Source: a virus. Taken from it: 64,000 nucleotides of DNA. A program made the position numbers and the translations under genes. The stretch covers positions 74,918-138,917 of IMG/VR virus record IMGVR_UViG_3300029922_000017, one strand, 5' to 3'. Below are positions 1 to 64,000 of this stretch, one piece after another (within the stretch, counting starts at the first letter, position 1; each line of letters starts with the position of its first letter). A model generated the notes under the pieces. That model did not search any database. It worked only from the letters and a program-made list of their open reading frames with translations, and had not been told where the DNA came from.

Positions 1-67
1 AAACCCGTAAATGCTCAGTCCATAAGGGCATCGCAATTAAACGTTCGACACTTTCGAATCTTTTCTA

Positions 68-96
68 TTGACTTCTAATTAAATATAGATATACTC
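68..96 (+). promoter_or_regulatory. Early sigma70-like promoter (representative of dozens of copies in the window)
   Basis: TTGACTtctaattaaatatagaTATACT just upstream of ATG 103; near-identical elements precede genes at 1270, 1519, 2288, 2584, 3619, 4379 and many - strand genes. Confidence 0.85.
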
Positions 97-102
97 TTTT
101 AT

Positions 103-462
103 ATGAAACATAAAACGATTGATGAATTTACTGGCCCGCCGGCTGGCACCTTTAAGAAATTCTTAAATATGAAAAAAATTAAAGCATTACAACTCCTGCA
201 AAAGTCATATTCCCAATCCATTGAAGAAAATGGCGATGTTGATAGAATTGAATTTCAAGGTGGCGTTGAAGAGATGTCATTTGATATTAATTCAATTGCC
301 GTTTCTCTTTATACCGACAATGAAACTTGTATTTTTGAATATCATTTCACCAAACAGAATTTGATTGATGCCAAGATTGAAAAGCATAAAATCACTCTTA
401 AAGATGTAGATGATAATGAAGTTGGTATCTTTTGTTATCATTCTGTGCCGTGTGAATTGTAA
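103..462 (+). CDS. hypothetical phage protein
   Basis: 119-aa ORF directly after a consensus promoter. Confidence 0.7.
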   Translation: MKHKTIDEFTGPPAGTFKKFLNMKKIKALQLLQKSYSQSIEENGDVDRIEFQGGVEEMSFDINSIAVSLYTDNETCIFEYHFTKQNLIDAKIEKHKITLKDVDDNEVGIFCYHSVPCEL

Positions 463-506
463 AATTATTTGACATTTACGGGAAACGTGGTAATATTTAT
501 TCTTAT

Positions 507-875
507 ATGGCAAAAAAGAAATCCAACAATAACGAACCGGAGAAAGTTCCTTCACCTAATCAGGTTAATCCGTCACATGAAATGGATGAATTGGCTAAAC
601 AAGGAACTGCTCTATTAACTCCTGCTGATGAAATTCCTATTCCAGTTAAGCCGGTGGTAGTTGATGAGAAAAACATTTATGTTCGTGCTAAAAAAGTTAT
701 GTATGATGCTATGCCGCAATGGCGCAGAATAGAGTTGGATAAGATGTTTGAACGTAAAGACTTTGATAATAGACATTACGCTCAATTCATCAAGGACCTG
801 AATGTAAAGGCTCAATGGATTGAAGCGGATGATGAAGAAAAAGCAAAGAAAGCATTGACTCCAGTTAAGAAATAA
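507..875 (+). CDS. hypothetical phage protein
   Basis: 122-aa ORF after TTGACA...TAATAT promoter. Confidence 0.75.
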   Translation: MAKKKSNNNEPEKVPSPNQVNPSHEMDELAKQGTALLTPADEIPIPVKPVVVDEKNIYVRAKKVMYDAMPQWRRIELDKMFERKDFDNRHYAQFIKDLNVKAQWIEADDEEKAKKALTPVKK

Positions 876-888
876 GTATAATACCAAT

Positions 889-1065
889 ATGAAGAAACCA
901 TACGTTTTGCCAACCATTGCATCGCAAGAAACGGAAATTAAACTCCTCAAAGAATTGCTTTATATTTCGATTGAAGCATTGCGAGAGTGGTCAAATGATG
1001 AAAGTTCTGACCTGAAAGAAGTTGACAGGGCAATCAAGGAAAACGAAATCAATTTTAATAGTTAA
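889..1065 (+). CDS. small hypothetical protein (58 aa, not in ORF track)
   Basis: MKKPYVLPTIASQETEIK...; preceded by TTGACT...TATAAT. Confidence 0.6.
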   Translation: MKKPYVLPTIASQETEIKLLKELLYISIEALREWSNDESSDLKEVDRAIKENEINFNS

Positions 1066-1092
1066 TTTGGGGGTCAGTCTTGGGGTTGGATT

Positions 1093-1130
1093 AACGGTAG
1101 AGTATTAATTTATTCTACCGTTTTTTATTT
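1093..1130 (+). terminator. intrinsic terminator
   Basis: aacggtagagta/tattctaccgtt hairpin followed by a T-run. Confidence 0.75.
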
Positions 1131-1518
1131 CTATCGGTCTTCCTAAGTATCTATAATGAAATACTTACCATCCGTCGGTGAGACTCGGTGAATTTGGTGT
1201 CCTATTTTGATACAATAAATAAATCAAAATTCATTTGACATCTATTAAAAAATAGATATATTGATGTATATGAAAAATACAAATCTTGAAATTGCCGTGT
1301 ATGATTTAGTTGGTGCTATCAAACAAATTTGTTTAGGAAGCATTGAATATGTTGTTATTAACGACTCTGTTATTTCTTTAATTTATAATTGGAATAGCCA
1401 TAATGCCGATATTAAAATTGATGTTGTCAATGAAACGAATAATTGGAATAGGATTAAAGACGAAATTATTAATCAATAAACATTTGACATTTAATATTAA
1501 ATAGATATACTCTTGTAT

Positions 1519-1689
1519 ATGAAAAACAAATTCCCAATTGGTAGTGAAGTAACTGCAACTCCGAAAGACGGAGATTTTGCCAACGAATTCACCGGTATTG
1601 TTGTTAGTCACAATAAAGGATACATTCAAGTCCGTGACCAAGATGATAATGTATTTGATTGTGATGAAATTCAATTGACTTTGGAATAA
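1519..1689 (+). CDS. small hypothetical protein (56 aa, not in ORF track)
   Basis: MKNKFPIGSEVTATPKDGDF...; directly after TTGACA...TATACT. Confidence 0.65.
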   Translation: MKNKFPIGSEVTATPKDGDFANEFTGIVVSHNKGYIQVRDQDDNVFDCDEIQLTLE

Positions 1690-1740
1690 AAATTGATATA
1701 CTCAATTTATAGTTAAAACAAAAAACAAAACAAAACAAAC

Positions 1741-2202
1741 ATGAAAAACAAAAACAAAAAGAACGAAGTTCGTGGCGTCGGTCGTCCCTCCGCTACGATT
1801 AACTACCCCAACCGTAAATTCACCTTTTCCGATTTGAAGGCTGAAAATACTCACGTTACACCGCTCTGCCTCCGCAAGCATCTGGAAAAGGATGCGTTGC
1901 TCGGCAAGAAGTCGCTGATTGTGAAGTTGGACGAAAAGCGTCCCACTGAAAGCGGCAAGGGTCGCAAGCTCGAAGTGTATCAAAAGCGTTCCCGTCAGGG
2001 TATTGGCTCGGTTGCCAAGACGGTTAAGCCGGTGACGAAGACCGTCACTGTGCCGGTGGTGGCGATTGCTACCCCTGCGGCTGATACTATCCCCATCCCT
2101 ACCCCCACGGTGGAGACGGCTACGATTGCAGTTTCGCCCACGTCGCCCGAAATTAAGGCTCTGGCCGATGAATTGATTGGCAAGACTCCGGCAGTTGCCT
2201 AA
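1741..2202 (+). CDS. basic, probably DNA-binding protein with Pro/Thr/Ala-rich tail
   Basis: Lys/Arg-rich, RGVGRP and GKGRK motifs, GC-richer codon usage, own terminator. Confidence 0.7.
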   Translation: MKNKNKKNEVRGVGRPSATINYPNRKFTFSDLKAENTHVTPLCLRKHLEKDALLGKKSLIVKLDEKRPTESGKGRKLEVYQKRSRQGIGSVAKTVKPVTKTVTVPVVAIATPAADTIPIPTPTVETATIAVSPTSPEIKALADELIGKTPAVA

Positions 2203-2218
2203 ACAAGTAAATTACATT

Positions 2219-2254
2219 AAAACGCTACTCTTAAATGGGTAGCGTTTTTTATTT
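2219..2254 (+). terminator. intrinsic terminator
   Basis: aaaacgctactc/gggtagcgtttt hairpin plus T-run. Confidence 0.8.
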
Positions 2255-2287
2255 GACATTTGTATTAATATAGATATACTCTTACCC

Positions 2288-2545
2288 ATGAATATTGACC
2301 TATCTAAAATAACAGATATTGAATTTGACGGGATTGACCATAAAGATTATCCTGAATATTGTAACGCATATATTAATAAAGCGTCAATTGAGATTACCCT
2401 ACAAGAATATAATCTCTGTCAGGGTAGCAATCAAGTTTCCTATGATGGAAGATATTACAGAAACTTGACTGATACCGAATTGGAATATATTCAGGATAAT
2501 CATGGAGATTGGGTTTATGAAAAACTTTGGAATTTTATTCATTAA
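2288..2545 (+). CDS. hypothetical phage protein
   Basis: 85-aa ORF with consensus promoter. Confidence 0.75.
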   Translation: MNIDLSKITDIEFDGIDHKDYPEYCNAYINKASIEITLQEYNLCQGSNQVSYDGRYYRNLTDTELEYIQDNHGDWVYEKLWNFIH

Positions 2546-2583
2546 CATTTGACATTAGAATAAAAATAGATATACTCTCTTAT

Positions 2584-3384
2584 ATGAAACTATTAAATGT
2601 TGGCACCGACTCTAAAACAATCAAAGGTGAAGTGTTTGGTTATTACACTGCTATCTTATATCTTGCACCGGCCAATGAAAGCGGTGAAATTAATACTTGC
2701 CCCAATGCTTCAAATGGTTGTAAATCCGCTTGTCTCTACAATTCAGGATTGGCTGGGGTATTTCCTACCATTAAAGAAGCAAGAATTAATAAAACTAAAT
2801 TCTTTGTTGAAAATCGCCAAGGATTTATGGAAACTTTGATCGGTGATATTAATAAATTAATTGCTATGTCAAAGCGTGACCAGATGACTGGTGTTGTGAG
2901 ACTTAATGGCACGTCGGACCTTGCTTGGGAAAGTATTAAGATTAATGGTAAAAATATCATGGAGCATTTTCCTGATATTACCTTCTATGATTATACAAAG
3001 TCTATTTCTCGTATGATGCGTTTTCTTAAAGGTCAATTTCCTAAAAATTATTATTTGACTTTTAGCCGGAGTGAAGATAATTATGAAAGTTGCCGGAAAG
3101 TTTTGCGGAATGGTGGCAACGTCGCCGCTGTATTTCTCAAAAATCTGCCGGAAAAATTCATGGGTAAAACGGTTATTGTTGGTGATGATAGCGATTTGCG
3201 CTTTAATGATTTGAAGAATGTTATTGTCGGCTTAACGGAAAAGGGAAGTAAAGCCAAAAAAGATAAATCGGGATTTGTTATTAAGGTGGCATTGAATAAA
3301 TTGAAAGTTGCTGGTTTTGTGGATTATTCTACGCCCCTGAAATTCAGCATGAAAAAGAACGGAATTCAATTGACAGTTGCCTAA
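2584..3384 (+). CDS. Gp88-like phage protein (Cys cluster, Fe-S/radical-SAM-like)
   Basis: TCPNASNGCKSACL, VRLNGTSD, FYDYTK, GDDSDLRF motifs; start moved to ATG 2584 after the promoter. Confidence 0.65.
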   Translation: MKLLNVGTDSKTIKGEVFGYYTAILYLAPANESGEINTCPNASNGCKSACLYNSGLAGVFPTIKEARINKTKFFVENRQGFMETLIGDINKLIAMSKRDQMTGVVRLNGTSDLAWESIKINGKNIMEHFPDITFYDYTKSISRMMRFLKGQFPKNYYLTFSRSEDNYESCRKVLRNGGNVAAVFLKNLPEKFMGKTVIVGDDSDLRFNDLKNVIVGLTEKGSKAKKDKSGFVIKVALNKLKVAGFVDYSTPLKFSMKKNGIQLTVA

Positions 3385-3403
3385 CAATCAATATACTAAT
3401 TTT

Positions 3404-3595
3404 ATGATTAAAACCAACGAAAAATATTACCGGTATCTTTACAAGCTACAAAATAGCGGTGAAACCAATATGTTTGGAGCCGGACAATTTCTCCGTGATA
3501 CATTTGGAATTGACCGTAAAGAGGCAACAGAAATATTGACTTACTGGATGCAAAATTACGAAGAAATTGCCAAAGAATTACACATTGACATTTAA
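3404..3595 (+). CDS. hypothetical phage protein
   Basis: LQNSGETNMFGA..FL motif common in phage early genes; start moved to ATG 3404. Confidence 0.65.
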   Translation: MIKTNEKYYRYLYKLQNSGETNMFGAGQFLRDTFGIDRKEATEILTYWMQNYEEIAKELHIDI

Positions 3596-3618
3596 CAAAC
3601 TATCAATATATTAATCAT

Positions 3619-3804
3619 ATGAAAATTAAATTGCCGGAAGGCCATGAATGGCGGGAAGCACAATCGGCAAGTTCAAATGAAACCTTATTCATTTGTAAAG
3701 TGTGCCAAGCATCATTTACCCATGATATGATTGATAACTCAACTCAATTTGAAGATGGTATTAATGATGACTGCGGTGAAAATGAAGAGCAAGAGTGCGT
3801 ATGA
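3619..3804 (+). CDS. small zinc-finger-like hypothetical protein
   Basis: HEW...CKVC motif, own promoter. Confidence 0.55.
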   Translation: MKIKLPEGHEWREAQSASSNETLFICKVCQASFTHDMIDNSTQFEDGINDDCGENEEQECV

Positions 3805-4378
3805 AATATAAATCTCTTAAATCATTTACTCTAGCGGTGAACAAGATGGCTCGTCAAGATTGGAGAGTTCATCACGATTTTCCGGAAAGAATGATGGAAT
3901 ATTATTGGGAACAGAATTATACTCCTCGTCAAGTATTAACTCAATTGGCTACGGATGCCGAAATGGAAAATGCAGCAGAAGCGAGAATGTCTTAATTTAT
4001 GTATAACTACACACTTGAAAATGGGAAGTTTCCAGACTTGACCGAAAAACAATTTTTATACTTGTTTAATATTGGCGGATTGATATACTCGGTTGGCTAT
4101 GGACATTGTAAATTTGCCGATGGAGTTTGCTATACTGATATTGAGCTGGCACTGAAAGGAATTCCCAATGACTAAAAATTATATTATTGTCGGTGAAATG
4201 ACTGGTCATGAAACTGCCCTATACTGGGGTAACAATTGGGAATGGATTGAAGATTTTAGTAAAGCTCAGAAATGGACAGATGAAGTTCTCCGTTTGGAAT
4301 TGCCAATTGGTGCTACTGGCTGCATGGAATTAACTGAATTCGATTGACAAACAATAAAAAATAAATATACTCTTAAAT

Positions 4379-4771
4379 ATGAACAATAATTACGACAATA
4401 TCTATATCGAAGTTAGCAACAATACAGAATGTTTGGCGGCGATGCTCTTGCTATCAAAACTTTCAGGTAAAGAAATTAATGAGACCTCACTTGACGCTGC
4501 GATTAATAATTGGTCATTCTATAATTTTGTAACCATTACTGGTGGAAATGTGGTTAGGAAAGTAGATTCTTATTCTGCCAAGAAGATTGTTTCTTTCAAA
4601 GAAATTGGAAATCTTGATGTGCTCATAAACGCAAAGGTAGAAGTTAAATTAAATTCTACTTATACCGCTATCGTAACCAACGATACTGTTGAAGTTGGTT
4701 GTCAGAAGTTTCCTATCTCCATCATTGACGAATTGGTGAAAGCCCGTAAAACGGTGCTTGACAACAAGTAA
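4379..4771 (+). CDS. VGCQ-domain paralog 1 (hypothetical)
   Basis: C-terminal VKLNSTYTAIV...VEVGCQKFP shared with 5123 and 10099 ORFs. Confidence 0.8.
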   Translation: MNNNYDNIYIEVSNNTECLAAMLLLSKLSGKEINETSLDAAINNWSFYNFVTITGGNVVRKVDSYSAKKIVSFKEIGNLDVLINAKVEVKLNSTYTAIVTNDTVEVGCQKFPISIIDELVKARKTVLDNK

Positions 4772-4816
4772 AATTTAAGTATAATTCAAACATAACAAAA
4801 AACAAAAAACAAAAAT

Positions 4817-5116
4817 ATGGAAAACATTATCTATCAACGCACTCGTGACCGTAAGAATAACCCAAATGGGGTTGTGATTGCTATGAAACTTAAAAATGGC
4901 AAGGGAGTTAAATTTGGATGGAGTAAGGCCAATTTTAAGGCTGGCGACAAGTTTAACCTTCAAGAAGGTTTGCGACTGGCTACTCAACGTGCCATTAAGG
5001 GTAGCACCAAGGAAATTCCACACTCTATTCAGAATGATTATACCGATATGGTAAATAGGTCCGTAAGATACTTTTTTAAGGGGACATCGGTGAAAGTTGT
5101 TCCTGTCAAATCTTAA
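4817..5116 (+). CDS. hypothetical phage protein
   Basis: FGWSKAN...DKFN..EGLRLA motif; A-rich leader. Confidence 0.75.
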   Translation: MENIIYQRTRDRKNNPNGVVIAMKLKNGKGVKFGWSKANFKAGDKFNLQEGLRLATQRAIKGSTKEIPHSIQNDYTDMVNRSVRYFFKGTSVKVVPVKS

Positions 5117-5122
5117 ATTAAT

Positions 5123-5482
5123 ATGAACTCAAATAAATATGACATGGTCATCGGAACGTCAAATGTTGCCGAAAAATTGGCACTTGGAGCCTTGCTCAAG
5201 TCGCTCGGTGAACCTACCCATTCAAAGTCGTTTGACCCCGCTACTACCGATGCTAGATATCTCAGTGTAAAGTTTATCACTGGAGAATGGGTGGGAAGTA
5301 GTTCGCAGTCTACCATTACATTTTCCGACTTCATTAAAGCCGAATTTAGAAGTAAAAAAACAACTGTAAAGTTGAATTCGGAATATTCTGCGGAATATAT
5401 TGATGGTAGTGATTTTGTGACGGTTGGATGTCAGAAGTTTCCGGTGTCGGTGATTAAAGAACTGGCCTCAAAACTTTCTTGA
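5123..5482 (+). CDS. VGCQ-domain paralog 2 (hypothetical)
   Basis: C-terminal VKLNSEYSAEY...VTVGCQKFP. Confidence 0.8.
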   Translation: MNSNKYDMVIGTSNVAEKLALGALLKSLGEPTHSKSFDPATTDARYLSVKFITGEWVGSSSQSTITFSDFIKAEFRSKKTTVKLNSEYSAEYIDGSDFVTVGCQKFPVSVIKELASKLS

Positions 5483-5524
5483 AAAAGTATTTGACAATTA
5501 TTGGAAATCTGATATATTGTCTCT

Positions 5525-5920
5525 GTTGGTCGGTGAAAAGGCAAAAGTAGTTAAACAGGATAAGTAAGATTGCAAGCCCTTCAATCTTTACCAATAATTA
5601 AAATTTGTGTAACAAAAACGGCGTGACTGTCGCTTACAAAAAACAAATATATCCACTAGTCAGGATATACAACGGGACATTTGATATTAGTCTCGTCGGA
5701 ACGGAAGTAATTAGCCTAATCCGAATTATAAAAGAACGGTTTTTATGAGCAAGTTTTTTCCATAGGAAATAAAACTGCTTTTTAAAGAAAAGTAGTGTAG
5801 TTTATGATAGAAAAACTCCTATGGAGTTCTACATTATAATAGGTTTACTATTTCCTACTGAAAATAAAAAAGCGGTGTTTTACGGTATTTTTTGTCCGAG
5901 TAATTCAAAAATACCATTAA
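5525..5920 (+). ncRNA. candidate structured non-coding leader or RNA array upstream of tRNA
   Basis: Promoter at 5491-5518, no long ORF, successive hairpins (e.g. tatatcc/ggatata, cgggac/gtctcg, ggtattttt/aaaaatacc). Confidence 0.4.
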
Positions 5921-5923
5921 TTT

Positions 5924-5997
5924 TGCAGATTGTTGTAATCCGGTAACATATGAGGCTCATAACTTCATGTTCACGTTCAAATCGTGGTCTGCTACCA
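5924..5997 (+). tRNA. tRNA with CAT anticodon (Met/fMet or Ile2), slightly non-canonical
   Basis: Acceptor gcagat/gtctgc with 1:72 mismatch, anticodon arm tgagg-ctCATaa-cttca, T arm cacg-ttcaaat-cgtg, encoded CCA. Confidence 0.85.
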
Positions 5998-6532
5998 TTT
6001 TTCCAAATTGTTCCTCTACAAATTTTGGGTTGTATTTCCCCATATCTTTAATGATATATGGAGTATATCCCATTTTCTTAATTTCTTCAATTTTAATATT
6101 ATCTCTATTTTGAACTTGTTTAACCGAATGTTTTTTTGTTATTTTTTCATAGTGCCATTTACCATTCCACAATATTGCCAATTTATAATCAGGAAGTATA
6201 ACATCAGCATCCCAATCGTTAAACATTGGTTCGTTGGTCAATACAGTCTTAAATTGTTTCTTACATAATTCGGAAAAATAAATTTCATTTTTACTTCGCC
6301 TACTTTCAACTTGAACTTTAATCGAGTTCCTACCCATACGGGTATAGTGACCATTAGATTTCATACTATCAACTATACATTTTCGACAAGTTTGCTTCAA
6401 TCTAATAGAACGTCGGAGTTTTGCCCATTTTTTATATTCCATAACACTATTACAAATAGGGCAGTTTTTTCTAAATGGTGGAAAGTGTTTGGTTAATGTT
6501 GCTCGAATTTTTTCTTTAGTTGTATCAGTCAT
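5957..6532 (-). CDS. free-standing PD-(D/E)XK (DUF559/Vsr-like) homing endonuclease with N-terminal zinc ribbon
   Basis: CPIC...CRKC; SKNE...DADVILPDYKLAILWNGKWH...QNRDNIK. Confidence 0.75.
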   Translation of the reverse strand: MTDTTKEKIRATLTKHFPPFRKNCPICNSVMEYKKWAKLRRSIRLKQTCRKCIVDSMKSNGHYTRMGRNSIKVQVESRRSKNEIYFSELCKKQFKTVLTNEPMFNDWDADVILPDYKLAILWNGKWHYEKITKKHSVKQVQNRDNIKIEEIKKMGYTPYIIKDMGKYNPKFVEEQFGKMVADHDLNVNMKL

Positions 6533-6624
6533 ACATATAAATATATAACCACCGACCTTTACGTTGAAAAATCTTTAAATATTATTTGACAAATAAAAAA
6601 TTTCTGATAGTATGTTGGTGTTAT

Positions 6625-6695
6625 TAGGTGTTCATCTAGTGGAAGGATACCGTGCCATCCAGCCGGTTACGGGAGTTCGATTCTCTCATGCTTAA
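6625..6695 (+). pseudogene. degenerate tRNA (Glu/Asp/Gly-like scaffold)
   Basis: D arm atct-agtggaa-ggat and T arm gggag-ttcgatt-ctctc present; anticodon arm distorted; no CCA; promoter at 6586-6613. Confidence 0.55.
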
Positions 6696-6955
6696 TGACA
6701 TATTAATTTTGGTTTCTCGTAAGAGATTATCCAAATCTATGAATGAAGTCCCATTGAGGTGTATCGCAATGGAATAAATTGAAGGATAAATCAGATATTA
6801 ACTAGGCTCCTTCACTAGCTGAAATAGATTAAAAACAGTCTATTAATACCTTGTATAAGGAATTATATTAATGGACACCATTTAAGCCGGTAATTAATTT
6901 TGATTGATATTTCATACTATCAATAAGATTTAGTTACTGGCTTTTTAATTTTACT

Positions 6956-7399
6956 ATGAATTCTGATATTATAATCTATTCGGATGGTTCTTGTTCACCC
7001 AACCCTGGTATTGGAGCATGGTGTTGTATTATTAAATTTAATGGTAATGAATTAATACAGACTGGAACCGAATTAAAATCTACTAATAATCGAATGGAAA
7101 TAATGGGTATCTATCAATGTTTAAAACAAATTGTGAAGTATGGATATAAGAATATTAAAATAGTAAGTGATAGTAAATATCTTGGATATGGATTACGATT
7201 TAACAGTATCCGATTAAATAAAGCAAAAACTCCTAATTTAGATATATGGGTTCCCCTTCATAAAATAAAGAAAGATAATAATCTAAAAATTAGATGTGAA
7301 TGGATTAAAGGTCATATGGGACATATTGAGAATGAAAGATGTGATAAAATAGCTACTCAAGTAAGAAATGAATTTAAGCGGCAACAGTCTTTATTATAG
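6956..7399 (+). CDS. rnhA: ribonuclease HI
   Basis: YSDGSCSPNPG, STNNRME, VSDS, WIKGH.G..ENERCD motifs. Confidence 0.95.
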   Translation: MNSDIIIYSDGSCSPNPGIGAWCCIIKFNGNELIQTGTELKSTNNRMEIMGIYQCLKQIVKYGYKNIKIVSDSKYLGYGLRFNSIRLNKAKTPNLDIWVPLHKIKKDNNLKIRCEWIKGHMGHIENERCDKIATQVRNEFKRQQSLL

Positions 7400-7404
7400 T
7401 AATA

Positions 7405-7917
7405 ATCTTTCCAAAACCTCCCCACCCTCCATAACATTATGGAAGTTGGAGGAGGCACACCGTAAGACTTAGTTTATCCTTGACTCTTACCATTATTAAA
7501 ATAATGTCCCTCGCAAGGTATAGTTTTATTTCAAGTCGAACTTTACTAGCCAAGCTATCGCTGTCTTTGTGTTTGTGATGATATAATTATCCACTACTAG
7601 CAACTGGCTTCTCAGCTTCTTAACGACATTCGATTAATAACACTCAAGCTTCATTTAAATTCAGTCCACTTGATAGTATCTGTCGTATCTAAACAACATA
7701 TTATAATCGAGAGTTTATTGTTATAGGATTGCCCTCTGTCCTACTAGTTCATTCCAACTATTAAGTATTTAATTGAGTAATTGTAAAGTTATAATTAGTT
7801 AAGTATAAAAATAAAAAATTGCGTATTTTTGTTGATTAATTGCTTAAAAGAATCGAATGATAGAAGACCAAAAATACGCAAATTCAAATTAAATCATTCA
7901 ACAATTCTTTTAAGCAA
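7405..7917 (-). ncRNA. candidate large multi-pseudoknot ncRNA
   Basis: ~510 nt without a long ORF, many complementary segments, strong 3' hairpin, TATGTATA late-like element at 7919-7926; strand inferred. Confidence 0.5.
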
Positions 7918-7975
7918 ATATACATATATGTTAGAAATTCTAAAATACAAAAAATCTTAAATTATTTTTGACTTA

Positions 7976-8356
7976 TTATAGTTTAACCATTCCAGTTGAA
8001 GTAGAATAATAGACATCAGTAATACCAAACCGTTTAATTATGGATTGGCAACCTCCACATGGTTTACTCATGGCAATCTGTCCTTCATTATTGTGCCGGA
8101 TAACAATCATAGAATATTTTGATAAATCATCCTGTTGCATTTTCAAACAACTGTCCAATTCTGCGTGAATTCCAACCGTCTCAGTATGGTAAGGATGATA
8201 TTTATTGAAGGGATGAGTGCGATTTTTATTAAATCCAATCTTTACTATTTTACCCTTAAACACAATAAAAGCTACATGACAACTCCGCATTGATTGAACC
8301 GTAGGATGGAGAGCTTTAGCAATATCAATGGCTCGGTTTAATGTTCTCAAATTCAT
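7976..8356 (-). CDS. cytidine/dCMP deaminase-family zinc protein
   Basis: HAE...KPCGGC motifs. Confidence 0.85.
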   Translation of the reverse strand: MNLRTLNRAIDIAKALHPTVQSMRSCHVAFIVFKGKIVKIGFNKNRTHPFNKYHPYHTETVGIHAELDSCLKMQQDDLSKYSMIVIRHNNEGQIAMSKPCGGCQSIIKRFGITDVYYSTSTGMVKL

Positions 8357-8386
8357 ATAAAAAGTATATGAATATAATACTAAATG

Positions 8387-8905
8387 TCAATTATTATAAT
8401 TGGGAATCGTATGGGAAGCAATTGGCTTGAATAAGGAAGTAGAAAAGAATGCAACTAATTTTACTTGTGAATGTGCGGCATCTTTACGGAACTTCATTTC
8501 CCAACCAGTTCCTTGTTGGTCATTGGGATTAGCATCAGCTAAAGCCAATAGTTCTTTAGCCTTAGTCTTAATTTCCGCAGCATTGAATATATTTAGCTTA
8601 CCATGTCTATCAACGACAATATATAATTGAGCCTTGGATTGTAAGTCTCTACCTTCAATATCTCTATCCCAATCCTTGATTATCTCATAGATTATGTCAG
8701 ACCCCGATTCCCGTTGTTTCAATTGAAAGGATAACTTACCACCGGCTTTAGGAAGAATGAAGCCATCAATTTTATCCTTCATGTCATTTTGAGTAGTGGG
8801 TTCTTGTATATTATACCCTTTACTCCGAAGAAAATCAATAATTTCTAATTCTCGACTCTTACCAAGAGTAACTCTAGTATTATAATCAGTTACAGTGTTT
8901 AACAT
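8387..8905 (-). CDS. PD-(D/E)XK-like nuclease
   Basis: GKSRE...KIDGFI...FQLK pattern; TATTTATA 3 nt before ATG. Confidence 0.55.
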   Translation of the reverse strand: MLNTVTDYNTRVTLGKSRELEIIDFLRSKGYNIQEPTTQNDMKDKIDGFILPKAGGKLSFQLKQRESGSDIIYEIIKDWDRDIEGRDLQSKAQLYIVVDRHGKLNIFNAAEIKTKAKELLALADANPNDQQGTGWEMKFRKDAAHSQVKLVAFFSTSLFKPIASHTIPNYNN

Positions 8906-9131
8906 AGATATAAATATACCTATTAATTATTAAATGTCAATGTTTATGATGCTTGCCGCAACCACAATTGTCATTGTGCATATCTTTATTGGGAGATTTC
9001 TTCATATTATGAAGATATAAGTCTAATACTACCCCAATACCAATTACCAACACAACAACAATATCAAGAATAATATCTTTCATAATAACAATATAAGATT
9101 TAGAGATGGATATAACTCAAAAGGATGGAAA

Positions 9132-9338
9132 CTACTTGGTTAAGTGGGCAGTGTATTTTTGTTGTATAATTTCAAATGCTTCTTGCGGTTTATTATTCCT
9201 AGTGTATCCCATAACTTCAACTTCACATTTAGGATTGTTACAATATAACGACATTCCATATGAAATATCATTTGGATGAAAAACATCACCAGTCTGGATT
9301 GCTAATTGGATATTGCATATAGGGCAAATATAATTCAT
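9132..9338 (-). CDS. small zinc-ribbon protein
   Basis: CPIC...CNNPKC. Confidence 0.6.
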   Translation of the reverse strand: MNYICPICNIQLAIQTGDVFHPNDISYGMSLYCNNPKCEVEVMGYTRNNKPQEAFEIIQQKYTAHLTK

Positions 9339-9374
9339 ATTTAAGATTATACTTGTTTTAGTTCCATTGTCAAA

Positions 9375-9406
9375 TAAAAAATGCCGAAGAAATTAATCCT
9401 CGGCAT
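9375..9406 (-). terminator. intrinsic terminator
   Basis: atgccga/tcggcat hairpin followed by a T-run on the - strand. Confidence 0.65.
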
Positions 9407-9430
9407 CTTCGAGTAATCCATCGCTAAATC

Positions 9431-10066
9431 TTAATCAAGATAACCCTTATCAATTATCACTTTACCAATCATCTTGGATTTGAGAAACTTCTTATATCCA
9501 GCCCTACCATTAGCATTATTCTCAATTCCTTCAATGAAGTTTGGATTTTGCTTAACAATCTTAACTTTCCGCCAAAGATAATCCAAAATTCCATAATAAT
9601 TCTTATGGGGATATTGAAAACGGGCAATATCATCCATCTTGATGAAATGACCTTGGGCATCCCGCTTTAACTTCAAATGACTGTCATTACCGTAGATACG
9701 ATTAGCCGCTTTCTTAATCCAGTTAGGAGCCTTCGGCAAATCATTCAAATTATCAAATGTCTTACCTTTAACGGTAACGGAACCCTTTGCCTTATGACAC
9801 CAACCATGACATTTCTTAATTGGAGTCGTTTTAGGAGCCTTGCCGAAAGTGGCAACCAAATTAAGATTGGACGGTTGTTTCCAACCAACAATTTGACCAG
9901 TCACAATATCAATGGTCAAATCAACATAATCACCCGACACATCTTCCCCGAACCAACTAGGAACATACCCATCATGGAGTCTGCCAATTTGCTTACCAGT
10001 CTCATCATGGAGACTGGCAAACAGTAAGTTGGAACATTTAGCACTAATTTTAAGAGTTGTATTCAT
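9431..10066 (-). CDS. hypothetical two-domain protein with KRDxxGxF motif
   Basis: ISAKCS...DGYVP...GDYVDLTIDI.TGQIVGW domain followed by NDSHLKLKRDAQGHFIK. Confidence 0.75.
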   Translation of the reverse strand: MNTTLKISAKCSNLLFASLHDETGKQIGRLHDGYVPSWFGEDVSGDYVDLTIDIVTGQIVGWKQPSNLNLVATFGKAPKTTPIKKCHGWCHKAKGSVTVKGKTFDNLNDLPKAPNWIKKAANRIYGNDSHLKLKRDAQGHFIKMDDIARFQYPHKNYYGILDYLWRKVKIVKQNPNFIEGIENNANGRAGYKKFLKSKMIGKVIIDKGYLD

Positions 10067-10098
10067 ATACGAGTATTATACTGATTTTAGATTGATTG

Positions 10099-10494
10099 TC
10101 AAATACTATCGTGAGCCTTTACAATTTCCTTGATAACATCATAAGGAAACGTCTGACAACCAACTTTGACATCATCCTTGGAAACAATAGCGGCATAATT
10201 GCCATTCAACTTGACTTCCTTGGTCTTCGGCCTCGGCTTAATATAATCTTCACGAAAAGTGAATAAATCAAATTCATTCCGAAATCCGGCCATGAAGTTC
10301 GAAACTATGAATGATTTTTCAAATTTAATCAAATATCCATAGCCAGTATTAAGAAAAATTCGGGGACTATGAATTGTTCCATTATAACCATCAACCACAA
10401 CTTCATCCCCAATTTTATAGGCTGGATTGACCTCAGTTGCAACTTTGCGAATATATTGGTATCCATTGGCTTGGTGCCAATTATTACTCACCAT
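10099..10494 (-). CDS. VGCQ-domain paralog 3 (original 5' end apparently damaged)
   Basis: VKLNGNYAAIV...VKVGCQTFP; frame stays open upstream to ~10575 without ATG. Confidence 0.7.
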   Translation of the reverse strand: MVSNNWHQANGYQYIRKVATEVNPAYKIGDEVVVDGYNGTIHSPRIFLNTGYGYLIKFEKSFIVSNFMAGFRNEFDLFTFREDYIKPRPKTKEVKLNGNYAAIVSKDDVKVGCQTFPYDVIKEIVKAHDSI

Positions 10495-10773
10495 CCACTT
10501 TCCATCATAATACTTATCCCCTTCGAGGACGGTTTCATTTCGTTCGAGTTCTCTCCAACCGGTAGGTATGTTTTGTTAAATGTCAAATTAATTTTTTGGC
10601 TGGTTTTCCCAACAATCCATAACGTGCTCAATTTCAGTGAAAGTTAATGATTGATAATCACATAGTGTCAAAACTGGTTCGCCACAACTTTCCACCACAC
10701 CACCAACTTGGCGGTTGGCGGAATAAATAATCATACCATCCTTAACTTTTTCACAGTAGATATTCATAAATTG

Positions 10774-11031
10774 TTAAACTCTGGAATATTCATACAAATT
10801 CAAATGCTGGACAAATTCATCATGGGTTCGCAAGGGAGCATTGTAGCAACTAGACGGATTGCCGCTAACACCCCCAAAAATATATTTATGCTCCATGTGA
10901 ACTGGAATTCTAATAACTGTGCAGACATCTCCAGAGTCTTTATATTGGAACATTTGACCAGCCTCGACGGAAGTAATTAATGGATTGCCATATTTGGATT
11001 GACACTGGTATTCAACTTTATATTCGGTCAT
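10774..11031 (-). CDS. hypothetical protein
   Basis: 85-aa ORF after TTGACA...TATAAT. Confidence 0.6.
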   Translation of the reverse strand: MTEYKVEYQCQSKYGNPLITSVEAGQMFQYKDSGDVCTVIRIPVHMEHKYIFGGVSGNPSSCYNAPLRTHDEFVQHLNLYEYSRV

Positions 11032-11061
11032 ATGAGAATTATATAGATTTAAGCGGCAATG

Positions 11062-11298
11062 TCAATAATCAAAGTGAATTAAAACCTTATCATGTTCTTC
11101 CCGAATACCCATAGTATAAAACCAACATTCCAATGCACTATTACTATGGGGAAATTCAACATCGCCAACTTCATAATCAACATATGTCCCATTATGAGGA
11201 TGTAAATCCATATTCCTACAATATTCATTTATATCATCCCACAATTCTGCTGGCATCACCGTATGTTCAATAATCGGATATGTCTTTAATTTATTCAT
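11062..11298 (-). CDS. hypothetical protein
   Basis: 78-aa ORF in a tightly packed operon. Confidence 0.6.
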   Translation of the reverse strand: MNKLKTYPIIEHTVMPAELWDDINEYCRNMDLHPHNGTYVDYEVGDVEFPHSNSALECWFYTMGIREEHDKVLIHFDY

Positions 11299-11629
11299 AA
11301 ATTATACAGAAATAAATTCAACTTCAAGCGGATACCCATCCCTACCGGCGAACTTTCTCCGCATCTCTGGAGTGTCATTATACTGTGTAGCTTTGGCGGC
11401 ATCCATTGTAATAAACCCATGGCAACCATTCCGTATGTGATATATGCCGGTAGCCTTACAACGAACAATCATTTTCTTCATATTCAAATCATTCTATCCA
11501 TTATAGATTAAAAGTCAAATACAAAATAATTCAAATAAACTATTGACTAAAATCTAAAATCTGGTATTCTATTGGTGTGAGGCGACCCACAAGGCTCCGG
11601 AAGGGAGTTCCGCCTGCACTAATCACTTT

Positions 11630-12140
11630 AACGTTATAGTAATAAGAGTAACTATAATGCTATAATTACATAATATCGTTAAAGAATTTCTATAAAATAA
11701 TACAAATTATAGGCAGTAAGGTCGGTGAAAATAAGTATTATTATATACATTATGGTCGGTGAAAACAGGTATAAAAATAACGATAATAATAGAATGTAAT
11801 TATAATAACATTGAATAGCTGTATTTTATAATAACGATAATATTTTTATATATTTTATACTTGGTAGGAGCGGTGAAAATAGCCTTATAATATTAGAAAA
11901 GGAAATAGATATATAGGCCAAATGAATGATATTTCTTAATATAAATTACTGTTATCGGTGAATTTGGCGTCAATTTATAGGTAATTTTTATTTTTATATA
12001 TTATTTTTATGTTATCACTATGAACACCACATATATAGATAATATTCTCTATTAAGAATAATATAAATAAGCTAATAATAAACCTTATTTTTATAATCTG
12101 ACCATCCATTTTCCAACAGATTTTTCCCCTTAATATTTAA
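11630..12140. repeat. AT-rich non-coding region with oriented CGGTGAA repeats (origin/packaging candidate)
   Basis: cggtgaa at 11723, 11757, 11871, 11956; ataacgataat twice. Confidence 0.55.
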
Positions 12141-12145
12141 TAAGA

Positions 12146-12547
12146 TTAAGGCTCAAACTTACCCGTTGCTACTAATAGGGCATCGGCTAATTGGGCAGGA
12201 GTTTGTTTTAATGCTTTAAACATATTATCAATCTCATCATCCTCCCGACTAAACAGAGACTTCATTATTTTTCTACGAATAGGTCTATCTTGTTTTTGAA
12301 TGATGGGGAGGATAGCATCATATGAGGAATAATAACTAGGAAGGAAAGGAATATATCTAATATTTCCATTGGGTAGTTTAGTAGAAAGTTTGGAGCCGAC
12401 ACTTAACCAGTAGGCTCTTTGGATTTCATCTCTGGGTTTAGCTAGCTTTATATTTTCTCCGGTAGAATTTTCCCACACTTCATAACCATCAAATAGGGCT
12501 AGAGTATATATTTTCTGTTCTAAGAGGGCATCTGATATTTTAGTCAT
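12146..12547 (-). CDS. hypothetical protein (Lar/ABA-sandwich-like)
   Basis: LPSYYSSYDAILPII...TPAQLADALL pattern. Confidence 0.6.
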   Translation of the reverse strand: MTKISDALLEQKIYTLALFDGYEVWENSTGENIKLAKPRDEIQRAYWLSVGSKLSTKLPNGNIRYIPFLPSYYSSYDAILPIIQKQDRPIRRKIMKSLFSREDDEIDNMFKALKQTPAQLADALLVATGKFEP

Positions 12548-12836
12548 AAAATATTTATTATCTTATTTATATTCTGATAAGAGTGTCTGTAATACTTTAG
12601 GTATTCCTCGAAGGAAGGCTTTATCTAAAAGTATTAGATACCTTTTATATTCTTTATTGGTAAGGTTGCCGCCGTTTCTTTTGTCCATTAGGACTTCATA
12701 TTCTTTTTCTTCTTCGGGATTCATAATTATAAGATAAATTTTATTAAGATACATCAATCAATGTAATATGCCATCCGTAGTAAGACTATTCCAATTACTA
12801 CAAATATGATTATTAATGATATATCCATAATATTTA

Positions 12837-13085
12837 TTAGCTTATTTCTATTCCTTCTAATTGGTCTTTCTTACAGACACTACATACGGTATCATCTGCT
12901 GCCACGTGTCCTTTACAGAATCTACAAGGGTAACATAAGGGGAGTCCCATTAATGAGAATTCTTCATCTTTACAGATATAACAATTTGCATCATAAACAT
13001 CGGAGCCGCTTCTTAGTTCAGGATGTTCTAATCCTTGGGTGAGCATCCAATAACAAGGGTCATTTTTTTGCAAAGGTTTACTCAT
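12837..13085 (-). CDS. Cys-rich zinc-binding protein
   Basis: CYIC, C.PC.FC.GHVAADD..CSVC. Confidence 0.7.
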   Translation of the reverse strand: MSKPLQKNDPCYWMLTQGLEHPELRSGSDVYDANCYICKDEEFSLMGLPLCYPCRFCKGHVAADDTVCSVCKKDQLEGIEIS

Positions 13086-13198
13086 ATAAATTAGTTTATT
13101 TTTGTATAATAAAAGCTATACCGGCTCCTAGTGCTATTAGTATCACTATCCATCCAATATAATTTTCGGCTGATGTCATGTTCTTTACTATGCCGCCA

Positions 13199-13648
13199 TT
13201 AATATTCCAATTCGGAACTTTTTAACACCCTAACAAGTTTAATACCATCACACAAAACAGTTCCAATCGGAGTTGTTCCAATCACCGGCCAAACACGGTT
13301 TCGAATATCAAAAACATATTCATTATTCCAAAAATCCATCACTATTCCAACCGGAGTAATGTGGGTTGGAATTGATTTATAATCGCCACATGACACTCCA
13401 ACAGCTTCGGCTTCGGCAATAACGACATTTCCGCTTTCCAATTCAGGTTCGGAAATATATCGGAGGGCATTCTCTAAACTCGAAAATGCAAATAACTTTC
13501 CAAATTTGGGATAGGTATAGTTTGTGCGGCTATATCGGAGACATGGAATTGAATTTTTTTCAACTCTAATTTCAGTATAGCTTTTAAGATAAGAATATAG
13601 TTTCTTATTGTGCCGAGCGAGTAATTTATATACTTTAGTTGTGTTCAT
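13199..13648 (-). CDS. hypothetical protein
   Basis: 149-aa ORF, KLFAF...P.GTVLC pattern. Confidence 0.7.
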   Translation of the reverse strand: MNTTKVYKLLARHNKKLYSYLKSYTEIRVEKNSIPCLRYSRTNYTYPKFGKLFAFSSLENALRYISEPELESGNVVIAEAEAVGVSCGDYKSIPTHITPVGIVMDFWNNEYVFDIRNRVWPVIGTTPIGTVLCDGIKLVRVLKSSELEY

Positions 13649-13804
13649 ATTTAATTTTTATTCTGTTTAGTTGCCACCACCGATGCCAGTCCTAACATTG
13701 CCAGTTTTGGTTGATTATAAATCATACCAGCCAAAAAACTAACCCATCCAAGATAAAACCCAATGGTAATCATAATTGAGAATATATCAGATATAGATTG
13801 ATTG

Positions 13805-14269
13805 TCAAGCAATAACGGGGGATGCCGGAACAAAATCAACGACTGCCTCACTCGGATATTCACGGTTCCATGCACGTTTCACGCCTTCAATCGTCAATTT
13901 AAACGATTTCCCATCTTTAACCCGTTCACCGACAACCGGAAACTTATGGGAACGAGTATTCAGTCCACGGATAGTAAAGCGTTCACCATTGACATATGTA
14001 ATTTCTTTGTTAAGCATATCCGGTTTAAGTCCATAAGATAGGGCATAAACATTAAATTGTGAAGCGTGTGGGCTAGTTTTAATGACTGTCCCATCCGGTG
14101 CAACTTGTGAAACTGCGCCTTGAAACTTAAACGTGGCAGTGTTAGCATCAAATCTGGCTCCATTATAATTCAATGAAATGCCATATTTATCCTCAACGGT
14201 TTTCAATGCGATTTTCAAATCAGCCGCAATGAATTTCAGGTTGGTTCTATCGAATGAGTTAATTTTCAT
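13805..14269 (-). CDS. hypothetical phage protein
   Basis: Start moved to ATG 14269 after a consensus promoter; GLNTRSHKFPV motif. Confidence 0.75.
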   Translation of the reverse strand: MKINSFDRTNLKFIAADLKIALKTVEDKYGISLNYNGARFDANTATFKFQGAVSQVAPDGTVIKTSPHASQFNVYALSYGLKPDMLNKEITYVNGERFTIRGLNTRSHKFPVVGERVKDGKSFKLTIEGVKRAWNREYPSEAVVDFVPASPVIA

Positions 14270-14640
14270 ATTTGAGAGTATATTGATTTTAGATTGATTG
14301 TCAATCTTTATTTTCTTCGGGTTCATTTTTGTCGAGAAATGATACACAGTAAATATCGCCACCACTCGACTCGGTCACTGTTTCTTCACAGTGGGAGCAA
14401 CTACTATAATATTCCATATTATATTTCTTGGCTAATTTAATTAATTCCTGCTCGAATTTTTTGTTCATGGTTGAGAGTATATTGATTTTAGATTAAATGT
14501 CAAGGGCTATTTACGGTATCGTTAAAATATTAAAATAATGATATTCTGAATAATAAAACATAATAAATACAAATCCTCGGTGAAAATGCCGCTTTTAAAA
14601 TAAGTTGATTGTTTTAATACTATAAGGTATTATATTACCA

Positions 14641-14949
14641 ATGGATAATAAACGTGAAATAAGTAGATTATTATTGGAAGCATTACAACTTCTGGATAAT
14701 AGCAGACTCTTGAATAAGAGCGTATCGTTCACCAATAAATTGATAGATGAGTTAAATATCGAGGAGAATATTGATGATATTAAAATATATCATCAATCAA
14801 AGATATTGTGGAGCCGCCTTAAAATAGATTATCAAGAACTGATTAAAATTGAAACGGAGTATGAAGTCATACGATTGAAAGTAAATAAATTAGGCCGAGA
14901 AGTATTGCCTCCCCTAGAGCCATCGGAACCAATGGACTTTGAATTTTAA
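14641..14949 (+). CDS. hypothetical coiled-coil protein
   Basis: 102-aa ORF after TTGATT...TATTAT. Confidence 0.6.
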   Translation: MDNKREISRLLLEALQLLDNSRLLNKSVSFTNKLIDELNIEENIDDIKIYHQSKILWSRLKIDYQELIKIETEYEVIRLKVNKLGREVLPPLEPSEPMDFEF

Positions 14950-16307
14950 ATCCAGGTCGTTCCGTTATAAACTGTAGTGTGGTGGGTGGTAAAGTTATAT
15001 GCCAGCAGTCCTTCCTCTGGTGAACTGATAGTCGTGTGGTCTGGCAATTGATATCCATTGGAACTACGGGTAGTTCCAGCAACATCCAATTCATAATATG
15101 GTGTTGGAGTTCCCACTCCTAACTTATTAGGAACAGAGGCATTACCGTTTGTTAAACACCCTATTACAAGTCCACCGTAATTAAAATCATAGATACCACA
15201 GCTATACTCACCATTTACCAAAGGGTCGGTCACTAACCCAACGTGTTGCGTGGTGCTAATAACCTGAATAATGGCTTGAACCGAACTAACACTTTTAGCA
15301 ACTATACCGCCATTTCCTAAAGAAGTATTAAAATAAGTATTGCCCCAGTAGTCACTTGAAATCCAATTTTGGCCACCATTATAGAATAAATTGCCAGTAA
15401 AATTAATGTCACCAGCAACATCCAAGGTATATTGTGGGTTACTTGTTCCAATACCTACATATCCACCACTGGAATTTAGATATGAATTATTTCCATTAGT
15501 TCCAATGTAATAGGTTTCATTCTTGTCCGATATATTACCATTACTTTCTACTACAAAACCACCATTAGCCACAGAAACAAACAAATTACCAGTCTGAATC
15601 TGTAGGTTTGTATTACCATAGCCGTCATCTAGTTGAAGATAGTTGGCATTTACATAAGCACTATTACCTATTATACCACTAACATCCAAGTTATATTGTG
15701 GGTTATTTGTTCCAATACCTACATATCCACCATTGTTATTTAGATATGAGTTGTCACCATTTGCACCAATGTAATAATCATTTGAGCTATTACCAATATC
15801 TCCATTAACATCTAATGTGAACTGGGGATTGAATTGATTAATACCAACCAAACTCGCAGACAATAGGACATTACCTTGGATGCCACCAGTTTGGACATGG
15901 CCGCTGCCAGCATTTATATTTACATTTCCTCCATTGCCAAGGACTCCAACTCCACTGTTGAGGTTTAAATTGTTTCCAATTATATTCGTCGCAGCCGAAA
16001 TGTTTAGGTCGGTTATATGGGGTGATGAAATATTGTTAACTGTAATATTTGAAATATAAGAATTGCTGCCGGTGACATAGGATGCACTAATGGAGCTTGT
16101 TACTAGAGTTGGTGGAACATATCCAATTAAATAACTGGAGGTTACTGAATAGCTAGAACTAACTGCCACATTAGAACTTATTGCGTTTGACGCAGTAACA
16201 TTTAAAAGTGACACTATACTACCAGTTCCGTTAGTAATAGTATTATCAGAATTTAGACTTACGACCGTTTGAAATGATTGGCTTACTGGTTGATTGAATA
16301 GGTTCAT
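14946..16307 (-). CDS. tail fibre/receptor-binding-like virion protein
   Basis: Repeated GYVGIGT.NPQY.LDV.G units (also direct repeats in DNA at ~15420-15510 and ~15680-15775); Gly/Asn/Ser-rich. Confidence 0.75.
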   Translation of the reverse strand: MNLFNQPVSQSFQTVVSLNSDNTITNGTGSIVSLLNVTASNAISSNVAVSSSYSVTSSYLIGYVPPTLVTSSISASYVTGSNSYISNITVNNISSPHITDLNISAATNIIGNNLNLNSGVGVLGNGGNVNINAGSGHVQTGGIQGNVLLSASLVGINQFNPQFTLDVNGDIGNSSNDYYIGANGDNSYLNNNGGYVGIGTNNPQYNLDVSGIIGNSAYVNANYLQLDDGYGNTNLQIQTGNLFVSVANGGFVVESNGNISDKNETYYIGTNGNNSYLNSSGGYVGIGTSNPQYTLDVAGDINFTGNLFYNGGQNWISSDYWGNTYFNTSLGNGGIVAKSVSSVQAIIQVISTTQHVGLVTDPLVNGEYSCGIYDFNYGGLVIGCLTNGNASVPNKLGVGTPTPYYELDVAGTTRSSNGYQLPDHTTISSPEEGLLAYNFTTHHTTVYNGTTWI

Positions 16308-16313
16308 AATATA

Positions 16314-16502
16314 TTATAGGGAGTTCCATGGTAATGAAATAGTATTCCACGTCTGAGAAATGTTATTCCAAAACGTAGATGGGTCGACTGGAGTTGGTGG
16401 AATAAATTCACCTCCACCGCCAATATCACCACAAAAATCATCATCAGTAACAATATTAACCTGAAATTTCTTTCCGTTTATTATATGTATTACTTGACGC
16501 AT
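16314..16502 (-). CDS. small protein co-transcribed with the tail-fibre-like gene
   Basis: 62 aa, TATTTATA upstream, WNN..QTWN..LPWN tail. Confidence 0.55.
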   Translation of the reverse strand: MRQVIHIINGKKFQVNIVTDDDFCGDIGGGGEFIPPTPVDPSTFWNNISQTWNTISLPWNSL

Positions 16503-16590
16503 AGATGATACTTATAAATATAAAAAAATATTGATTATTACTAAAATTGTTTATATTTATATAAGAAGATTAACAACCAAACACCAATTT

Positions 16591-16881
16591 ATGATAACAC
16601 CAACAAGCGGCTCAATCACCACAACTCCACAAACATTTGATGGCATCTGGCTCTCAAATATTCAAATCAATGCCCCAACACCAGTCGGCAAGATTTCGGC
16701 TAATATAAGAGCCATACCGTTTAATAGTGCGTCTGGCTCCTTAGCACCAATTAATTATGCTAAGAATATATTCATTCCTGATATTATGACACTGGCCGCA
16801 AGTAGTTCACTAGCAGCAAATGCCATGGGAGCCATGTTCAATTTTATACAGGACTACGTTGTGAGTAAATCTATATTTTAA
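16591..16881 (+). CDS. putative tail-fibre accessory protein
   Basis: Divergent TATTTATA at 16554-16561; start moved to ATG 16591. Confidence 0.55.
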   Translation: MITPTSGSITTTPQTFDGIWLSNIQINAPTPVGKISANIRAIPFNSASGSLAPINYAKNIFIPDIMTLAASSSLAANAMGAMFNFIQDYVVSKSIF

Positions 16882-16892
16882 TAATTGGAAGA

Positions 16893-16938
16893 TAAGCAAC
16901 AAAAAACCCACCTGATTTGGTGGGTTTTTTGTTGCTTA
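16893..16938. terminator. bidirectional intrinsic terminator
   Basis: Perfect 20-bp inverted repeat taagcaacaaaaaacccacc/ggtgggttttttgttgctta between convergent genes. Confidence 0.9.
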
Positions 16939-17345
16939 ATAATTAAATTTACTTGTCTGGCTTGGTTTAGACCAGAGATAATTTGAAGTGTCTTTTGTCC
17001 ATCCATTAGCAATTAGATACTTCTCCATGGCTGCAACGGCGACATTAAATAATTCAGTGTTGGTATTCATATTTTGAAAGGGGTGTAGATTTTCCACTAT
17101 ATTTCCATACTATTTTTCGAGGGTGGTCTCGATATACGTTTCTTTTAGATGCCACCGCCATTTCAACGGCGGCACGAAACCCTTGGTCATTGTCAGGAAA
17201 CAAAAACTCGGCGGCGTGAACAGTTACTAAATATTTCATAGTTGGAGTGTATCTATTTTAAATTAAATGTCAATGATTTTCTTTTACATCTACTTTCGTC
17301 AATACTTCATACGTCGCAGGATTGACGTGCATTGCGACAAATCTA

Positions 17346-18443
17346 TCACTTTTTTGTAACCTGATAAAGTAATTTCATCAACTGATTTCTATCTAAAGAC
17401 TTTCCATCAAGCAAGGTAAACACCATACCGGAACGATTGTTATTTTCCCCACCATAGCTAGATATGATACGCTGTGCCTGTTCACGGCGAGTTGGTAAGG
17501 TTTTAATAGAATCAATAAAATTATTCATTCCATTGACAATTTTTAATACGTCTTTATACCCATCTATAATCGTTGATATAAATCCCCGGACCATGGTAAA
17601 GCACTCGTAATCAAATTTTTGAACCAATTGAGTCTCAAACTCTTGATATGATGGCATACCGAATTCAAAAAATAATTCAACGGTATTTTCAAAGGTGGCT
17701 TCCGACTTAAAACGATGAAGTTTTAAATATTGAAATGCTTTGGATTTATGTATAAATTGGTCTTTACTAGAATAAATACAAACTCCCTCCCGGTTCTCCC
17801 ACTTCTCAACATTAAAAACTAGGTCAGTAATGTCATTAAAAGTATAGGTTTCGGGACGTAACAATCCTAAATTTTTAGCAATTAAATCTAAATCAGATTG
17901 CGTCCAATAGGAGTAATCGGAATGATTGACAATACCAATTAAAGTAAATTTTGGGATGTCGCCATACGATAACACAATCCTATTGAGTGGGGAGGTCCAC
18001 TCAAAGATATAAGACCTATCCCAAGTAGGAGTAGTATTCATATCTATTTTAGGAAGTATTTCCGATTTAAATATCTCTATTTCATGCCCATTTAATTCCA
18101 TGTTAGTAGCATCTACTGAACCACGGGTGCGAATTATATAATTATCTTTATAAGAAGTTACAGACAATAATGACCCGTCAAGTTTTTCAACCACTGTGCA
18201 ACCTTTCAACGAAGACGGCGGCGGAAATATATCGGGCTTTTCTCCCAGATTTGTAAATTTTTTAAATCCGGCAGAAATTAATTCCCCATTATGATTCCAT
18301 AAAGAAGACCGATAAATTACATTATCTTTGGTCCAAACAGCACCAATCTGTTTCGGATTTACAAGATAACACAATTCGCCGTTAATTATGTGTTCGTTGC
18401 AATAAAATTGTTCTCGGTCTATTTGAGAGATGTCGATTTTCAT
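17346..18443 (-). CDS. RNA ligase 1 (T4 Rnl1-like)
   Basis: KFTNLGE, EKLDGS, RTRG, FEW, REGVC nucleotidyltransferase motifs. Confidence 0.85.
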   Translation of the reverse strand: MKIDISQIDREQFYCNEHIINGELCYLVNPKQIGAVWTKDNVIYRSSLWNHNGELISAGFKKFTNLGEKPDIFPPPSSLKGCTVVEKLDGSLLSVTSYKDNYIIRTRGSVDATNMELNGHEIEIFKSEILPKIDMNTTPTWDRSYIFEWTSPLNRIVLSYGDIPKFTLIGIVNHSDYSYWTQSDLDLIAKNLGLLRPETYTFNDITDLVFNVEKWENREGVCIYSSKDQFIHKSKAFQYLKLHRFKSEATFENTVELFFEFGMPSYQEFETQLVQKFDYECFTMVRGFISTIIDGYKDVLKIVNGMNNFIDSIKTLPTRREQAQRIISSYGGENNNRSGMVFTLLDGKSLDRNQLMKLLYQVTKK

Positions 18444-18489
18444 TTGATAGAGTGTATCAAATTATAGATGAAAGTCAAGATGTTATTTG

Positions 18490-18984
18490 TTAACGAGTAT
18501 TAGTCCAACGTGAAACCCGTTTAAGTCTGCCAGTTTTTGGGTCAAGTTCTCGTCTAATATCTTTGAAATAATTCAAATAATGAATTGGATTTTTATGACT
18601 GCTCCACGTTTTAATGAATTTCATAGCATCTGTTTGGCGTTCAAAAAAGAGTGAAAAAGAAACGCCGGACTTGCAATTATATTCATCCGTTCCAACTGCC
18701 CATCCCTGTTTATGCCCATCCCGCTCATGTATTCTATCTTTAATGTTATCGGTAAGCCATTGCATCACTTCCGGTTTTAGCCGTTGAGTATCATATTCTC
18801 TAAGACGCAATGCAGTTTCTCCATCTAACTCAACTTCATCAATTAGATTAAGCCAATCAGGTTCGTGGTCGTCATAATAACTTTTACCTATAGGAACCAT
18901 ATCAATAGATACAATCACCCGACAATTATATTGACCACCCCAATTAGAATCTGAACACCAACAATGATTAATTAAAACATTCAT
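18490..18984 (-). CDS. hypothetical protein
   Basis: 164-aa ORF in operon. Confidence 0.7.
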   Translation of the reverse strand: MNVLINHCWCSDSNWGGQYNCRVIVSIDMVPIGKSYYDDHEPDWLNLIDEVELDGETALRLREYDTQRLKPEVMQWLTDNIKDRIHERDGHKQGWAVGTDEYNCKSGVSFSLFFERQTDAMKFIKTWSSHKNPIHYLNYFKDIRRELDPKTGRLKRVSRWTNTR

Positions 18985-20186
18985 AAATTAAGAAAATTGG
19001 GATAGAAATTCATTTACGGAACTTTTATCTAAATCAAAGAATTTATCTTCATCTTCAACCCAAAAATAATTTCCATCACATTTAATCCCAATAGGAGTCC
19101 TATGATGATTTCTAAGTCCTAAACGTTTATTCTCCTTTACAATTTCAACATATCCAGAAACGTCTATAAACTTTCCTTTAACTGTTTTAATTTTAGTAAT
19201 CATATTTCAACTATATCTAAATTTTATTATTTGTCAAGCGGGTAATGTGGAAATATAAGTCCAAACGTCTCTATCCGTATTATACCAGCACAAATCTCTC
19301 CATTTCGAGGTATATTTAGCAGTATTATAAGGTCTCCGAACACTTAATTTAGCATCTTGAGGGAATTTTCGACTTGGAATATACGTCCATTCTTCATCAT
19401 TAAATATAAGTTTATTCATATTTTATGTCTGAACTAGATTTGTTAGGTTGTAATAATGACAATACGGACAAAATAATGCAATTTTATTGCCTCTATTGGT
19501 TATCGTAACATATTGACGAGTATTAAATAATCCCTCACAATTCCCACAGATTGCCGTTAATTTTGGATTTCCCCATGAACATATACTCCAACCCGATACG
19601 CTAATCGCATTTGTATATTTCTCAATTTTCATATGCTAATTCAATTTCTTAGTTAGCCAACCTTGTTTAGTATTTCTATAGATAAAATGACCAAATCTAA
19701 GTCTCCATTGACGAATTGGGATAAAATTGTTGATATGTTTATTAATTCGGAATAATAGCGGCTTACGCTGAAAATCTTTAATTTTACTTTCAATATTCCG
19801 GCATTTAAAACAGATTAATGTATTGTCATCATCCAAGACTGCCCAATGTGATAATCGTTTAGGATTGCAATTGTTCTGAACAACTAGTTTACATTCACAC
19901 CGAGAACAATGTTTATTAATCTGGAATAGTTGTTTCTTTAAATCAAATTTGATACTCATGTTGTAAAGAAGTATATTGATTATCAATCAGGAGTCAACTA
20001 GTTTCTCGAATTTCTTTCATGCTGCCCAAAATTTTATTGGCAAATGCTTCCAATTCATCGGCATCTCTAAATTTAATAATGGTGTTATCACCTATAAATA
20101 CCAAGAGGCATTCTTCATAAACATCCCCATCAGAATCATGTAAATTTTTAGAAAATGAATATTCCATACTATTCTTTTTTTATTTC

Positions 20187-20627
20187 TTATATTCCAGAGT
20201 ATATCGATACTTCTTCGTTCAATTTTCGCCTATCTTCTTTCATTTCATCTAATAATCTAAATCTATAGGCGGCAAATCCACATTCAAGACCGGTATCAGC
20301 CCTTTTACAACTATATCCAACTAATTCTAGAGTTTGGCAGATGCCTTGTAAGGTTGGTCCAGATGTATTGAAGCCCTTAATTACATATACTTTTCCGACC
20401 ACTGGCCAATGTGGATATACATCATAAAAGTCTCTAGAACCCATCTTTTCAGTTCTTGATGGCTCAATGCAAACAACTTTATCTCCACTAAAATCATTTC
20501 CAATTGAAAATATATGACAATATCCTAATCCATCATAATACGAATTGCACCGATAACAATAATAAACATTTCGATTGGTTAGCACAAATATAAACAAAAG
20601 TATCAATGAAACGGTTATTATAATCAT
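20187..20627 (-). CDS. hypothetical membrane-anchored protein
   Basis: N-terminal hydrophobic helix; GDKVVCI...GKVYVI...FAAYRF. Confidence 0.6.
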   Translation of the reverse strand: MIIITVSLILLFIFVLTNRNVYYCYRCNSYYDGLGYCHIFSIGNDFSGDKVVCIEPSRTEKMGSRDFYDVYPHWPVVGKVYVIKGFNTSGPTLQGICQTLELVGYSCKRADTGLECGFAAYRFRLLDEMKEDRRKLNEEVSIYSGI

Positions 20628-20630
20628 AAG

Positions 20631-21146
20631 TTAATTACCATACCAGTGAACATCATCCACTGATGGATTATTAATAGTTACTGGCTTAGTTGGGTCATAA
20701 TTACAGATATAAACATCAATTCCACTATTTTCAAATACTACTTCAATCATTTTTTCAATGATTGAATAGTTTGCTCCACCCAAGGCAGAGCCTATAAACT
20801 TTGGTAAAGCGCACGATTTTAATCCAAGTGTTACCATATTGTTTTTGATTGCCTCCAATCCAATATAGAAGGCTTCATAGTTCGTCTGTCTTTCAAAGAC
20901 ACCAACGTTAAATTGCCCATAGAGATTGTATATATAACGACCATCTTTTTTGGACTGTGCAACACTATATGTTCCTAATTTTTTAGGGTCTGATTTAGCT
21001 GTTTTTAAATCTGCGTCATATGCTTCGGGGTAATTTCGTCTCATAATACCCGCAAGTCCTCCCCAACAACCAGTTAAGCAATTACAGGAATGTATATATG
21101 CATCACATTCCTGTTTAAACATATCTATATCAATATTAGTAATCAT
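20631..21146 (-). CDS. macrodomain (Appr-1''-p processing / ADP-ribose hydrolase)
   Basis: HSCNC...WGGLA, YNLYGQF, LPKFIGSALGG. Confidence 0.85.
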   Translation of the reverse strand: MITNIDIDMFKQECDAYIHSCNCLTGCWGGLAGIMRRNYPEAYDADLKTAKSDPKKLGTYSVAQSKKDGRYIYNLYGQFNVGVFERQTNYEAFYIGLEAIKNNMVTLGLKSCALPKFIGSALGGANYSIIEKMIEVVFENSGIDVYICNYDPTKPVTINNPSVDDVHWYGN

Positions 21147-21471
21147 AATTTAAATTTTTTGGCTTGTTCAACGGCATTTTCATATCCATAATCAATACAA
21201 AATTTCCTATTGGCACGTTCCAATTTAACGACTGCTTCAACTATATCAAATAGTTGTTGGTTAAATAGTTTAAATAATAGCCAGTTTTTAATTTTACTTT
21301 TCATAGTTTTTAATATCATCTTCCCACAATTGAAATTGTGATTTGGTTTTTAATTCTTCAATTCTGACCAGCCCGTTGGGATAATAAAATTTAACTATTC
21401 CTTTACGAGTAAGCTTTCCATCCTTAAATGTAATTTTATCCTTCGGTTTAAATTTTTGCAACTTCATAAGG

Positions 21472-21816
21472 TTATTCCTTTACCATTGCTTTTCCATATA
21501 AGGTTTTAGGTGCTTCGGAAAAATATTTAAACAGAGCAGGGCATAACCATCCTTGCATATCATAAACCGAGCAATAATACCAATTACCGCCATGTTCCTC
21601 ATGAAGCCACGTCAATTTAATATCATAGGTTGGAAATGGAGTTGCGGCAAACAGAAGATTGAAACCTTTGCTGGCATTTGGAATATCCTTAACTAACCGG
21701 TCAATGATAGTATCAATACCAGCAACAAATGGCTCTTTACAGAGACCAACATTGGCATCATTAAACACCCACATTCCATTATGTTTATAAGGAGAAATTA
21801 GTCCAATAGCATTCAT
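21472..21816 (-). CDS. DUF6717-like conserved hypothetical protein
   Basis: WVFND..GL.KEPFVAG, GWLCPALFKYF. Confidence 0.7.
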   Translation of the reverse strand: MNAIGLISPYKHNGMWVFNDANVGLCKEPFVAGIDTIIDRLVKDIPNASKGFNLLFAATPFPTYDIKLTWLHEEHGGNWYYCSVYDMQGWLCPALFKYFSEAPKTLYGKAMVKE

Positions 21817-22048
21817 GTTTATTTTTTAGGAAAAAATTTATCAGCTTTCAATAATTTGATATTTTTCTTAGATTCGGTTATCATTTGTTTAATTTCGGAG
21901 CGACTACAACAATCATTAAATAGACCCCCTCTTTACTGCTTCCAATACAGATTGTTCCTGTCGAATACATTCTGCATTATAAGCCTTGCGTGAAATCTTG
22001 ATATTCATGTTTAGGAGTATATCGGAAATAAATTAAATGTCAAGTCAT

Positions 22049-22642
22049 TTAAATTTCATAGCACTGGTCGATTTTTAATCCAATATGTCTTACTCCATTA
22101 TGGATAATATCATGCCATTTATGATGATGTCCTGAAATTACCAATTCCGGCTTCCGAATACTAATCATCTCATCAAGTAACAGCCGAGTAAATGATTTAT
22201 CATATATCAACTTATAACCTTCGGCAATATATTGCGGACAATCATGCGCCAATAATATTTTAGCATTACTAAACTTCCACCCCTCAATACATCGCAATGA
22301 GTCGGCATATGAAATTTCTTCATATTCCCACCAGTCAACCCCGACAATTCTTGTGTCTTTATCACGACTATCAGCCCCTCCAACAAAAAATACATTTGAA
22401 TTAAATTCTCCAAATTCTCCAAGATAACTAGGCAATTTAACTGCTTCTTTTTTGTCGTCGTGGTTGCCGCAAAAAAATTTAAAATTTACAGGCAAACATT
22501 CTTGGAGAAATTTAGTCGGCATAAGCCCAACCCCAAAATCTCCAATCTGAATGATGGTTTTAGAAGGATTGTCATTTGCAAGTTTAATGCAATGATTGAG
22601 GTTGCAATGCACGTCTCCCAAAATTATTAAGCTCTCTGACAT
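22049..22642 (-). CDS. calcineurin-like metallophosphoesterase
   Basis: GDVH, GDFG, GNHD, HDCP, GHHH. Confidence 0.9.
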   Translation of the reverse strand: MSESLIILGDVHCNLNHCIKLANDNPSKTIIQIGDFGVGLMPTKFLQECLPVNFKFFCGNHDDKKEAVKLPSYLGEFGEFNSNVFFVGGADSRDKDTRIVGVDWWEYEEISYADSLRCIEGWKFSNAKILLAHDCPQYIAEGYKLIYDKSFTRLLLDEMISIRKPELVISGHHHKWHDIIHNGVRHIGLKIDQCYEI

Positions 22643-22691
22643 CTTGATATAATATCAAATTATAAACAAAAGTCAACTATTTTCTGCGTAA

Positions 22692-24074
22692 CTATCCAAT
22701 AGCGTTATTTTGCATATCCCAAAATTTCTGAAGAGCAATATTCCCACATCTGGCCTGAAATTGAGCAGGAGTCTCACCTTCACCATCTTCCACGGTTTTA
22801 TCAATAAGTTCTGGGCAATCTGACATAATGAAATTAGCCAATATAAGACGCTGTTCTTTAGCCATATTACCTAGTTCAATAATCCTATCTATTCTTCCGG
22901 GCCGGGACGAAACTCCGGTCTTTGTATTTGGTAGTCCAATTGCTTCATCTATATGTTTAATATTATTGGTTGTAATCATTAATAATACTCCATCTGCCTG
23001 TTTCACGCCACTGATACAATTCAGTAAGCAATCAAACGTCAAATGAGTAGAATTAGCGGAACTTGCACCTACATATTCCCTACCATGAAATATATTATCA
23101 ATATCTTCTATTAATACGATGCACGGAGTATTGGACAATATCCTATCGTCCCATGCGCTACATAATTCTTCATTAGTCATCCCGTTTAGGTCTATGCAAA
23201 AAATAGGTAAATTATAAGTCATTCCAATTGCTTTAACTAAAGTGGATTTACCACCTCCCGGCTTTCCAGCAAGAAGAATTCCTGTGCGATGTGGTATAGA
23301 CCTACTACGAAACCACTGCTCGTTTTTCATCCAGCAATCAATATACTTAATTGAGTCATGAACTTCTTTTGGGAATGGATATCCAGTAAACGGAGTCTGA
23401 CCTTCTTCGGGCTGTGCGATTAAATCTTTCAAATCCCACTTTAATAATCTAAATACTCCCTGCGATACTAATTCAATAATTTCGCCGTTGCTTCTGACAG
23501 GAGATGTGGCGTGGTCGGTTGGTTCGTTCTGTGATTTCTGATTATATTCAGTCTTCGTATCAACATGACCAATTCTTACAATCTTAAACCGGTCTTTTCT
23601 CTGTATTTTATTGTCGGGGTTTAACTCTTTGACATTTTTTGTAGTTTTATTATGATATTCAATTGCCGACACAATAAATCCTTCAATATCGAACCATCCA
23701 CGGATGGCTCTTAACTTTACATTATCCAGACTAGTGCTTGATATCAGCGCATATCTTCCCTTATATTTTACAATCCCAATATTGTTACCATCCAAGGTTT
23801 GAAACCCAACTATTTCATTATTCCGATTGGGATGCACATATGAATTAATACCGGCATATTTCTTTATACCAAATGGAGATTTCATCTTATTCTTCATTGA
23901 ATATGAAATGACTGCAAAAGACGCATGTTTGTTAATGTCGGTATCACTTATGATAATACTACTAACATATCTAAATCCAGATTTTACATAGTTCCAACCA
24001 GCCGTCGCCAATGCAAATATACTTGCACCCCCAACTATTCCAGCAGTTCCCAACGTAGCCGTAGTTAATTCCAT
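22692..24074 (-). CDS. BCS1-like AAA+ ATPase with N-terminal membrane anchor
   Basis: GKPGGGKS, IEDID, LLNCISG, MITTN, RPGRID. Confidence 0.9.
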   Translation of the reverse strand: MELTTATLGTAGIVGGASIFALATAGWNYVKSGFRYVSSIIISDTDINKHASFAVISYSMKNKMKSPFGIKKYAGINSYVHPNRNNEIVGFQTLDGNNIGIVKYKGRYALISSTSLDNVKLRAIRGWFDIEGFIVSAIEYHNKTTKNVKELNPDNKIQRKDRFKIVRIGHVDTKTEYNQKSQNEPTDHATSPVRSNGEIIELVSQGVFRLLKWDLKDLIAQPEEGQTPFTGYPFPKEVHDSIKYIDCWMKNEQWFRSRSIPHRTGILLAGKPGGGKSTLVKAIGMTYNLPIFCIDLNGMTNEELCSAWDDRILSNTPCIVLIEDIDNIFHGREYVGASSANSTHLTFDCLLNCISGVKQADGVLLMITTNNIKHIDEAIGLPNTKTGVSSRPGRIDRIIELGNMAKEQRLILANFIMSDCPELIDKTVEDGEGETPAQFQARCGNIALQKFWDMQNNAIG

Positions 24075-24507
24075 AATTTAAATAATATCTTTCTTTGAAA
24101 TTTTATTGACCGGATAAACACACTTTGAACAGACAATGCGGGGTGTATTCGTCCCAACGTCCCATGCCAATATTGTCCAGTGATTTGAGGTTATGTCTTT
24201 GGCATCGTTAAACGACTCTACTTTATTACACACTTCACATTTTAATTTTTTGTATTGGTATGCCATTATTCTTTATCCTTCACTCCATCCCGCAATGACC
24301 AACCATACCAAAATCCATCAACGTATGATTTGTCCTGTAATTGCTTAATATATTTCCGGAGTTGTCCCATGTCAAATTCGGAAATATAAATGTTTCCATT
24401 TTCCGAATACTTATTGGGAAGTGTTATAATATTCTTACCCCTTTCAAACATTGCATCAATCTTGGCAATCTCACCATCAACAAATTTGTCGCTGAAAACT
24501 CTACGTT

Positions 24508-25542
24508 TCATAGACCTTTAATTTTTAATACTGTATTAGGATTGGAGGTTAGCTTACCACCACCAAGAATCAGGTTGCCGCATGTAACTAATCCTTCTTC
24601 TTCATCCATAGAAGGAACAAATACCAGCACATCAAACCCCTTAGCTTTCAATTCTTCTTCGGGTTTCTTATAGGGTGTATAAGAATCATAGCCACCAACC
24701 GTTTTGATATTATTCTGAATACTCTCAGGATTATTATGAATCGGAGTAATCTTAATCATAAATTTATCCTTATCAAACAAATCAGCAACCTTTTGAGCAT
24801 CAATTGAATAATCAGTGCAATAGGCAAAGTTGAGGCAATATTTACGACTAATAGGAGTCGGCATCTTTGCAGCAATCTTAGAAAATGACTCCAAATCTAA
24901 TTGATTACCATTAAACATATATTCTCGCTGTGCCTCATCCGTAGAATTGATGCTAAACTGAGTTCCCGCCTGACCATTATATAAATTATTCTTAATGTCG
25001 CACCAACGCATGATACGCTCTTCCAACAATTTAAATCTCTTCGGAAGAGAAGTAGTAAGCACAGGATGGATAACTTCAATACTCAACCCAGTATCAGCTT
25101 TAATTTGTAATTTGTTTTTATAAATCCACTCAGCAAATTCAAATACATTTTCATTAAAAATGGGGTCTCCCATTCGAGCAAAATGCAAATTCAATCGTTC
25201 AGTATATTTAGTTTTATCTGAGAATAGACCAATTGCATTATACAATTGCTGCTTCAAATCATTGAATGAAGCATTGCCGCCAAATTTAATATTGGGAACT
25301 GAACAAAAACGACAAGCCACACTGCACCCATACTGAGTGCTAACAGTCACCACCCACTTCTCACTTAATGGCATACAATAAGTGTTCGGCACACCTTTAA
25401 TTTCATCATTAAATCCAAGGAAATCTGCTTTGACATTATATTGCTTCCCATAATCGCCAATAGAAAGAGTTTCAAGTTGTCCCTTATCATATTTACCTAC
25501 AAATAGGTAGCCAGTGGGAATTAAATGTTTAGTAGTAATCAT
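24508..25542 (-). CDS. RlmN/Cfr-like radical SAM protein
   Basis: VSTQYGCSVACRFC, RMGDP (MGEP-like), C-terminal TCGNL. Confidence 0.8.
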   Translation of the reverse strand: MITTKHLIPTGYLFVGKYDKGQLETLSIGDYGKQYNVKADFLGFNDEIKGVPNTYCMPLSEKWVVTVSTQYGCSVACRFCSVPNIKFGGNASFNDLKQQLYNAIGLFSDKTKYTERLNLHFARMGDPIFNENVFEFAEWIYKNKLQIKADTGLSIEVIHPVLTTSLPKRFKLLEERIMRWCDIKNNLYNGQAGTQFSINSTDEAQREYMFNGNQLDLESFSKIAAKMPTPISRKYCLNFAYCTDYSIDAQKVADLFDKDKFMIKITPIHNNPESIQNNIKTVGGYDSYTPYKKPEEELKAKGFDVLVFVPSMDEEEGLVTCGNLILGGGKLTSNPNTVLKIKGL

Positions 25543-25811
25543 GTTTATATATTACCCAAAATAGATTAAATGTCAATCTAATTTTTTCAAAACGTCGAAA
25601 CTTATTATTCGACATTCACACTTATCTCCATCAAATTGAAATTTGTGATATTCTATAATATTCCACAAGTCTCGTTTTACATGTCCACCTTTGTAAGTGA
25701 CAATACTTCCAATAGGAAATACTTTACTGTCAAACCTATGAAGTCTATCACTATATACAATCTCTCGTAAAGTGATAAATCTATCTCCTATATTATATGG
25801 TAATTGACGGG

Positions 25812-26486
25812 TCATTCTAATTTTTTCCAATCATATTTATAGTCGTGAAGTGGCTTATCCCATTTAGCCAACTCCGTCGTTAAGTCGTATTTACCACGCT
25901 CATTTCGAGTTAGAATGTGAAATTCACAGTTCTTAGGATTTTTTAATGTTTCAAATTCTTCTATATCCAAATGCATCCATCTGGTAAGGAAGGCACGGAG
26001 TAGCATTCCGTGAGTAACAATAATTACATTATCAGGATAATCGACCCTTTCAAAATCACGGTGTAAAGTATCCATAAATCCACCAACTCTATCGTAGCAA
26101 TCCGCAACTGACTCACCCCCATGAAATCTATAATAAAATGTGCTATAAGCATCTCGTGCAGTTTCATCATTTTCACTGTAACCAGCCAACGGCAATTTAC
26201 CAGTCCATTCTTGCTCTCGTAATCTGGGGCAAGAATACATTTTAGAATTGGAAAATGATTTCTTTATCAATTGATAAGTCTGACGTGTTCGCCAAAACGG
26301 AGAAATATAAAATTGAACATGCTTATCTCCAATGATATTTTTAATCTTAACACCGGCTTCCAATGCTTGTTGTTTACCAAGTTCTGTAAGTTCCATAGCA
26401 TAATCCGGTTTAGTCTTATAAATAGCTTTATCGACGTTGGCTTCACTTTCCCCATGCCTGACTAATATGATTGATTTAGGCTTCAT
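25812..26486 (-). CDS. histidine phosphatase (phosphoglycerate mutase family)
   Basis: LVRHGES, SPFWRT, LREQEW, GES, VTHG; start ATG 26486 overlaps the upstream TGA. Confidence 0.9.
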   Translation of the reverse strand: MKPKSIILVRHGESEANVDKAIYKTKPDYAMELTELGKQQALEAGVKIKNIIGDKHVQFYISPFWRTRQTYQLIKKSFSNSKMYSCPRLREQEWTGKLPLAGYSENDETARDAYSTFYYRFHGGESVADCYDRVGGFMDTLHRDFERVDYPDNVIIVTHGMLLRAFLTRWMHLDIEEFETLKNPKNCEFHILTRNERGKYDLTTELAKWDKPLHDYKYDWKKLE

Positions 26487-27157
26487 TTTAAGTTGTGTTT
26501 TGTTATTGCGTTGCACCATTCTATAAATTCTTTATCTGTTAAATCTTGTTTCATAACATTTACTATTTTATGAACCCATTGGACATTTGTTTTAATATAA
26601 CCTTGCATTGAATCAATTCTATCGAGAGATGCCGTTCCATCCCGCTTATCTCCTCTAGATTGAAATTTTAACTCCACTCCAGACAATGCACATTTTCGAT
26701 TTTGTTTTAAGAATATATCCCACATTTCCTCTTTTGTCAAATTAAATTTCAAATTTCTTTTTATGGTAGATTGTTTTACGGAATGTATATACGACCCAGA
26801 CATTTCTCCGATGCCTGACCAATGTGGATGTTTGGAACGTAAATAAAAATGACTACAGCCACACGACCTAATAGTGCCTCTAGTTAAATGTGAATGTCGA
26901 ATAATCGTAATTTCTCCACAATTACATTTACATTTCCAGTATTGGTTAATTCCTCGTTTTTCATGGAATGACAGCACTTTCAATCTTGCATATGTCCGAC
27001 CAGTTAAATTTTGTTTTCTAGTAGATGGTTTTTTGCGATTACAAGTATCGCAAGGTGCATTTTTTCGTATTGCTCTATAAAGTTCATATTTTCGTCCATA
27101 TGATTGTAACGAATTGCATTCTGGACATTGTTTAGTCCATTCGGATTTATTTTTCAT
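26483..27157 (-). CDS. HNH-like homing endonuclease with zinc ribbons
   Basis: CPEC, WKCKCNCG, SCGC; CALSG...ASLDRIDS.QGY..TNVQWVH..VN.MK. Confidence 0.85.
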   Translation of the reverse strand: MKNKSEWTKQCPECNSLQSYGRKYELYRAIRKNAPCDTCNRKKPSTRKQNLTGRTYARLKVLSFHEKRGINQYWKCKCNCGEITIIRHSHLTRGTIRSCGCSHFYLRSKHPHWSGIGEMSGSYIHSVKQSTIKRNLKFNLTKEEMWDIFLKQNRKCALSGVELKFQSRGDKRDGTASLDRIDSMQGYIKTNVQWVHKIVNVMKQDLTDKEFIEWCNAITKHNLK

Positions 27158-27159
27158 AT

Positions 27160-27290
27160 CTGTCAGTGCCTTTTAATTTAAAATAGGAATACTACCTAAC
27201 CCATGGACTGTTTTGTTGGCACTGACAGTTGGTTGTAGAGGTAGTATTCCTATAAATGATTTTAGTATGTCAGTGCCTATATTATAAATA
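27160..27290 (-). promoter_or_regulatory. TATTTATA promoter plus interleaved inverted-repeat leader
   Basis: 15-bp IR 27183-27197/27239-27253; 11-nt segment 27218-27228 complementary to both 27160-27170 and 27268-27277. Confidence 0.7.
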
Positions 27291-27697
27291 TAAGCAAGAT
27301 ATGAAATAATTTAAAATAATCTAATGTTTCCAGCTTCTTTGCTCGTTAATTGTTTAAGTATTTCTCGTTGCTCTTCTGGCAACTTTAAAATGACTTCGCC
27401 TACTTTACCAGATTTATCATTTCCAGTCAAGGGGCAATTTGAAGGTCTACAACCCAATACATTTTTCATTATTATTTTATTTGCCATTCTATGAATTAGA
27501 GTATGGGGAGTCATAAAAATAGATATCCCATGCCATCAAGCATTTTAGGATTATGTTTAATTAATTGTGCCATATTTGCCGCTAATGTAGCATTTTTAAC
27601 CATAGCAACCGTAACCCAATAGTATGAATCATTTTCACATTGAACTATATATGGGAAGTCGCTAATCAATTCTTGTCTTTTAATTCTAATTTTCATA

Positions 27698-28351
27698 TTA
27701 AATATATGGATTGGCCATGATACTATCAATCGTGCCAGTCGGCATATCATCAAGCGTCTGAACGAATTGCTTCATCATCCGAAATGAATTGGGTAACATT
27801 GCATCAGGAACATTACTAACTCTATCAGTAAATACTTTTAATTGTTTCGCCGCCATTACTGCCGTTGCATGAGTCTTTGCCATTAAAATATCATGACTTT
27901 CCGGTGTAAATTTGGGATGTTGGTCGTCTAAAGTCAGTGGCTTGGAATAATCATAATATATGATTTCGGATACCTTCGAAAATAAAGTTAAAAAATCATT
28001 TTCAATCGTTTCGGTGCTGAACCAAGTATCATGATTTTTATTACATGAATGAGTAAAGATAGAATTGCGCTTATCAGCCGGTGTTCTTTTTCCAAACAAC
28101 GGATGAATACTGGTTACATTATCGGTATATTTCAATAGTGTATCGGTAGTTGATTTTTGGATGGAACACACGTTCACAATGTGTTTTTTTAGGATGCCAC
28201 CATAATTTCTACCACATTCATCATATGCCGAAGCCGGAACCGCTAAGATTACAGACTGTGCTTCGTTATAATCCACCAATTCGCAATGTGGACTTAACAA
28301 TTCTTTAAGAAATGTTCCAAACGCCCCGTTGCCACAGATATAAATTTTCAT
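27698..28351 (-). CDS. prephenate/arogenate dehydrogenase-like protein
   Basis: ICGNGAFG Rossmann motif, ILAVP, VCSIQ, SIHPLFG, TPESHDILMAKTH. Confidence 0.8.
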   Translation of the reverse strand: MKIYICGNGAFGTFLKELLSPHCELVDYNEAQSVILAVPASAYDECGRNYGGILKKHIVNVCSIQKSTTDTLLKYTDNVTSIHPLFGKRTPADKRNSIFTHSCNKNHDTWFSTETIENDFLTLFSKVSEIIYYDYSKPLTLDDQHPKFTPESHDILMAKTHATAVMAAKQLKVFTDRVSNVPDAMLPNSFRMMKQFVQTLDDMPTGTIDSIMANPYI

Positions 28352-28353
28352 AA

Positions 28354-28827
28354 TTATTTTCCAAAAATTTCTTTGACTTTATTATCCATTTCAATATCTC
28401 GTTCTATATTAACTGTTAATATATTCTTATTAACAATATTCATAATAAGACTTCTAATTACAAGGTCTTCTGAGTGTGTAGTGCAATCTTCTAACCTACC
28501 AAATGAGGTATAAGAATTACAACTCCACCGGCTCAATTTAATTACAGTCCCGATGGTATATGATGTTTTATAAGTATCCGTCTTCTTTGTCAGCCAATAC
28601 CAACAAGTATCCTTGCGGATTTCCCATTCAATATTAGAATTAGTTAAATCTTGCTTGATTAATTCAATAGCTTGTAAAGCCCACAGCGGGCGACTTACCG
28701 GTGATTTTTTAGTAAATGTCGAATAATATTTATCACTATCTTCTTTGCGTTCCCACTCATATTCACTATCATCCGAACAATTGTTGCTAAACCACAACCA
28801 CGGCATTAATAAAATAAAAGGCCACAT
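28354..28827 (-). CDS. hypothetical protein
   Basis: 157-aa ORF in operon. Confidence 0.6.
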   Translation of the reverse strand: MWPFILLMPWLWFSNNCSDDSEYEWERKEDSDKYYSTFTKKSPVSRPLWALQAIELIKQDLTNSNIEWEIRKDTCWYWLTKKTDTYKTSYTIGTVIKLSRWSCNSYTSFGRLEDCTTHSEDLVIRSLIMNIVNKNILTVNIERDIEMDNKVKEIFGK

Positions 28828-28831
28828 AATA

Positions 28832-29206
28832 TTATAATAGTAAGAATTTGACTATAAACCCAACAAACAAGACCAACCATGGAAATCCAAATACCGTCAC
28901 AATTTCAAGGCCAATTTCTTCTTCTTCCTTGCTATTCAAGAGTAAGCTGAAATTAATCCTCGAAGTTACCAACTTCACTAAAAGAAACATGCCAATTATA
29001 GTTCCGATTTTAGCCACTCCGCTCGCAGCAATCACCGGCAGGACGAACCAATTCCACAATTTAAAGGCAACAAACCCATAAGAGAATAGATAGGCCATTA
29101 CTATTAAAATCAATAATGGAAATCCAAGTCCGGTAAAAAAAGAACCGGTTGGTTTCTCGGAATCAGTTGTCAATTTCTTAAATTTTTCTCGTAAATCGTT
29201 GGTCAT
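28832..29206 (-). CDS. membrane protein
   Basis: Three hydrophobic segments, KLWNWFV motif. Confidence 0.7.
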   Translation of the reverse strand: MTNDLREKFKKLTTDSEKPTGSFFTGLGFPLLILIVMAYLFSYGFVAFKLWNWFVLPVIAASGVAKIGTIIGMFLLVKLVTSRINFSLLLNSKEEEEIGLEIVTVFGFPWLVLFVGFIVKFLLL

Positions 29207-29209
29207 AAA

Positions 29210-29585
29210 TTAATTCTTTCTTGTAAATTTAAACGATGCCTCATAAGTTTCATTATATCCCGGTTTATCATATTCAACATTCCATCCAACTTCCCGATAA
29301 ATCGGTTCAACATCAAGCCAGCCATTCTCAAAAATTTTGGCTGATGATATGTTATGTAAGTTGCGGACTTCTCCTAAAATTTCTTTTTGATAGAGCGTGG
29401 CCGAGCCATTCCGCACCTCCACTAATAATTGTCGTTAAAGGGGTTGGAGATTTTGAATTTATGTAATCTATGAGCGTATCTGCTACTCGATACATTTCAT
29501 TATATTTATCCAAATCTAAGTTATCGTAATCGGAACCCCGGCCAGCACTGCCAACGACACTAAGACTTAATTCATCTTTAATCAT
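29210..29585 (-). pseudogene. deletion-fusion scar: SLOG-like N-terminal fragment joined out of frame to the C-terminus of another phage gene
   Basis: VGSAGRG...ISGGAEW fragment, then frame switch to ...IFENGWLDVE.IY...GWNVEYDKPGY. Confidence 0.55.
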
Positions 29586-29586
29586 A

Positions 29587-30828
29587 TTAATATCTCCGAC
29601 GACCATATCTATTATAAGTTCCAAAATCACTATAATCCGTCGAATTGATAAAATTATCACGAAAGGAACTAATACGAAAGAATATATAAAGTCCAATTTG
29701 AATTACAAACATCAGCCCAAAATACCACCCATACACCCAATCACTCGGAGATACTGACAAATAGTTAAACTTTTTCCAGTCTTTAATCACATAATTCCTC
29801 CGGACTTCAAGTTCAATATTATTAAGGATATTATCATTGATAGGATTGTTTAATAGAATAGTCTCAATATTTTGTTTTACAATCTCCCGCTCGGTAAACC
29901 CAAACACATATGCCCACGTTGCACCATTAGTCCGTGTGCCGCCCCCAAATGTTATTACCAAATCATTTTTACGACCACCAAAGAACTTAGATTCTTGATA
30001 ATGTCCCATTTCTTCTCCTTTATTTCCAAATCCAATCATAATAATATTTACTTTTTTGGAGGCTCCTAATTTAGAATTCAACTGGTCAAATTTCAATGGG
30101 TCAATCAGTGCCAGCGCATTACCCATCAATCGTTGGGAGTGATTATAATCAGGATTAGTCGGCCAATTATAAACGGGAATATTAGTCGGCACTTTAGAGA
30201 ACGCAAATAAATTAGGAGTAGCCTTAACTCGATTTTCAAATGACATTAACTTAGTAACTGGTTCAATCCAATTGTTTATATTTACTGCTTCGTAATCATT
30301 TGGGTCGCCGCCAATCATATGGGAGTCGTGTTCTCCGGTTGTTCTACTACCGGCGACTGAAATCTCCTTACCAAATTTATTAACTATATAATTATATCTA
30401 TTTAAGTCTTCCTCGTAACTTGTATCAATATCAGAGTATTCCGTATAACTATCATAATGCCAACGGGTTTCGTCTTCCCAATGGTCAAATACTTGTCTGG
30501 TATGGTCAACTTCAACTTCATGTTCTTTACCATCGGAATCAGTTTCTGTTTCGGTAGTAGTATAATGTTCAGTCCGATATATAGCTTCCTGATATGCCTC
30601 TTCCCATTTTGAAAAATGATGATTGTGAGTTATTTTTCCACTCCAAGTTTCTTTGTCGGCAGTTTTTGAATGAATACTACCAACAGCAATGCAATTAAAT
30701 ATGATTGCTAATGCCAGTGCGGAACCAGCACCAATCAACCATTCTTGCCAGATAATCTTTTTGTCGAGGAAATGTAGTATTAACCCAATAAAGATTGGAA
30801 TGGCGGCACAAGCATAGAATATCCACAT
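29587..30828 (-). CDS. phage membrane protein (partner of the adjacent LemA-like gene)
   Basis: Two N-terminal and one C-terminal TM helices, DKETWSG, GGRKND; start moved to ATG 30828. Confidence 0.75.
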   Translation of the reverse strand: MWIFYACAAIPIFIGLILHFLDKKIIWQEWLIGAGSALALAIIFNCIAVGSIHSKTADKETWSGKITHNHHFSKWEEAYQEAIYRTEHYTTTETETDSDGKEHEVEVDHTRQVFDHWEDETRWHYDSYTEYSDIDTSYEEDLNRYNYIVNKFGKEISVAGSRTTGEHDSHMIGGDPNDYEAVNINNWIEPVTKLMSFENRVKATPNLFAFSKVPTNIPVYNWPTNPDYNHSQRLMGNALALIDPLKFDQLNSKLGASKKVNIIMIGFGNKGEEMGHYQESKFFGGRKNDLVITFGGGTRTNGATWAYVFGFTEREIVKQNIETILLNNPINDNILNNIELEVRRNYVIKDWKKFNYLSVSPSDWVYGWYFGLMFVIQIGLYIFFRISSFRDNFINSTDYSDFGTYNRYGRRRY

Positions 30829-30832
30829 ATAA

Positions 30833-31399
30833 TTATTTATTGAAAAGTTGAACGTCGTTGTCTTGACCAGTCTTAAACGCATCTTCGGTTCGGGAACTGG
30901 TAACTACAATAATATCAATATGTTTACGACCAAGTAAACTGGCAAATAAACTGTTTGGGAACGTGCCAATAAGGTTGTCATGTTCACGATTAAGGTCAAG
31001 TAACTCTGTCTGACGAGTCTTAAATCCATCACGTTGAGCAACAATGATATTTTGTAGGTTATTAAAGGTTGAAGTATCAACGTTAGGGACGGCTTCATGA
31101 ATCCAATTGGCAAGAGACCCACCCTTATTATCACCGGAACGAGCTTTAGCATAGCCCGTAAAGATTTCAATCAAAGCATTCTTTTGTGCTTCGGTTACTT
31201 GTGCCACCTGTGAAATATTCTTCCACATGGCATCCATTTGATTTTTATTGTCGGTTTGTTTGGCAGTAATGGTATTTTTCAATACCACTTCTTTATTGGA
31301 GAATGAGACTCCCATACCAAATAAAATGGCGATGATGATTAAGCCGACACCGATAAGGCCAGCGATTGAGGTTAGTGTAATAATAGTTGTTTTATTCAT
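30833..31399 (-). CDS. LemA-like membrane-anchored coiled-coil protein
   Basis: N-terminal TM, MWK.ISQ.AQV, FPNS, VVTSSRT..AF.TG.D. Confidence 0.7.
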   Translation of the reverse strand: MNKTTIITLTSIAGLIGVGLIIIAILFGMGVSFSNKEVVLKNTITAKQTDNKNQMDAMWKNISQVAQVTEAQKNALIEIFTGYAKARSGDNKGGSLANWIHEAVPNVDTSTFNNLQNIIVAQRDGFKTRQTELLDLNREHDNLIGTFPNSLFASLLGRKHIDIIVVTSSRTEDAFKTGQDNDVQLFNK

Positions 31400-31989
31400 A
31401 GGTTGTGTAGTATAGTTATTTTTTGTTAATTGTCAAGAGAAAATCCACTTTATAATACGATTAACGATGGCGGCGATACAGTTGAGAATTATATTCCCAA
31501 TTACAATAATAATTAAAACTACCCCAATAATAATACCATGTAGAAACCCATAGGCTATTACTTTTGGACATGTTTTTATTTCATTTACATTTGGACAATT
31601 ATAAAAGAATACAAAAATTCCGAGCAATGACCAAAGTGTAATCGCAGAACCAGCAAGCAGTATAAATAGATTTATCATAAAATATTAGCCCGCATACACG
31701 ATTTCATTGTTTATACAAGTCCGCTCCTGTTGTCTATCCAGTTGCAGTTTATATTCGTCAATCACTTGTTTAGCCGTGGGAATTTCATACGACTTTAAAT
31801 GATGGTAATTTCCAGAATAGTGAAATTCATAGTTGGGCGGGAAATGGCAGTCCATATAACCAATATGGTATTGATTACCATCCACTACCACGAGTGCGCT
31901 TGCCGTGGAAAATCCTAAACAATCAAATATAATTTTCATGATTTAGAGTATATCGGTTTTAGATTATAAGTCAAGGGATAAATTGAAAA

Positions 31990-32015
31990 TGGGTGGAATT
32001 TTTAGGCTCCACCCA
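31990..32015 (-). terminator. intrinsic terminator after rIIB
   Basis: gggtgga/tccaccc hairpin followed by atttt on the - strand. Confidence 0.6.
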
Positions 32016-32038
32016 CAAAACAACAAGCAGGAAACAAA

Positions 32039-33136
32039 TTAAGATTTGATAAAATGACCTTTACTATCCCGTTTCTGTTTAAGATGGGAATCATTGGCAA
32101 ATTTAGATTTCTTATTTTTAAATTCTTCTGAACAGTCCGGACAATAATAATTATGACATTCACATTTATCAACCGGCACAACCCAATCAATTACATCATC
32201 GCCCGACTCATCAATAGTATCTTTAAAGACTTTAGGAGCATTTAATTCATCATATGACTCAAACTTAACTTCGGTTCCTTGTTTAATAAATCGGCCACTA
32301 CCATCTCGCTTCAATTTCTCATGGGAATCATTAGCAAACTTAGACGTATCGGATTTCACAGGTTTGGTCGTATGTTCATTTGTATAAATTAACGGTAAAT
32401 ATTCTTCGAGATTACCCACCACTTTGTATTTGCAACAGCGCAACTTCTGGAAATTGCAGTCGGAAGGAACGCTTACAAAATCAGCCGGATTAATTTCTAC
32501 CAATACAACTTTATTACCATGTCCTTTAGCGTATGCCATAGAACCAGCATGAAGTCCATGACTGCATTCATGTGTATAATCGTCATCAACACTGGAACGT
32601 TTAACTTCGATTGTAGCACCTATGGAATTTTTGATTTTTCCTTCTGCGTTTACTTCACCTTGCAATACAACAGTTTCTAAATTTCCAAATACAGAATAAT
32701 CATCGGGTTGAATGCCCTTGAATGCAATAACATTACCAGCATCGGTCAACGTCAACCCCAAATGCTCTTGAAATTTATATGCCTCTTGAATAGACCGACT
32801 GGACGGATTTTGCGCCAGCTTTTCCATATAATTTGCCAGCGGCTTATAATCCATATTATTCTTCAAGAAAGCCATAACTCGCTGGCTATCCAGACGATGA
32901 ATTGCTCGACCATTATAGGTAACACCAGCCGAATTCACCGAAAGCAATCCGGTGGAATACGACTCAACTACCGACTTAATAGATACTAGTGTTTCTAACA
33001 AAGTCTTATTACCAGCAGCAAAAGCCAATTTAATATTTTCCCATTTTGGGTGGTCTGACTTTGCGGTTAAGATTTGCTTACCATTATCGATGATAAGAGT
33101 TAGAGTTTCGTTAACAAGACTGGATGAAGTAATCAT
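32039..33136 (-). CDS. rIIB: rIIB-like protein
   Basis: NPS, G..IAFKG, R..VDDD...CSHGLHAGS..YA, INPADFVSVP.D...KLRCCKY. Confidence 0.9.
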   Translation of the reverse strand: MITSSSLVNETLTLIIDNGKQILTAKSDHPKWENIKLAFAAGNKTLLETLVSIKSVVESYSTGLLSVNSAGVTYNGRAIHRLDSQRVMAFLKNNMDYKPLANYMEKLAQNPSSRSIQEAYKFQEHLGLTLTDAGNVIAFKGIQPDDYSVFGNLETVVLQGEVNAEGKIKNSIGATIEVKRSSVDDDYTHECSHGLHAGSMAYAKGHGNKVVLVEINPADFVSVPSDCNFQKLRCCKYKVVGNLEEYLPLIYTNEHTTKPVKSDTSKFANDSHEKLKRDGSGRFIKQGTEVKFESYDELNAPKVFKDTIDESGDDVIDWVVPVDKCECHNYYCPDCSEEFKNKKSKFANDSHLKQKRDSKGHFIKS

Positions 33137-33173
33137 ATTGGTAGTATATCAAAGTTTGGATGAATGTCAATGT

Positions 33174-33407
33174 TTAATTATTTTGTGGAACTACGATTGC
33201 AGTTCCTTTATCAGTATCAAATTCAATAGTAATGATTTCTCCCCAACTGACCCATTTACCCGTAAAATCCATCAGTTCAGTTCGGATTTCGGATTGTCGG
33301 TCACAATTTTCATCGGCATCGACAATGTCACATGCCGCTTGTTCGGCAATGTCTTTAACGCTTTCATATACTGCGTCGGGGGTTTTAAAAGTAACAGTAA
33401 ATTTCAT
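33174..33407 (-). CDS. hypothetical phage protein
   Basis: VTFKTPDAV...WGE.ITIEFDT. Confidence 0.7.
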   Translation of the reverse strand: MKFTVTFKTPDAVYESVKDIAEQAACDIVDADENCDRQSEIRTELMDFTGKWVSWGEIITIEFDTDKGTAIVVPQNN

Positions 33408-33408
33408 A

Positions 33409-33732
33409 TTATTTATAGGTATCTAACGTTTCGTTACAAAAATCAATAGTTTCGACTAGTTTTTTCTTAAAAGACATAATCTTTTTCAGATTATTTTTAA
33501 GCCAAATTCTATCTTCTTTTATTACTTGTTCAGGAAAAAATACACAAGTCTTCATATGTCGAATCGGGAAAAGAGCCTCAACACTAATATATTCCCCATT
33601 CCGTCCCACATTGGTTGCAATAACAATACAAGATACCCCTTCCCACGACTCATTACCATTATCAGTTCTATTGAATGGATATCCTACATCTTTGGTATAT
33701 ACTAAATCACCAACTTTTAAATTATGTTTCAT
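33409..33732 (-). CDS. hypothetical protein
   Basis: 107 aa, own early promoter. Confidence 0.65.
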   Translation of the reverse strand: MKHNLKVGDLVYTKDVGYPFNRTDNGNESWEGVSCIVIATNVGRNGEYISVEALFPIRHMKTCVFFPEQVIKEDRIWLKNNLKKIMSFKKKLVETIDFCNETLDTYK

Positions 33733-33756
33733 ATTTGAGAGTATATTGATTTTAGA

Positions 33757-34164
33757 TTAATTGTCAACTATAATTGTCGGCAATTTCTGTCTAAATGGAT
33801 TTTGGGTGTTGTCCCATTCTCTAAACATTCTTTTAATTTTTCGTTCAGTTCTAGCTGTATCATCCATTTCCTGAATTTTAAATGGAGTCTTTCTAATAGA
33901 TACCCACGGATATCGACTTCCAAATTGTTTCAGTGTCAAATCAATATAATAATCATTAATCAACAAGAAACAATGCCTATCATTCATACAAAATGTCGGC
34001 TTATATCCAAGTTGTTTAAAAGTTTTAAATAATAGATAACTGGATATTCCACACAATCCTTCTAATTCTACGCTGGAAGAGTGTGTCCACTTATTAATTT
34101 CAACGTGGTCTCCCAATGAGCGACGAATTGATTTCAGTAAAGTTCTAATCGTATGATTATTCAT
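33757..34164 (-). CDS. hypothetical protein (transglutaminase-like C/H/D pattern)
   Basis: GLCGISS...HCF...IDLT.KQF. Confidence 0.55.
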   Translation of the reverse strand: MNNHTIRTLLKSIRRSLGDHVEINKWTHSSSVELEGLCGISSYLLFKTFKQLGYKPTFCMNDRHCFLLINDYYIDLTLKQFGSRYPWVSIRKTPFKIQEMDDTARTERKIKRMFREWDNTQNPFRQKLPTIIVDN

Positions 34165-34167
34165 ATT

Positions 34168-36537
34168 TTAAGCAGCAACCGCTTCGACTTCGGATTTAAA
34201 TTCTTCCTTAAATTCGGGATTGAGTTCGATATAGCAATCCATCGAACGGACGTATCTTACGAATTTCTTCTTGGTATCTTCATCAAAATAACTATTGTAT
34301 CGTAGATTGCTCCAAGTAATATAAGGATACAAATGTCCAATTTCTTCCTTCATCTTTTCCAAATCAACGTTGGGCGTGATGGAATTGGAAATGCCACTCC
34401 AAATTTCAAGTGTTGATAGAGCGGATACCATATTTTTCGACTCGGTTTTCTGTTCAATTCCAAGAGCAGTCTTACAGAGATTTGAGATAATATGAGTATC
34501 GCCCAATTCACTTATTAATTGCGGAACCACATCCACATCAACCACGTCATTCTCAACAGTATCATTCACCAACTCTTGGGCATTAATATTAGGAAGTTGT
34601 TCCTTTACATAATCCACGACGTTAATCCATTCTTTGTTGGCGACTGCTTTATTAAACCAAACCGAATTTTTAGTAGTTGCACCGACGATATACACCTTAT
34701 CAATATCCAAATCAAATTTATCGTTGATAGTTTTCAGAGCAGATAGAACATCAGATTTATATTTATTATATCGGCAACCAGCCGCCCCTGAAACAACCAC
34801 TTTATTCTTCGTGCGGCGACCCGTAGCCTGATATAGATAATAAACATTCTCTTCGATATCCTTGAAAGAAACATCAGACTCTTCAACGGTTTCCGACACC
34901 AAATCAAGGTATTGGATATGCTTAATAGTAACCCCACCACCCGAAGAGTTGCGAGTGCCTTTATTGGCATTATACCAAGATTTAGCGGAAGTGATAATCT
35001 CACTCATCTTAATGACCGGCACGGTATCGAAATTATATTCTTTATAGAATAAATCCTTCATTTCGGGCGTGGTGAAGTTCAACATGTGAACCGTCTTATA
35101 ATCATGATTATCTTGAATATCATCACAAAAGCATAGATAACGAGCAACCATTGCTACTCCCGATTTCTTATTCGTGTCATTGATTACAACCGCAACATAA
35201 TCACTAGCAGTAATACCATTGTAATTTTCATATTTACACTTATTCGTCTTTAATTTACCACTCTTAGGACGATAAGTAGTCATGACCGGTCGATAAGGTT
35301 GATGATTACTATCATTAATAGTTGCCGGAGAATCATTATTATCAAATTTATTGATATGACGAAAGCTGGCGTCACTGATTACCACGCCGTTCCAAGTCAA
35401 CTGACCTTTAAGGGACTCTTCCAATTGGCGAAGATTGCCATTAAGAATTTTAATGTTGTCAATATTGACACCACCATCTTCCGTGTCAATCGGCAAACCA
35501 CTACCAAAGATAGAATTATAAATCTTTTTTGCTTCCCAAATATTGGTGGCATTGGTGAATTTATCTTGGACAGCATTTTTAATCTTAACGAAAATATCGT
35601 TAATCTTGGCAGTAAGGGCGTTGATAGTCAGGTCGGAATATTCTAATGCTTCCCGGGAGTCAACGAACTGGACTTCTGCCATTCCAAATTTTAGAATTAC
35701 ATCGTTGGATTGTAATAGTTCAAATAAACAACGAGTTTGAGAATTCAACGGAAGCGAGGTTGAAATCTTATTCCAGTCAATAGGATACCCAACTCCGGCC
35801 ATCAGAGCAACACCAGTTGCGGTATAATCACTCTTTGCTCTAACTTCCCATCCATCTCCGGATAGCGATGCTGGCAACTTACGGAAATTTTCCAACTTCT
35901 CCTTATATTCCTCATTCATATTAAGAATTTGAGGAAGCACCGCCCAATATTTAAAATAATTAGCCGCTTCTTCGTGGAATGAATATAAATCTGAGTTCTT
36001 AATGGGAATTGAAACTTCCAATCCCTGAGGTTCATCGCTAGGTGTGCGGGAAAGTAGAAGAATAGTTGGTAATGTGGAAGTATCTCCCTTAATACATTGA
36101 TAAATAGATTTTTCACCATTAATCCACGAAGTTACTGTGCAACTATCGCTAACCGCCATGAAAACTTTATTTCCATATCCGAGTAACCCATTATATTCGT
36201 TGGAGTTACGCTTGGTGGAATATCCAAATACACAATATGTATTGGTAATTTCTTCTTCGGTAAGACCAGTGCCGAAATCACGAAACTTAATATTCGAGTC
36301 ATCAAATGTCGGTAGTGTAAAAATAATATCTGAAATTGGCTTATTTACCTGAATATGCACGTCAGCACAGTTGTTAATTATTTCACGAATGCAGGCCCTC
36401 GTTTTGTTTGCGTAGATTTTATCAGCCAAAGAAATCATAATTCTAGCCTCGGTTTCTTTGGAAATATGAAAGTTGGCGACGGAGCGAATTCCATTGCCAG
36501 ACGTTGCTACTGTTTGCTTTGTTTCGTTGGATATCAT
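34168..36537 (-). CDS. rIIA: rIIA-like protein with GHKL/Hsp90-like ATPase N-terminus
   Basis: IREIINNCADVH, RDFGTGL, STKRNSN...GLLGYG.K, SREALEY. Confidence 0.9.
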   Translation of the reverse strand: MISNETKQTVATSGNGIRSVANFHISKETEARIMISLADKIYANKTRACIREIINNCADVHIQVNKPISDIIFTLPTFDDSNIKFRDFGTGLTEEEITNTYCVFGYSTKRNSNEYNGLLGYGNKVFMAVSDSCTVTSWINGEKSIYQCIKGDTSTLPTILLLSRTPSDEPQGLEVSIPIKNSDLYSFHEEAANYFKYWAVLPQILNMNEEYKEKLENFRKLPASLSGDGWEVRAKSDYTATGVALMAGVGYPIDWNKISTSLPLNSQTRCLFELLQSNDVILKFGMAEVQFVDSREALEYSDLTINALTAKINDIFVKIKNAVQDKFTNATNIWEAKKIYNSIFGSGLPIDTEDGGVNIDNIKILNGNLRQLEESLKGQLTWNGVVISDASFRHINKFDNNDSPATINDSNHQPYRPVMTTYRPKSGKLKTNKCKYENYNGITASDYVAVVINDTNKKSGVAMVARYLCFCDDIQDNHDYKTVHMLNFTTPEMKDLFYKEYNFDTVPVIKMSEIITSAKSWYNANKGTRNSSGGGVTIKHIQYLDLVSETVEESDVSFKDIEENVYYLYQATGRRTKNKVVVSGAAGCRYNKYKSDVLSALKTINDKFDLDIDKVYIVGATTKNSVWFNKAVANKEWINVVDYVKEQLPNINAQELVNDTVENDVVDVDVVPQLISELGDTHIISNLCKTALGIEQKTESKNMVSALSTLEIWSGISNSITPNVDLEKMKEEIGHLYPYITWSNLRYNSYFDEDTKKKFVRYVRSMDCYIELNPEFKEEFKSEVEAVAA

Positions 36538-36585
36538 AATTTAGTTATTTGTTATGACACCACTATATTGATTTTAGTCCGGAAG

Positions 36586-37800
36586 TCAAGGTCTTTTTGT
36601 GATTATCCATTTTTGGCAGGATTTATTATATCCTGTCTTTAGGCTACTCACTCCTGCCTTGGATAGATTATATTTTTTTAGAAATTCATTACCAGTTCCG
36701 GCAAATGTTTCTCTTGTGATTTTATGTTGGAATGTAAATATCCGACCATCATAAAATCCATTATCTGCTCCTGCCTGTTTTCCAATTTGTGCCAAACTCA
36801 TTTTCCTTCTGCTTTCTTCGGTGAATGTCTTTCCCGTTCTTCCGTGTGTATGTGTTTTATAATATGTTTTTAGTTTTTTACTTATATCGGTTCGTATATC
36901 GTCGGTATGCGTTTTACCATAATAATGATTTTTATCTCCCATTACACTTTCACGAGTGCCACGCATCTTTTCCTTAATCTCGTCTGTATGTTTTTTACCA
37001 TAATATCCATTATTTTTACCACTATGAGCAATTGACATCTTTCGTTTAGTTTCCTCGCTTATAATCAATTTCTGATTACTTTTTCTAACTAGATTATATC
37101 CGCCATCGTCAGCCATAGTTTTATATTTCTCAATATAATGGCATTCTTTTAATAATAAATCTTCTTCGGTGATATTGTATAATTCATCGACAAGTTCTAT
37201 TTTAAAGTTATCAATCCCATATTTAACAATAGAATTTCGTAATACCGACCTACCACGGTTACTATTTAAAGCGTCCCACTTATGCTCTTTCCACCTAGTT
37301 TCAATATCCCTAGTAGTAATACCTACATACTTCTTGTTATTTACTAGATTTGTTATTAGATATACTATTCCTTTTTCTATAAGCATCTCTTTTCCGCTTT
37401 CTTTCGGCTTCAATATTGTCGTAATAGTATTTTTGCTGGTAGGCTCGATTGTTGGAACGGATATCTTCGATGGTTCTGACTGGGTATATCCAGGCGTTTC
37501 GAAAATATTCCCAATTATAACCGTCCCATTTAAATCATGCTCCCCATATATATTTTCAATTATAGATTGATATGGCTTATTATCCCGAAGCGAAGTAAAA
37601 TAAAATGTATTAAATTCCAATTTATTATTGGACTGACCATCATGAGATATAACTGTTCTGGCTATTTTTCCAAATTGGACTATAAAAATATTATCTTCAT
37701 GATAGACGGATACTATATCTCCATCATAAATTTCTTTTCCGGTATTATCTTTTATACCGGCATATTGTTGGATTTTAGCTTGCTCATTCTCATCCATCAA
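36586..37800 (-). CDS. YopX domain fused to GIY-YIG/NUMOD3 endonuclease
   Basis: QYAGIKD.TGKEIYDGDI...IGNIFE, then IVYLITN..N.KKYVG.T, GYN, repeated YGKKHT.E. Confidence 0.8.
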   Translation of the reverse strand: MMDENEQAKIQQYAGIKDNTGKEIYDGDIVSVYHEDNIFIVQFGKIARTVISHDGQSNNKLEFNTFYFTSLRDNKPYQSIIENIYGEHDLNGTVIIGNIFETPGYTQSEPSKISVPTIEPTSKNTITTILKPKESGKEMLIEKGIVYLITNLVNNKKYVGITTRDIETRWKEHKWDALNSNRGRSVLRNSIVKYGIDNFKIELVDELYNITEEDLLLKECHYIEKYKTMADDGGYNLVRKSNQKLIISEETKRKMSIAHSGKNNGYYGKKHTDEIKEKMRGTRESVMGDKNHYYGKTHTDDIRTDISKKLKTYYKTHTHGRTGKTFTEESRRKMSLAQIGKQAGADNGFYDGRIFTFQHKITRETFAGTGNEFLKKYNLSKAGVSSLKTGYNKSCQKWIITKRP

Positions 37801-38194
37801 TTCACCAAAACTTTTATGATAAACTTTTCCATCATTGTCTGTCCATAATCATATTTCCACGGCATATAATCCGATTTATTTTTCATATTTTATTATTTAA
37901 AACTAATTATTCTAATTAATTCTATATGGTCAGTTTCTCCGACTTCTGTATTATATCTAACAGGTCCAAAATCTTGGTCATTGTGCCAATTATCAATATT
38001 GGCCAATTCTTCACCATACATTTTCATTTCCTCTTTGCCCGCCATTTTATCATCACCATACATTTCTTCTTGCATTTTATCTAAAATCTCATATCCTTTA
38101 ATTATAAATGATGAATAGGTCTCGCCGGAACAAACCATCAAGAAAGTTGAGTCTGCTATTTTATGTAATACATTCATAATTGTTATTTATTAAA

Positions 38195-38605
38195 TCATCC
38201 CCAATAAGAATACAACAACCACTTCGGCTCCTGTGTATATTCAATATCATATTTCTTGAGAAAATCGGTGATAATGGCTGGGTTATGTGCAACTAGTGGA
38301 TTTATTTCTCCCGCCTCTCCCCTATAAGTAGTTTGTTCTGTTCCTCTCAATCCAATAATATACATCGGATAGTCACCGGAACAGTGGGTAAATAATTCGA
38401 TTGGACATTTCTTTTCCATCTCCCTTTTGGCTTCCCAATACTTGGAATATAATTCTTTATTAGTTTCATACTCCTCCGTTGGTTCCGACAATCCGTTCAA
38501 TTCTGCCCACCAACTGTCAAACCCCTCAAAATCGTCCCACGGAAATTCGGTTCCATCCTCAAAAGGAATACCATAACAAATAGATGCGTTAGTTGATTGT
38601 CCCAT
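38195..38605 (-). CDS. hypothetical phage protein
   Basis: MGQSTNASICYG...HCSGDYPMY. Confidence 0.7.
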   Translation of the reverse strand: MGQSTNASICYGIPFEDGTEFPWDDFEGFDSWWAELNGLSEPTEEYETNKELYSKYWEAKREMEKKCPIELFTHCSGDYPMYIIGLRGTEQTTYRGEAGEINPLVAHNPAIITDFLKKYDIEYTQEPKWLLYSYWG

Positions 38606-38819
38606 AATTTATGTTTAAGTTAATTTTCTATAAATCCAAATTAAAATTGGCGGAGTGACGGCAAATCCAACAATCATTATCATAATTGGAAGATAATCTT
38701 CAAGTAAAAATGTAAGGGGAGTCATATATTATTTATTTTTGTTAATGAAATAATCATTGACTAATACATAAGTCAAGAACATCCCCACTAAAATTACGAT
38801 AGCAGTATTATCATTCATA

Positions 38820-39299
38820 TTATTTCTTCTCCTTTTTGGACATCCCGATATTTGATTTATTGTTGGTGGCACCTACTTCTTTTCGGCTCAGTTTTGGCAA
38901 TCTATCTTTCAATATTGACTTTATGACTTTGCTATATAATTTACCGAGTTCTGGCTGTTTAAGTATCATTTTCAAGTGGGCAGTCTCACAATTCTTCAAT
39001 AATACATATTTAAGCGGTGATTTACCATTTTTACCATAGGTTCCCCATAATAGTTTTCCCTTAATGGCATATAGAGGTTCAGTATCATCAACACACCACT
39101 CCATCCAAAGAGTTCCATATCCTTTATCGGAATTTCCGGAGGTTGCTCGCCGGTAATAGGAGTCGCCTCCATCGACGCTTACGCTATTTCCATTTTTAAA
39201 TGTATACGTCTTATAGTCATGACGATGAGCAGACACTAGAAAGTATTCATCTGGGAAATTCTCCATAATTTTAACCGCATTCTGTATAATCATGCTCAC
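38820..39299 (-). CDS. conserved hypothetical phage protein
   Basis: SAHRHDY...VDGG.SY.RR, WGTYGKNG. Confidence 0.7.
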   Translation of the reverse strand: MSMIIQNAVKIMENFPDEYFLVSAHRHDYKTYTFKNGNSVSVDGGDSYYRRATSGNSDKGYGTLWMEWCVDDTEPLYAIKGKLLWGTYGKNGKSPLKYVLLKNCETAHLKMILKQPELGKLYSKVIKSILKDRLPKLSRKEVGATNNKSNIGMSKKEKK

Positions 39300-39366
39300 A
39301 ATATACCAAAAAAGTATTATTTGTCAAGATTTTTCGTCGAAAAGTATATCCGAATTTAGAGTAAAG

Positions 39367-39789
39367 TTAAGGAATTTCACTTTTCTGCATCTCTATAGGT
39401 CTTTCCTGAAATTTTCTATAGGGCAGCGGCGGGATTGTATCATTCGCACAATCTGGAAAATTATACATACTTTCCCGTTCATTTATGTATCGCAGAGCAG
39501 TTTCGTGTCTAGTTTCATTTGGAAATTTTCTAGCAACGGCCATTATTAATTGATAGTAATTATCATACAATCTCTCAATACAGCCATGACACATCCAATG
39601 TTCAGTTTTATTGGAATTACCTAAATTTAGTAAACCTACATTAGTCCATCCACATGTATTACATATTTTATCAGGATTGTCAAATGGAGTATTTAAATTC
39701 TTAGTTGGAATTTTATCGGGGTCATATCCTTCCGTTAAAATATCATATACCGGAACTTTAGCATTTTTATTTGGCTTTAAATTATACAT
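39367..39789 (-). CDS. hypothetical zinc-binding protein
   Basis: CNTC...CHGC, ETRHETALRYI. Confidence 0.6.
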   Translation of the reverse strand: MYNLKPNKNAKVPVYDILTEGYDPDKIPTKNLNTPFDNPDKICNTCGWTNVGLLNLGNSNKTEHWMCHGCIERLYDNYYQLIMAVARKFPNETRHETALRYINERESMYNFPDCANDTIPPLPYRKFQERPIEMQKSEIP

Positions 39790-39894
39790 AAATATTTTTT
39801 AGGAATTGATTTTACTTTATTATTTAATTGATACTTATCATACCCCATCTGTGCGGCACGGCGCAATGCCGAACTTAAATACGGGTATCCAATA

Positions 39895-39975
39895 TCATAC
39901 ATCGAGTTTAATATATTCTAATATAGTTTCAGTTGAAACATCACCAGTCGAACATACAAAATGTCCATCAAACAT
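39895..39975 (-). mobile_element. remnant of IS200/IS605 TnpA (Y1 transposase) C-terminus
   Basis: Translates to MFDGHFVCSTGDVSTETILEYIKLDV*, matching the DGYF..S.G..S.E.I..YI pattern. Confidence 0.6.
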
Positions 39976-40327
39976 ATTGGAATCTAATACCATCATATTG
40001 TTTTGAGTTTAAAAACCTTTTCGTTTTATAATTTGGATGGAATGGTAAGTTTTTATAAAGTAATATTTTGATACTACCTATGGAACATATACCTTTGTTT
40101 TCACACCACTCTTCTACTTCTTTTCGTATTCCTCTAAATAATTCATTATTATTTTTATCAACCACTTTTACAAATGTTGCACGAGGATTATTTCTTCCAG
40201 TTGAATATTCTTTAATTTTCTGTAATACCTCTTTATCGCCCACAAAGCGTTTCATCGGCGGCGACCACAAAATTGCACCAAACTGGTCTAATTCTTTCTT
40301 ACATTTATCACAAATTGGTTTAATCAT
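39968..40327 (-). CDS. chimeric ORF (zinc-finger N-terminus plus endonuclease-like C-terminal DNA-binding tail)
   Basis: ICDKCKKEL..FGAIL.SPP lacks its second CxxC; followed by GRNNPRA... Confidence 0.45.
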   Translation of the reverse strand: MIKPICDKCKKELDQFGAILWSPPMKRFVGDKEVLQKIKEYSTGRNNPRATFVKVVDKNNNELFRGIRKEVEEWCENKGICSIGSIKILLYKNLPFHPNYKTKRFLNSKQYDGIRFQYV

Positions 40328-40736
40328 ATTTTTTATTATATAGTTTTGTTAAAGTATTTTCGTAAATACAGTCATCCATATGCCAAATTCCACCTTTATC
40401 TAAAAATCCACCACATACTTTACAATCAGTTGGATTTTCTCGACTTGGTATTAATTCATATAATTTATGAATAACATCTATTAATTCTTTAATATCATTC
40501 ATAAGGTCTATTATCTTTTAAATCGTCCGTTAAATATTCATGAACACTATCTCGAAATACAGTATCGTTCAATCCCCATTGTTCAGCAATGAATTTAATA
40601 TGAGTTGGTAATTGATTATAAATCATGCTCAATTGAGCATCGGTAGGTTCCGATGAATTATTATATGATGCATATGCATCTATAACAACATCATGAAACG
40701 CATCTTTATCAGATTCAGAATAATCGTTGTATTGTT

Positions 40737-41168
40737 TCATAATAGATATTTTAATGCAAAGTAATTGATAACTAAATGGAATAGATTATCGGTGATAATG
40801 TAAATCCACCATGATATTGCAGTTGGTCTGATTTTATCTTTATTATCTTCACCCCATTTATCTCCAATATGGTCAAAGTATCCGGTCTGATTAGAAGACA
40901 TCCAAGTAGCTCTCCAATCTTTAGGATTAAATACCCATTCCTTAGCAAAAATTAAATACTTTGGAATAGAATATCGGTCAATTATAAAATGAGTAATCCC
41001 AATAACCAATAAGGCTTTCCATGATAAGGTCAATATCAAGAAACAAAGAGTGTATAAAATAGCATGTAATAAAGCCGGTGGAGTAGATTTACTCTTATTT
41101 ACAGCTTGATAGCTCCCTTGTGTTAAGAAGAAATCTGAAATTCCATGGACTAGTAATTGTTCATACAT
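40737..41168 (-). CDS. DUF3307-like membrane protein
   Basis: HGISDF..Q, LHA..Y, THFIID, DN.FH. Confidence 0.8.
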   Translation of the reverse strand: MYEQLLVHGISDFFLTQGSYQAVNKSKSTPPALLHAILYTLCFLILTLSWKALLVIGITHFIIDRYSIPKYLIFAKEWVFNPKDWRATWMSSNQTGYFDHIGDKWGEDNKDKIRPTAISWWIYIITDNLFHLVINYFALKYLL

Positions 41169-41200
41169 ATGAGAGGATTATATCAAATCTATATCAGGAG

Positions 41201-41578
41201 TCAAGAGTTATTCTCTTTATATGATTTCCATTGCTTCACCAATTCATCAACTTTAAGTTGTAATCGATGAACTACTCCAATCTGAGCATGATTTGATTTA
41301 TCACATTCATCTACCTCTTTCATAGTTCCGTCTATCATAAAATATGATTTCCCAAACCCTTTTTTATAGTCATATTCCCAAGGTTTTATAGTCACGGTAT
41401 GTTTAATATTACATTCCGATGAAGTTCCATGTATCGGAGGCGTAGAACAAATAATCGTAAAATCGATGTAATCTAATTGACTATACCCAGTATGAAATTC
41501 TACATCGGTAATTCCAATTACAACTTCCAAATCAATCCAAGTATTAAAAAATGTTTTTACAATTCTTTCCGGTTTCAT
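41201..41578 (-). CDS. hypothetical protein
   Basis: 125-aa ORF in operon. Confidence 0.6.
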   Translation of the reverse strand: MKPERIVKTFFNTWIDLEVVIGITDVEFHTGYSQLDYIDFTIICSTPPIHGTSSECNIKHTVTIKPWEYDYKKGFGKSYFMIDGTMKEVDECDKSNHAQIGVVHRLQLKVDELVKQWKSYKENNS

Positions 41579-41581
41579 ATA

Positions 41582-42199
41582 TTATTCTTCAATTTTAGTT
41601 TTTAAATACGTAATTCTCACATTTCGTAGGTCTTCCCATTTCTTCATATCCTCAAAATTAATCGATTGGGAACAATAGATGTCTTGCTCAAACATATTAA
41701 AATGATTAGCCCGACAAAATCTATCCAAACAAGCCAAAATCTTATACTCGGCTCCAAATGCAAAAATATTCTCATTGCAAAATGTCTCGGCGGCATCTTT
41801 TAAAGAATCTAGCAATTCATCTCCTTTGATATGGATAGCTTCCAATTTTTTAAATTGAAAATTGATATCAATCTTATTTTGTATATGGTCAACCGTATCT
41901 TTATATTCAGCCGAATTACTTAATTTAACTCCAAATTCCCATGCTTCTTTACTGATTGCAAATGGGAGATATTGATTGGTATCATATAAATTGTTAACTG
42001 GACAGCTATCGACATTACCATATCCTTTATAAGTTCCTTTATAGACACATACAAAATATTTCTCAAATGCCCATGATAATCCGCCATTCCTATCCATAAA
42101 TAGGTCAGCCGCTTCTGGTTTAAATAGAATAATTACACAGTTATCTTCATCAATGATAGGAGTCAAGGTGACGATACAAGTTAAATTGGCAGTTCCCAT
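41582..42199 (-). CDS. hypothetical protein
   Basis: 205-aa ORF in operon. Confidence 0.65.
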   Translation of the reverse strand: MGTANLTCIVTLTPIIDEDNCVIILFKPEAADLFMDRNGGLSWAFEKYFVCVYKGTYKGYGNVDSCPVNNLYDTNQYLPFAISKEAWEFGVKLSNSAEYKDTVDHIQNKIDINFQFKKLEAIHIKGDELLDSLKDAAETFCNENIFAFGAEYKILACLDRFCRANHFNMFEQDIYCSQSINFEDMKKWEDLRNVRITYLKTKIEE

Positions 42200-42615
42200 A
42201 TTATTTCATTTGATTGGCTAAGAATTCACAGGCATCCGCATAGCAGATAGCGCAGAATGCGTCACACTTGCCATCGGCGTGGTCTTTACGAAGTTCGACT
42301 TGAGTTTTACCGTAATTAACCGATATTACAACTCCATTCGAGTCATATTCAGTTATACATACACAGTCATCAATTTCATTCATATTCCAACATTATACCT
42401 ATTTCTAGGACAATGTCAAATAGATTTTTTCAATTTATCTACGAGTGATGGATGAGCTATTATGTCATCTCCCCATTTATACATGGCCGGAATATATTTG
42501 AAATTTTTATTATCCTTTTTCCATTTATTCCTAATTCTTGACTTTTTGGAACGAGGAAACCTAAATTGAATTTTTTTGACGCATAATTCCGAACTTATTA
42601 TATTAATACCAGCTA

Positions 42616-43053
42616 TCATAATTTTACAAACTCAAATTCTGAAATCGGTATTTTATAAAAGAACTCCCCTTTGAGGACAAATCTATTTCTCGACTCCTTA
42701 AGATGTTCATCTTCCATGTATTTTTTAATTTTTTTACCTTTGATTATTCCAATATGTGAATAATCTTCAGATAATATGATATAATCAGTCTTACCATCCA
42801 CGAAGAATTTCTTTTTACGCTCGGCAATATTTATATCAGAATAAGGAAAAATTTCCGATTTCCATACTAATCTATGTTCGACCTCTACGCTGTGTTTTTC
42901 ATCTTCCGATATTAAATCAACACTATATCGTGTCTTACCATCAACTAATTCAATGCCCAATTTGTCTTTATAATACTTTTTTACAACTTCACGACTCTGA
43001 GGGTCATGTGCGGCATGTAATTTCTTATCAAAGGCTTTATGTTTTCCAATCAT
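42616..43053 (-). CDS. PD-(D/E)XK-like nuclease-fold protein
   Basis: YSVDL...VEVE...ERKKK. Confidence 0.55.
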   Translation of the reverse strand: MIGKHKAFDKKLHAAHDPQSREVVKKYYKDKLGIELVDGKTRYSVDLISEDEKHSVEVEHRLVWKSEIFPYSDINIAERKKKFFVDGKTDYIILSEDYSHIGIIKGKKIKKYMEDEHLKESRNRFVLKGEFFYKIPISEFEFVKL

Positions 43054-43056
43054 AGT

Positions 43057-43602
43057 TTATATTATTTTGTTGTTTTTTAATAGACCGATTATTTTGTTTA
43101 CTATTTTATCTTTACCTTCGGGAGTGCCGTCAAATACTTCATACCCTTCATTATACTTATCAAGCAAATCTAAAATCTTGCCGTCTATTTCAATGGATTG
43201 TTCTTCATTATGCAATCTCCCATTTGGGTCATGTTTTCCTGCTCGTTTTAAGAATACATTATAATTCCACATCTTACTCATTTCTTCCATTGCTAATTTC
43301 TCAAATGTCTCTCGCCGTTCTTTATCATAAATAGGTTGTAACACTAAAGGACTATCTGTTATGATAACATCAACCTCTCCCAATAATCGATTAATACGGT
43401 GAAATTGATTTCCGAATAGATATATTTGGTCGTGGATAGAGTCCAGGTCTTTATTATATATTATATCTTTAGGGAATTCTAATGCCATTTCACAACTAAT
43501 ACCTTTAGTTTTCAAATCAAAGAATATACCTGCACATATAGTGCTTTTTCTCGAATTGGGACCTCCAAAACAGTTTATCACCAATGCGTTATTTGTTTGC
43601 AT
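43057..43602 (-). CDS. NadR/AAA_28-like P-loop kinase
   Basis: INCFGGPNSRKST (degenerate Walker A), DQIY, ITDSP, GR. Confidence 0.75.
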   Translation of the reverse strand: MQTNNALVINCFGGPNSRKSTICAGIFFDLKTKGISCEMALEFPKDIIYNKDLDSIHDQIYLFGNQFHRINRLLGEVDVIITDSPLVLQPIYDKERRETFEKLAMEEMSKMWNYNVFLKRAGKHDPNGRLHNEEQSIEIDGKILDLLDKYNEGYEVFDGTPEGKDKIVNKIIGLLKNNKII

Positions 43603-44131
43603 AAGTTACTACCTCTCGACATAAATTTATAAATTCTTCATTAGATAACGACTGTTTCGAAAAGTTTAAGTCACGATGAACCCACTGTATATTGTTAATG
43701 GTATACCCTTTCGTCGAGTCTATTCTATCAAGAGAGGCTGTATTTGATTTTGAGTATTCAAATCCTATATTCCTTCCCGACAAGGCACATCTTCTTTTTT
43801 GTTTAATATAAAGTTTCCATGCCTTTTCAATGGTTAATTTAAAAATTATTTCTCGGCTTTTCGCTCCTCGTATAACATTGTTCCAAAATGTCATTGATAT
43901 GTCTTCATGTCCTTTCCATTTAGGGCGTTTACGATATGGATGCCACACATCATAAGTTTGAACAACTAACCCATACATATTAAGATAATTAGACACCGAT
44001 TTTTCATTACATCCTACTTCACTTGCTATTTTATTTATCGTTTTTTTATTTATATAATGTTCAGTATGTAAGAACTCTTTAGTTAAAATTTTAGCTAGAC
44101 TGCCTCTTCTATTTTTCATTTTTGTTCTCAT
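43589..44131 (-). CDS. HNH-like homing endonuclease with N-terminal HTH
   Basis: IASEVGCNEKSV HTH; CALSG...ASLDRIDS.KGY..NNIQWVH..LN..K. Confidence 0.85.
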   Translation of the reverse strand: MRTKMKNRRGSLAKILTKEFLHTEHYINKKTINKIASEVGCNEKSVSNYLNMYGLVVQTYDVWHPYRKRPKWKGHEDISMTFWNNVIRGAKSREIIFKLTIEKAWKLYIKQKRRCALSGRNIGFEYSKSNTASLDRIDSTKGYTINNIQWVHRDLNFSKQSLSNEEFINLCREVVTYANK

Positions 44132-44132
44132 A

Positions 44133-44309
44133 TTATACACACCGGTTTGATTTTTGGTTATGTTTAGAAGAACAATCTTTTAATTTATGGTAATCTGACC
44201 TACGCTTTTGATTAATCATCTCCCGATTAAGTTGGTAATACTTATTAGCTTTAACCCTCTTAATTTCGAGAGTTTCCTCGTAGGTTCGATTATAAGATTT
44301 TCTTCCCAT
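44133..44309 (-). CDS. MGRK basic peptide (copy A, 58 aa)
   Basis: MGRKSYNRTYEE...YY..N...YH; TATTTATA 4 nt before ATG. Confidence 0.7.
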   Translation of the reverse strand: MGRKSYNRTYEETLEIKRVKANKYYQLNREMINQKRRSDYHKLKDCSSKHNQKSNRCV

Positions 44310-44349
44310 ATAATATAAATATAAGCGATAAATGAAAAACGATAGATTA

Positions 44350-44889
44350 TTAAATAGATTTAAATTCCTTGGCACATGTAGGACATAGAGTTTTTTCCCA
44401 TTTATTTTTATTTAACACCAACTTAACTTTATTAGTTGTGCCGCAGGTTTCGCACACATGGTTAGACATCTTCTCGTAAAATCTAATTATTTCTCGTGTC
44501 GTAGCATCACCACCCCACACTCCTTGAATTCGTAATTGTCCAAATTTAGATTTAATTATTCCTATAGATACCTGTTGAACTGGATTTTTAGTATAATAAT
44601 TAAATAATAATTTTTCATGTGCAAATTTAACTAGTGCTGGCCATTTTTTTTTAATCGACTCATCACTTACAATCGGCCAGATAAGGTCATACCAGCGTCT
44701 ATTCCACCAATAGTGAAATGTATTTAGATTGGCATCCTGAGTTGGATTATCAATGTATGATTGGAGGTCGTCCAACATGCTAGTGATTATTGATGCCCAC
44801 CCATCATCTACCTCGAAAGTCTTACTTCTTAAATCTGGAAGAATCTTGGGGTATTTTTTAAGTAGTTTATTGGTCAGTTTTTTATTCAT
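44350..44889 (-). CDS. conserved phage protein with C-terminal zinc ribbon
   Basis: DDGW, IKSKFGQLR, CETCG...LCPTC. Confidence 0.75.
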   Translation of the reverse strand: MNKKLTNKLLKKYPKILPDLRSKTFEVDDGWASIITSMLDDLQSYIDNPTQDANLNTFHYWWNRRWYDLIWPIVSDESIKKKWPALVKFAHEKLLFNYYTKNPVQQVSIGIIKSKFGQLRIQGVWGGDATTREIIRFYEKMSNHVCETCGTTNKVKLVLNKNKWEKTLCPTCAKEFKSI

Positions 44890-45063
44890 AATTCACTATA
44901 TATTTTATCGGCGATGGTTAATTCATCCGGTGTCAGTCTTCTATAAAATTTGATATAATCTAACATATAATCAGACGTGTAATCATTCTTCCAAGAGTCA
45001 ATATATTCATTTAGATGATTTAATTCCTCATCCATCTGTAATTCTACGTCTTGATATAACATG

Positions 45064-45351
45064 TTATTTCTTGTTAAGTGTCATATTTGGATAACATTTA
45101 TGACAGAGAAATATTTTTTTGTTCTTAATATCAAGTCCCAAATGTCCCTTACCCATACATTTCTTACAATTGGATTTGGGGGGATATGGCACTTGTGCTT
45201 TCAATTCTCCAAGTCCGATAAATGTTGGGGGGTGTATCTTCCCCGCCACTGTTGATTTTAATTCATAGGTTGGGGTAGCGGGTGTTTTATTAACCGGAGG
45301 TTGGGATGGAACGTATTCTCTAATTGGTTCGGTCATAATAGGTATAAACAA
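45064..45351 (-). CDS. small zinc-finger protein
   Basis: CKKCMGKG...CHKC. Confidence 0.55.
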   Translation of the reverse strand: MFIPIMTEPIREYVPSQPPVNKTPATPTYELKSTVAGKIHPPTFIGLGELKAQVPYPPKSNCKKCMGKGHLGLDIKNKKIFLCHKCYPNMTLNKK

Positions 45352-45730
45352 AATGTGCTGTTATATTGATATTATATAACAGCACACCGTGGAACTCAAC
45401 TTTTTATATTTTATTTTTTGTCAATTGGGTCGGTAAACAAAAAGTAGGGACATGCTTTTTGCTTCTTGGCCTTGACCAGCATCCACATAAAAGATACGAA
45501 TATCACAACTTGCTCCGAACCAGCAACCACAATCGACTTCATTATCTCATTAAACCTAACATCAATCTTTCCAATGATAGAGTCATATTCCTTTTTAGAA
45601 ATATTATCATCGGATAACTTCAAATATTCTTCTTTAGTAATTTTCATGTGTTCGAATATATCACATCTTATTGTGCATCATACTTAAACCGAACATATCA
45701 ATCAGTTTTTAGAGACATCTGTGATTTATT

Positions 45731-46372
45731 TTAATGGTGTCCTTCTTGTTTACGTGGTATTTTATCCATTAATTGTTTAATCTCATCAAACGAGACTGGA
45801 CGTTTCCAATAATCAAATCCAACATCTATAGTTTTCCCGTCTAATTTATAATTTTCTTTAGTTGAATGAATATGTCCGTGGATATGTATTCCGTTATGAG
45901 ACATACCATTCCAAGAAGATAGTGGATAATGACTAGCTACAGTCTTACTGCCATCAACCGAGAATTCTAGATAATTCCCAACATATATCAAATTTCTATA
46001 TCTTAGTGGATATACTTCTATATCTCGCTTACCATATATTGAATATATATGTTCTTCGTAATTTGACCACGTGCATGAATTATGATTCCCAAACAGCATA
46101 TACACCGATTGACAGTTAATTTGAGATAGAAAATTTTCAAATTGGTCGGATGAAGAATTAAGCATGAAATCTCCGAGATAAATCATTATATCGTCATACT
46201 TTACATTATCATTTATAGTCTTGATGATGTCGACGTTCATTTCACCGACTGAATTATACCCTCTCATTTTCCAAATAGGAATTGGCCATTTAGGATTATG
46301 GTTATAGTGAAAATCACTACTCAACCATACTTTACTTTCTTCGGTCTGTCTAAAATGTAATACTCTATTCAT
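45731..46372 (-). CDS. calcineurin-like metallophosphoesterase
   Basis: SDFH..H, LGD, GNH, SHYP, HGHIH, DVG. Confidence 0.9.
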   Translation of the reverse strand: MNRVLHFRQTEESKVWLSSDFHYNHNPKWPIPIWKMRGYNSVGEMNVDIIKTINDNVKYDDIMIYLGDFMLNSSSDQFENFLSQINCQSVYMLFGNHNSCTWSNYEEHIYSIYGKRDIEVYPLRYRNLIYVGNYLEFSVDGSKTVASHYPLSSWNGMSHNGIHIHGHIHSTKENYKLDGKTIDVGFDYWKRPVSFDEIKQLMDKIPRKQEGHH

Positions 46373-46694
46373 GATATCCGTTTCTATATGCTATATATTT
46401 TGTTTTTTCGCTATTCTTTTTAAATGGATTTTTATAGGGACGCTTTAATCTTTTATCATTGCTTCCCATATGATATGCTCCAATAATTTTTTCTGATTCT
46501 TTACTCATAAATTATTCCAAATAATCATCGTAAATTGTAATATGTATAAACCCATCACCATCTGTGTGACCAATGATAATACTATCACCACACCCATTTT
46601 TAAACGCTAACAACTCTTCGAGAGAATTGATTTCAATTGTCTTTTCATACTTACAGTCCGATGCTTTTTCAATTTTAAATTTCATAACTATTTT

Positions 46695-47018
46695 TTAAAT
46701 GTGACTTCCACCAAATATCTTACTAAATACTCCGCCCTTGCCAAATATCTCTTCGAACAATGCGGGGTTATTTAACTCTACATCGAGCAGTTTATTTTTT
46801 CGAGTTGGTTTAGTAATATTCAATCGCAATTCACAATCGGGACATGTTAGCCTGATATATGTCTCATACATCTGGATAAAATGTGGAAAATCAGCCCGTT
46901 CCAATTTAAATATACATTCGCAATTTTTACATCTAAACTCACGGTCTTCCCACCAATATTTTTCAATTGTAGTTTTTGTTGGCTTGCTATAGGGAATGCC
47001 AGATTTAATAATTTTCAT
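46695..47018 (-). CDS. zinc-ribbon hypothetical protein
   Basis: CKNCEC...CPDC. Confidence 0.6.
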   Translation of the reverse strand: MKIIKSGIPYSKPTKTTIEKYWWEDREFRCKNCECIFKLERADFPHFIQMYETYIRLTCPDCELRLNITKPTRKNKLLDVELNNPALFEEIFGKGGVFSKIFGGSHI

Positions 47019-47338
47019 TTTTCAATATGTTTATAGGTTCCGTTTTTCAACTGCTTCCATTTCCGTTTTTTGTTAATTTTCAACTTCTGGCTGGCAAACT
47101 CAATCAAATCTTCCAACGAATGTCCTTTTCGCCATGCTGCATCCAGCAACAGCAACGTGCAGTCTGCCCATTCCATCTTATCATCGGGATTATCTAACAA
47201 CTCCTGAACTTCATCTTTTAAATGAAGTAATGGATACTTACAGGGTCTATCTTCCGGCGACCCAAACGCCTTACCAGAAAATTCATTACGGGCTTTTAAG
47301 AAAGCATTTATTTTTAGTATGTTGTTAATTTGAATCAT
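47015..47338 (-). CDS. dATP/dGTP pyrophosphohydrolase-like (DUF550/MazG fold)
   Basis: PLLHLKDEVQE, EWADC.LLLLDA, KL.IN..RKW. Confidence 0.75.
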   Translation of the reverse strand: MIQINNILKINAFLKARNEFSGKAFGSPEDRPCKYPLLHLKDEVQELLDNPDDKMEWADCTLLLLDAAWRKGHSLEDLIEFASQKLKINKKRKWKQLKNGTYKHIEK

Positions 47339-47643
47339 AAGTGGAGTATATCAATCTCAAACTAAAAGTCAAGGACTAATCATTTTAAAATATTCGCTAG
47401 GAATAATTTCATTTTGATTAAATCCATAAAAATGGTCAATCAACAAGCCTTCGGGATGTAGTTTGCCAGTTATTATTAAACCTTTTGGATAAAAGGAATT
47501 ACCACCATAACCGTGGTAATTCCATTTTTTTATTAGTCTTACTTTAATCATTTTTCAAATTATATCATACACATATAAAAAGTCAATAAAATATTTTCGG
47601 AGTTTTTTCGGTGTTTTATTATTCTCGATGATATTTATAATAT

Positions 47644-47787
47644 ATGGGAAGAAAAAAGTTATATATCACCGAGGAAGATAAGATGACCGCCGCCCGAAAA
47701 TGGCGAATGGACTATTATTGGAGAAACCAGAAAAAAGAACAAAAACGTAATTTAAAAAATTATCATGAAAGAAAAAAGCCAACTTGA
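47644..47787 (+). CDS. MGRK basic peptide (copy B, 47 aa; not in ORF track)
   Basis: MGRKKLYITEEDKMTAARKWRMDYYWRNQKKEQKRNLKNYHERKKPT; TATTTATA 4 nt before ATG. Confidence 0.75.
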   Translation: MGRKKLYITEEDKMTAARKWRMDYYWRNQKKEQKRNLKNYHERKKPT

Positions 47788-48547
47788 ATATTCTCGTATT
47801 TGTCCCGAATGTAATGCTAAAATAGTATTAAAAAATAAGAATTCTTGGTGGGCAAATAGAAACAGTAAAAAATCATGTAGAAGATGTGTGATTGGATATT
47901 CTCTTGAAGAGGAGAAATTTTTAATCGATAATTATTCTAAATTAGGACGGAAAGAATGTTCTAGGCAATTGAATAGAACGGAATTTTCTATCGGAGTTAA
48001 GACAAGTAAACTCAGACTTGTTATGACACCCCAACCCAAAGACCCAATTAATAATAAAATATGTGTGAGATGTGATTTGGAATTATCAAAAGATAGATTT
48101 GGAGTTACCAATCGAAACAAAGATAAACATAGTAATATGTGTAAATCATGTTCGCAATATGATAGGCGTCGGTCAGATAAACTTGAAAACAAGCGAAAAT
48201 ATGATGCAATCTACAAAACTAAAAAGAAAACTTGTCCTATATTTAAACTACGCAAAATAGTAAAAAAACGAATTACACGAGCAATGAAACTAAAAAGTAT
48301 AAAGAAAAGACATTCTATAATTAAATTGTTGGGATGTTCCATTATAGACTTGCAACAGCACTTAAAATCACAATTTAAATATGGAATGTCTTGGGATAAT
48401 CATGGCTTTAAAGGTTGGCATATCGACCATATAATTCCACTTTCATCGGCCAAAACACAAGAAGAAATGGAAAGGCTATGTCATTATACAAATCTCCAGC
48501 CTCTTTGGTGGTATGAGAATTTATCAAAAAAAGATAAGATATTATAA
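47765..48547 (+). CDS. HNH homing endonuclease with zinc ribbons
   Basis: CPEC, CVRC...CKSC, MSWDNHG..WHIDHIIP...HYTNLQPLW..ENLSK. Confidence 0.9.
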   Translation: MKEKSQLEYSRICPECNAKIVLKNKNSWWANRNSKKSCRRCVIGYSLEEEKFLIDNYSKLGRKECSRQLNRTEFSIGVKTSKLRLVMTPQPKDPINNKICVRCDLELSKDRFGVTNRNKDKHSNMCKSCSQYDRRRSDKLENKRKYDAIYKTKKKTCPIFKLRKIVKKRITRAMKLKSIKKRHSIIKLLGCSIIDLQQHLKSQFKYGMSWDNHGFKGWHIDHIIPLSSAKTQEEMERLCHYTNLQPLWWYENLSKKDKIL

Positions 48548-48919
48548 TCCCTTAAAATTGCATAGAACCATATGGAAACCCCAAAAATTCTTATCTACAA
48601 TTTTCATCATATCTTTGATTTCCTGCGCCCGATTACATTGAACATTCATCCAAACATTTTTACGGGTAATTACAATGTCTTCTGGATTATATTCAAAATC
48701 GATAATTTCACCGTCCAAATGACGAATGGGATTTACATCGAAATTTCCATGAATTGCTGGCAGAGCAATTGAAATGTGGCAACCATGCGCCGGTAATTGT
48801 GATGGTATCGTATTCCAGTGCGCCACATGAAATAGTTTCTGATAATAACGGCAAATATCGTAAGAACATATTATTCTTACGCCATTCTTTATCTGTAGAT
48901 AGCCATTACTTTTATACAC
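48542..48919 (-). CDS. 2H-phosphoesterase-like protein
   Basis: Two His motifs, HISI and FHMV, ~65 aa apart. Confidence 0.55.
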   Translation of the reverse strand: MYKSNGYLQIKNGVRIICSYDICRYYQKLFHVAHWNTIPSQLPAHGCHISIALPAIHGNFDVNPIRHLDGEIIDFEYNPEDIVITRKNVWMNVQCNRAQEIKDMMKIVDKNFWGFHMVLCNFKGL

Positions 48920-48962
48920 GTCACCAGTATATACAAATACAACATCAAGTCAAGAAATTAAA

Positions 48963-49208
48963 TGAATGAAGGATATAATCGCCTTTCTGTAATTTAACTC
49001 CGACATATATCTCATTATTTCTAATGGTCGTATGCTACTAACGACTGCTTCAACCTTCGCATTATCGGGAAACATTACCCTAGCGACTTTAGAATTGCAG
49101 ATACCTTGAGGTAATAACGGGCTATTAACCCTTCCTCGGCTGTTTTTCTGTGACGAATTTCCTCTATTATAGGGCTTTACCTATAACAGCGTCGGAGTCC
49201 TTCATTCA
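48963..49208 (-). ncRNA. rnpB: RNase P RNA, minimal (reduced specificity domain)
   Basis: P1 UGAAUGAAGGA/UCCUUCAUUCA, P2 CUCCGAC/GUCGGAG, P3 hairpin, CR-I GAGGAAAUUCGUC pairing with CR-V ACAGAAAGGCGAUUAU (P4 with bulged U), P18 CAUUA-GAAA-UAAUG, CR-IV AGAUAUAUG. Confidence 0.85.
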
Positions 49209-49220
49209 AATTGAATAATA

Positions 49221-49442
49221 TCACACTTCCTTAAACAAGTCAAGGAATGTTTGTTCGGCTGTATCTCGGTTATTTAATGGATGTTCGTCTGTCCAATCAA
49301 TTTCAACTTTTTTAGTATCTCTTACCCGAACATTTAAATATCTATTATTTTCAATTGACTCTATAACTTGTTTTAAGTTATGATGACGTTCAAAATCAAT
49401 AACCTGAACTACCATTTTATATACATTTACTTTATTATTCAT
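49221..49442 (-). CDS. hypothetical phage protein
   Basis: WTDEHPLN motif; stops 12 nt before the RNase P RNA. Confidence 0.7.
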   Translation of the reverse strand: MNNKVNVYKMVVQVIDFERHHNLKQVIESIENNRYLNVRVRDTKKVEIDWTDEHPLNNRDTAEQTFLDLFKEV

Positions 49443-49570
49443 ATTTTAATCGTCCCATTCTTTGGAGCATCGGTTACATTTCCATCTATGTGTCCAATTT
49501 GAGTATGCGGTTATCACAGTCTTATCTGAGTGGAAACACCATCTAAAATTAAAAAATGATAGCAATTTTC

Positions 49571-49963
49571 TCATAATCCATCCCTCACATTGAAATAACT
49601 TGGTTCAGTCGTAATTTGTTCGGTATAATACTTATCAATTGCTTGAGTGGCAAATTTAATGGCTTCTCTTTTTAACATCCAACCAGCTTCAAATGTTTTT
49701 CCATATTTCTCTTTATAATTAAAGAGTCGTTCTTTAATCATAACAACATCCATTTCCTTTTCGGCGATGGATAACGACCATTGCGACCCTCTGGCTCGAA
49801 AATAGTAATATTCTCCAGTCATTAATTGACCCTCAATCTGCACCGGACATTGTCCGTTTGGCATTTCCAAGTCGTATGGGTTTTGAAATGTCCATGCCCA
49901 CCAATTTAAAAATCGGTCAAAATAATAATTGTATATAAATCTATAATAAAGTTTTTTAAGCAT
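49571..49963 (-). CDS. hypothetical phage protein
   Basis: CPVQIEG...YYFRARG..W...AGWM. Confidence 0.7.
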   Translation of the reverse strand: MLKKLYYRFIYNYYFDRFLNWWAWTFQNPYDLEMPNGQCPVQIEGQLMTGEYYYFRARGSQWSLSIAEKEMDVVMIKERLFNYKEKYGKTFEAGWMLKREAIKFATQAIDKYYTEQITTEPSYFNVRDGL

Positions 49964-50208
49964 ATTATTTATTCTCTACGAAAAAAGTATGCCCCGCATT
50001 TCCACTATGACCAAACCCATACTTTCTAACTCGTTTAATTTTTCCTTCTTTTAAAAGTTGGTGAACTTGTTTTGTAACATCAATAGAACGTGCATGATTA
50101 TCCCAATATTTACGACTCGTTGTTGGGTCTGGTTTATGCCCATACATGACAATTCTATTTTCATCCTTGATGGGAAGATTTGACATGACCAATGTTCGTA
50201 GTTCCGTA

Positions 50209-50883
50209 TTATTCGCCATATTTTTTAATTCCTTCTTCACCATATCTATTTCTAAGGGCGGCAAAATATTCATTAGTCTTAATTTTACAAGACCACACTT
50301 TGCCACAATAATCACCACGAGTTTGAGTCCCTTTAAACATCATGCCTTCAAATAAAGGATATTTATTATCGGTTAATTTATGAAATTCCGGAGTATATAC
50401 ACCAGTTCTAACATCCTCAATTAATTTATCATTCATATTACCCATATACAATACTGGAGGAATTTTAACTAATGATTGGAACGTCTCGATAAAATCTAAT
50501 GGAGTATAGAAATAATGATTTTTATGTCCGACCAATACATCAAATATGATTAATTCTTTGGGGTCTCCTTCAACATGAGTTCCAGCAAAAGATTTTGCAC
50601 CCAGAAATTCTCCAAACACCACAATTTCACGTTGATTGCGTAATTCTTTATCTTTTCTAAAGAATTTGGTTAATTCATCTTGATAATCTCTCTTAAATAT
50701 AGTAACAGCTTCTCCAAGAAATTGATGGGACTCGTCTATTAATTCACGGCGGGAGCCATATAGATTAAATCCCTGTTTAAGAGTATATTTGCACCGGAAG
50801 TTGGAACCGTCTAGTTTGACAAATCCAATTCCATGCCCTCTAGGAGCCTTACTTGAATTTTGAATGGATGGATATTCTGTCAT
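50209..50883 (-). CDS. RNA ligase (Rnl2-like nucleotidyltransferase domain)
   Basis: KLDGSN, FGEF.G, FDV, EG.M.K, KIKT. Confidence 0.8.
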   Translation of the reverse strand: MTEYPSIQNSSKAPRGHGIGFVKLDGSNFRCKYTLKQGFNLYGSRRELIDESHQFLGEAVTIFKRDYQDELTKFFRKDKELRNQREIVVFGEFLGAKSFAGTHVEGDPKELIIFDVLVGHKNHYFYTPLDFIETFQSLVKIPPVLYMGNMNDKLIEDVRTGVYTPEFHKLTDNKYPLFEGMMFKGTQTRGDYCGKVWSCKIKTNEYFAALRNRYGEEGIKKYGE

Positions 50884-50884
50884 A

Positions 50885-51310
50885 TTACTTATTATTTCTA
50901 TTTAATCTAACATAATTCTCCTGCCAATAGGGAGACTCAACATCGTTGTTGATAATTGAAAAACTGGTAGTGGCTGGCTCAATAAATTTATCAACAAATC
51001 TTTCTCGGATAAACATATAAAGTCGTTTGGCATCGTCAACATCTTTTTTTGCCAATTCCATTCTATTCTTCATCTGTTCGAGTTTAAAGGTGCTATAAGG
51101 TTCGGGATGCCCAAATCCTCCCAGTGAGGCTTCATCATATACGTCTCGACTCTTTTTATTCGCCGCCAGCGCACCCTCATATGTTCCTTTCATCATAGCA
51201 TAATGCTCAATTGCGGATTGCTGTTGAAATACGAAGAAATCAAGAATAACTCTGGCACTTGCCGCACTATCTGATTTACTCATTTCTACGTTGACAGTAT
51301 GAAATATCAT
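50885..51310 (-). CDS. hypothetical protein
   Basis: 141 aa, consensus promoter. Confidence 0.65.
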   Translation of the reverse strand: MIFHTVNVEMSKSDSAASARVILDFFVFQQQSAIEHYAMMKGTYEGALAANKKSRDVYDEASLGGFGHPEPYSTFKLEQMKNRMELAKKDVDDAKRLYMFIRERFVDKFIEPATTSFSIINNDVESPYWQENYVRLNRNNK

Positions 51311-51345
51311 ATTTGAGAGTATATCTGAGTTATAATAAAAGTCAA

Positions 51346-51804
51346 CTACTTTTGAATAAATCTTTTAATCTTAGCTTTCTGCCACCACTTTAACACTTTA
51401 CCACAATATTTTGGTTCTTTGCCACTGGCAGACTCTGGTATTACATTTTTAACCTTCAATGCATCCTCCACTTTTTGGAAATCCATATATCCAATTCGAA
51501 TAAATGAAGTTGGCTCTTCCAACCATCCCTCATTTGTTATATTAATATCAAAAATACCATCGGGTTGCTTGGCTTTCACTTTATTTTTAGTCCGATAAAT
51601 TGCAATCGTTTCTCCGAGATGATATGGAATGGCGGTAATACATTGCTCAATGGTAGGAGAAACACATATTCTAGCACCTAAAGGCTCGGCTGGCGTCCTA
51701 TTATGTGATTCATTATTATCAAAATCACGTGGGATTAAGTGTTCTATTTCATCTTCTAATGTAGTCGAAATATGATACCAGTATCTTTTTTTATTATATA
51801 ACAT
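51346..51804 (-). CDS. hypothetical protein with possible ADP-ribosyltransferase-like motifs
   Basis: WYHIS...PR...RICVSPTI..C..AI...T.EGW. Confidence 0.5.
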   Translation of the reverse strand: MLYNKKRYWYHISTTLEDEIEHLIPRDFDNNESHNRTPAEPLGARICVSPTIEQCITAIPYHLGETIAIYRTKNKVKAKQPDGIFDINITNEGWLEEPTSFIRIGYMDFQKVEDALKVKNVIPESASGKEPKYCGKVLKWWQKAKIKRFIQK

Positions 51805-51810
51805 AATATT

Positions 51811-52065
51811 TTAACCCGCATTAAACGATGCCAATACACAACCCGAAACCGAACCTTCTTTAGCAGTTCCAATTAATTCAACGTCAAGTGAAATCGGGGA
51901 ATTTACCCATGCCGACCTACAATTAGTCCAAATCATTGGATTGCCGGAGGGGTCAATGTTAATAGCACTTTTTTCATCTTCGGCTATTACTACAATAGAG
52001 TCATAATCGTCATAACTCCACCTATCATTTCTCGTTAATTTGTATATATTCACGTGTTCTCCCAT
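51811..52065 (-). CDS. conserved small phage protein
   Basis: YDDYDSIVVIAEDE..A...LASFNAG. Confidence 0.7.
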   Translation of the reverse strand: MGEHVNIYKLTRNDRWSYDDYDSIVVIAEDEKSAINIDPSGNPMIWTNCRSAWVNSPISLDVELIGTAKEGSVSGCVLASFNAG

Positions 52066-53027
52066 CCTTTATTCTTCTCCCACTGTTCTTGGCTACAGGT
52101 ATCTTGTCGACTATTAAACCCATTTTCACCAGACTTGAGGCGGCGGATTTCTTCTCTAAGTTCCGCTTTAGTGCGGGCGTCTTTTTTTGGTTTTGCTTTA
52201 TATAAGATAATATTTATCATAATTTTTTAAGTTCGGAAGTTATATCAATTCTACCAGACGTTCCAGTTGTTCCGCCTGATATTTGGGTAATTTCAATTGA
52301 GGATATTTAACTGAGTCGGAATACATATCATTAATTCCGTCAATGATATATTCCAGCTTATCCAATGCCTGTAAATTGGATTTAGATTTTAATTTAGTGC
52401 GGAATGACTCTAATGAGTCGGCTTGCCATTTATTAATATCCTTTAATGAGGTTCTTTTCATAGTTTTTTAATACGTTCCACCTTCAGCACAATTTTTGTG
52501 ATAAGTTTCTATTGCCTGTTGTTTCTTGGTTAATTTCGTTGGTCTTTCCACGCCACAAATTGGACAATATTTCCATTTATCCGTCTGGACTATTCCAAAT
52601 CCATATTTATATGACCAACCATCACAAGCATCAATATCCATCCCGTCCACTTCACAGGCGGAACGACTCCAATATTTTAAATGAGAACACCAGATTTTAT
52701 TATTTTTCATTTTTATTAATAGCACTACAAATCTCCACTATTCGATTTGCCGCATTTTTTCGCTGTTCTTTACTACCATAAGTAGCACAGCAAGCACACC
52801 CAACACTCGACATTGGATATTTACAAGTGCATCTCGGATGACATGGCTTATCGGCAATTAAACATGGACATTTCATGTCATTTAAAGATAATTGAAATCT
52901 CACTCCACCTTGAATTGCTACATTATATGCAGCTTCATGACTGGTGGCTGGAAATGACTCCATAACAGAGTCATATATCTTTTTCTCTTCTCTGGTCAAC
53001 GAATTATATGTATATTCATTCTTCATA

Positions 53028-54971
53028 TTATTTCAATAAGTCTAAGAGTTCGATGGCATCTATGATTTTGGTTCCGTATTTCTTTGCCTTTTCCATCTTC
53101 GAACTTGAACTATTTTTATCATTCGTAACGAGATAAGTTACATTTTTTGCATAAGTTTCCGTGAAGGCATTCCCAGAACTGGTAATTTTGTCATGGTAAT
53201 ACTGTTTCGGCATATCAAATTTACCAGTTAAACATGCTAAAAATGCACCATCTTTTAAATTAGATTTTTTACTCTCCGTAATAGAAACTCCATTCTTGAT
53301 GAATTTAAGAATATAATCTTTCTTATGGAGCAGTTCCTTACAAATTTCAATCGCAGCGTTTGGAAGGGACGACTCATTCGCATATTTGGTCAGTGTAGTT
53401 CCATCTAACCATTGAGTTAACGAGTCCATTTTTCCTTTTAACGATTCTTGAACAATGGCCACACGACGTTTTCCTAGATTTCCAATGCCAAGACTTCCAA
53501 GAAATTCATTGAGTGGGAGTTTTCTTTTCTGTTCGATATTAGCAATGATTTTCTCGGCTCTTTTTTCGCCCAACCTAGTTTTTTCGCTTAACATCAAATC
53601 CGCCAATTCATCTTCTTTATCTTTAAGAGTATATAAATCTGCGGCACTCTGAATAAGTCCACTTGATAGTAACGCTTCAATTACGGAAGTCCCAATTACT
53701 TGAATATCCAATGATTTTACATACTTTTCAATTTTCCCTAACCGCTGTGCCGGACAATCTTCATTAACACAATAAATTGCTACGCTATCAACGCCGGAAA
53801 TATTGGACTTCTTTTCTACCTTACCACCACAACAAGGACATTTAGTGGGAGTAATGATAGGAATACGATTGCTAGGACGCTTGATTACTTTAGTTATACA
53901 AGGGATGATGTCCCCCGATTTTGTAAGAATAATCTCATCATTAATACATAATTCCAAATTTTCAATATTATCAATATTATATAGACTTGCAAATTCAACA
54001 GTAGTTCCTCCGATTTGCGTTGGAACTACTTGAGCCACAGGGGTTAATGCCCCGGAATGGCCTGTTTCGAATTGAACTTTTAATAGAGTAGTCTTCACTT
54101 CTTCGGGTTCGAATTTAATAGCCACGGCTCCACGAGGAGCGTGTTCCGAACTTCCCAATGATAATTGTTTCTTGATATCATTAATAAAGATTGTAATTCC
54201 ATCTATTTGGAAATTCAACGTGCTCCTAATTTTTGCAATTTCAAGATACCAGTTCCACACTTCAGCCGCAGTTCCTACAAATGACTGAACAGTATTAAAT
54301 CCAAGTTCTTTTAGATTCTTATGCATTTCCGATTGAGTATCTCCGATAATATTTCCATTTAAATCATACAACCGAAAAGCATAGAAACTCAACCATTCGG
54401 ACTGACTACCATCCTTCCGGCGCATGATACCGACTGGTAGATTTCTTGGGTTAGAAGTCTTATCGGGGTCAATAGAATTCCAATCATCCATATTTAATGC
54501 TACTTCACCTCGCACAAACCCACTGAAAGTAGACTTGTTTGGTAGACCTTTAAACGATATAGCATTAGGAGTAATCGTTTCCCCATATAAACCATCCCCA
54601 CGAGTCACCGCAGAAATAAGTTGTCCGTTTCTATATTCCAAACTTACACTGCCGCCATCAATTTTTAATGAAGCTTCAAGTAATTCAGTTGAAAAGTTAT
54701 TCTTCTTGAGAGTATTTTTAATCCACGAATTCCATTCGTCAATATTGGTTGCTTTATCGAGCGAATCCATTTTTATACTATGTGCTTGTTTCTCTAAAAT
54801 ATTGTCCCGAATAGATGCACCGACTTTTTTAAGTCTTTTATCGTTTGGGTTGAGTTGTTTAAGCTCTTTGATTAAAGAATCATACACAGTATCATCCATA
54901 ATTGGATTTCCAATAGTATAATATGCATAATCCGCAGCGTCTATTTTCTTCTGGATGTCAAGTAATGTCAT
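53028..54971 (-). CDS. ligA: NAD-dependent DNA ligase
   Basis: AYY...DD.VYD, KIDG, TRGDG..GE, RGE, SGDIIP, Cys4 zinc finger, HhH repeats, BRCT; start moved to ATG 54971. Confidence 0.95.
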   Translation of the reverse strand: MTLLDIQKKIDAADYAYYTIGNPIMDDTVYDSLIKELKQLNPNDKRLKKVGASIRDNILEKQAHSIKMDSLDKATNIDEWNSWIKNTLKKNNFSTELLEASLKIDGGSVSLEYRNGQLISAVTRGDGLYGETITPNAISFKGLPNKSTFSGFVRGEVALNMDDWNSIDPDKTSNPRNLPVGIMRRKDGSQSEWLSFYAFRLYDLNGNIIGDTQSEMHKNLKELGFNTVQSFVGTAAEVWNWYLEIAKIRSTLNFQIDGITIFINDIKKQLSLGSSEHAPRGAVAIKFEPEEVKTTLLKVQFETGHSGALTPVAQVVPTQIGGTTVEFASLYNIDNIENLELCINDEIILTKSGDIIPCITKVIKRPSNRIPIITPTKCPCCGGKVEKKSNISGVDSVAIYCVNEDCPAQRLGKIEKYVKSLDIQVIGTSVIEALLSSGLIQSAADLYTLKDKEDELADLMLSEKTRLGEKRAEKIIANIEQKRKLPLNEFLGSLGIGNLGKRRVAIVQESLKGKMDSLTQWLDGTTLTKYANESSLPNAAIEICKELLHKKDYILKFIKNGVSITESKKSNLKDGAFLACLTGKFDMPKQYYHDKITSSGNAFTETYAKNVTYLVTNDKNSSSSKMEKAKKYGTKIIDAIELLDLLK

Positions 54972-55075
54972 AGTGGTAAGAGTATATCGGATTATCACTT
55001 AAAGTCAAGCAATTTTATTTTCAATTGTTGTCACTTTTTTGTCATTTATTTAATTCGCAATGCTATTTATATCAT

Positions 55076-56080
55076 ATGGATACAACAACGTCAACAAATA
55101 AAGAGAAAGAAGTTACATTATGGGAAGAAAACGAATACACCACACTACCGAAGAGCAACGTATTGCCGTCAACGAGCGGAGAATGCGATATTATAACCGC
55201 AACAAAAGGATTGAGAGGAAACGAGCACTTGATAGATATTATAAGAAAAAGGACATTAACAACTGATACATCTGGAATATATAAAATTACCAATAAAATA
55301 AATGGGAATTATTATATAGGGAAATCCACTAAAATCGGAAGACGCTGGTGTGAACATCGCAGATTTCTGAAACAAAATAGACATGATACTCCACATTTAC
55401 AAAACGCACGGAATAAATATGGTAGAGATAATTTTAAATTTGAAATAATTGAGCGGGAAATACCAATAAATGAGTTAAAACCTACCGAGCAAAAATACCT
55501 AGATATTGCTAAATTAGAAAAAGATAAGTGTTATAATACAAACTTTATATCTGACGGAGGAATGATTGGCGAATTACATCCCAACTATAAATCAATACCC
55601 ATAAATATATTGGATGAATCCAAGGATATTTGGTTATATAGACCATATTTAGAATTTGTTAATTATATGAATTCTAAAAAATATGGTCCAATAGTTCAAC
55701 AACGAGTTATTAAAAATTTCCAATCTGATACTACATTAATAAAAATAAAGGATGAAACATATCGTAAAAACATGTCTATATCAACATTAGGAATCAGAAA
55801 TGGTAATTGGGGAAATCACCAATCGGAAGCGACCAAGGAAAAAGTTAGACTACGAAGAAAAGAATATAAAGTAACGGATGAAACTAGGTCGAATATGGCA
55901 ATGGCTGGATGGGACAAGACAATTTACAAGTTTGAAAATCGAACTACTGAGGAGACTTTTATTGGAATAAAACATGATTTTTATACTAAATACAAACTAA
56001 ATCCTTCAAGTATAAGTGCAATAATATACGGAAAATTACCACATCACAAACAGTGGATTTTCCTCGGAGAAGTAAAATAA
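55076..56080 (+). CDS. GIY-YIG homing endonuclease with NUMOD3
   Basis: SGIYKITN..NGNYYIGKS, R...H, E...EQ.YL, YN; TATTTATA 4 nt before ATG 55076. Confidence 0.9.
   Translation: MDTTTSTNKEKEVTLWEENEYTTLPKSNVLPSTSGECDIITATKGLRGNEHLIDIIRKRTLTTDTSGIYKITNKINGNYYIGKSTKIGRRWCEHRRFLKQNRHDTPHLQNARNKYGRDNFKFEIIEREIPINELKPTEQKYLDIAKLEKDKCYNTNFISDGGMIGELHPNYKSIPINILDESKDIWLYRPYLEFVNYMNSKKYGPIVQQRVIKNFQSDTTLIKIKDETYRKNMSISTLGIRNGNWGNHQSEATKEKVRLRRKEYKVTDETRSNMAMAGWDKTIYKFENRTTEETFIGIKHDFYTKYKLNPSSISAIIYGKLPHHKQWIFLGEVK
55120..55266 (+). CDS. MGRK basic peptide (copy C, 48 aa, nested in another frame of the GIY-YIG ORF)
   Basis: MGRKRIHHTTEEQRIAVNERRMRYYNRNKRIERKRALDRYYKKKDINN. Confidence 0.7.
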   Translation: MGRKRIHHTTEEQRIAVNERRMRYYNRNKRIERKRALDRYYKKKDINN

Positions 56081-56556
56081 TTTCAATAGAAGATTGAAAT
56101 AGTCAAATTTACAATGGGAGGAACCACGGCTGGCGTTGCGGAATAAACCGTGCTTGAGCCAGTAGTTGATATTACGGGCGGCACAGTTGCACTTGATTGT
56201 GATTGGAGAATTGTGATTGGAGTTACAGTAGCAAGAAAAGTATTAACTGCTAATGCCAGTGGAGTAGTTCCGTCAGTATCCAATACATATGTATTAGAAA
56301 TTGGATTTTTTGTGCCGCTAAATATTTGTAATTTCATATTTTAATTAAAATTTCGCTTTCGATTGGTATTTGACATCCCATATAAATTGCATCTCCAAAA
56401 TACTGGAACAATTCCCACAGTTGGGCTTCGGAATAACCATCGTCATCCGTCTTAAAAGATATCGGACATAATTTATATACGTTATGTGTTAAATTTAAAT
56501 TTGCTATGTATTTCGCACCATCTTTGGTTATTTTAAATTTTACACTATCATTCAAA

Positions 56557-57033
56557 TTAATTTTTATAAACTTCATTATAATTTAATGTTTCAATTTCAA
56601 CCGACTCAAACCGCTCGAAATAGCCTTGCCACGTTCCACAATAAATTTCCTCAACTTTACCCGTCGACAATTCAACCTTCAAGGGAACTGATTTCCATTC
56701 ATTTTTGTCTCTATCCCGCTCATGTTTTAAAATTGCCGTTCGAATTTTGACGGCATCTTCATACTTATTAACCAGCGACACCTTACACATACACCCATCC
56801 TCACGGTGGAATGAGTCGCACGACGAATGTAATACATATACCAAATATAAAGGCTTCTGATTTGGATTTTCAGTTAAGATAAAATCCCAATATCGATTAT
56901 CATTTAATGTGGTCTTATACCCATCAAACGAATGTGAATGTGACAAATCATCCGCATCCCATTCATCGCTGGCATCGGCAACACGAGTTACTTCGGGGTG
57001 TTGACTGTGATTTACAGAGATATAGTATTCCAT
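56557..57033 (-). CDS. hypothetical phage protein
   Basis: DSF...WQGYFE pattern. Confidence 0.7.
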   Translation of the reverse strand: MEYYISVNHSQHPEVTRVADASDEWDADDLSHSHSFDGYKTTLNDNRYWDFILTENPNQKPLYLVYVLHSSCDSFHREDGCMCKVSLVNKYEDAVKIRTAILKHERDRDKNEWKSVPLKVELSTGKVEEIYCGTWQGYFERFESVEIETLNYNEVYKN

Positions 57034-57586
57034 ATTATAAATCCTTAATATACCACCAAATTACATTGAAATAATCGTTAGTTTTTTCAACTTTATTAAA
57101 TATTCCAGTCCACGAATTCTTTGCTCCACGTGTGTTTTCCTCAAATGTGAAGCTGCGGGCAAAGTGGGTGATGCGATATTTGTATGGGTCACGCTTAACC
57201 ATTGACTTCCAATTTTCAAATATCCGAATTCTTTCTCTCAATTCAGAATTGGTATCAATTGCCAATCGGACTTTATCTGCCCATGTCAATTTCTTTTGTA
57301 GTGTGAGACTGCCAGCCCCAACTTCCCCCTCTTCGAGAGGAATTTTTTTGGCATACCATTTTTTTGAGCGTTTTAATTTCATATTGTTGCGATATACGGG
57401 GTTCCTAATTTACATACAATCTGCTTGGTTGACAGCCGCCATATTTTAATGCCGAACATCGTCTTATAAAGCGTGGTTTCTAGCGTAGACCATATACAGT
57501 TGTAGGAAACCTGAATAGTTTCCGATACTGATTTTGTTCCGAATATATGTTTCATTTTCCACAGTATACATCATACCACCCAAATG

Positions 57587-58036
57587 TCAATCAATTTCTG
57601 CAATTGAAATTTTATACTTCCGACATGGGTTAATTTCCAATGCTTTAGGACATTCTAAATACATATAATTTCCCTCGGAGTCAACCCCCTCTACTTTGGT
57701 AGACGCCCAACACTTACTATAACTCATATTCATTATAATGCCTCGGTCATACAATGGTTCGGGATTGTATCCAAAACTTTGGGAGGTTTTATTTGGATGA
57801 AATATAAATTCAACCGGAGCCGCAGGTTGTTTAATTTCAACTTCCCGATATTCAGTTACGGCTTCAATCTTAGAAACCACTTGAGAATTCCGAATAAAGT
57901 AGCTGTAGCTCTCCATTTGTTTTACTCTCAACTTGTCTGGCCAAACTTCGGTAATCTCTGCTTGATAAGTCTTATTCGTGGGTTTATCCGTTGAATATTT
58001 AATAGTATCTCCGACTTTTAGTTCATTTATTTTCAT
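57587..58036 (-). CDS. hypothetical protein
   Basis: 149-aa ORF in operon. Confidence 0.6.
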   Translation of the reverse strand: MKINELKVGDTIKYSTDKPTNKTYQAEITEVWPDKLRVKQMESYSYFIRNSQVVSKIEAVTEYREVEIKQPAAPVEFIFHPNKTSQSFGYNPEPLYDRGIIMNMSYSKCWASTKVEGVDSEGNYMYLECPKALEINPCRKYKISIAEID

Positions 58037-58438
58037 ATTTATTCCATTGTTTTCGGGTTAATTTCCATCCAAACATATCATCTCTCACAAATCCAATTTT
58101 CTTCATCCAAGGAGTTGATAATCCATTGCCGCTACCTGTGTATATGATATCAACGGTCTTGTCCCACTCCCACGTATGTTTTAACAATTGAGTCGCTATC
58201 CCAATCCTCCGGTAATCTTCCGAAACATATACATTGGAAATTCCCTTGGCTTTATTGAGGGGACTATCAACCCACATAATACCAATTGGATATGGCAAAT
58301 TTATGGAAGCCGCCTGAATTGCCCATTGGGTTGGAAATTGTGGTGTTTGAAACCAATGTGTTGATAATTTCTCTCTTTGCCCGATTTTATAGCATTTCTA
58401 ATATCAATTACTTGAGGTGGCAGCTTTTTAGTTTTCAT
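58023..58438 (-). pseudogene. GNAT acetyltransferase split by a -1 frameshift
   Basis: YVSEDYRRIGIATQLL motif A; ATG at 58438 is out of frame with the GNAT body. Confidence 0.55.
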
Positions 58439-58646
58439 TTTTTCTTTGGTAATACCATTTGCTTGTAACGAACCCATTCCCAATCATTCATCTTCTTACC
58501 CATTGCTTCTTCCACTCTTAATTTACGTGCATTATCTAATTTATCCAACTCCACATTTTTTACAAATGGTTTTATTTTATAGATGATAGGTTTATTTTCC
58601 ACGGTGATATACTATATCAGATTTAAATTGAAAGTCAATATTCTAT

Positions 58647-59258
58647 TTACAATCCCATATCGTTCTTTACGGTGTTCATATCATCAATATCTTTAAATAT
58701 AAAGAAGTAGTGATTGGCCGATAATAAATAATATCCACTTTTACTTGTTATTTTTTTTGCCATGTAAGAATATACCTTACCCCGATTGCCTTCATCATAA
58801 TCTTTAAATGATATCCCTCTTGGATTATATGTTTTAATAAATCTATACATTATACTCTGTAATGTTTTTAATATTTTAATCGGATTTCCGGTATTGGTTA
58901 ACCCATACTCATAGTCGTTCAAATCTTCTATATATTTTTTTTCATCGCCGCTAATCATAATTGGTTTAGATTTGTGAGTGGAACTTATCAATTTAAACGA
59001 AAATTTATAAAATCCTATAAGTGCCAATGACGGAGTTGCCTCAACTGAGAATTTTTCTCCTTCTATATCTATAATTTTATGGAATTCCTTACCATCTGCT
59101 TCAATGTCATGTTCCGGCATATCTTCTGGGTCTAATAACTCAGACAGATATTCTTTTATTAATGCATTTTTATTTTTATTAAAATCTACATCTGATATAA
59201 ATTTATTGGTATTTTCAAATATCCAATCTTTAATTTTGCTATCGGTTATAATATTCAT
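58647..59258 (-). CDS. hypothetical phage protein
   Basis: LTNTG...IL.T...R.KVY pattern. Confidence 0.65.
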   Translation of the reverse strand: MNIITDSKIKDWIFENTNKFISDVDFNKNKNALIKEYLSELLDPEDMPEHDIEADGKEFHKIIDIEGEKFSVEATPSLALIGFYKFSFKLISSTHKSKPIMISGDEKKYIEDLNDYEYGLTNTGNPIKILKTLQSIMYRFIKTYNPRGISFKDYDEGNRGKVYSYMAKKITSKSGYYLLSANHYFFIFKDIDDMNTVKNDMGL

Positions 59259-59300
59259 AATTTTCCTTCATCAATCCACTCTACTCTCACATCACCAAAA

Positions 59301-60155
59301 TCACACCGATACTTCATATTTAATAGGGTCACTATATTTATATCCAATCAATTCAGTATCTTCGTATGTCCAATCGAATATAGACGTAAATTTATCGGTT
59401 TTAATTGTCGGAAGGTCGAATGTTTCTTGAGTTAGTTGTTTTTTAACTCCTTCTATGTGATTTTTATAGACGTGACAATCAGTAAAAAATCCAATTAATT
59501 TACCTTCTTTTAAATTTGCTTCTTTGGCAAGTAGATGTAATAGAAGAGCATATGTAACGTGACTCTGATTACATGCAACATCAATTGACCTCTGGTTCCA
59601 TGTAAGATTCAAATAACCATCTATCACAGTCACTTGCCAAGAATAATGACAAGGCGGAAGCCCCATTTCATCTATGGCCATTGGATTCCACGCAGACACA
59701 ATCATCCGCCTGTCCATTGGATTTTTCTTTAATGTATCAACTACATTTTTTAATTGGTCAATTTCTATTCCATCACCACTAGGTTCTCCGAATGCTCTCC
59801 ACTGGGTTCCATATATTAATCCCAAGTCATCTTCTATTGCCATTTTCTTTTTAGTCTCTTCGTCATTAGCATACGGAACAATTGCTGGATTACACCAACC
59901 ATCCCAATAATGACATCCTCTATCTTGCAACCATTTCTTACTCCTTAAACCCTTAATAAAGAATTCAAGTTCTACCTTTGTAGACTTAAATGGCAACTTC
60001 CTACTAGTGAGTAGTGGAAAGCCATCGGACATGTCATGTTCAAACATAAACCCTGCTATGGTTAAGCAATCTACTCCAGTTCTATTACCCTTCCACTTGC
60101 CTTTTTCAAGGATGGTATTGACTAATCTATGGTATTCTTTATCAGCGTTATTCAT
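59301..60155 (-). CDS. thyA: thymidylate synthase (atypical segment after QRSxD)
   Basis: RTG, FPLLT, LG.IYG.QWR, DQL, RRMIVSAWNP, LPPCH, QRS.D, DCHVY.NH. Confidence 0.9.
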   Translation of the reverse strand: MNNADKEYHRLVNTILEKGKWKGNRTGVDCLTIAGFMFEHDMSDGFPLLTSRKLPFKSTKVELEFFIKGLRSKKWLQDRGCHYWDGWCNPAIVPYANDEETKKKMAIEDDLGLIYGTQWRAFGEPSGDGIEIDQLKNVVDTLKKNPMDRRMIVSAWNPMAIDEMGLPPCHYSWQVTVIDGYLNLTWNQRSIDVACNQSHVTYALLLHLLAKEANLKEGKLIGFFTDCHVYKNHIEGVKKQLTQETFDLPTIKTDKFTSIFDWTYEDTELIGYKYSDPIKYEVSV

Positions 60156-61287
60156 AATTTATCCTTCCAATATAGACCGAACATAAATTCTAATACGACA
60201 TATATTATCTCGTATTTCTGCTAATCGCTTACCATCTTTAGTATTTGGTGGTAAGGATTTAAATAAACATCGTCCTTTAGTTGATTTTTTTAGTTTTTCA
60301 CAGAGAACAGCCACCATTTCAGTCGTGTTAATCAAATCTTTTTCAATTAACGATAACATTTTCACATTTGATAATGGTTTGGAGTGTTTAATTTTCATAA
60401 TTTAATATTCTTTTCCCATTCCCATACTACCATCACAATATCCAGATGACCATTCATCAGATGGAATTGAGTCTTGGGTATATGGGTTTGTGTTACGGTT
60501 ACGACCATCATAGGCTGCACTTTGCCCTTCTCTATACCATTTCTTCTTTAAAAGAAACTGCTGTTCTAATTGATAGTCGGTATATTCTATAGGTTCGGTA
60601 TCAGTGTCCATGATTTAATATTGTTCAACATCTACCAATTCCGGCGATGACATTTCTTGCCGTCTTAAATATGTGCGAAAGGCTTGTCGTATTTCATTCC
60701 TAATCCTTTCCGCATTTCTATTACTAATACCGCTCGGTATATGTTTTCCAATGCAAATGTCATTTATCAATTCCTCGATTGTGTTAAATGGGTGGGCATC
60801 TGCACAGTGGTCATGAGACTCACAAAAGACACATGGTTCTGCACATTGACATTTTTCATTATTAATCATATTCTTTTTGTTCTTTCGTTTATTTCGTTCA
60901 ATTCCAATTCTATTTTATATTGTAATTCTGAGATTGGTTCCCACGGACTAGGATTTAATATACATTTACATTTTTTATTGTCTGATGTAAAGACAGCATA
61001 ACACCGCTTACATTTCCAATATTTAGAATTTAAATACTCACGTTCATATACCTGCTTTTCATCATATTTAAAATCATCCCCCGTATATTTGTAATAGCAA
61101 TCTGGATATTTCATATTTTAACTTTATGCTTTTCTTTTATGCTTCTTCAGGTAATATCATCATATAAAACCTAATAATTTCAATATTATACCTACAATAA
61201 TAGTCAGTGGAACAATACCCAACACGCAATATCCAACAACTTGTATCATCTTATATGATTTTGGCTTGGAAGTCGATTTATTATATT

Positions 61288-61785
61288 TCATAATTTTCTA
61301 TATCGGTCAAGAGTTCTCTTTGCATATCCACAAGCATCCGACTCCATTTTATATATACTGGTTAATTTTCTGCCGTCCCAATCAACGAAATTATACATTT
61401 TCCCAGTCCAGAACCTTCGTTTGCTCACATTCATTTGCCAGATGTGTCTTAACTCGTGGGCAAATAGAGATAATAACGCCTCATCCAAATCCCTAATCAA
61501 AAACCGAGGAGTATATCCATATTCTTCCTCTTCTTTCCTATTACTAAATACCGGATATACCAGTCCGGATTTTTGAAAGCGTATAATAATCGACTTGTTC
61601 TTTTTCAAGGTATATGACACACCCCGCCACGCCGACAAGCCCTTGGGGTTATCATACATTACAGATATCGTAACTTTTTTAATTCCTTTGGGAGCCGCAA
61701 ATTCAATTAAGGTTTTAAGAACCTCACTTGATATTTTTGTTCGATTTATTAGTTTATATTTCAAAGTGGAAATTTCTCTTATCAA
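61288..61785 (-). CDS. HExxH zinc metallopeptidase-like protein
   Basis: AHELRH...E.DA. Confidence 0.65.
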   Translation of the reverse strand: MIREISTLKYKLINRTKISSEVLKTLIEFAAPKGIKKVTISVMYDNPKGLSAWRGVSYTLKKNKSIIIRFQKSGLVYPVFSNRKEEEEYGYTPRFLIRDLDEALLSLFAHELRHIWQMNVSKRRFWTGKMYNFVDWDGRKLTSIYKMESDACGYAKRTLDRYRKL

Positions 61786-61811
61786 CTATGACCGTGCAGC
61801 TTACGCTATGG

Positions 61812-62201
61812 TTAGTTGATAACGACGAATGGGTTTGGGACTACTGCTATACTGGTTAATTCAAACTCAGTGACTAGATTTCCAACCAGTTTTCCCACTC
61901 CAACCGGTGTCCACGTAACATCGTCTTTGTGAAGAGTCAATACTGTTTTGGCGGCAAGAGTATCTAAATATTTCAATTCGATATTAACATCATCACCATC
62001 TAATTTAATAGACTCCACCAACCCACACGCATTATGTAATGACGGCTCCATATAATTATCATAATTAAGCCCGTAACATACCACCGCCCTACCAGTGTCA
62101 ACATACTTCTCTTTATATTCTTTGATAGCCTTCTCCATTATCTCTTTAGGATAAATTCTATTATTTAGGGTTGGCTTGTCTACGGTTAATATTGTTATCA
62201 T
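61812..62201 (-). CDS. prohead-protease-like paralog (T4 gp21 fold, catalytic motifs degenerate)
   Basis: NNRIYPKEIME.AI..Y, LDT...K.V, G.G; lacks GELxHP and SSRG. Confidence 0.6.
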   Translation of the reverse strand: MITILTVDKPTLNNRIYPKEIMEKAIKEYKEKYVDTGRAVVCYGLNYDNYMEPSLHNACGLVESIKLDGDDVNIELKYLDTLAAKTVLTLHKDDVTWTPVGVGKLVGNLVTEFELTSIAVVPNPFVVIN

Positions 62202-62597
62202 AATAAATTTATTTGATATTGTTGTTTATTTTGTTTTCTCGGTATTATCACGGTATGTTTACCTGGTATTTTCCATCTTGACTTGCCACATTGAATACAT
62301 CGATATAAATTATGCAAGCCGCCAGCAACTATACTTCCGCCATAATCCATAAGTCCGGTCTGACTTATAACATATTTAAATTCGTGGTTACAGGCAATCA
62401 TAATAATATTATATCTTTCATTTTCCAGCCATCATAATGATAACCAGACCCATCATCGACTGTTATGTTTTCTATTCCGGTTCTATCTATATCAAGTCCA
62501 ACTATTCTACATTCCAATGCATTCCATTCAGGATATTCCGAACTATATATTCTTACTAATTGATTAATATGAAGGGTTTCTATTTTTAACATAACTT

Positions 62598-62813
62598 TTA
62601 ATAAGGACAATTTTTACAATCTCGTCGACAACATTTACCACGTCTTAATAAGAAATCTCTGGTTAAGACCATTTTACCATCTTCCATATAATGAGTAACT
62701 AAACAGGCACCTTTTGAATGTAAACTCTTTTGGCCATGTCGGATACTCTCTTTACAATAATTACAAAGCGGTCTATCCCACGTTTCATCATGAACACTCA
62801 TATTTCTACCCAA
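62598..62813 (-). CDS. DUF5522-like Cys-rich protein
   Basis: G.MVLT..FLL.RGKCC...C.NCPY. Confidence 0.7.
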   Translation of the reverse strand: MGRNMSVHDETWDRPLCNYCKESIRHGQKSLHSKGACLVTHYMEDGKMVLTRDFLLRRGKCCRRDCKNCPY

Positions 62814-62952
62814 TCTCTTTTTATTCCTGTTTTAAAATACTCATCTATTTTAGACCATGCACGGTTGAATAAAGTTGTATCGCAGTCAATGACTTCGCCG
62901 CCATATAATGTAAGAGTCATATATCCCCAATCATAAGTCAAACCGGTAATTT

Positions 62953-63198
62953 TCATTGTCTACTCCCATCTCTAAATGCGGATTGAGTTGAACGAGTCAT
63001 TTTCATTAAATCTTCCAATTCAATATCATAATGATTTAATGAGTAAGCCTCTATAGCCCCAAGCAAGTCGCTAAGTTCAACCAATTCCATTACTGGACTT
63101 CCTTGAGTGTAAGCATCTTGGAATTCTTCAAATTCTTCTCTAATTTTAGAGAAGTTGCCTAACGTTCCTTTTTCTATATATGTTTTATGATATGCCAT
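62953..63198 (-). CDS. MazG-like all-alpha NTP pyrophosphohydrolase
   Basis: KIREEFEEF.DA...ELSDL.GA. Confidence 0.65.
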   Translation of the reverse strand: MAYHKTYIEKGTLGNFSKIREEFEEFQDAYTQGSPVMELVELSDLLGAIEAYSLNHYDIELEDLMKMTRSTQSAFRDGSRQ

Positions 63199-63430
63199 AT
63201 TCTTTAAGTTTAAATTTTTTTGCTACTTTATCTTCTATCCAAGTATAAAATTCAGTATGGTCAAATCCAGTATAACCATCTAACACCTCTACCATTAATG
63301 TGTTGGCTATAAATGCTCGAATTTTATCTTGTAATATTTTACTGGTCGGTATTTCATAGCTTGAAATATAATTTAACAAATCATTATATTTGGTATCGCT
63401 TATCTTTACTTTTAATGTTTTCATATAAGT

Positions 63431-63913
63431 TTACGAACTAACAATTGAAATGGCACGAGTTAGCCTCGGCAACGCAACCCCGGTTCCATAAATGTATTTC
63501 ATTATTCCACAATCTCTAATTCCATAACTTCCAAGTTCTATTCCTCGAAAAGTTAAGTCGTAGGATTGATATTTATATGTTTCGGACATTATATCTTCAT
63601 CACTCACTACTACATCCTTTCCATTAACGGTATCCACAATAAGAACATCATCAACATAACCAACACTAACCGGATGGAGTATAGGAAGTCCTAAACAATA
63701 CTTCCTAAAAAAATCTCTAGCACACTTAACCACAAATCCCAATTGTTCATTACATACATTATCAGTAATAATCAATTCATTCTTCATGAAATATTTTGTA
63801 TGTAAGAGGTCGAAGGACTCATCCCGGAAACAGGGTGAAATCGACTGCCAACGCCCCTTCGGTAGAAATCCTTTATTATAAAGATATAAGAATCCTTGCT
63901 CGGCAGATGCCAC
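63431..63913 (-). CDS. minimal class II aminoacyl-tRNA-synthetase-like catalytic domain
   Basis: ASAEQGF, PCFRDE (motif 2), YFMK.E, IELGSYG, GTGVALPR (motif 3). Confidence 0.75.
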   Translation of the reverse strand: MASAEQGFLYLYNKGFLPKGRWQSISPCFRDESFDLLHTKYFMKNELIITDNVCNEQLGFVVKCARDFFRKYCLGLPILHPVSVGYVDDVLIVDTVNGKDVVVSDEDIMSETYKYQSYDLTFRGIELGSYGIRDCGIMKYIYGTGVALPRLTRAISIVSS

Positions 63914-64000
63914 TAATACTTTATTCTTTTCGGCAATAGTAAAATCACCGGCTCCTTTTGGTTTAGTAATATCAGAAATAGCCTTAGTAATAGCCCATGG

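Follow-up and report, generated by a model that had tools for sequence, protein, structure and literature searches.

C proteins of restriction-modification systems are helix-turn-helix dimers of about 80 aa that bind inverted repeats; the PeSLs of T4-type phages are non-coding promoter/stem-loop motifs; and in IS1 and IS3 elements a small basic DNA-binding regulator (InsA/OrfA) lies upstream of the enzyme ORF and overlaps it in another frame with A-runs, a -1 frameshift being required to make the enzyme. C.PvuII transcripts are leaderless, and the stop codon of a C gene is no further than about 20 nt from the R start codon (PMC2997769); the T4 seg and mob nuclease genes start 11–24 bp within the preceding ORF without a ribosome-binding site of their own, an overlap for which reinitiation or scanning was proposed to hold nuclease translation low (PMC2988022); repression of the I-TevI homing-endonuclease gene acts at an operator overlapping its own promoter (PMC2988022); and PeSLs are short portable promoter-containing units that flank variable genes and have been proposed as agents of modular shuffling (PMC2839356, PMC4122927).

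The window, a 64,000-nt stretch of viral DNA, contains three cassettes in which a small basic peptide beginning MGRK is paired with a nuclease gene, as well as a decayed copy of the peptide gene:

44133..44309, minus strand: MGRK peptide of cassette 1, 58 aa (peptide-profile match, E 6e-27)
43589..44131 (ORF 43589-44140), minus strand: HNH-type endonuclease of cassette 1 (phrog_3322 5e-19, phrog_1035 4e-14)
47644..47787, plus strand: MGRK peptide of cassette 2, 47 aa (ORF, alignment, profile match, AF2 helix)
47765..48547, plus strand: HNH/endonuclease VII-like homing endonuclease of cassette 2 (phrog_1035 1.3e-15)
55120..55266, plus strand: MGRK peptide of cassette 3, 48 aa, embedded in the nuclease ORF (ORF, alignment, profile match)
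55076..56080 (ORF 55025-56080), putative start, plus strand: GIY-YIG homing endonuclease of cassette 3 (PF01541, phrog_314)
37337..37534, minus strand: decayed seventh MGRK copy (profile match, E 1e-4)

The initial annotation had taken the three peptides to be homologous and their partners to be nucleases, and both points were upheld: the ORFs lie where listed with 11 aligned positions invariant (M1 G2 R3 K4 T9 E11 Y24 Y25 N28 Y40 K44), and the partners matched PHROG profiles of HNH type in cassettes 1 and 2 (the Pfam HNH match itself being weak, E 0.34) and Pfam GIY-YIG in cassette 3 (PF01541 at 2.3e-7, 31.5 bits against a cut-off of 22.6; phrog_314 at 8e-23). Cassettes 2 and 3 lie antisense to their neighbours, as had been said of two of the three. 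MGRK cassettes resemble T4 seg and mob genes in lying between phage genes, often antisense, but the upstream ORF of the T4 genes is any resident phage gene, whereas here one conserved family travels with the nuclease and has its own box and repeats. PeSLs likewise differ from the MGRK module, which combines paired specific words with a conserved gene for a protein.

A database search extended the family to 239 cluster representatives at E<=1e-3, mostly of 45–60 aa; these basic peptides of ~47 residues front nuclease genes in many uncultured phages. The family has no Pfam, PHROG or source name: a Pfam scan of the three peptides found no family at E<=1, and their best PHROG matches (E 0.38, 0.062 and 0.12) were each to another family of unknown function. 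No published description of the family was found in a search of literature listings. The family is previously unnamed, and the observation is real and general. Across 60 sequences M1, G2, R3, Y25 and Y40 are invariant; the MGR codons show synonymous variants among loci, and divergence is greatest at the third codon position (0.50, against 0.38 at the first and 0.31 at the second). This conserved amino-acid sequence with a coding-type substitution pattern indicates that the peptide is real at the protein level; we would regard it as a translated small protein and as a control module that free-standing homing-endonuclease cassettes may or may not carry. An AF2 model of the cassette 2 peptide is one continuous helix over residues 10–44 (pLDDT 90.5). 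A helix-turn-helix (Xre/HTH_3-type) fold was rejected on this helix and the lack of any Pfam match at E<=1, and AT-hook/bZIP-like family membership likewise lacked a Pfam match; the AT_hook profile matched one long relative only, and that below threshold (16.4 bits, cut-off 17.4; E 0.008), while a neighbouring Atlas cluster at 0.86 is an AT-hook lead only.

A profile search identified four further copies in the genome beyond cassettes 1–3, giving seven diverged paralogues in total. Orphan and fused copies exist (c5, c6, L002): c5 is an operon with the nuclease first and the peptide second, and the c6 peptide is fused to an unrelated domain. The decayed copy, 37337..37534 on the minus strand, reads ATGGGACGG (MGR) followed by an immediate stop, the peptide-like frame resuming one base off, and a GIY-YIG ORF is still open in its +1 frame (GIY-YIG at genome 112034-112291). 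The cassette 1 peptide mRNA is unusually structured (z -4.1), and a purine-rich stretch, GAGAAAGAAG, lies 5' of the cassette 3 peptide ORF.

Among viral loci, 92/105 ORFs overlapping an MGRK ORF were endonuclease-like, of GIY-YIG, HNH, endonuclease VII-like, TnsA-like/PD-(D/E)XK and DUF723/DUF4379 types. Nucleases dominate among these ORFs, in support of the earlier suggestion of an unnamed portable module common to unrelated nuclease families; a longer form also precedes DNA methylase and DnaB helicase genes. The breadth of partners bears on an inhibitor or antitoxin-like role, in which the peptide would bind the enzyme. Tight linkage and overlap of the two genes are toxin-antitoxin-like, and the few in-frame fusions suggest that the two proteins tolerate being close together, but a single conserved helix of 45 aa would need to bind four or more unrelated nuclease folds as well as a methylase and a helicase, this genome has at least seven nuclease genes without an MGRK peptide, and peptide and nuclease would both be basic DNA binders. 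We give this role very little credence.

The initial annotation described the nuclease as lying in the +1 frame of the peptide in all three cassettes, and each relation was confirmed: in cassette 1 the nuclease ATG falls 1 nt past the peptide stop (TAA-T-ATG), in cassette 2 the genes overlap by 23 nt, with the nuclease ATG at nt +121 of the peptide ORF (codon Y40 plus G), and in cassette 3 the peptide ORF is wholly overlapped by the first ~66 nuclease codons. In a survey of 121 non-redundant MGRK loci, counting overlapping ORFs of at least 80 aa, a +1-frame ORF began within or before the peptide ORF in 102/121. The proposal that the peptide is joined to the nuclease by +1 frameshifting, or by slippage in transcription, and becomes its N-terminal DNA-binding helix could draw on this bias, on A-runs in the two-frame windows (AGAAAAAAG in cassette 2 and AAGAAAAAG in cassette 3) and on two natural in-frame peptide-nuclease fusions (L124 and L154). 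It was not borne out. At nt +121, 31/121 loci carry an ATG that belongs to the nuclease itself, and GIY-YIG proteins start canonically there as MKxSGIYKI; six loci have +2-frame ATGA overlaps, and in others, including cassette 1 and c4, the genes are adjacent or spaced. Because the +2 frame of the K/E/R/Y-rich MGRK ORF averages 4.8 stops per 45 codons, an overlapping ORF must be in +1, and the regularity reflects peptide composition and conserved ATGs rather than frameshifting. The A-runs code for the conserved YYKKK/ERKK peptide tail, and, as a weaker point, fused nuclease forms were not found among longer database proteins. A programmed frameshift or slippage class was rejected on the own ATGs, the +2 overlaps and the adjacent and in-frame cases, and we consider such a fusion highly improbable; IS1 and IS3 differ in that the MGRK-partner enzyme starts from a codon of its own and its frame relative to the peptide can vary.

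The same overlaps could make the small ORF a translational leader only, its translation across the nuclease start coupling or occluding that start to set a low level and its product having no function. Nuclease ATGs sit 8–50 nt 5' of the peptide stop without a Shine-Dalgarno sequence, and T4 segC, segF, mobA and mobC overlap upstream ORFs by 11–24 bp, with reduced reinitiation proposed for them (PMC2988022). Against this, hundreds of clusters keep the amino-acid sequence and show coding-type substitutions, and the orphan and fused copies exist; about half of the loci have a nuclease ORF that begins 5' of the peptide, which makes peptide-to-nuclease coupling impossible there; and pvuIIC and pvuIIR overlap, yet no coupling was found (PMC2997769). 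We think it unlikely that the ORF is a leader alone.

On the 5' side the cassettes share a conserved unit, in the order of two locus-specific direct repeats, a TATTTA box, 5–7 nt and an ATG:

44326..44344, minus strand: cassette 1 direct repeat, TATCG x2, period 14, weak (self-repeat score 8/10)
44314..44321, minus strand: cassette 1 TATTTATA box, TATTTA then 6 nt to the peptide ATG (sequence match)
47594..47611, plus strand: cassette 2 direct repeat, TTTTCGG(A/T)G x2, period 11 (score 9/10)
47632..47639, plus strand: cassette 2 TATTTATA box, TATTTA then 6 nt to the peptide ATG (sequence match)
55028..55044, plus strand: cassette 3 direct repeat, TTGTCA(C/T) x2, period 11 (score 8/10)
55064..55071, plus strand: cassette 3 TATTTATA box (sequence match)

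In cassette 3 the ATG 4 nt on from the box, at 55076, is in the nuclease frame and is not the peptide ATG. The earlier claim that TATTTATA heads each cassette held for all three, but the box is not peptide-specific, as six peptide-less nuclease genes of the same genome carry it; over the whole window TATTTATA was not enriched (20 found, 16.9 expected). The spacing is distinctive: TA[TC][TAG]TA-N5-7-ATG occurred in 72/111 loci against 80/2220 shuffles, the ATG being the peptide's in 45 loci, in the +1 frame in 27 and in another frame in 1, and TATTTA lay 5–8 nt before the ATG in 13/127 long ORFs against 15/2000 random ATGs. A Shine-Dalgarno signal was not seen in the phage (7/85 starts, 7% background), and this together with the box-ATG spacing suggests that cassette mRNAs are probably leaderless, with the cassette 2 box as the proposed -10. 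TATTTA departs from the sigma70 -10 hexamer in having no T at position 6, and a simple sigma70-type scan called no forward cassette promoter.

The short direct repeat said to precede each box was present in all three cassettes. That of cassette 1 is the weakest, such words being common in the genome, whereas two of the three genome-wide matches to TTCGG[AT]GTT sit in the cassette 2 repeat and two of the four to TTGTCA[CT]TT in that of cassette 3. The cassette 2 word class recurs at L031 together with a similar peptide, and relatives with ..RRMRYYN.. peptides also bear GTCAC words. Within-locus repeat scores reached at least 9/10 in 52/100 loci, against 90/1500 cross-locus pairs and 31/1000 shuffles; as within-locus scores exceed cross-locus ones, the two words change together between cassettes. 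In this genome the repeats occur only where the peptide gene is present, a small comparison of five cassettes with six peptide-less genes: the six box-bearing nuclease genes without the peptide scored 6, 6, 6, 6, 7 and 6, against 8, 9 and 8 for cassettes 1–3 and 9 for the c5 operon, whose CTAC words match the c4 class. The c4 copy scored only 7 on this period 10–16 measure; its word is a 10-mer present twice without mismatch, at period 22, and is exclusive to its own promoter (2/2 occurrences in 139 kb). Similarity of repeat words tracked peptide residues 17–24 (partial coefficient 0.85, permutation p 0.004) and none of the other four peptide segments (p 0.07–0.42). With the repeats and the gene no more than 60 nt apart, this covariation and shared descent cannot be cleanly told apart.

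We consider it possible, at somewhat under an even chance, that the MGRK peptide is a single-helix DNA-binding autoregulator, analogous to restriction-modification C proteins. The two copies of the cassette-specific word would overlie the -35 and spacer region, and an mRNA beginning at the ATG 5–7 nt beyond the TATTTA box would be leaderless; the gene begun at this first ATG would be the peptide in some cassettes, its ORF holding the nuclease ATG at +121, and the nuclease in the others, the peptide ORF then lying within it. The peptide, with a basic AT-hook-like tail and one long basic helix, may bind both words in the cassette that encodes it and feed back on the promoter, and the out-of-frame overlap would tie the two genes and keep nuclease translation low relative to the peptide. 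If true, the peptide is a built-in switch setting the amount of nuclease. Among the four functions that the initial annotation offered, an autorepressor binding the repeats gained support from the paired words, the tracking by residues 17–24 and the peptide-linked repeats, whereas the frameshift fusion lost ground. For a sequence-specific binder a single helix of 47 aa is small; this counts against autoregulation, as do the fused c6 copy and the weak cassette 1 repeat.

The likeness to C proteins lies in a small regulator gene directly 5' of, and overlapping, an endonuclease gene (PMC2997769, PMC2175313), in repeated operator boxes just 5' (here paired locus-specific words, direct rather than inverted, as candidate operators), in a transcript that starts at the regulator start codon (PMC2997769; probable here from the leaderless reading) and in limiting or delaying a dangerous nuclease, which for MGRK cassettes is a proposal. 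MGRK peptides differ in having ~47 aa, one predicted helix and no Pfam match; their sites are direct repeats at 11–15 bp spacing, their partners are lytic-phage homing endonucleases with no methylase partner, and the overlap can span the whole small ORF. In I-TevI, by contrast, repression is exerted by the DNA-binding domain of the nuclease itself, at an operator that mimics the homing site, whereas MGRK repeats go with a separate peptide gene and not with nuclease type.

A basic, predicted single-helix peptide that pairs with any nuclease fold might instead be a homing accessory factor, a general nucleic-acid binder that aids the outcome of cleavage, for instance through end protection, recombination or host shut-off, and is not a regulator of the cassette. 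The weakly AT-hook-like N-terminus would suit such a factor, as would the long subfamily, which occurs in replication modules beside DnaB and methylase genes. This leaves the paired words, the restriction of repeats to peptide cassettes and the residue 17–24 tracking unexplained, and seven diverged paralogues in one genome would be unexpected for a generic factor; we judge it improbable. The long subfamily (59–62 aa) lies inside an operon that has neither box nor repeats, ahead of methylase or helicase genes, and must have a function other than the cassette autoregulation proposed above.

Outward-facing sigma70-like promoters were found by the promoter scan at the 5' edges of two cassettes:

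47559..47586, minus strand: sigma70-like promoter at the cassette 2 edge, TTGACT-16-TATAAT, 11/12, with TG
54981..55008, minus strand: sigma70-like promoter at the cassette 3 edge, TTGACT-16-TATACT, 10/12

The latter points toward a ligase gene. The complement of the cassette 3 box, TATAAA, can be read with CGTCAA at 55089-55094 as a reverse TTGACG-17-TATAAA promoter, which the scan did not flag. By eye, a reverse-strand TTGACA-like hexamer stands at the equivalent place in many viral loci.

The three MGRK peptide ORFs named in the initial annotation were found in place (c1 at 44133-44309 (-), c2 at 47644-47787 (+) and c3 at 55120-55266 (+)) and aligned with eleven invariant columns; their partner genes in cassettes 1-3 were nucleases by Pfam and PHROGs, two HNH-type and one GIY-YIG, in exactly the frame relations it had described. 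A profile built from these three peptides and run against the 2184 stop-to-stop segments of all six frames of the genome (the whole record) identified four further copies:

Genome 19692-19835: c4, peptide copy followed by an ATGA-overlapped zinc-finger/endonuclease pair
c5: 64-aa orphan, 8 nt downstream of the stop of a homing-endonuclease gene
Genome 56976-57473: c6, in-frame fusion to an unknown 120-aa domain
Window 37337-37534 (-), within 37117-37534 (-): c7, decayed seventh MGRK copy

The c7 copy reads ATGGGACGG (the MGR start) followed by a TTATAA stop, after which a peptide-like frame resumes, shifted by one base. The GIY-YIG ORF that overlaps this copy in the +1 frame stays open over 420 aa and continues in frame into sequence far upstream, an arrangement resembling a fusion of the nuclease to a gene before it. 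The 138,917-bp viral contig has a CheckV completeness of 39%, the window being its last 64 kb. A Megablast search with the region gave no match in GenBank phages, hence no close relative there, and one protein of this phage had distant matches in huge uncultured phages.

Beyond this genome the family proved large and nameless. Among 1.84 billion representatives searched by profile, 239 matched with E-values of 1e-3 or less, 137 of the 150 listed being shorter than 100 aa, and a second database returned 65 matches, all "hypothetical" or unnamed and none with a Pfam domain. No named relatives of the peptides were identified in Pfam, PHROGs or ESM Atlas, and a tblastn search with four family members against GenBank phages gave no meaningful match, a search in which the low-complexity filter may mask so K/R/E-rich a family; a limited scan for MGRKKKY[LNQ] in 185,579 species genomes yielded 44 pattern matches, none confirmed. 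The family consensus is MGRKKKYxTxEExxxAxxxxxMxYYxxNKExIxKKxLxRYY, for which AlphaFold2 (60-row alignment) predicted a single helix spanning residues 10-44 behind a short tail at the N-terminus (pLDDT 90.5); complex prediction gave no support for a homodimer and decided nothing either way. Divergence ranked third codon position > first > second, a pattern that fits selection on the protein. Longer, fused database proteins were absent at E-values of 1e-3 or less, which is weak evidence. Of the 150 listed representatives 13 had at least 100 aa and, among the 12 retrieved, two resembled over-extended start calls, the remainder being low-complexity and, by eye only, eukaryotic-looking (fungal-like), with no Pfam domain at the motif. 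Several long database proteins of eukaryotic (fungal-like) appearance, by eye only (P0042, P0086, P0098, P0099, P0106, P0128, P0129 and P0138), start with MGRP.LY.T.EE...A.R....YY..N, sometimes doubled and with no Pfam domain over it, and the peptide motif may, judging by such sequences, be far older or wider-spread than phages.

We surveyed the genomic setting of the family in loci selected on peptide similarity alone. Three viral-contig scans gave 161 such loci and a profile pass 175 peptide matches; after leaving out one match without a start codon and merging near-duplicates (at least 90% peptide identity and at least 85% identity over the upstream 40 nt), the final set held 121 loci, 115 viral and six of the phage's own copies. 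In 102 of the 121 a +1-frame ORF of at least 80 aa has its first ATG ahead of the peptide stop, six show an ATGA overlap with the next gene in the +2 frame, and the other 13 have neither type of overlap (c1, which has its two genes side by side; two loci at contig ends; two fusions in frame; and orphans). Among the 105 overlapping ORFs of the viral loci, 90 were connected to individually called endonucleases through BLASTP matches lying beyond the overprinted stretch, and two more had a Pfam HNH domain, so that 92 of 105 are endonuclease-like and the association proposed from three cassettes extends to the wider family. A further nine were DNA methylases or DnaB helicases, every one after the long 59-62-aa form of the peptide and within an apparent replication operon; four had no assigned identity. 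Pfam placed GIY-YIG in 45 and NUMOD3 in 40 of the 105, the other types being HNH, HNH_3, HNH_5, TnsA-like, endonuclease I, DUF723 and DUF4379. In addition to c6, natural in-frame MGRK fusions were seen at two viral loci, L124 3001-3669 and L154 3001-3342, the partners in these fusions being a DUF4379/DUF723-type nuclease, a zinc-ribbon fragment and the unknown 120-aa domain. After the closest viral relative of c1, L081 3001-3880 carries a +1-frame ORF with a 29-nt overlap and no nuclease match, whose N-terminus is reminiscent of TnpB-type proteins. A distant relative (L112 3001-4260 / L162) has an MGRK and GIY-YIG cassette at the site of the window's MGRK and HNH cassette, and in both phages the cassette adjoins homologs (35% identity) of the neighbouring 125-aa gene at 48542-48919; different cassettes at one site in two phages speak for mobility or site reuse.

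The +1 relation had been read as a possible sign of a peptide-nuclease fusion made by +1 frameshifting. In 31 of the 121 loci, c2 included, an ATG lies at nt +121, formed by the conserved Tyr40 codon and the following G, and GIY-YIG enzymes have a normal N-terminus from this ATG. The +2 frame contains on average 4.8 stops per 45 codons of peptide ORF, so overlap is possible in the +1 frame only. That frame was stop-free over the first 45 peptide codons in 52 of the 121 loci, against 16.5 expected from synonymous resampling, and in many of these, cassette 3 among them, the +1 ORF begins ahead of the peptide ATG, by 14-170 nt; the excess argues that the nuclease is truly read through the peptide ORF and that selection avoids stops there. 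The nucleases' own ATGs and the composition of the peptide thus account for the frame, and frameshifting is not needed; it also leaves the +2-frame, adjacent and in-frame cases unexplained.

In 72 of 111 loci a hexamer of the form TA[TC][TAG]TA, mostly TATTTA, lies 5-7 nt ahead of an ATG (shuffled controls, 80 of 2220), the ATG being that of the peptide in 45 loci, an upstream nuclease-frame ATG in 27 and one in another frame in 1. Shine-Dalgarno enrichment was absent in this phage (7 of 85 long ORFs, against a 7% background), and TATTTA stood 5-8 nt before the start in 13 of 127 long ORFs, against 15 of 2000 random ATGs. The distance of this box from the ATG would suit the -10 element of a transcript that begins at that ATG; a simple sigma70 scan did not call it as a promoter. 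Genome-wide the motif occurs at 20 starts of ORFs of at least 50 aa, and six of the ten tested were endonucleases without an MGRK gene, which indicates that the box marks nuclease cassettes in general. Many ORFs have TATA[AC]T or TATTTA 5-8 nt ahead of the ATG (e.g., genome 14557, 26914, 28081, 32488, 33334 and 35610), the TATTTA class being mostly homing-endonuclease genes, and these starts suggest that leaderless mRNAs are widespread in this phage. Gene callers here miss real genes, among them ORFs of 47 aa, ORFs wholly embedded in another frame, and probably leaderless starts in a phage lacking Shine-Dalgarno signals.

The cassette edges carry signals of their own:

Window 47559-47586 (-): near-consensus sigma70-like promoter, outward-facing, 5' edge of cassette 2
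Window 54981-55008 (-): near-consensus sigma70-like promoter, outward-facing, 5' edge of cassette 3
Window 47495-47523: hairpin with an 11-bp stem and T-runs on both strands, terminator-like both ways

Many viral loci have a TTGACA-like hexamer on the reverse strand at the matching relative place. The predicted start of the 47559-47586 promoter falls almost exactly on the ATG at 47551, and the hairpin lies just past this promoter, inside a doubtful 60-aa ORF (47369-47551). Such promoters could restart transcription of the interrupted, antisense flanking genes. The upstream AAAGTCAA, considered as a forward-strand cassette signal, is better read as the -35 of the opposite-strand outward promoter.

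Upstream of the box lie the paired words, i.e., two direct repeats. In 52 of 100 loci the best 10-nt self-repeat with a period of 10-16 reached a score of 9 or more, a level seen in 90 of 1500 pairs taken across loci and in 31 of 1000 shuffled sequences; the two words are thus alike within one cassette and different between cassettes. In this genome six peptide-less nuclease cassettes scored 6, 6, 6, 6, 7 and 6, and cassettes carrying a peptide gene 8, 9 and 8. The c4 promoter carries two identical 10-mers at a period of 22 (scoring just 7 on the period 10-16 measure), and the operon of a nuclease followed by c5 scored 9, with CTAC words resembling those of the similar c4 peptide. Over the 139 kb searched, the c4 word occurs only at its own promoter, and those of c2 and c3 come close to being unique. 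Among the 52 loci whose repeats are clear, similarity of the words tracked identity at residues 17-24 (partial coefficient 0.85, permutation p 0.004) and none of the other four peptide segments, a covariation whose probative value is limited by kinship among the loci.

Free-standing homing endonucleases are among the commonest mobile genes of phages and, to our knowledge, their restraint from harming the carrier is known mainly from T4. The results indicate that several unrelated nuclease folds share an unnamed partner protein of wide distribution, together with a conserved unit of expression. The simplest account is that the peptide would be a small DNA-binding regulator acting on the word pair of the cassette that encodes it, while overlap of the two genes would enforce co-inheritance and a low nuclease-to-peptide ratio. 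A bolder proposal, which we offer tentatively and rate as rather unlikely, is that MGRK peptides are a new class of minimal sequence-specific DNA binders and that the peptide/word pair of each cassette is a private feedback switch, the homing-endonuclease counterpart of the C (controller) proteins of restriction-modification systems: the GRKK tail would read the T-run in the minor groove and the basic helix an adjacent 5-bp word, residues 17-24 would form a readable recognition code, the feedback would act on the leaderless promoter, and word divergence would insulate the paralogous cassettes of one jumbo phage. Should the peptides indeed recognise the word pairs of their cassettes, they would be among the smallest specific DNA binders known and would provide natural matched protein/site pairs for decoding and a ready-made set of orthogonal small regulators.

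The closest known logic is that of the C-protein/endonuclease operon, in which the transcript is leaderless and the C stop lies no more than about 20 nt from the R start (PMC2997769). Further parallels are the 11-24 bp overlaps of T4 seg/mob genes with upstream ORFs and the autorepression of I-TevI in T4 (PMC2988022). Membership of the MGRK peptide in the C-protein family was considered and rejected: it lacks a helix-turn-helix and is associated with direct repeats, whereas those of C proteins are inverted. A full-text literature search of limited depth brought up no account of a partner protein of this kind.

Rfam gave nothing at E-values of 1 or less over window 43000-56500, and the c2 and c3 leaders folded no better than shuffles (z -0.26, +1.07 and +0.51). 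Among c1-c3 only the c1 peptide mRNA (44165-44309 (-)) was structured, at -38.3 vs -22.9 kcal/mol for shuffled sequence (z -4.1), its start region pairing with the ORF's 3' portion; as c1 alone is co-oriented with its neighbours, this predicted fold may block translation on read-through transcripts.

Follow-up and report, generated by a model that had tools for sequence, protein, structure and literature searches.

The last 64 kb of a 138,917-bp IMG/VR virus record (CheckV completeness 39%), which is the stretch of 64,000 nucleotides analysed here and referred to as the window, contains a 246-nt gene for a miniature RNase P RNA on the minus strand (49208..48963). The gene belongs to a large uncultured phage from peat. 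It is flanked by two minus-strand ORFs of 73 aa (49442..49221) and 125 aa (48919..48542), contains no ORF longer than 41 aa, and is surrounded by an RNA ligase gene and genes of nucleotide metabolism. The record as a whole encodes rIIA, rIIB, an NAD-dependent DNA ligase, two RNA ligases and several homing endonucleases. Together with its classification in IMG/VR and its 36 tRNA genes, the rII, homing endonuclease and RNA ligase genes bear out the viral origin given in a preliminary description of this DNA. Because no hallmark structural gene was found in the scanned part of the record, the assignment to a phage rests on the IMG/VR classification and on genes typical of large myoviruses; the carrier of the RNA gene is a large phage, probably of jumbo size. 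The best protein matches among cultured phages are only about 30% identical to those of the record, and a blastn search of 50,697 GenBank phage records returned no match for the window RNA, for its 20-kb flank or for the RNA of L176, one of the relatives described below. Near-identical DNA is present in contigs from several peat metagenome runs. The RNA sequence itself is identical in the contigs of four peat runs, with one additional contig that is short, divergent and of low depth, and all runs containing it are DNA runs of peat metagenomes.

The elements of the gene, together with a candidate promoter, are as follows, where RNA position 1 corresponds to window position 49208.

49215..49243, minus strand: sigma-70-like promoter, TTGACT, 17-nt spacer, TG-extended TATTAT (candidate)
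48963..49208, minus strand: whole miniature RNase P RNA gene, 246 nt; score 140.1 bits with covariance model R2 (see below)
49198..49208, minus strand: P1, 5' strand, RNA 1-11; partner 48963-48973, 11 bp
48963..48973, minus strand: P1, 3' strand, RNA 236-246
49191..49197, minus strand: P2, 5' strand, RNA 12-18; partner 48998-49004 (RNA 205-211), 7 bp
49165..49188, minus strand: P3 hairpin, RNA 21-44 (21-29/36-44), 9 bp, loop UAAAGC
49152..49164, minus strand: CR-I and P4 5' strand, GAGGAAAUUCGUC, RNA 45-57, U53 bulged
RNA 50-52 and 54-57 / 226-232, minus strand: P4 pseudoknot, 7 bp, bulged U53
49147..49150, minus strand: P5, 5' strand CAGA, RNA 59-62; partner UCUG at 49098-49101 (RNA 108-111)
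49141..49145, minus strand: P6, 5' strand AAACA, RNA 64-68; pseudoknot with the P17 loop (RNA 135-139, UGUUU)
49108..49137, minus strand: specificity-domain remnant, RNA 72-101: P7, 2-nt bulge, hairpin, 7-nt bulge
RNA 72-75/98-101, minus strand: P7, GAGG/CCUC, part of the remnant
RNA 78-80/88-90, minus strand: hairpin of the remnant, GGG..CCC, with 5' bulge AA and 3' bulge GUUAUUA
49095..49101, minus strand: P5 3' strand UCUG and J5/15 CAA, RNA 108-114 (J5/15, 112-114)
49049..49094, minus strand: P15-P16-P17 module, RNA 115-160
RNA 115-117/158-160, minus strand: P15, UUC/GAA, 3 bp
RNA 123-126/149-152, minus strand: P16, UCGC/GCGA
RNA 129-131/140-142, minus strand: P17, GGG/CCC, with the P6 3' strand UGUUU in L17
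RNA 153-157, minus strand: L15, 3' side AGGUU, with GGU at 49053-49055
49027..49045, minus strand: extra hairpin between P15 and P18, RNA 164-182 (164-168/178-182), GUCGU/ACGAC, 9-nt loop
49013..49026, minus strand: P18, RNA 183-196 (183-187/192-196), CAUUA/UAAUG, GAAA tetraloop
48998..49012, minus strand: J18/2 (CR-IV) AGAUAUAU and P2 3' strand GUCGGAG, RNA 197-211 (J18/2, 197-204)
48975..48997, minus strand: J2/4 and CR-V with the P4 3' strand, RNA 212-234 (J2/4, 212-225), UUAAAUU ACAGAA A GGCGAUU AU
48975-48990, minus strand: CR-V, ACAGAAAGGCGAUUAU

The candidate promoter agrees with the consensus at 10 of 12 positions, in AT-rich DNA where such matches are frequent (8 found versus 6.7 expected). 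Its -10 element stops 6 nt upstream of the first base of P1, and it overlaps the stop of the upstream 73-aa ORF.

The preliminary description had recognised an RNase P catalytic core from the letters alone, and its P1 (11 bp), P2 (7 bp), P3, CR-I, CR-IV, CR-V (which it placed at 48975-48990), P4 with the bulged U and GAAA-capped P18 are all confirmed. Two helices had to be redrawn. The pairing AGAA/UUCU, which had been taken for P5, is replaced on the basis of covariation by CAGA/UCUG (RNA 59-62/108-111), and the helix UCGC/GCGA, which had been called P15-like, is P16, while P15 is formed by UUC/GAA (115-117/158-160). The P6 pseudoknot AAACA/UGUUU (64-68/135-139) was absent from the earlier list of elements. 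Two assignments that had been used in the construction of the first covariance model, UUCUAA/UUAGAA as P15 and the hairpin at 164-182 as P18, were rejected by covariation. The slot of this extra hairpin is occupied by a hairpin of different sequence in L167, L176, L118 and other relatives, and is empty in L050 and in the four shortest relatives. A hairpin that ends at the anchor of P18 is present in all 11 sequences listed and, by eye, also in L176 and L179, and is missing from the four shortest relatives.

RNase P RNA is the ribozyme that trims new tRNAs, and its specificity domain normally reads the tRNA elbow. In the window RNA only 45 nt separate the two strands of P5, and 30 nt of these (RNA 72-101) make up the remnant of this domain; neither P8-P14 nor CR-II/III is found in this 45-nt slot. 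The nearly complete deletion of the specificity domain that had been described earlier is thus upheld, although the slot measures 45 nt, with a remnant of 30 nt, and not about 55 nt. Within the remnant, G79, A97 and C98 are invariant across 13 sequences, the asymmetric internal loop between P7 and the hairpin is conserved, and a matching architecture can be read by eye in the relatives. The 3' bulge is 6-7 nt long across the members and closes with an invariant A followed by C. One may speculate that the remnant harbours a T-loop, since a U...A pentamer fits approximately half of the 13 sequences by eye. Because P8, the usual docking partner of P18, is missing, the tertiary fold must differ from the known structures.

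At the gathering thresholds Rfam returned no match in the 64-kb window, and RF00010 (the bacterial type A model) gave nothing in the whole record even at E values up to 10. In E-value mode, with 551 nt searched, a single match was obtained, to RNaseP_arch (RF00373; 23.8 bits; E value 6.2e-5; 48964-49207, minus strand), so that the local Rfam search for RNase P RNA proposed with the preliminary description gave a positive result. The match is full-length (model positions 1-288); its alignment includes P1, P2, P3, GAGGAAA, GCAA, AGAUAUAUG and ACAGAA..UUA, and the columns of the specificity domain are deleted. The window RNA nevertheless remains below the gathering scores of both RF00010 (100 bits) and RF00373 (23.8 versus 84 bits). 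Among the members of the clan, cmscan ranked RF00373 best, and not RF02357. Membership of the archaeal (RF00373) or type T (RF02357) RNase P RNAs is not indicated, since the gathering score is not reached, archaeal-type features are not evident and the relatives match the bacterial model. The unconstrained minimum free energy fold includes P1, P2 and P3 and has a z-score of -3.74, and none of 200 dinucleotide shuffles was as stable.

Relatives of the window RNA, 22 in number, were found in viral and metagenome contigs. In viral contigs, a loose pattern built from the conserved joints yielded at least 114 stretches and a tighter pattern of the 3' end yielded 51, while two over-specific DNA patterns found nothing. 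The covariance model R1, for which the window RNA was the sole input, gave full-length matches to these pattern-derived viral stretches in L046, L050, L167 and L157, and L118 was added by a motif check. A combined pattern applied to metagenomes selected 11 stretches, all of them members; four repeat L050, L118 and L157, and the other seven are new. The same pattern selected three stretches in 185,579 species genomes, two being full-size bacterial RNase P genes and one a chance match, with no miniature form. A second model (R2), made from 13 distinct sequences, recovered nine more distinct members from the same set of loci, as well as a second, weaker copy in L172. Full-length R1 scores reached 95.7 bits for L167, 53.3 for L176 and 43.6 for L046, and the full-length R1 matches in L167, L176, L046, L174, L179, L157, L050 and L173 all had E values of 6.5e-8 or better. 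Since every relative was reached via motifs of the window RNA itself, the sample is biased toward its J18/2 and CR-V, and the prevalence of the family is not measurable from it.

Several of these relatives are recognised directly by the bacterial model. RF00010 aligned end-to-end in five of eight loci, L050 (70.7 bits; E value 1.4e-19), L173 (58.2 bits), L174 (55.0 bits), L175 (49.3 bits) and L171 (42.0 bits), and matched in five of 46 viral records (46.4-80.3 bits). For several relatives the E values lie between 1e-10 and 1e-27, with scores of 42-80 bits that are all below the gathering score of 100. The relatives matched by RF00010 have a more ordinary P4 and cover the model over its whole length, and the window RNA is tied to them through R1 and R2. 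Searches that started from proteins encoded near the RNA gene led to no homologous RNA. The one relative of the 125-aa downstream ORF, L002, has a tandem repeat and a promoter in the DNA upstream of it and no RNase P RNA there. The RNA-ligase relatives L004-L007, which are the closest to the phage by protein, contain no copy by blastn, RF00373, R1 or R2; as all four are fragments of genomes, the lack of a match does not establish absence. A gene adjoining the RNA in L175, L176 and L179 was considered as a protein cofactor and rejected, since it encodes an ordinary RNase HI (PF00075).

The fold was evaluated in two alignments. The first, of 13 sequences, was made by MAFFT from sequence only and was fitted to no structure; in it the 5' end of the window RNA is misaligned by five columns. 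Over 41 pairs, 90.9% of the cells are paired versus 59.9% after shuffling (a level of pairing reached by none of 500 shuffles) and 36-44% in slid controls, and two-sided changes occur at 34 of the pairs. The second, of 23 sequences, was derived from R2 and is fitted to P1, P2, P3, P5, P15 and P16, with P4 outside the model; here 94.0% of the cells are paired versus 58.3% after shuffling, and 37 of the 41 pairs change on both sides. In both alignments the covariation exceeds that of all 500 shuffles and all slid controls. Alignments based on R1 were poor for divergent members, and the counts were taken from the others. By helix, in the 23 sequences, P1 is 90.5% paired with two-sided changes at 11/11 pairs, P3 is 95.1% paired with such changes at 6/6 pairs, P5 is 98.9% paired with covariation at 4/4 pairs, P15 is 98.5% paired and P16 88% paired, while the inner 5 bp of P2, a helix that was also counted in a fixed register, are 95.7% paired.

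P4, which the R2 model leaves out, is 99.4% paired in the 23 sequences and covaries at four of its seven positions; three of these show three pair types each and the fourth shows four. Position 3 is GC, CG or UA and position 5 is GC, AU or CG; the UA at position 3 and the UG at position 6 of the window RNA are matched changes with respect to the common GC. With the 7 bp counted in a fixed register, 12 of 13 sequences retain the bulged U. For P6, the pentamer following P5 was compared with its complement within the P16-enclosed region, allowing Watson-Crick pairs only. A perfect 5-mer is present in 17 of 19 sequences, versus 3.5% of shuffles and, among non-cognate combinations, 8 of 294; nine distinct pair sequences occur, and the complement mostly lies 9 nt from the 3' end of the enclosed region. 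When G-U pairs are allowed the control is weak, as 34% of shuffles also reach 5/5, and the automatic assignment of P6 and P17 gave 83 of 95 cells with four rows mis-set. Across 13 sequences, GAGGAAA of CR-I, GAGAUA.AUG of CR-IV (AGAUAUAUG in the window RNA), ACAGAA, A114 of J5/15 and G154 of the L15 GGU are invariant, with conservation of 90% or more at G155 and U156. The covariation of P1, P2 and P4 among homologues, which had been suggested as a test, is therefore strong in the 13- and 23-sequence alignments. As compensatory changes keep all helices over 23 divergent sequences, selection on the fold is required, and both this selection and the homology to RNase P RNA are close to certain.

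The P15-L15(GGU)-P16-P17 module with its P6 pseudoknot is a hallmark of type A. The window RNA shares with the bacterial type A RNA (rnpB/M1; RF00010) the order P1, P2, P3, P4 with bulged U, P5 and P6, and both contain P15-L15(GGU)-P16-P17, a GNRA-capped P18, CR-I, CR-IV and CR-V. The window RNA is a derivative of bacterial type A RNase P RNA with a complete catalytic domain. It differs from its bacterial counterpart in size (246 nt versus the 367 positions of RF00010), in the loss of P8-P14 and CR-II/III, which leaves P7 and one hairpin, in a P4 rewritten as AAU(U)CGUC/GGCGAUU where ordinary bacterial genes are of the ...CCCGGCUUAU type, and in the extra hairpin between P15 and P18. Its gene, moreover, is carried by a phage, and the searched records yielded no rnpA.

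Two other reduced forms are relevant. Archaeal type T RNA, like the phage RNA, reduces the specificity domain essentially to a hairpin and keeps P15-17/P6 and the core, and the accessible portion of PMC13462272 describes its secondary structure as close to bacterial type A. Type T, however, uses archaeal Pop5, Rpp30, Rpp29 and L7Ae, none of which is expected for the phage RNA. Since the RF00010 matches show a sequence relationship between the phage RNAs and bacterial type A, their reduction of the specificity domain is convergent with that of type T. Engineered bacterial RNase P RNAs consisting of the C-domain also combine a catalytic domain with the lack of a specificity domain, and, according to the part of PMC11143913 available, are active on pre-tRNA with and without protein, at lower affinity. 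Those RNAs are laboratory deletions, whereas the phage RNA is a natural conserved gene with a conserved remnant and compensated helices.

The record contains 36 tRNA genes, 32 of them in a minus-strand array at record positions 10.8-40.5 kb. They appear to be of ordinary type, with an encoded CCA in 28/36, GTTCRA T-loops in 29/36 and the D-loop GG in 33/36. The RNase P RNA gene of the window phage lies about 83 kb from this main array, unlike that of most relatives, in which it is mostly inside, or ends, a same-strand tRNA array: same-strand tRNA genes occur at 14 of 21 relatives' loci, and a tRNA gene lies within 100 nt at eight of the 21. No rnpA (PF00825) was detected in the window, as noted before, or, in extension of that statement, in the whole 138,917-bp record, and none was found in five viral records that carry members, of which one is 95% complete. 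The record likewise lacks a CCA-adding enzyme (PF01743).

The conserved catalytic elements, the activity of C-domains on their own, the ordinary phage tRNAs, the linkage to tRNA arrays and the lack of rnpA lead us to favour, with a probability of about three in four, an RNase P RNA of the phage that would mature the 5' ends of phage pre-tRNAs using the RnpA of the host, both the catalysis and the partner being proposed from these features. The preliminary description had likewise suggested a viral ribozyme with borrowed host RnpA, acting on phage tRNAs or non-canonical substrates or competing with host RNase P; the position of relatives in tRNA arrays, the retained L15 GGU, the CCA encoded in the tRNA genes and the lack of rnpA lend support to that proposal. 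In the proposed mechanism, the gene would be transcribed by the host RNA polymerase from its own sigma-70-type promoter, and the folded RNA would, most likely, recruit host RnpA and cleave the 5' leaders off the phage's own pre-tRNAs. Substrates would be recognised via the acceptor stem, the CCA end and the leader, without the usual extensive contact of the specificity domain to the tRNA elbow. The catalytic parts that are kept comprise P4 with the bulged U, the J5/15 adenosines, the L15 GGU, P6, P18, J18/2 and J2/4. In the accessible sections of the respective papers, the bulged U is described as important in bacterial RNase P and the GGU as pairing with tRNA RCCA (PMC11143913), the A of J5/15 is reported to meet residue -1 (PMC10465520), and C-domains lacking the specificity domain are reported to cleave pre-tRNA with and without protein, with weaker binding (PMC11143913). 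A bolder version, which we regard as possible and rather doubtful, is that large phages own a private and self-sufficient half-size ribozyme for tRNA maturation, whose remnant, with its conserved 2-nt/7-nt internal loop, may act as a single T-loop-like reader, convergent with type T, and which may work protein-free or with an unrecognised phage protein. If true, such a ribozyme would sustain the supply of phage tRNAs in phases of infection or defence in which the host enzyme is limiting, has been shut off or is being targeted.

The same features can be read in other ways. The RNA could be a decoy or competitor that binds host RnpA or pre-tRNAs unproductively, thereby either starving host RNase P and cutting off the supply of host tRNAs, or redirecting the protein. 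It would suit this role that, with no rnpA in the phage records, any protein partner must come from the host, and a camelpox RNase P-like RNA did not process pre-tRNA in vitro and is discussed as a possible decoy in the part of PMC3001073 available. A decoy, however, would not need an intact active site, yet 12 of 13 sequences retain the bulged U, the GAGGAAA, ACAGAA, J5/15 A and L15 G are invariant across divergent members, and P6 and the P15-P17 module that binds CCA covary; the location in the phages' own tRNA arrays also fits processing better. We therefore consider this role unlikely. An active ribozyme acting mainly on substrates other than tRNA, such as phage mRNAs, tRNA-like or hairpin substrates or polycistronic transcripts, seems equally improbable. 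The lost elbow recognition would fit it, as would the position of the window phage's gene, unlinked from the tRNA array and amid RNA ligase and nucleotide-metabolism genes. Yet 14 of 21 relatives lie in or adjoin same-strand tRNA arrays, the CCA-pairing GGU is conserved and CCA is encoded in 28 of the 36 phage tRNA genes; no candidate for an alternative substrate was identified.

Finally, the gene might be a decaying, functionless relic of a captured host rnpB, or the resemblance might be due to chance, as could be suggested by a score below every Rfam gathering threshold and by the lack of a copy in the four phages closest by protein similarity, all of them incomplete records. This explanation is strongly disfavoured and has very little probability left to it: all helices show compensatory changes over 23 divergent sequences, the observed pairing is reached by 0/500 shuffles, the sequence is identical in contigs of four peat runs, and the gene has a sigma-70-like promoter of its own. 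The maturation of phage pre-tRNAs remains the preferred reading.

The literature considered, in full text including PMC12880540, PMC1874661 and PMC12636597, reports no phage-encoded RNase P RNA, although subscription papers or supplements could hold one. The RNA described here derives from type A RNase P RNA, has half the usual size in nature and is carried by a virus. The limits on the natural size of RNase P RNA, one of two universal ribozymes, have been a question for a long time. A conserved and naturally selected viral form of type A at half the usual size would represent a natural experiment on the purpose of the specificity domain. The set of translation-related genes in huge phages would extend to a catalytic RNA, and standard annotation at Rfam gathering thresholds would be shown to miss the class. 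Tools based on RNase P could, in addition, use the miniature RNA as a compact scaffold.

The only viral case of an RNase P RNA that we met in the literature is the camelpox RNase P-like RNA (PMC3001073). On the basis of the available part of that report, it and the phage RNAs are both virus-encoded relatives of RNase P RNA, whereas the camelpox RNA comes from a virus of eukaryotes, is similar to the eukaryotic H1-type RNA and shares neither lineage nor architecture with the phage RNAs.

In the metagenome contig L172, which carries a member of the miniature RNase P RNA family, the covariance model built from 13 distinct miniature RNase P RNAs (R2) has a second, weaker match (48.1 bits) 560 nt downstream of the main copy, and CR-I, the conserved region with the P4 5' strand, is missing from its alignment. 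A canonical CR-I-like motif lies directly upstream of the main copy. The features concerned are as follows.

L172:2332-2584, main miniature RNase P RNA
L172:1560-1770 (-), second R2 match
L172:2584-2606 (-), CR-I-like motif GAGGAAAGTCCGGAC

Together, the second match and the separate motif suggest that RNase P RNA copies are arranged in tandem in L172, in duplicated or fragmentary form. Another member, located between tRNA-Ile and tRNA-Gly in the viral or metagenome locus L081 (355-588, -), has a longer middle part with a GGGUGAAA-containing segment, and may be an intermediate in which the specificity domain is less reduced. A viral-classified IMG/VR contig of 46,105 bp (L123:14194-14260 / L143:1-97) contains the 3' end of an apparently full-size RNase P RNA. 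Its P4 strand is canonical (...ACAGAACCCGGCTTAT), and GAGGAAA was not found within the 260 nt upstream. The contig may come from a phage that carries full-length rnpB; alternatively, the record may contain bacterial DNA.

In the peat metagenome run X4, one 151-nt contig of low depth spans the 5' half of the RNA (window 49099-49192) and shows 12 differences from it, as well as 2 gaps. Of these changes, several are in the P4 5' strand, and the contig, which is probably from a related strain, stops short of the P4 partner strand.

Two RNA ligase genes are present in the window.

50209-50883 (-), RNA ligase of the PF09414 family
17346-18443 (-), T4 Rnl1-like RNA ligase (phrog_562)

These genes, together with the 36 tRNA genes, suggest that the phage has a capacity for tRNA repair. 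In the 138,917-bp record, the leader preceding many tRNA genes ends in TTTAAT or TTAAT, the -1 base usually being T. CCA is absent from 8 of the 36 ARAGORN calls and some acceptor ends are odd; such calls may be weak predictions. A weak tmRNA-like Rfam match (2450-2529, -) is located inside the tRNA array of L167, the closest relative; at 19.4 bits (E value 6e-4), it is below the gathering score of 47.

In three relatives, the miniature RNase P RNA is followed directly by a gene for RNase HI (PF00075), and the window encodes a homolog.

L175:16-363, RNase HI
L176:3766-4179, RNase HI
L179:7318-7755, RNase HI
window 6956-7399 (+), RNase HI homolog

The window homolog is 960 nt from tRNA-Met (5923-5996) and distant from the RNA. 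As a cofactor candidate RNase HI was rejected, being an ordinary RNase H.

Two features follow the RNA in the window.

48926-48953 (-), motif AATTTCTTGAC, including a -35-like TTGAC
48542-48919 (-), 125-aa ORF

The motif also occurs just downstream of the L167 RNA, and after a tRNA-Gly gene of the record that includes the window (record 40309-40320); it probably represents a promoter context that recurs in these phages. The sole match of the ORF is phrog_12204, of unknown function (E value 3.6e-5). It has two His-x-(Ser/Val) motifs (HISI and FHMV), and its product could be a small phosphoesterase-like protein. Upstream of the only relative of the ORF, in L002 (50-150), are imperfect tandem repeats of ~12 nt (GGCAACGAGGGA-like), and after these comes TTGACA...TAATGGTAAT, which resembles a promoter.
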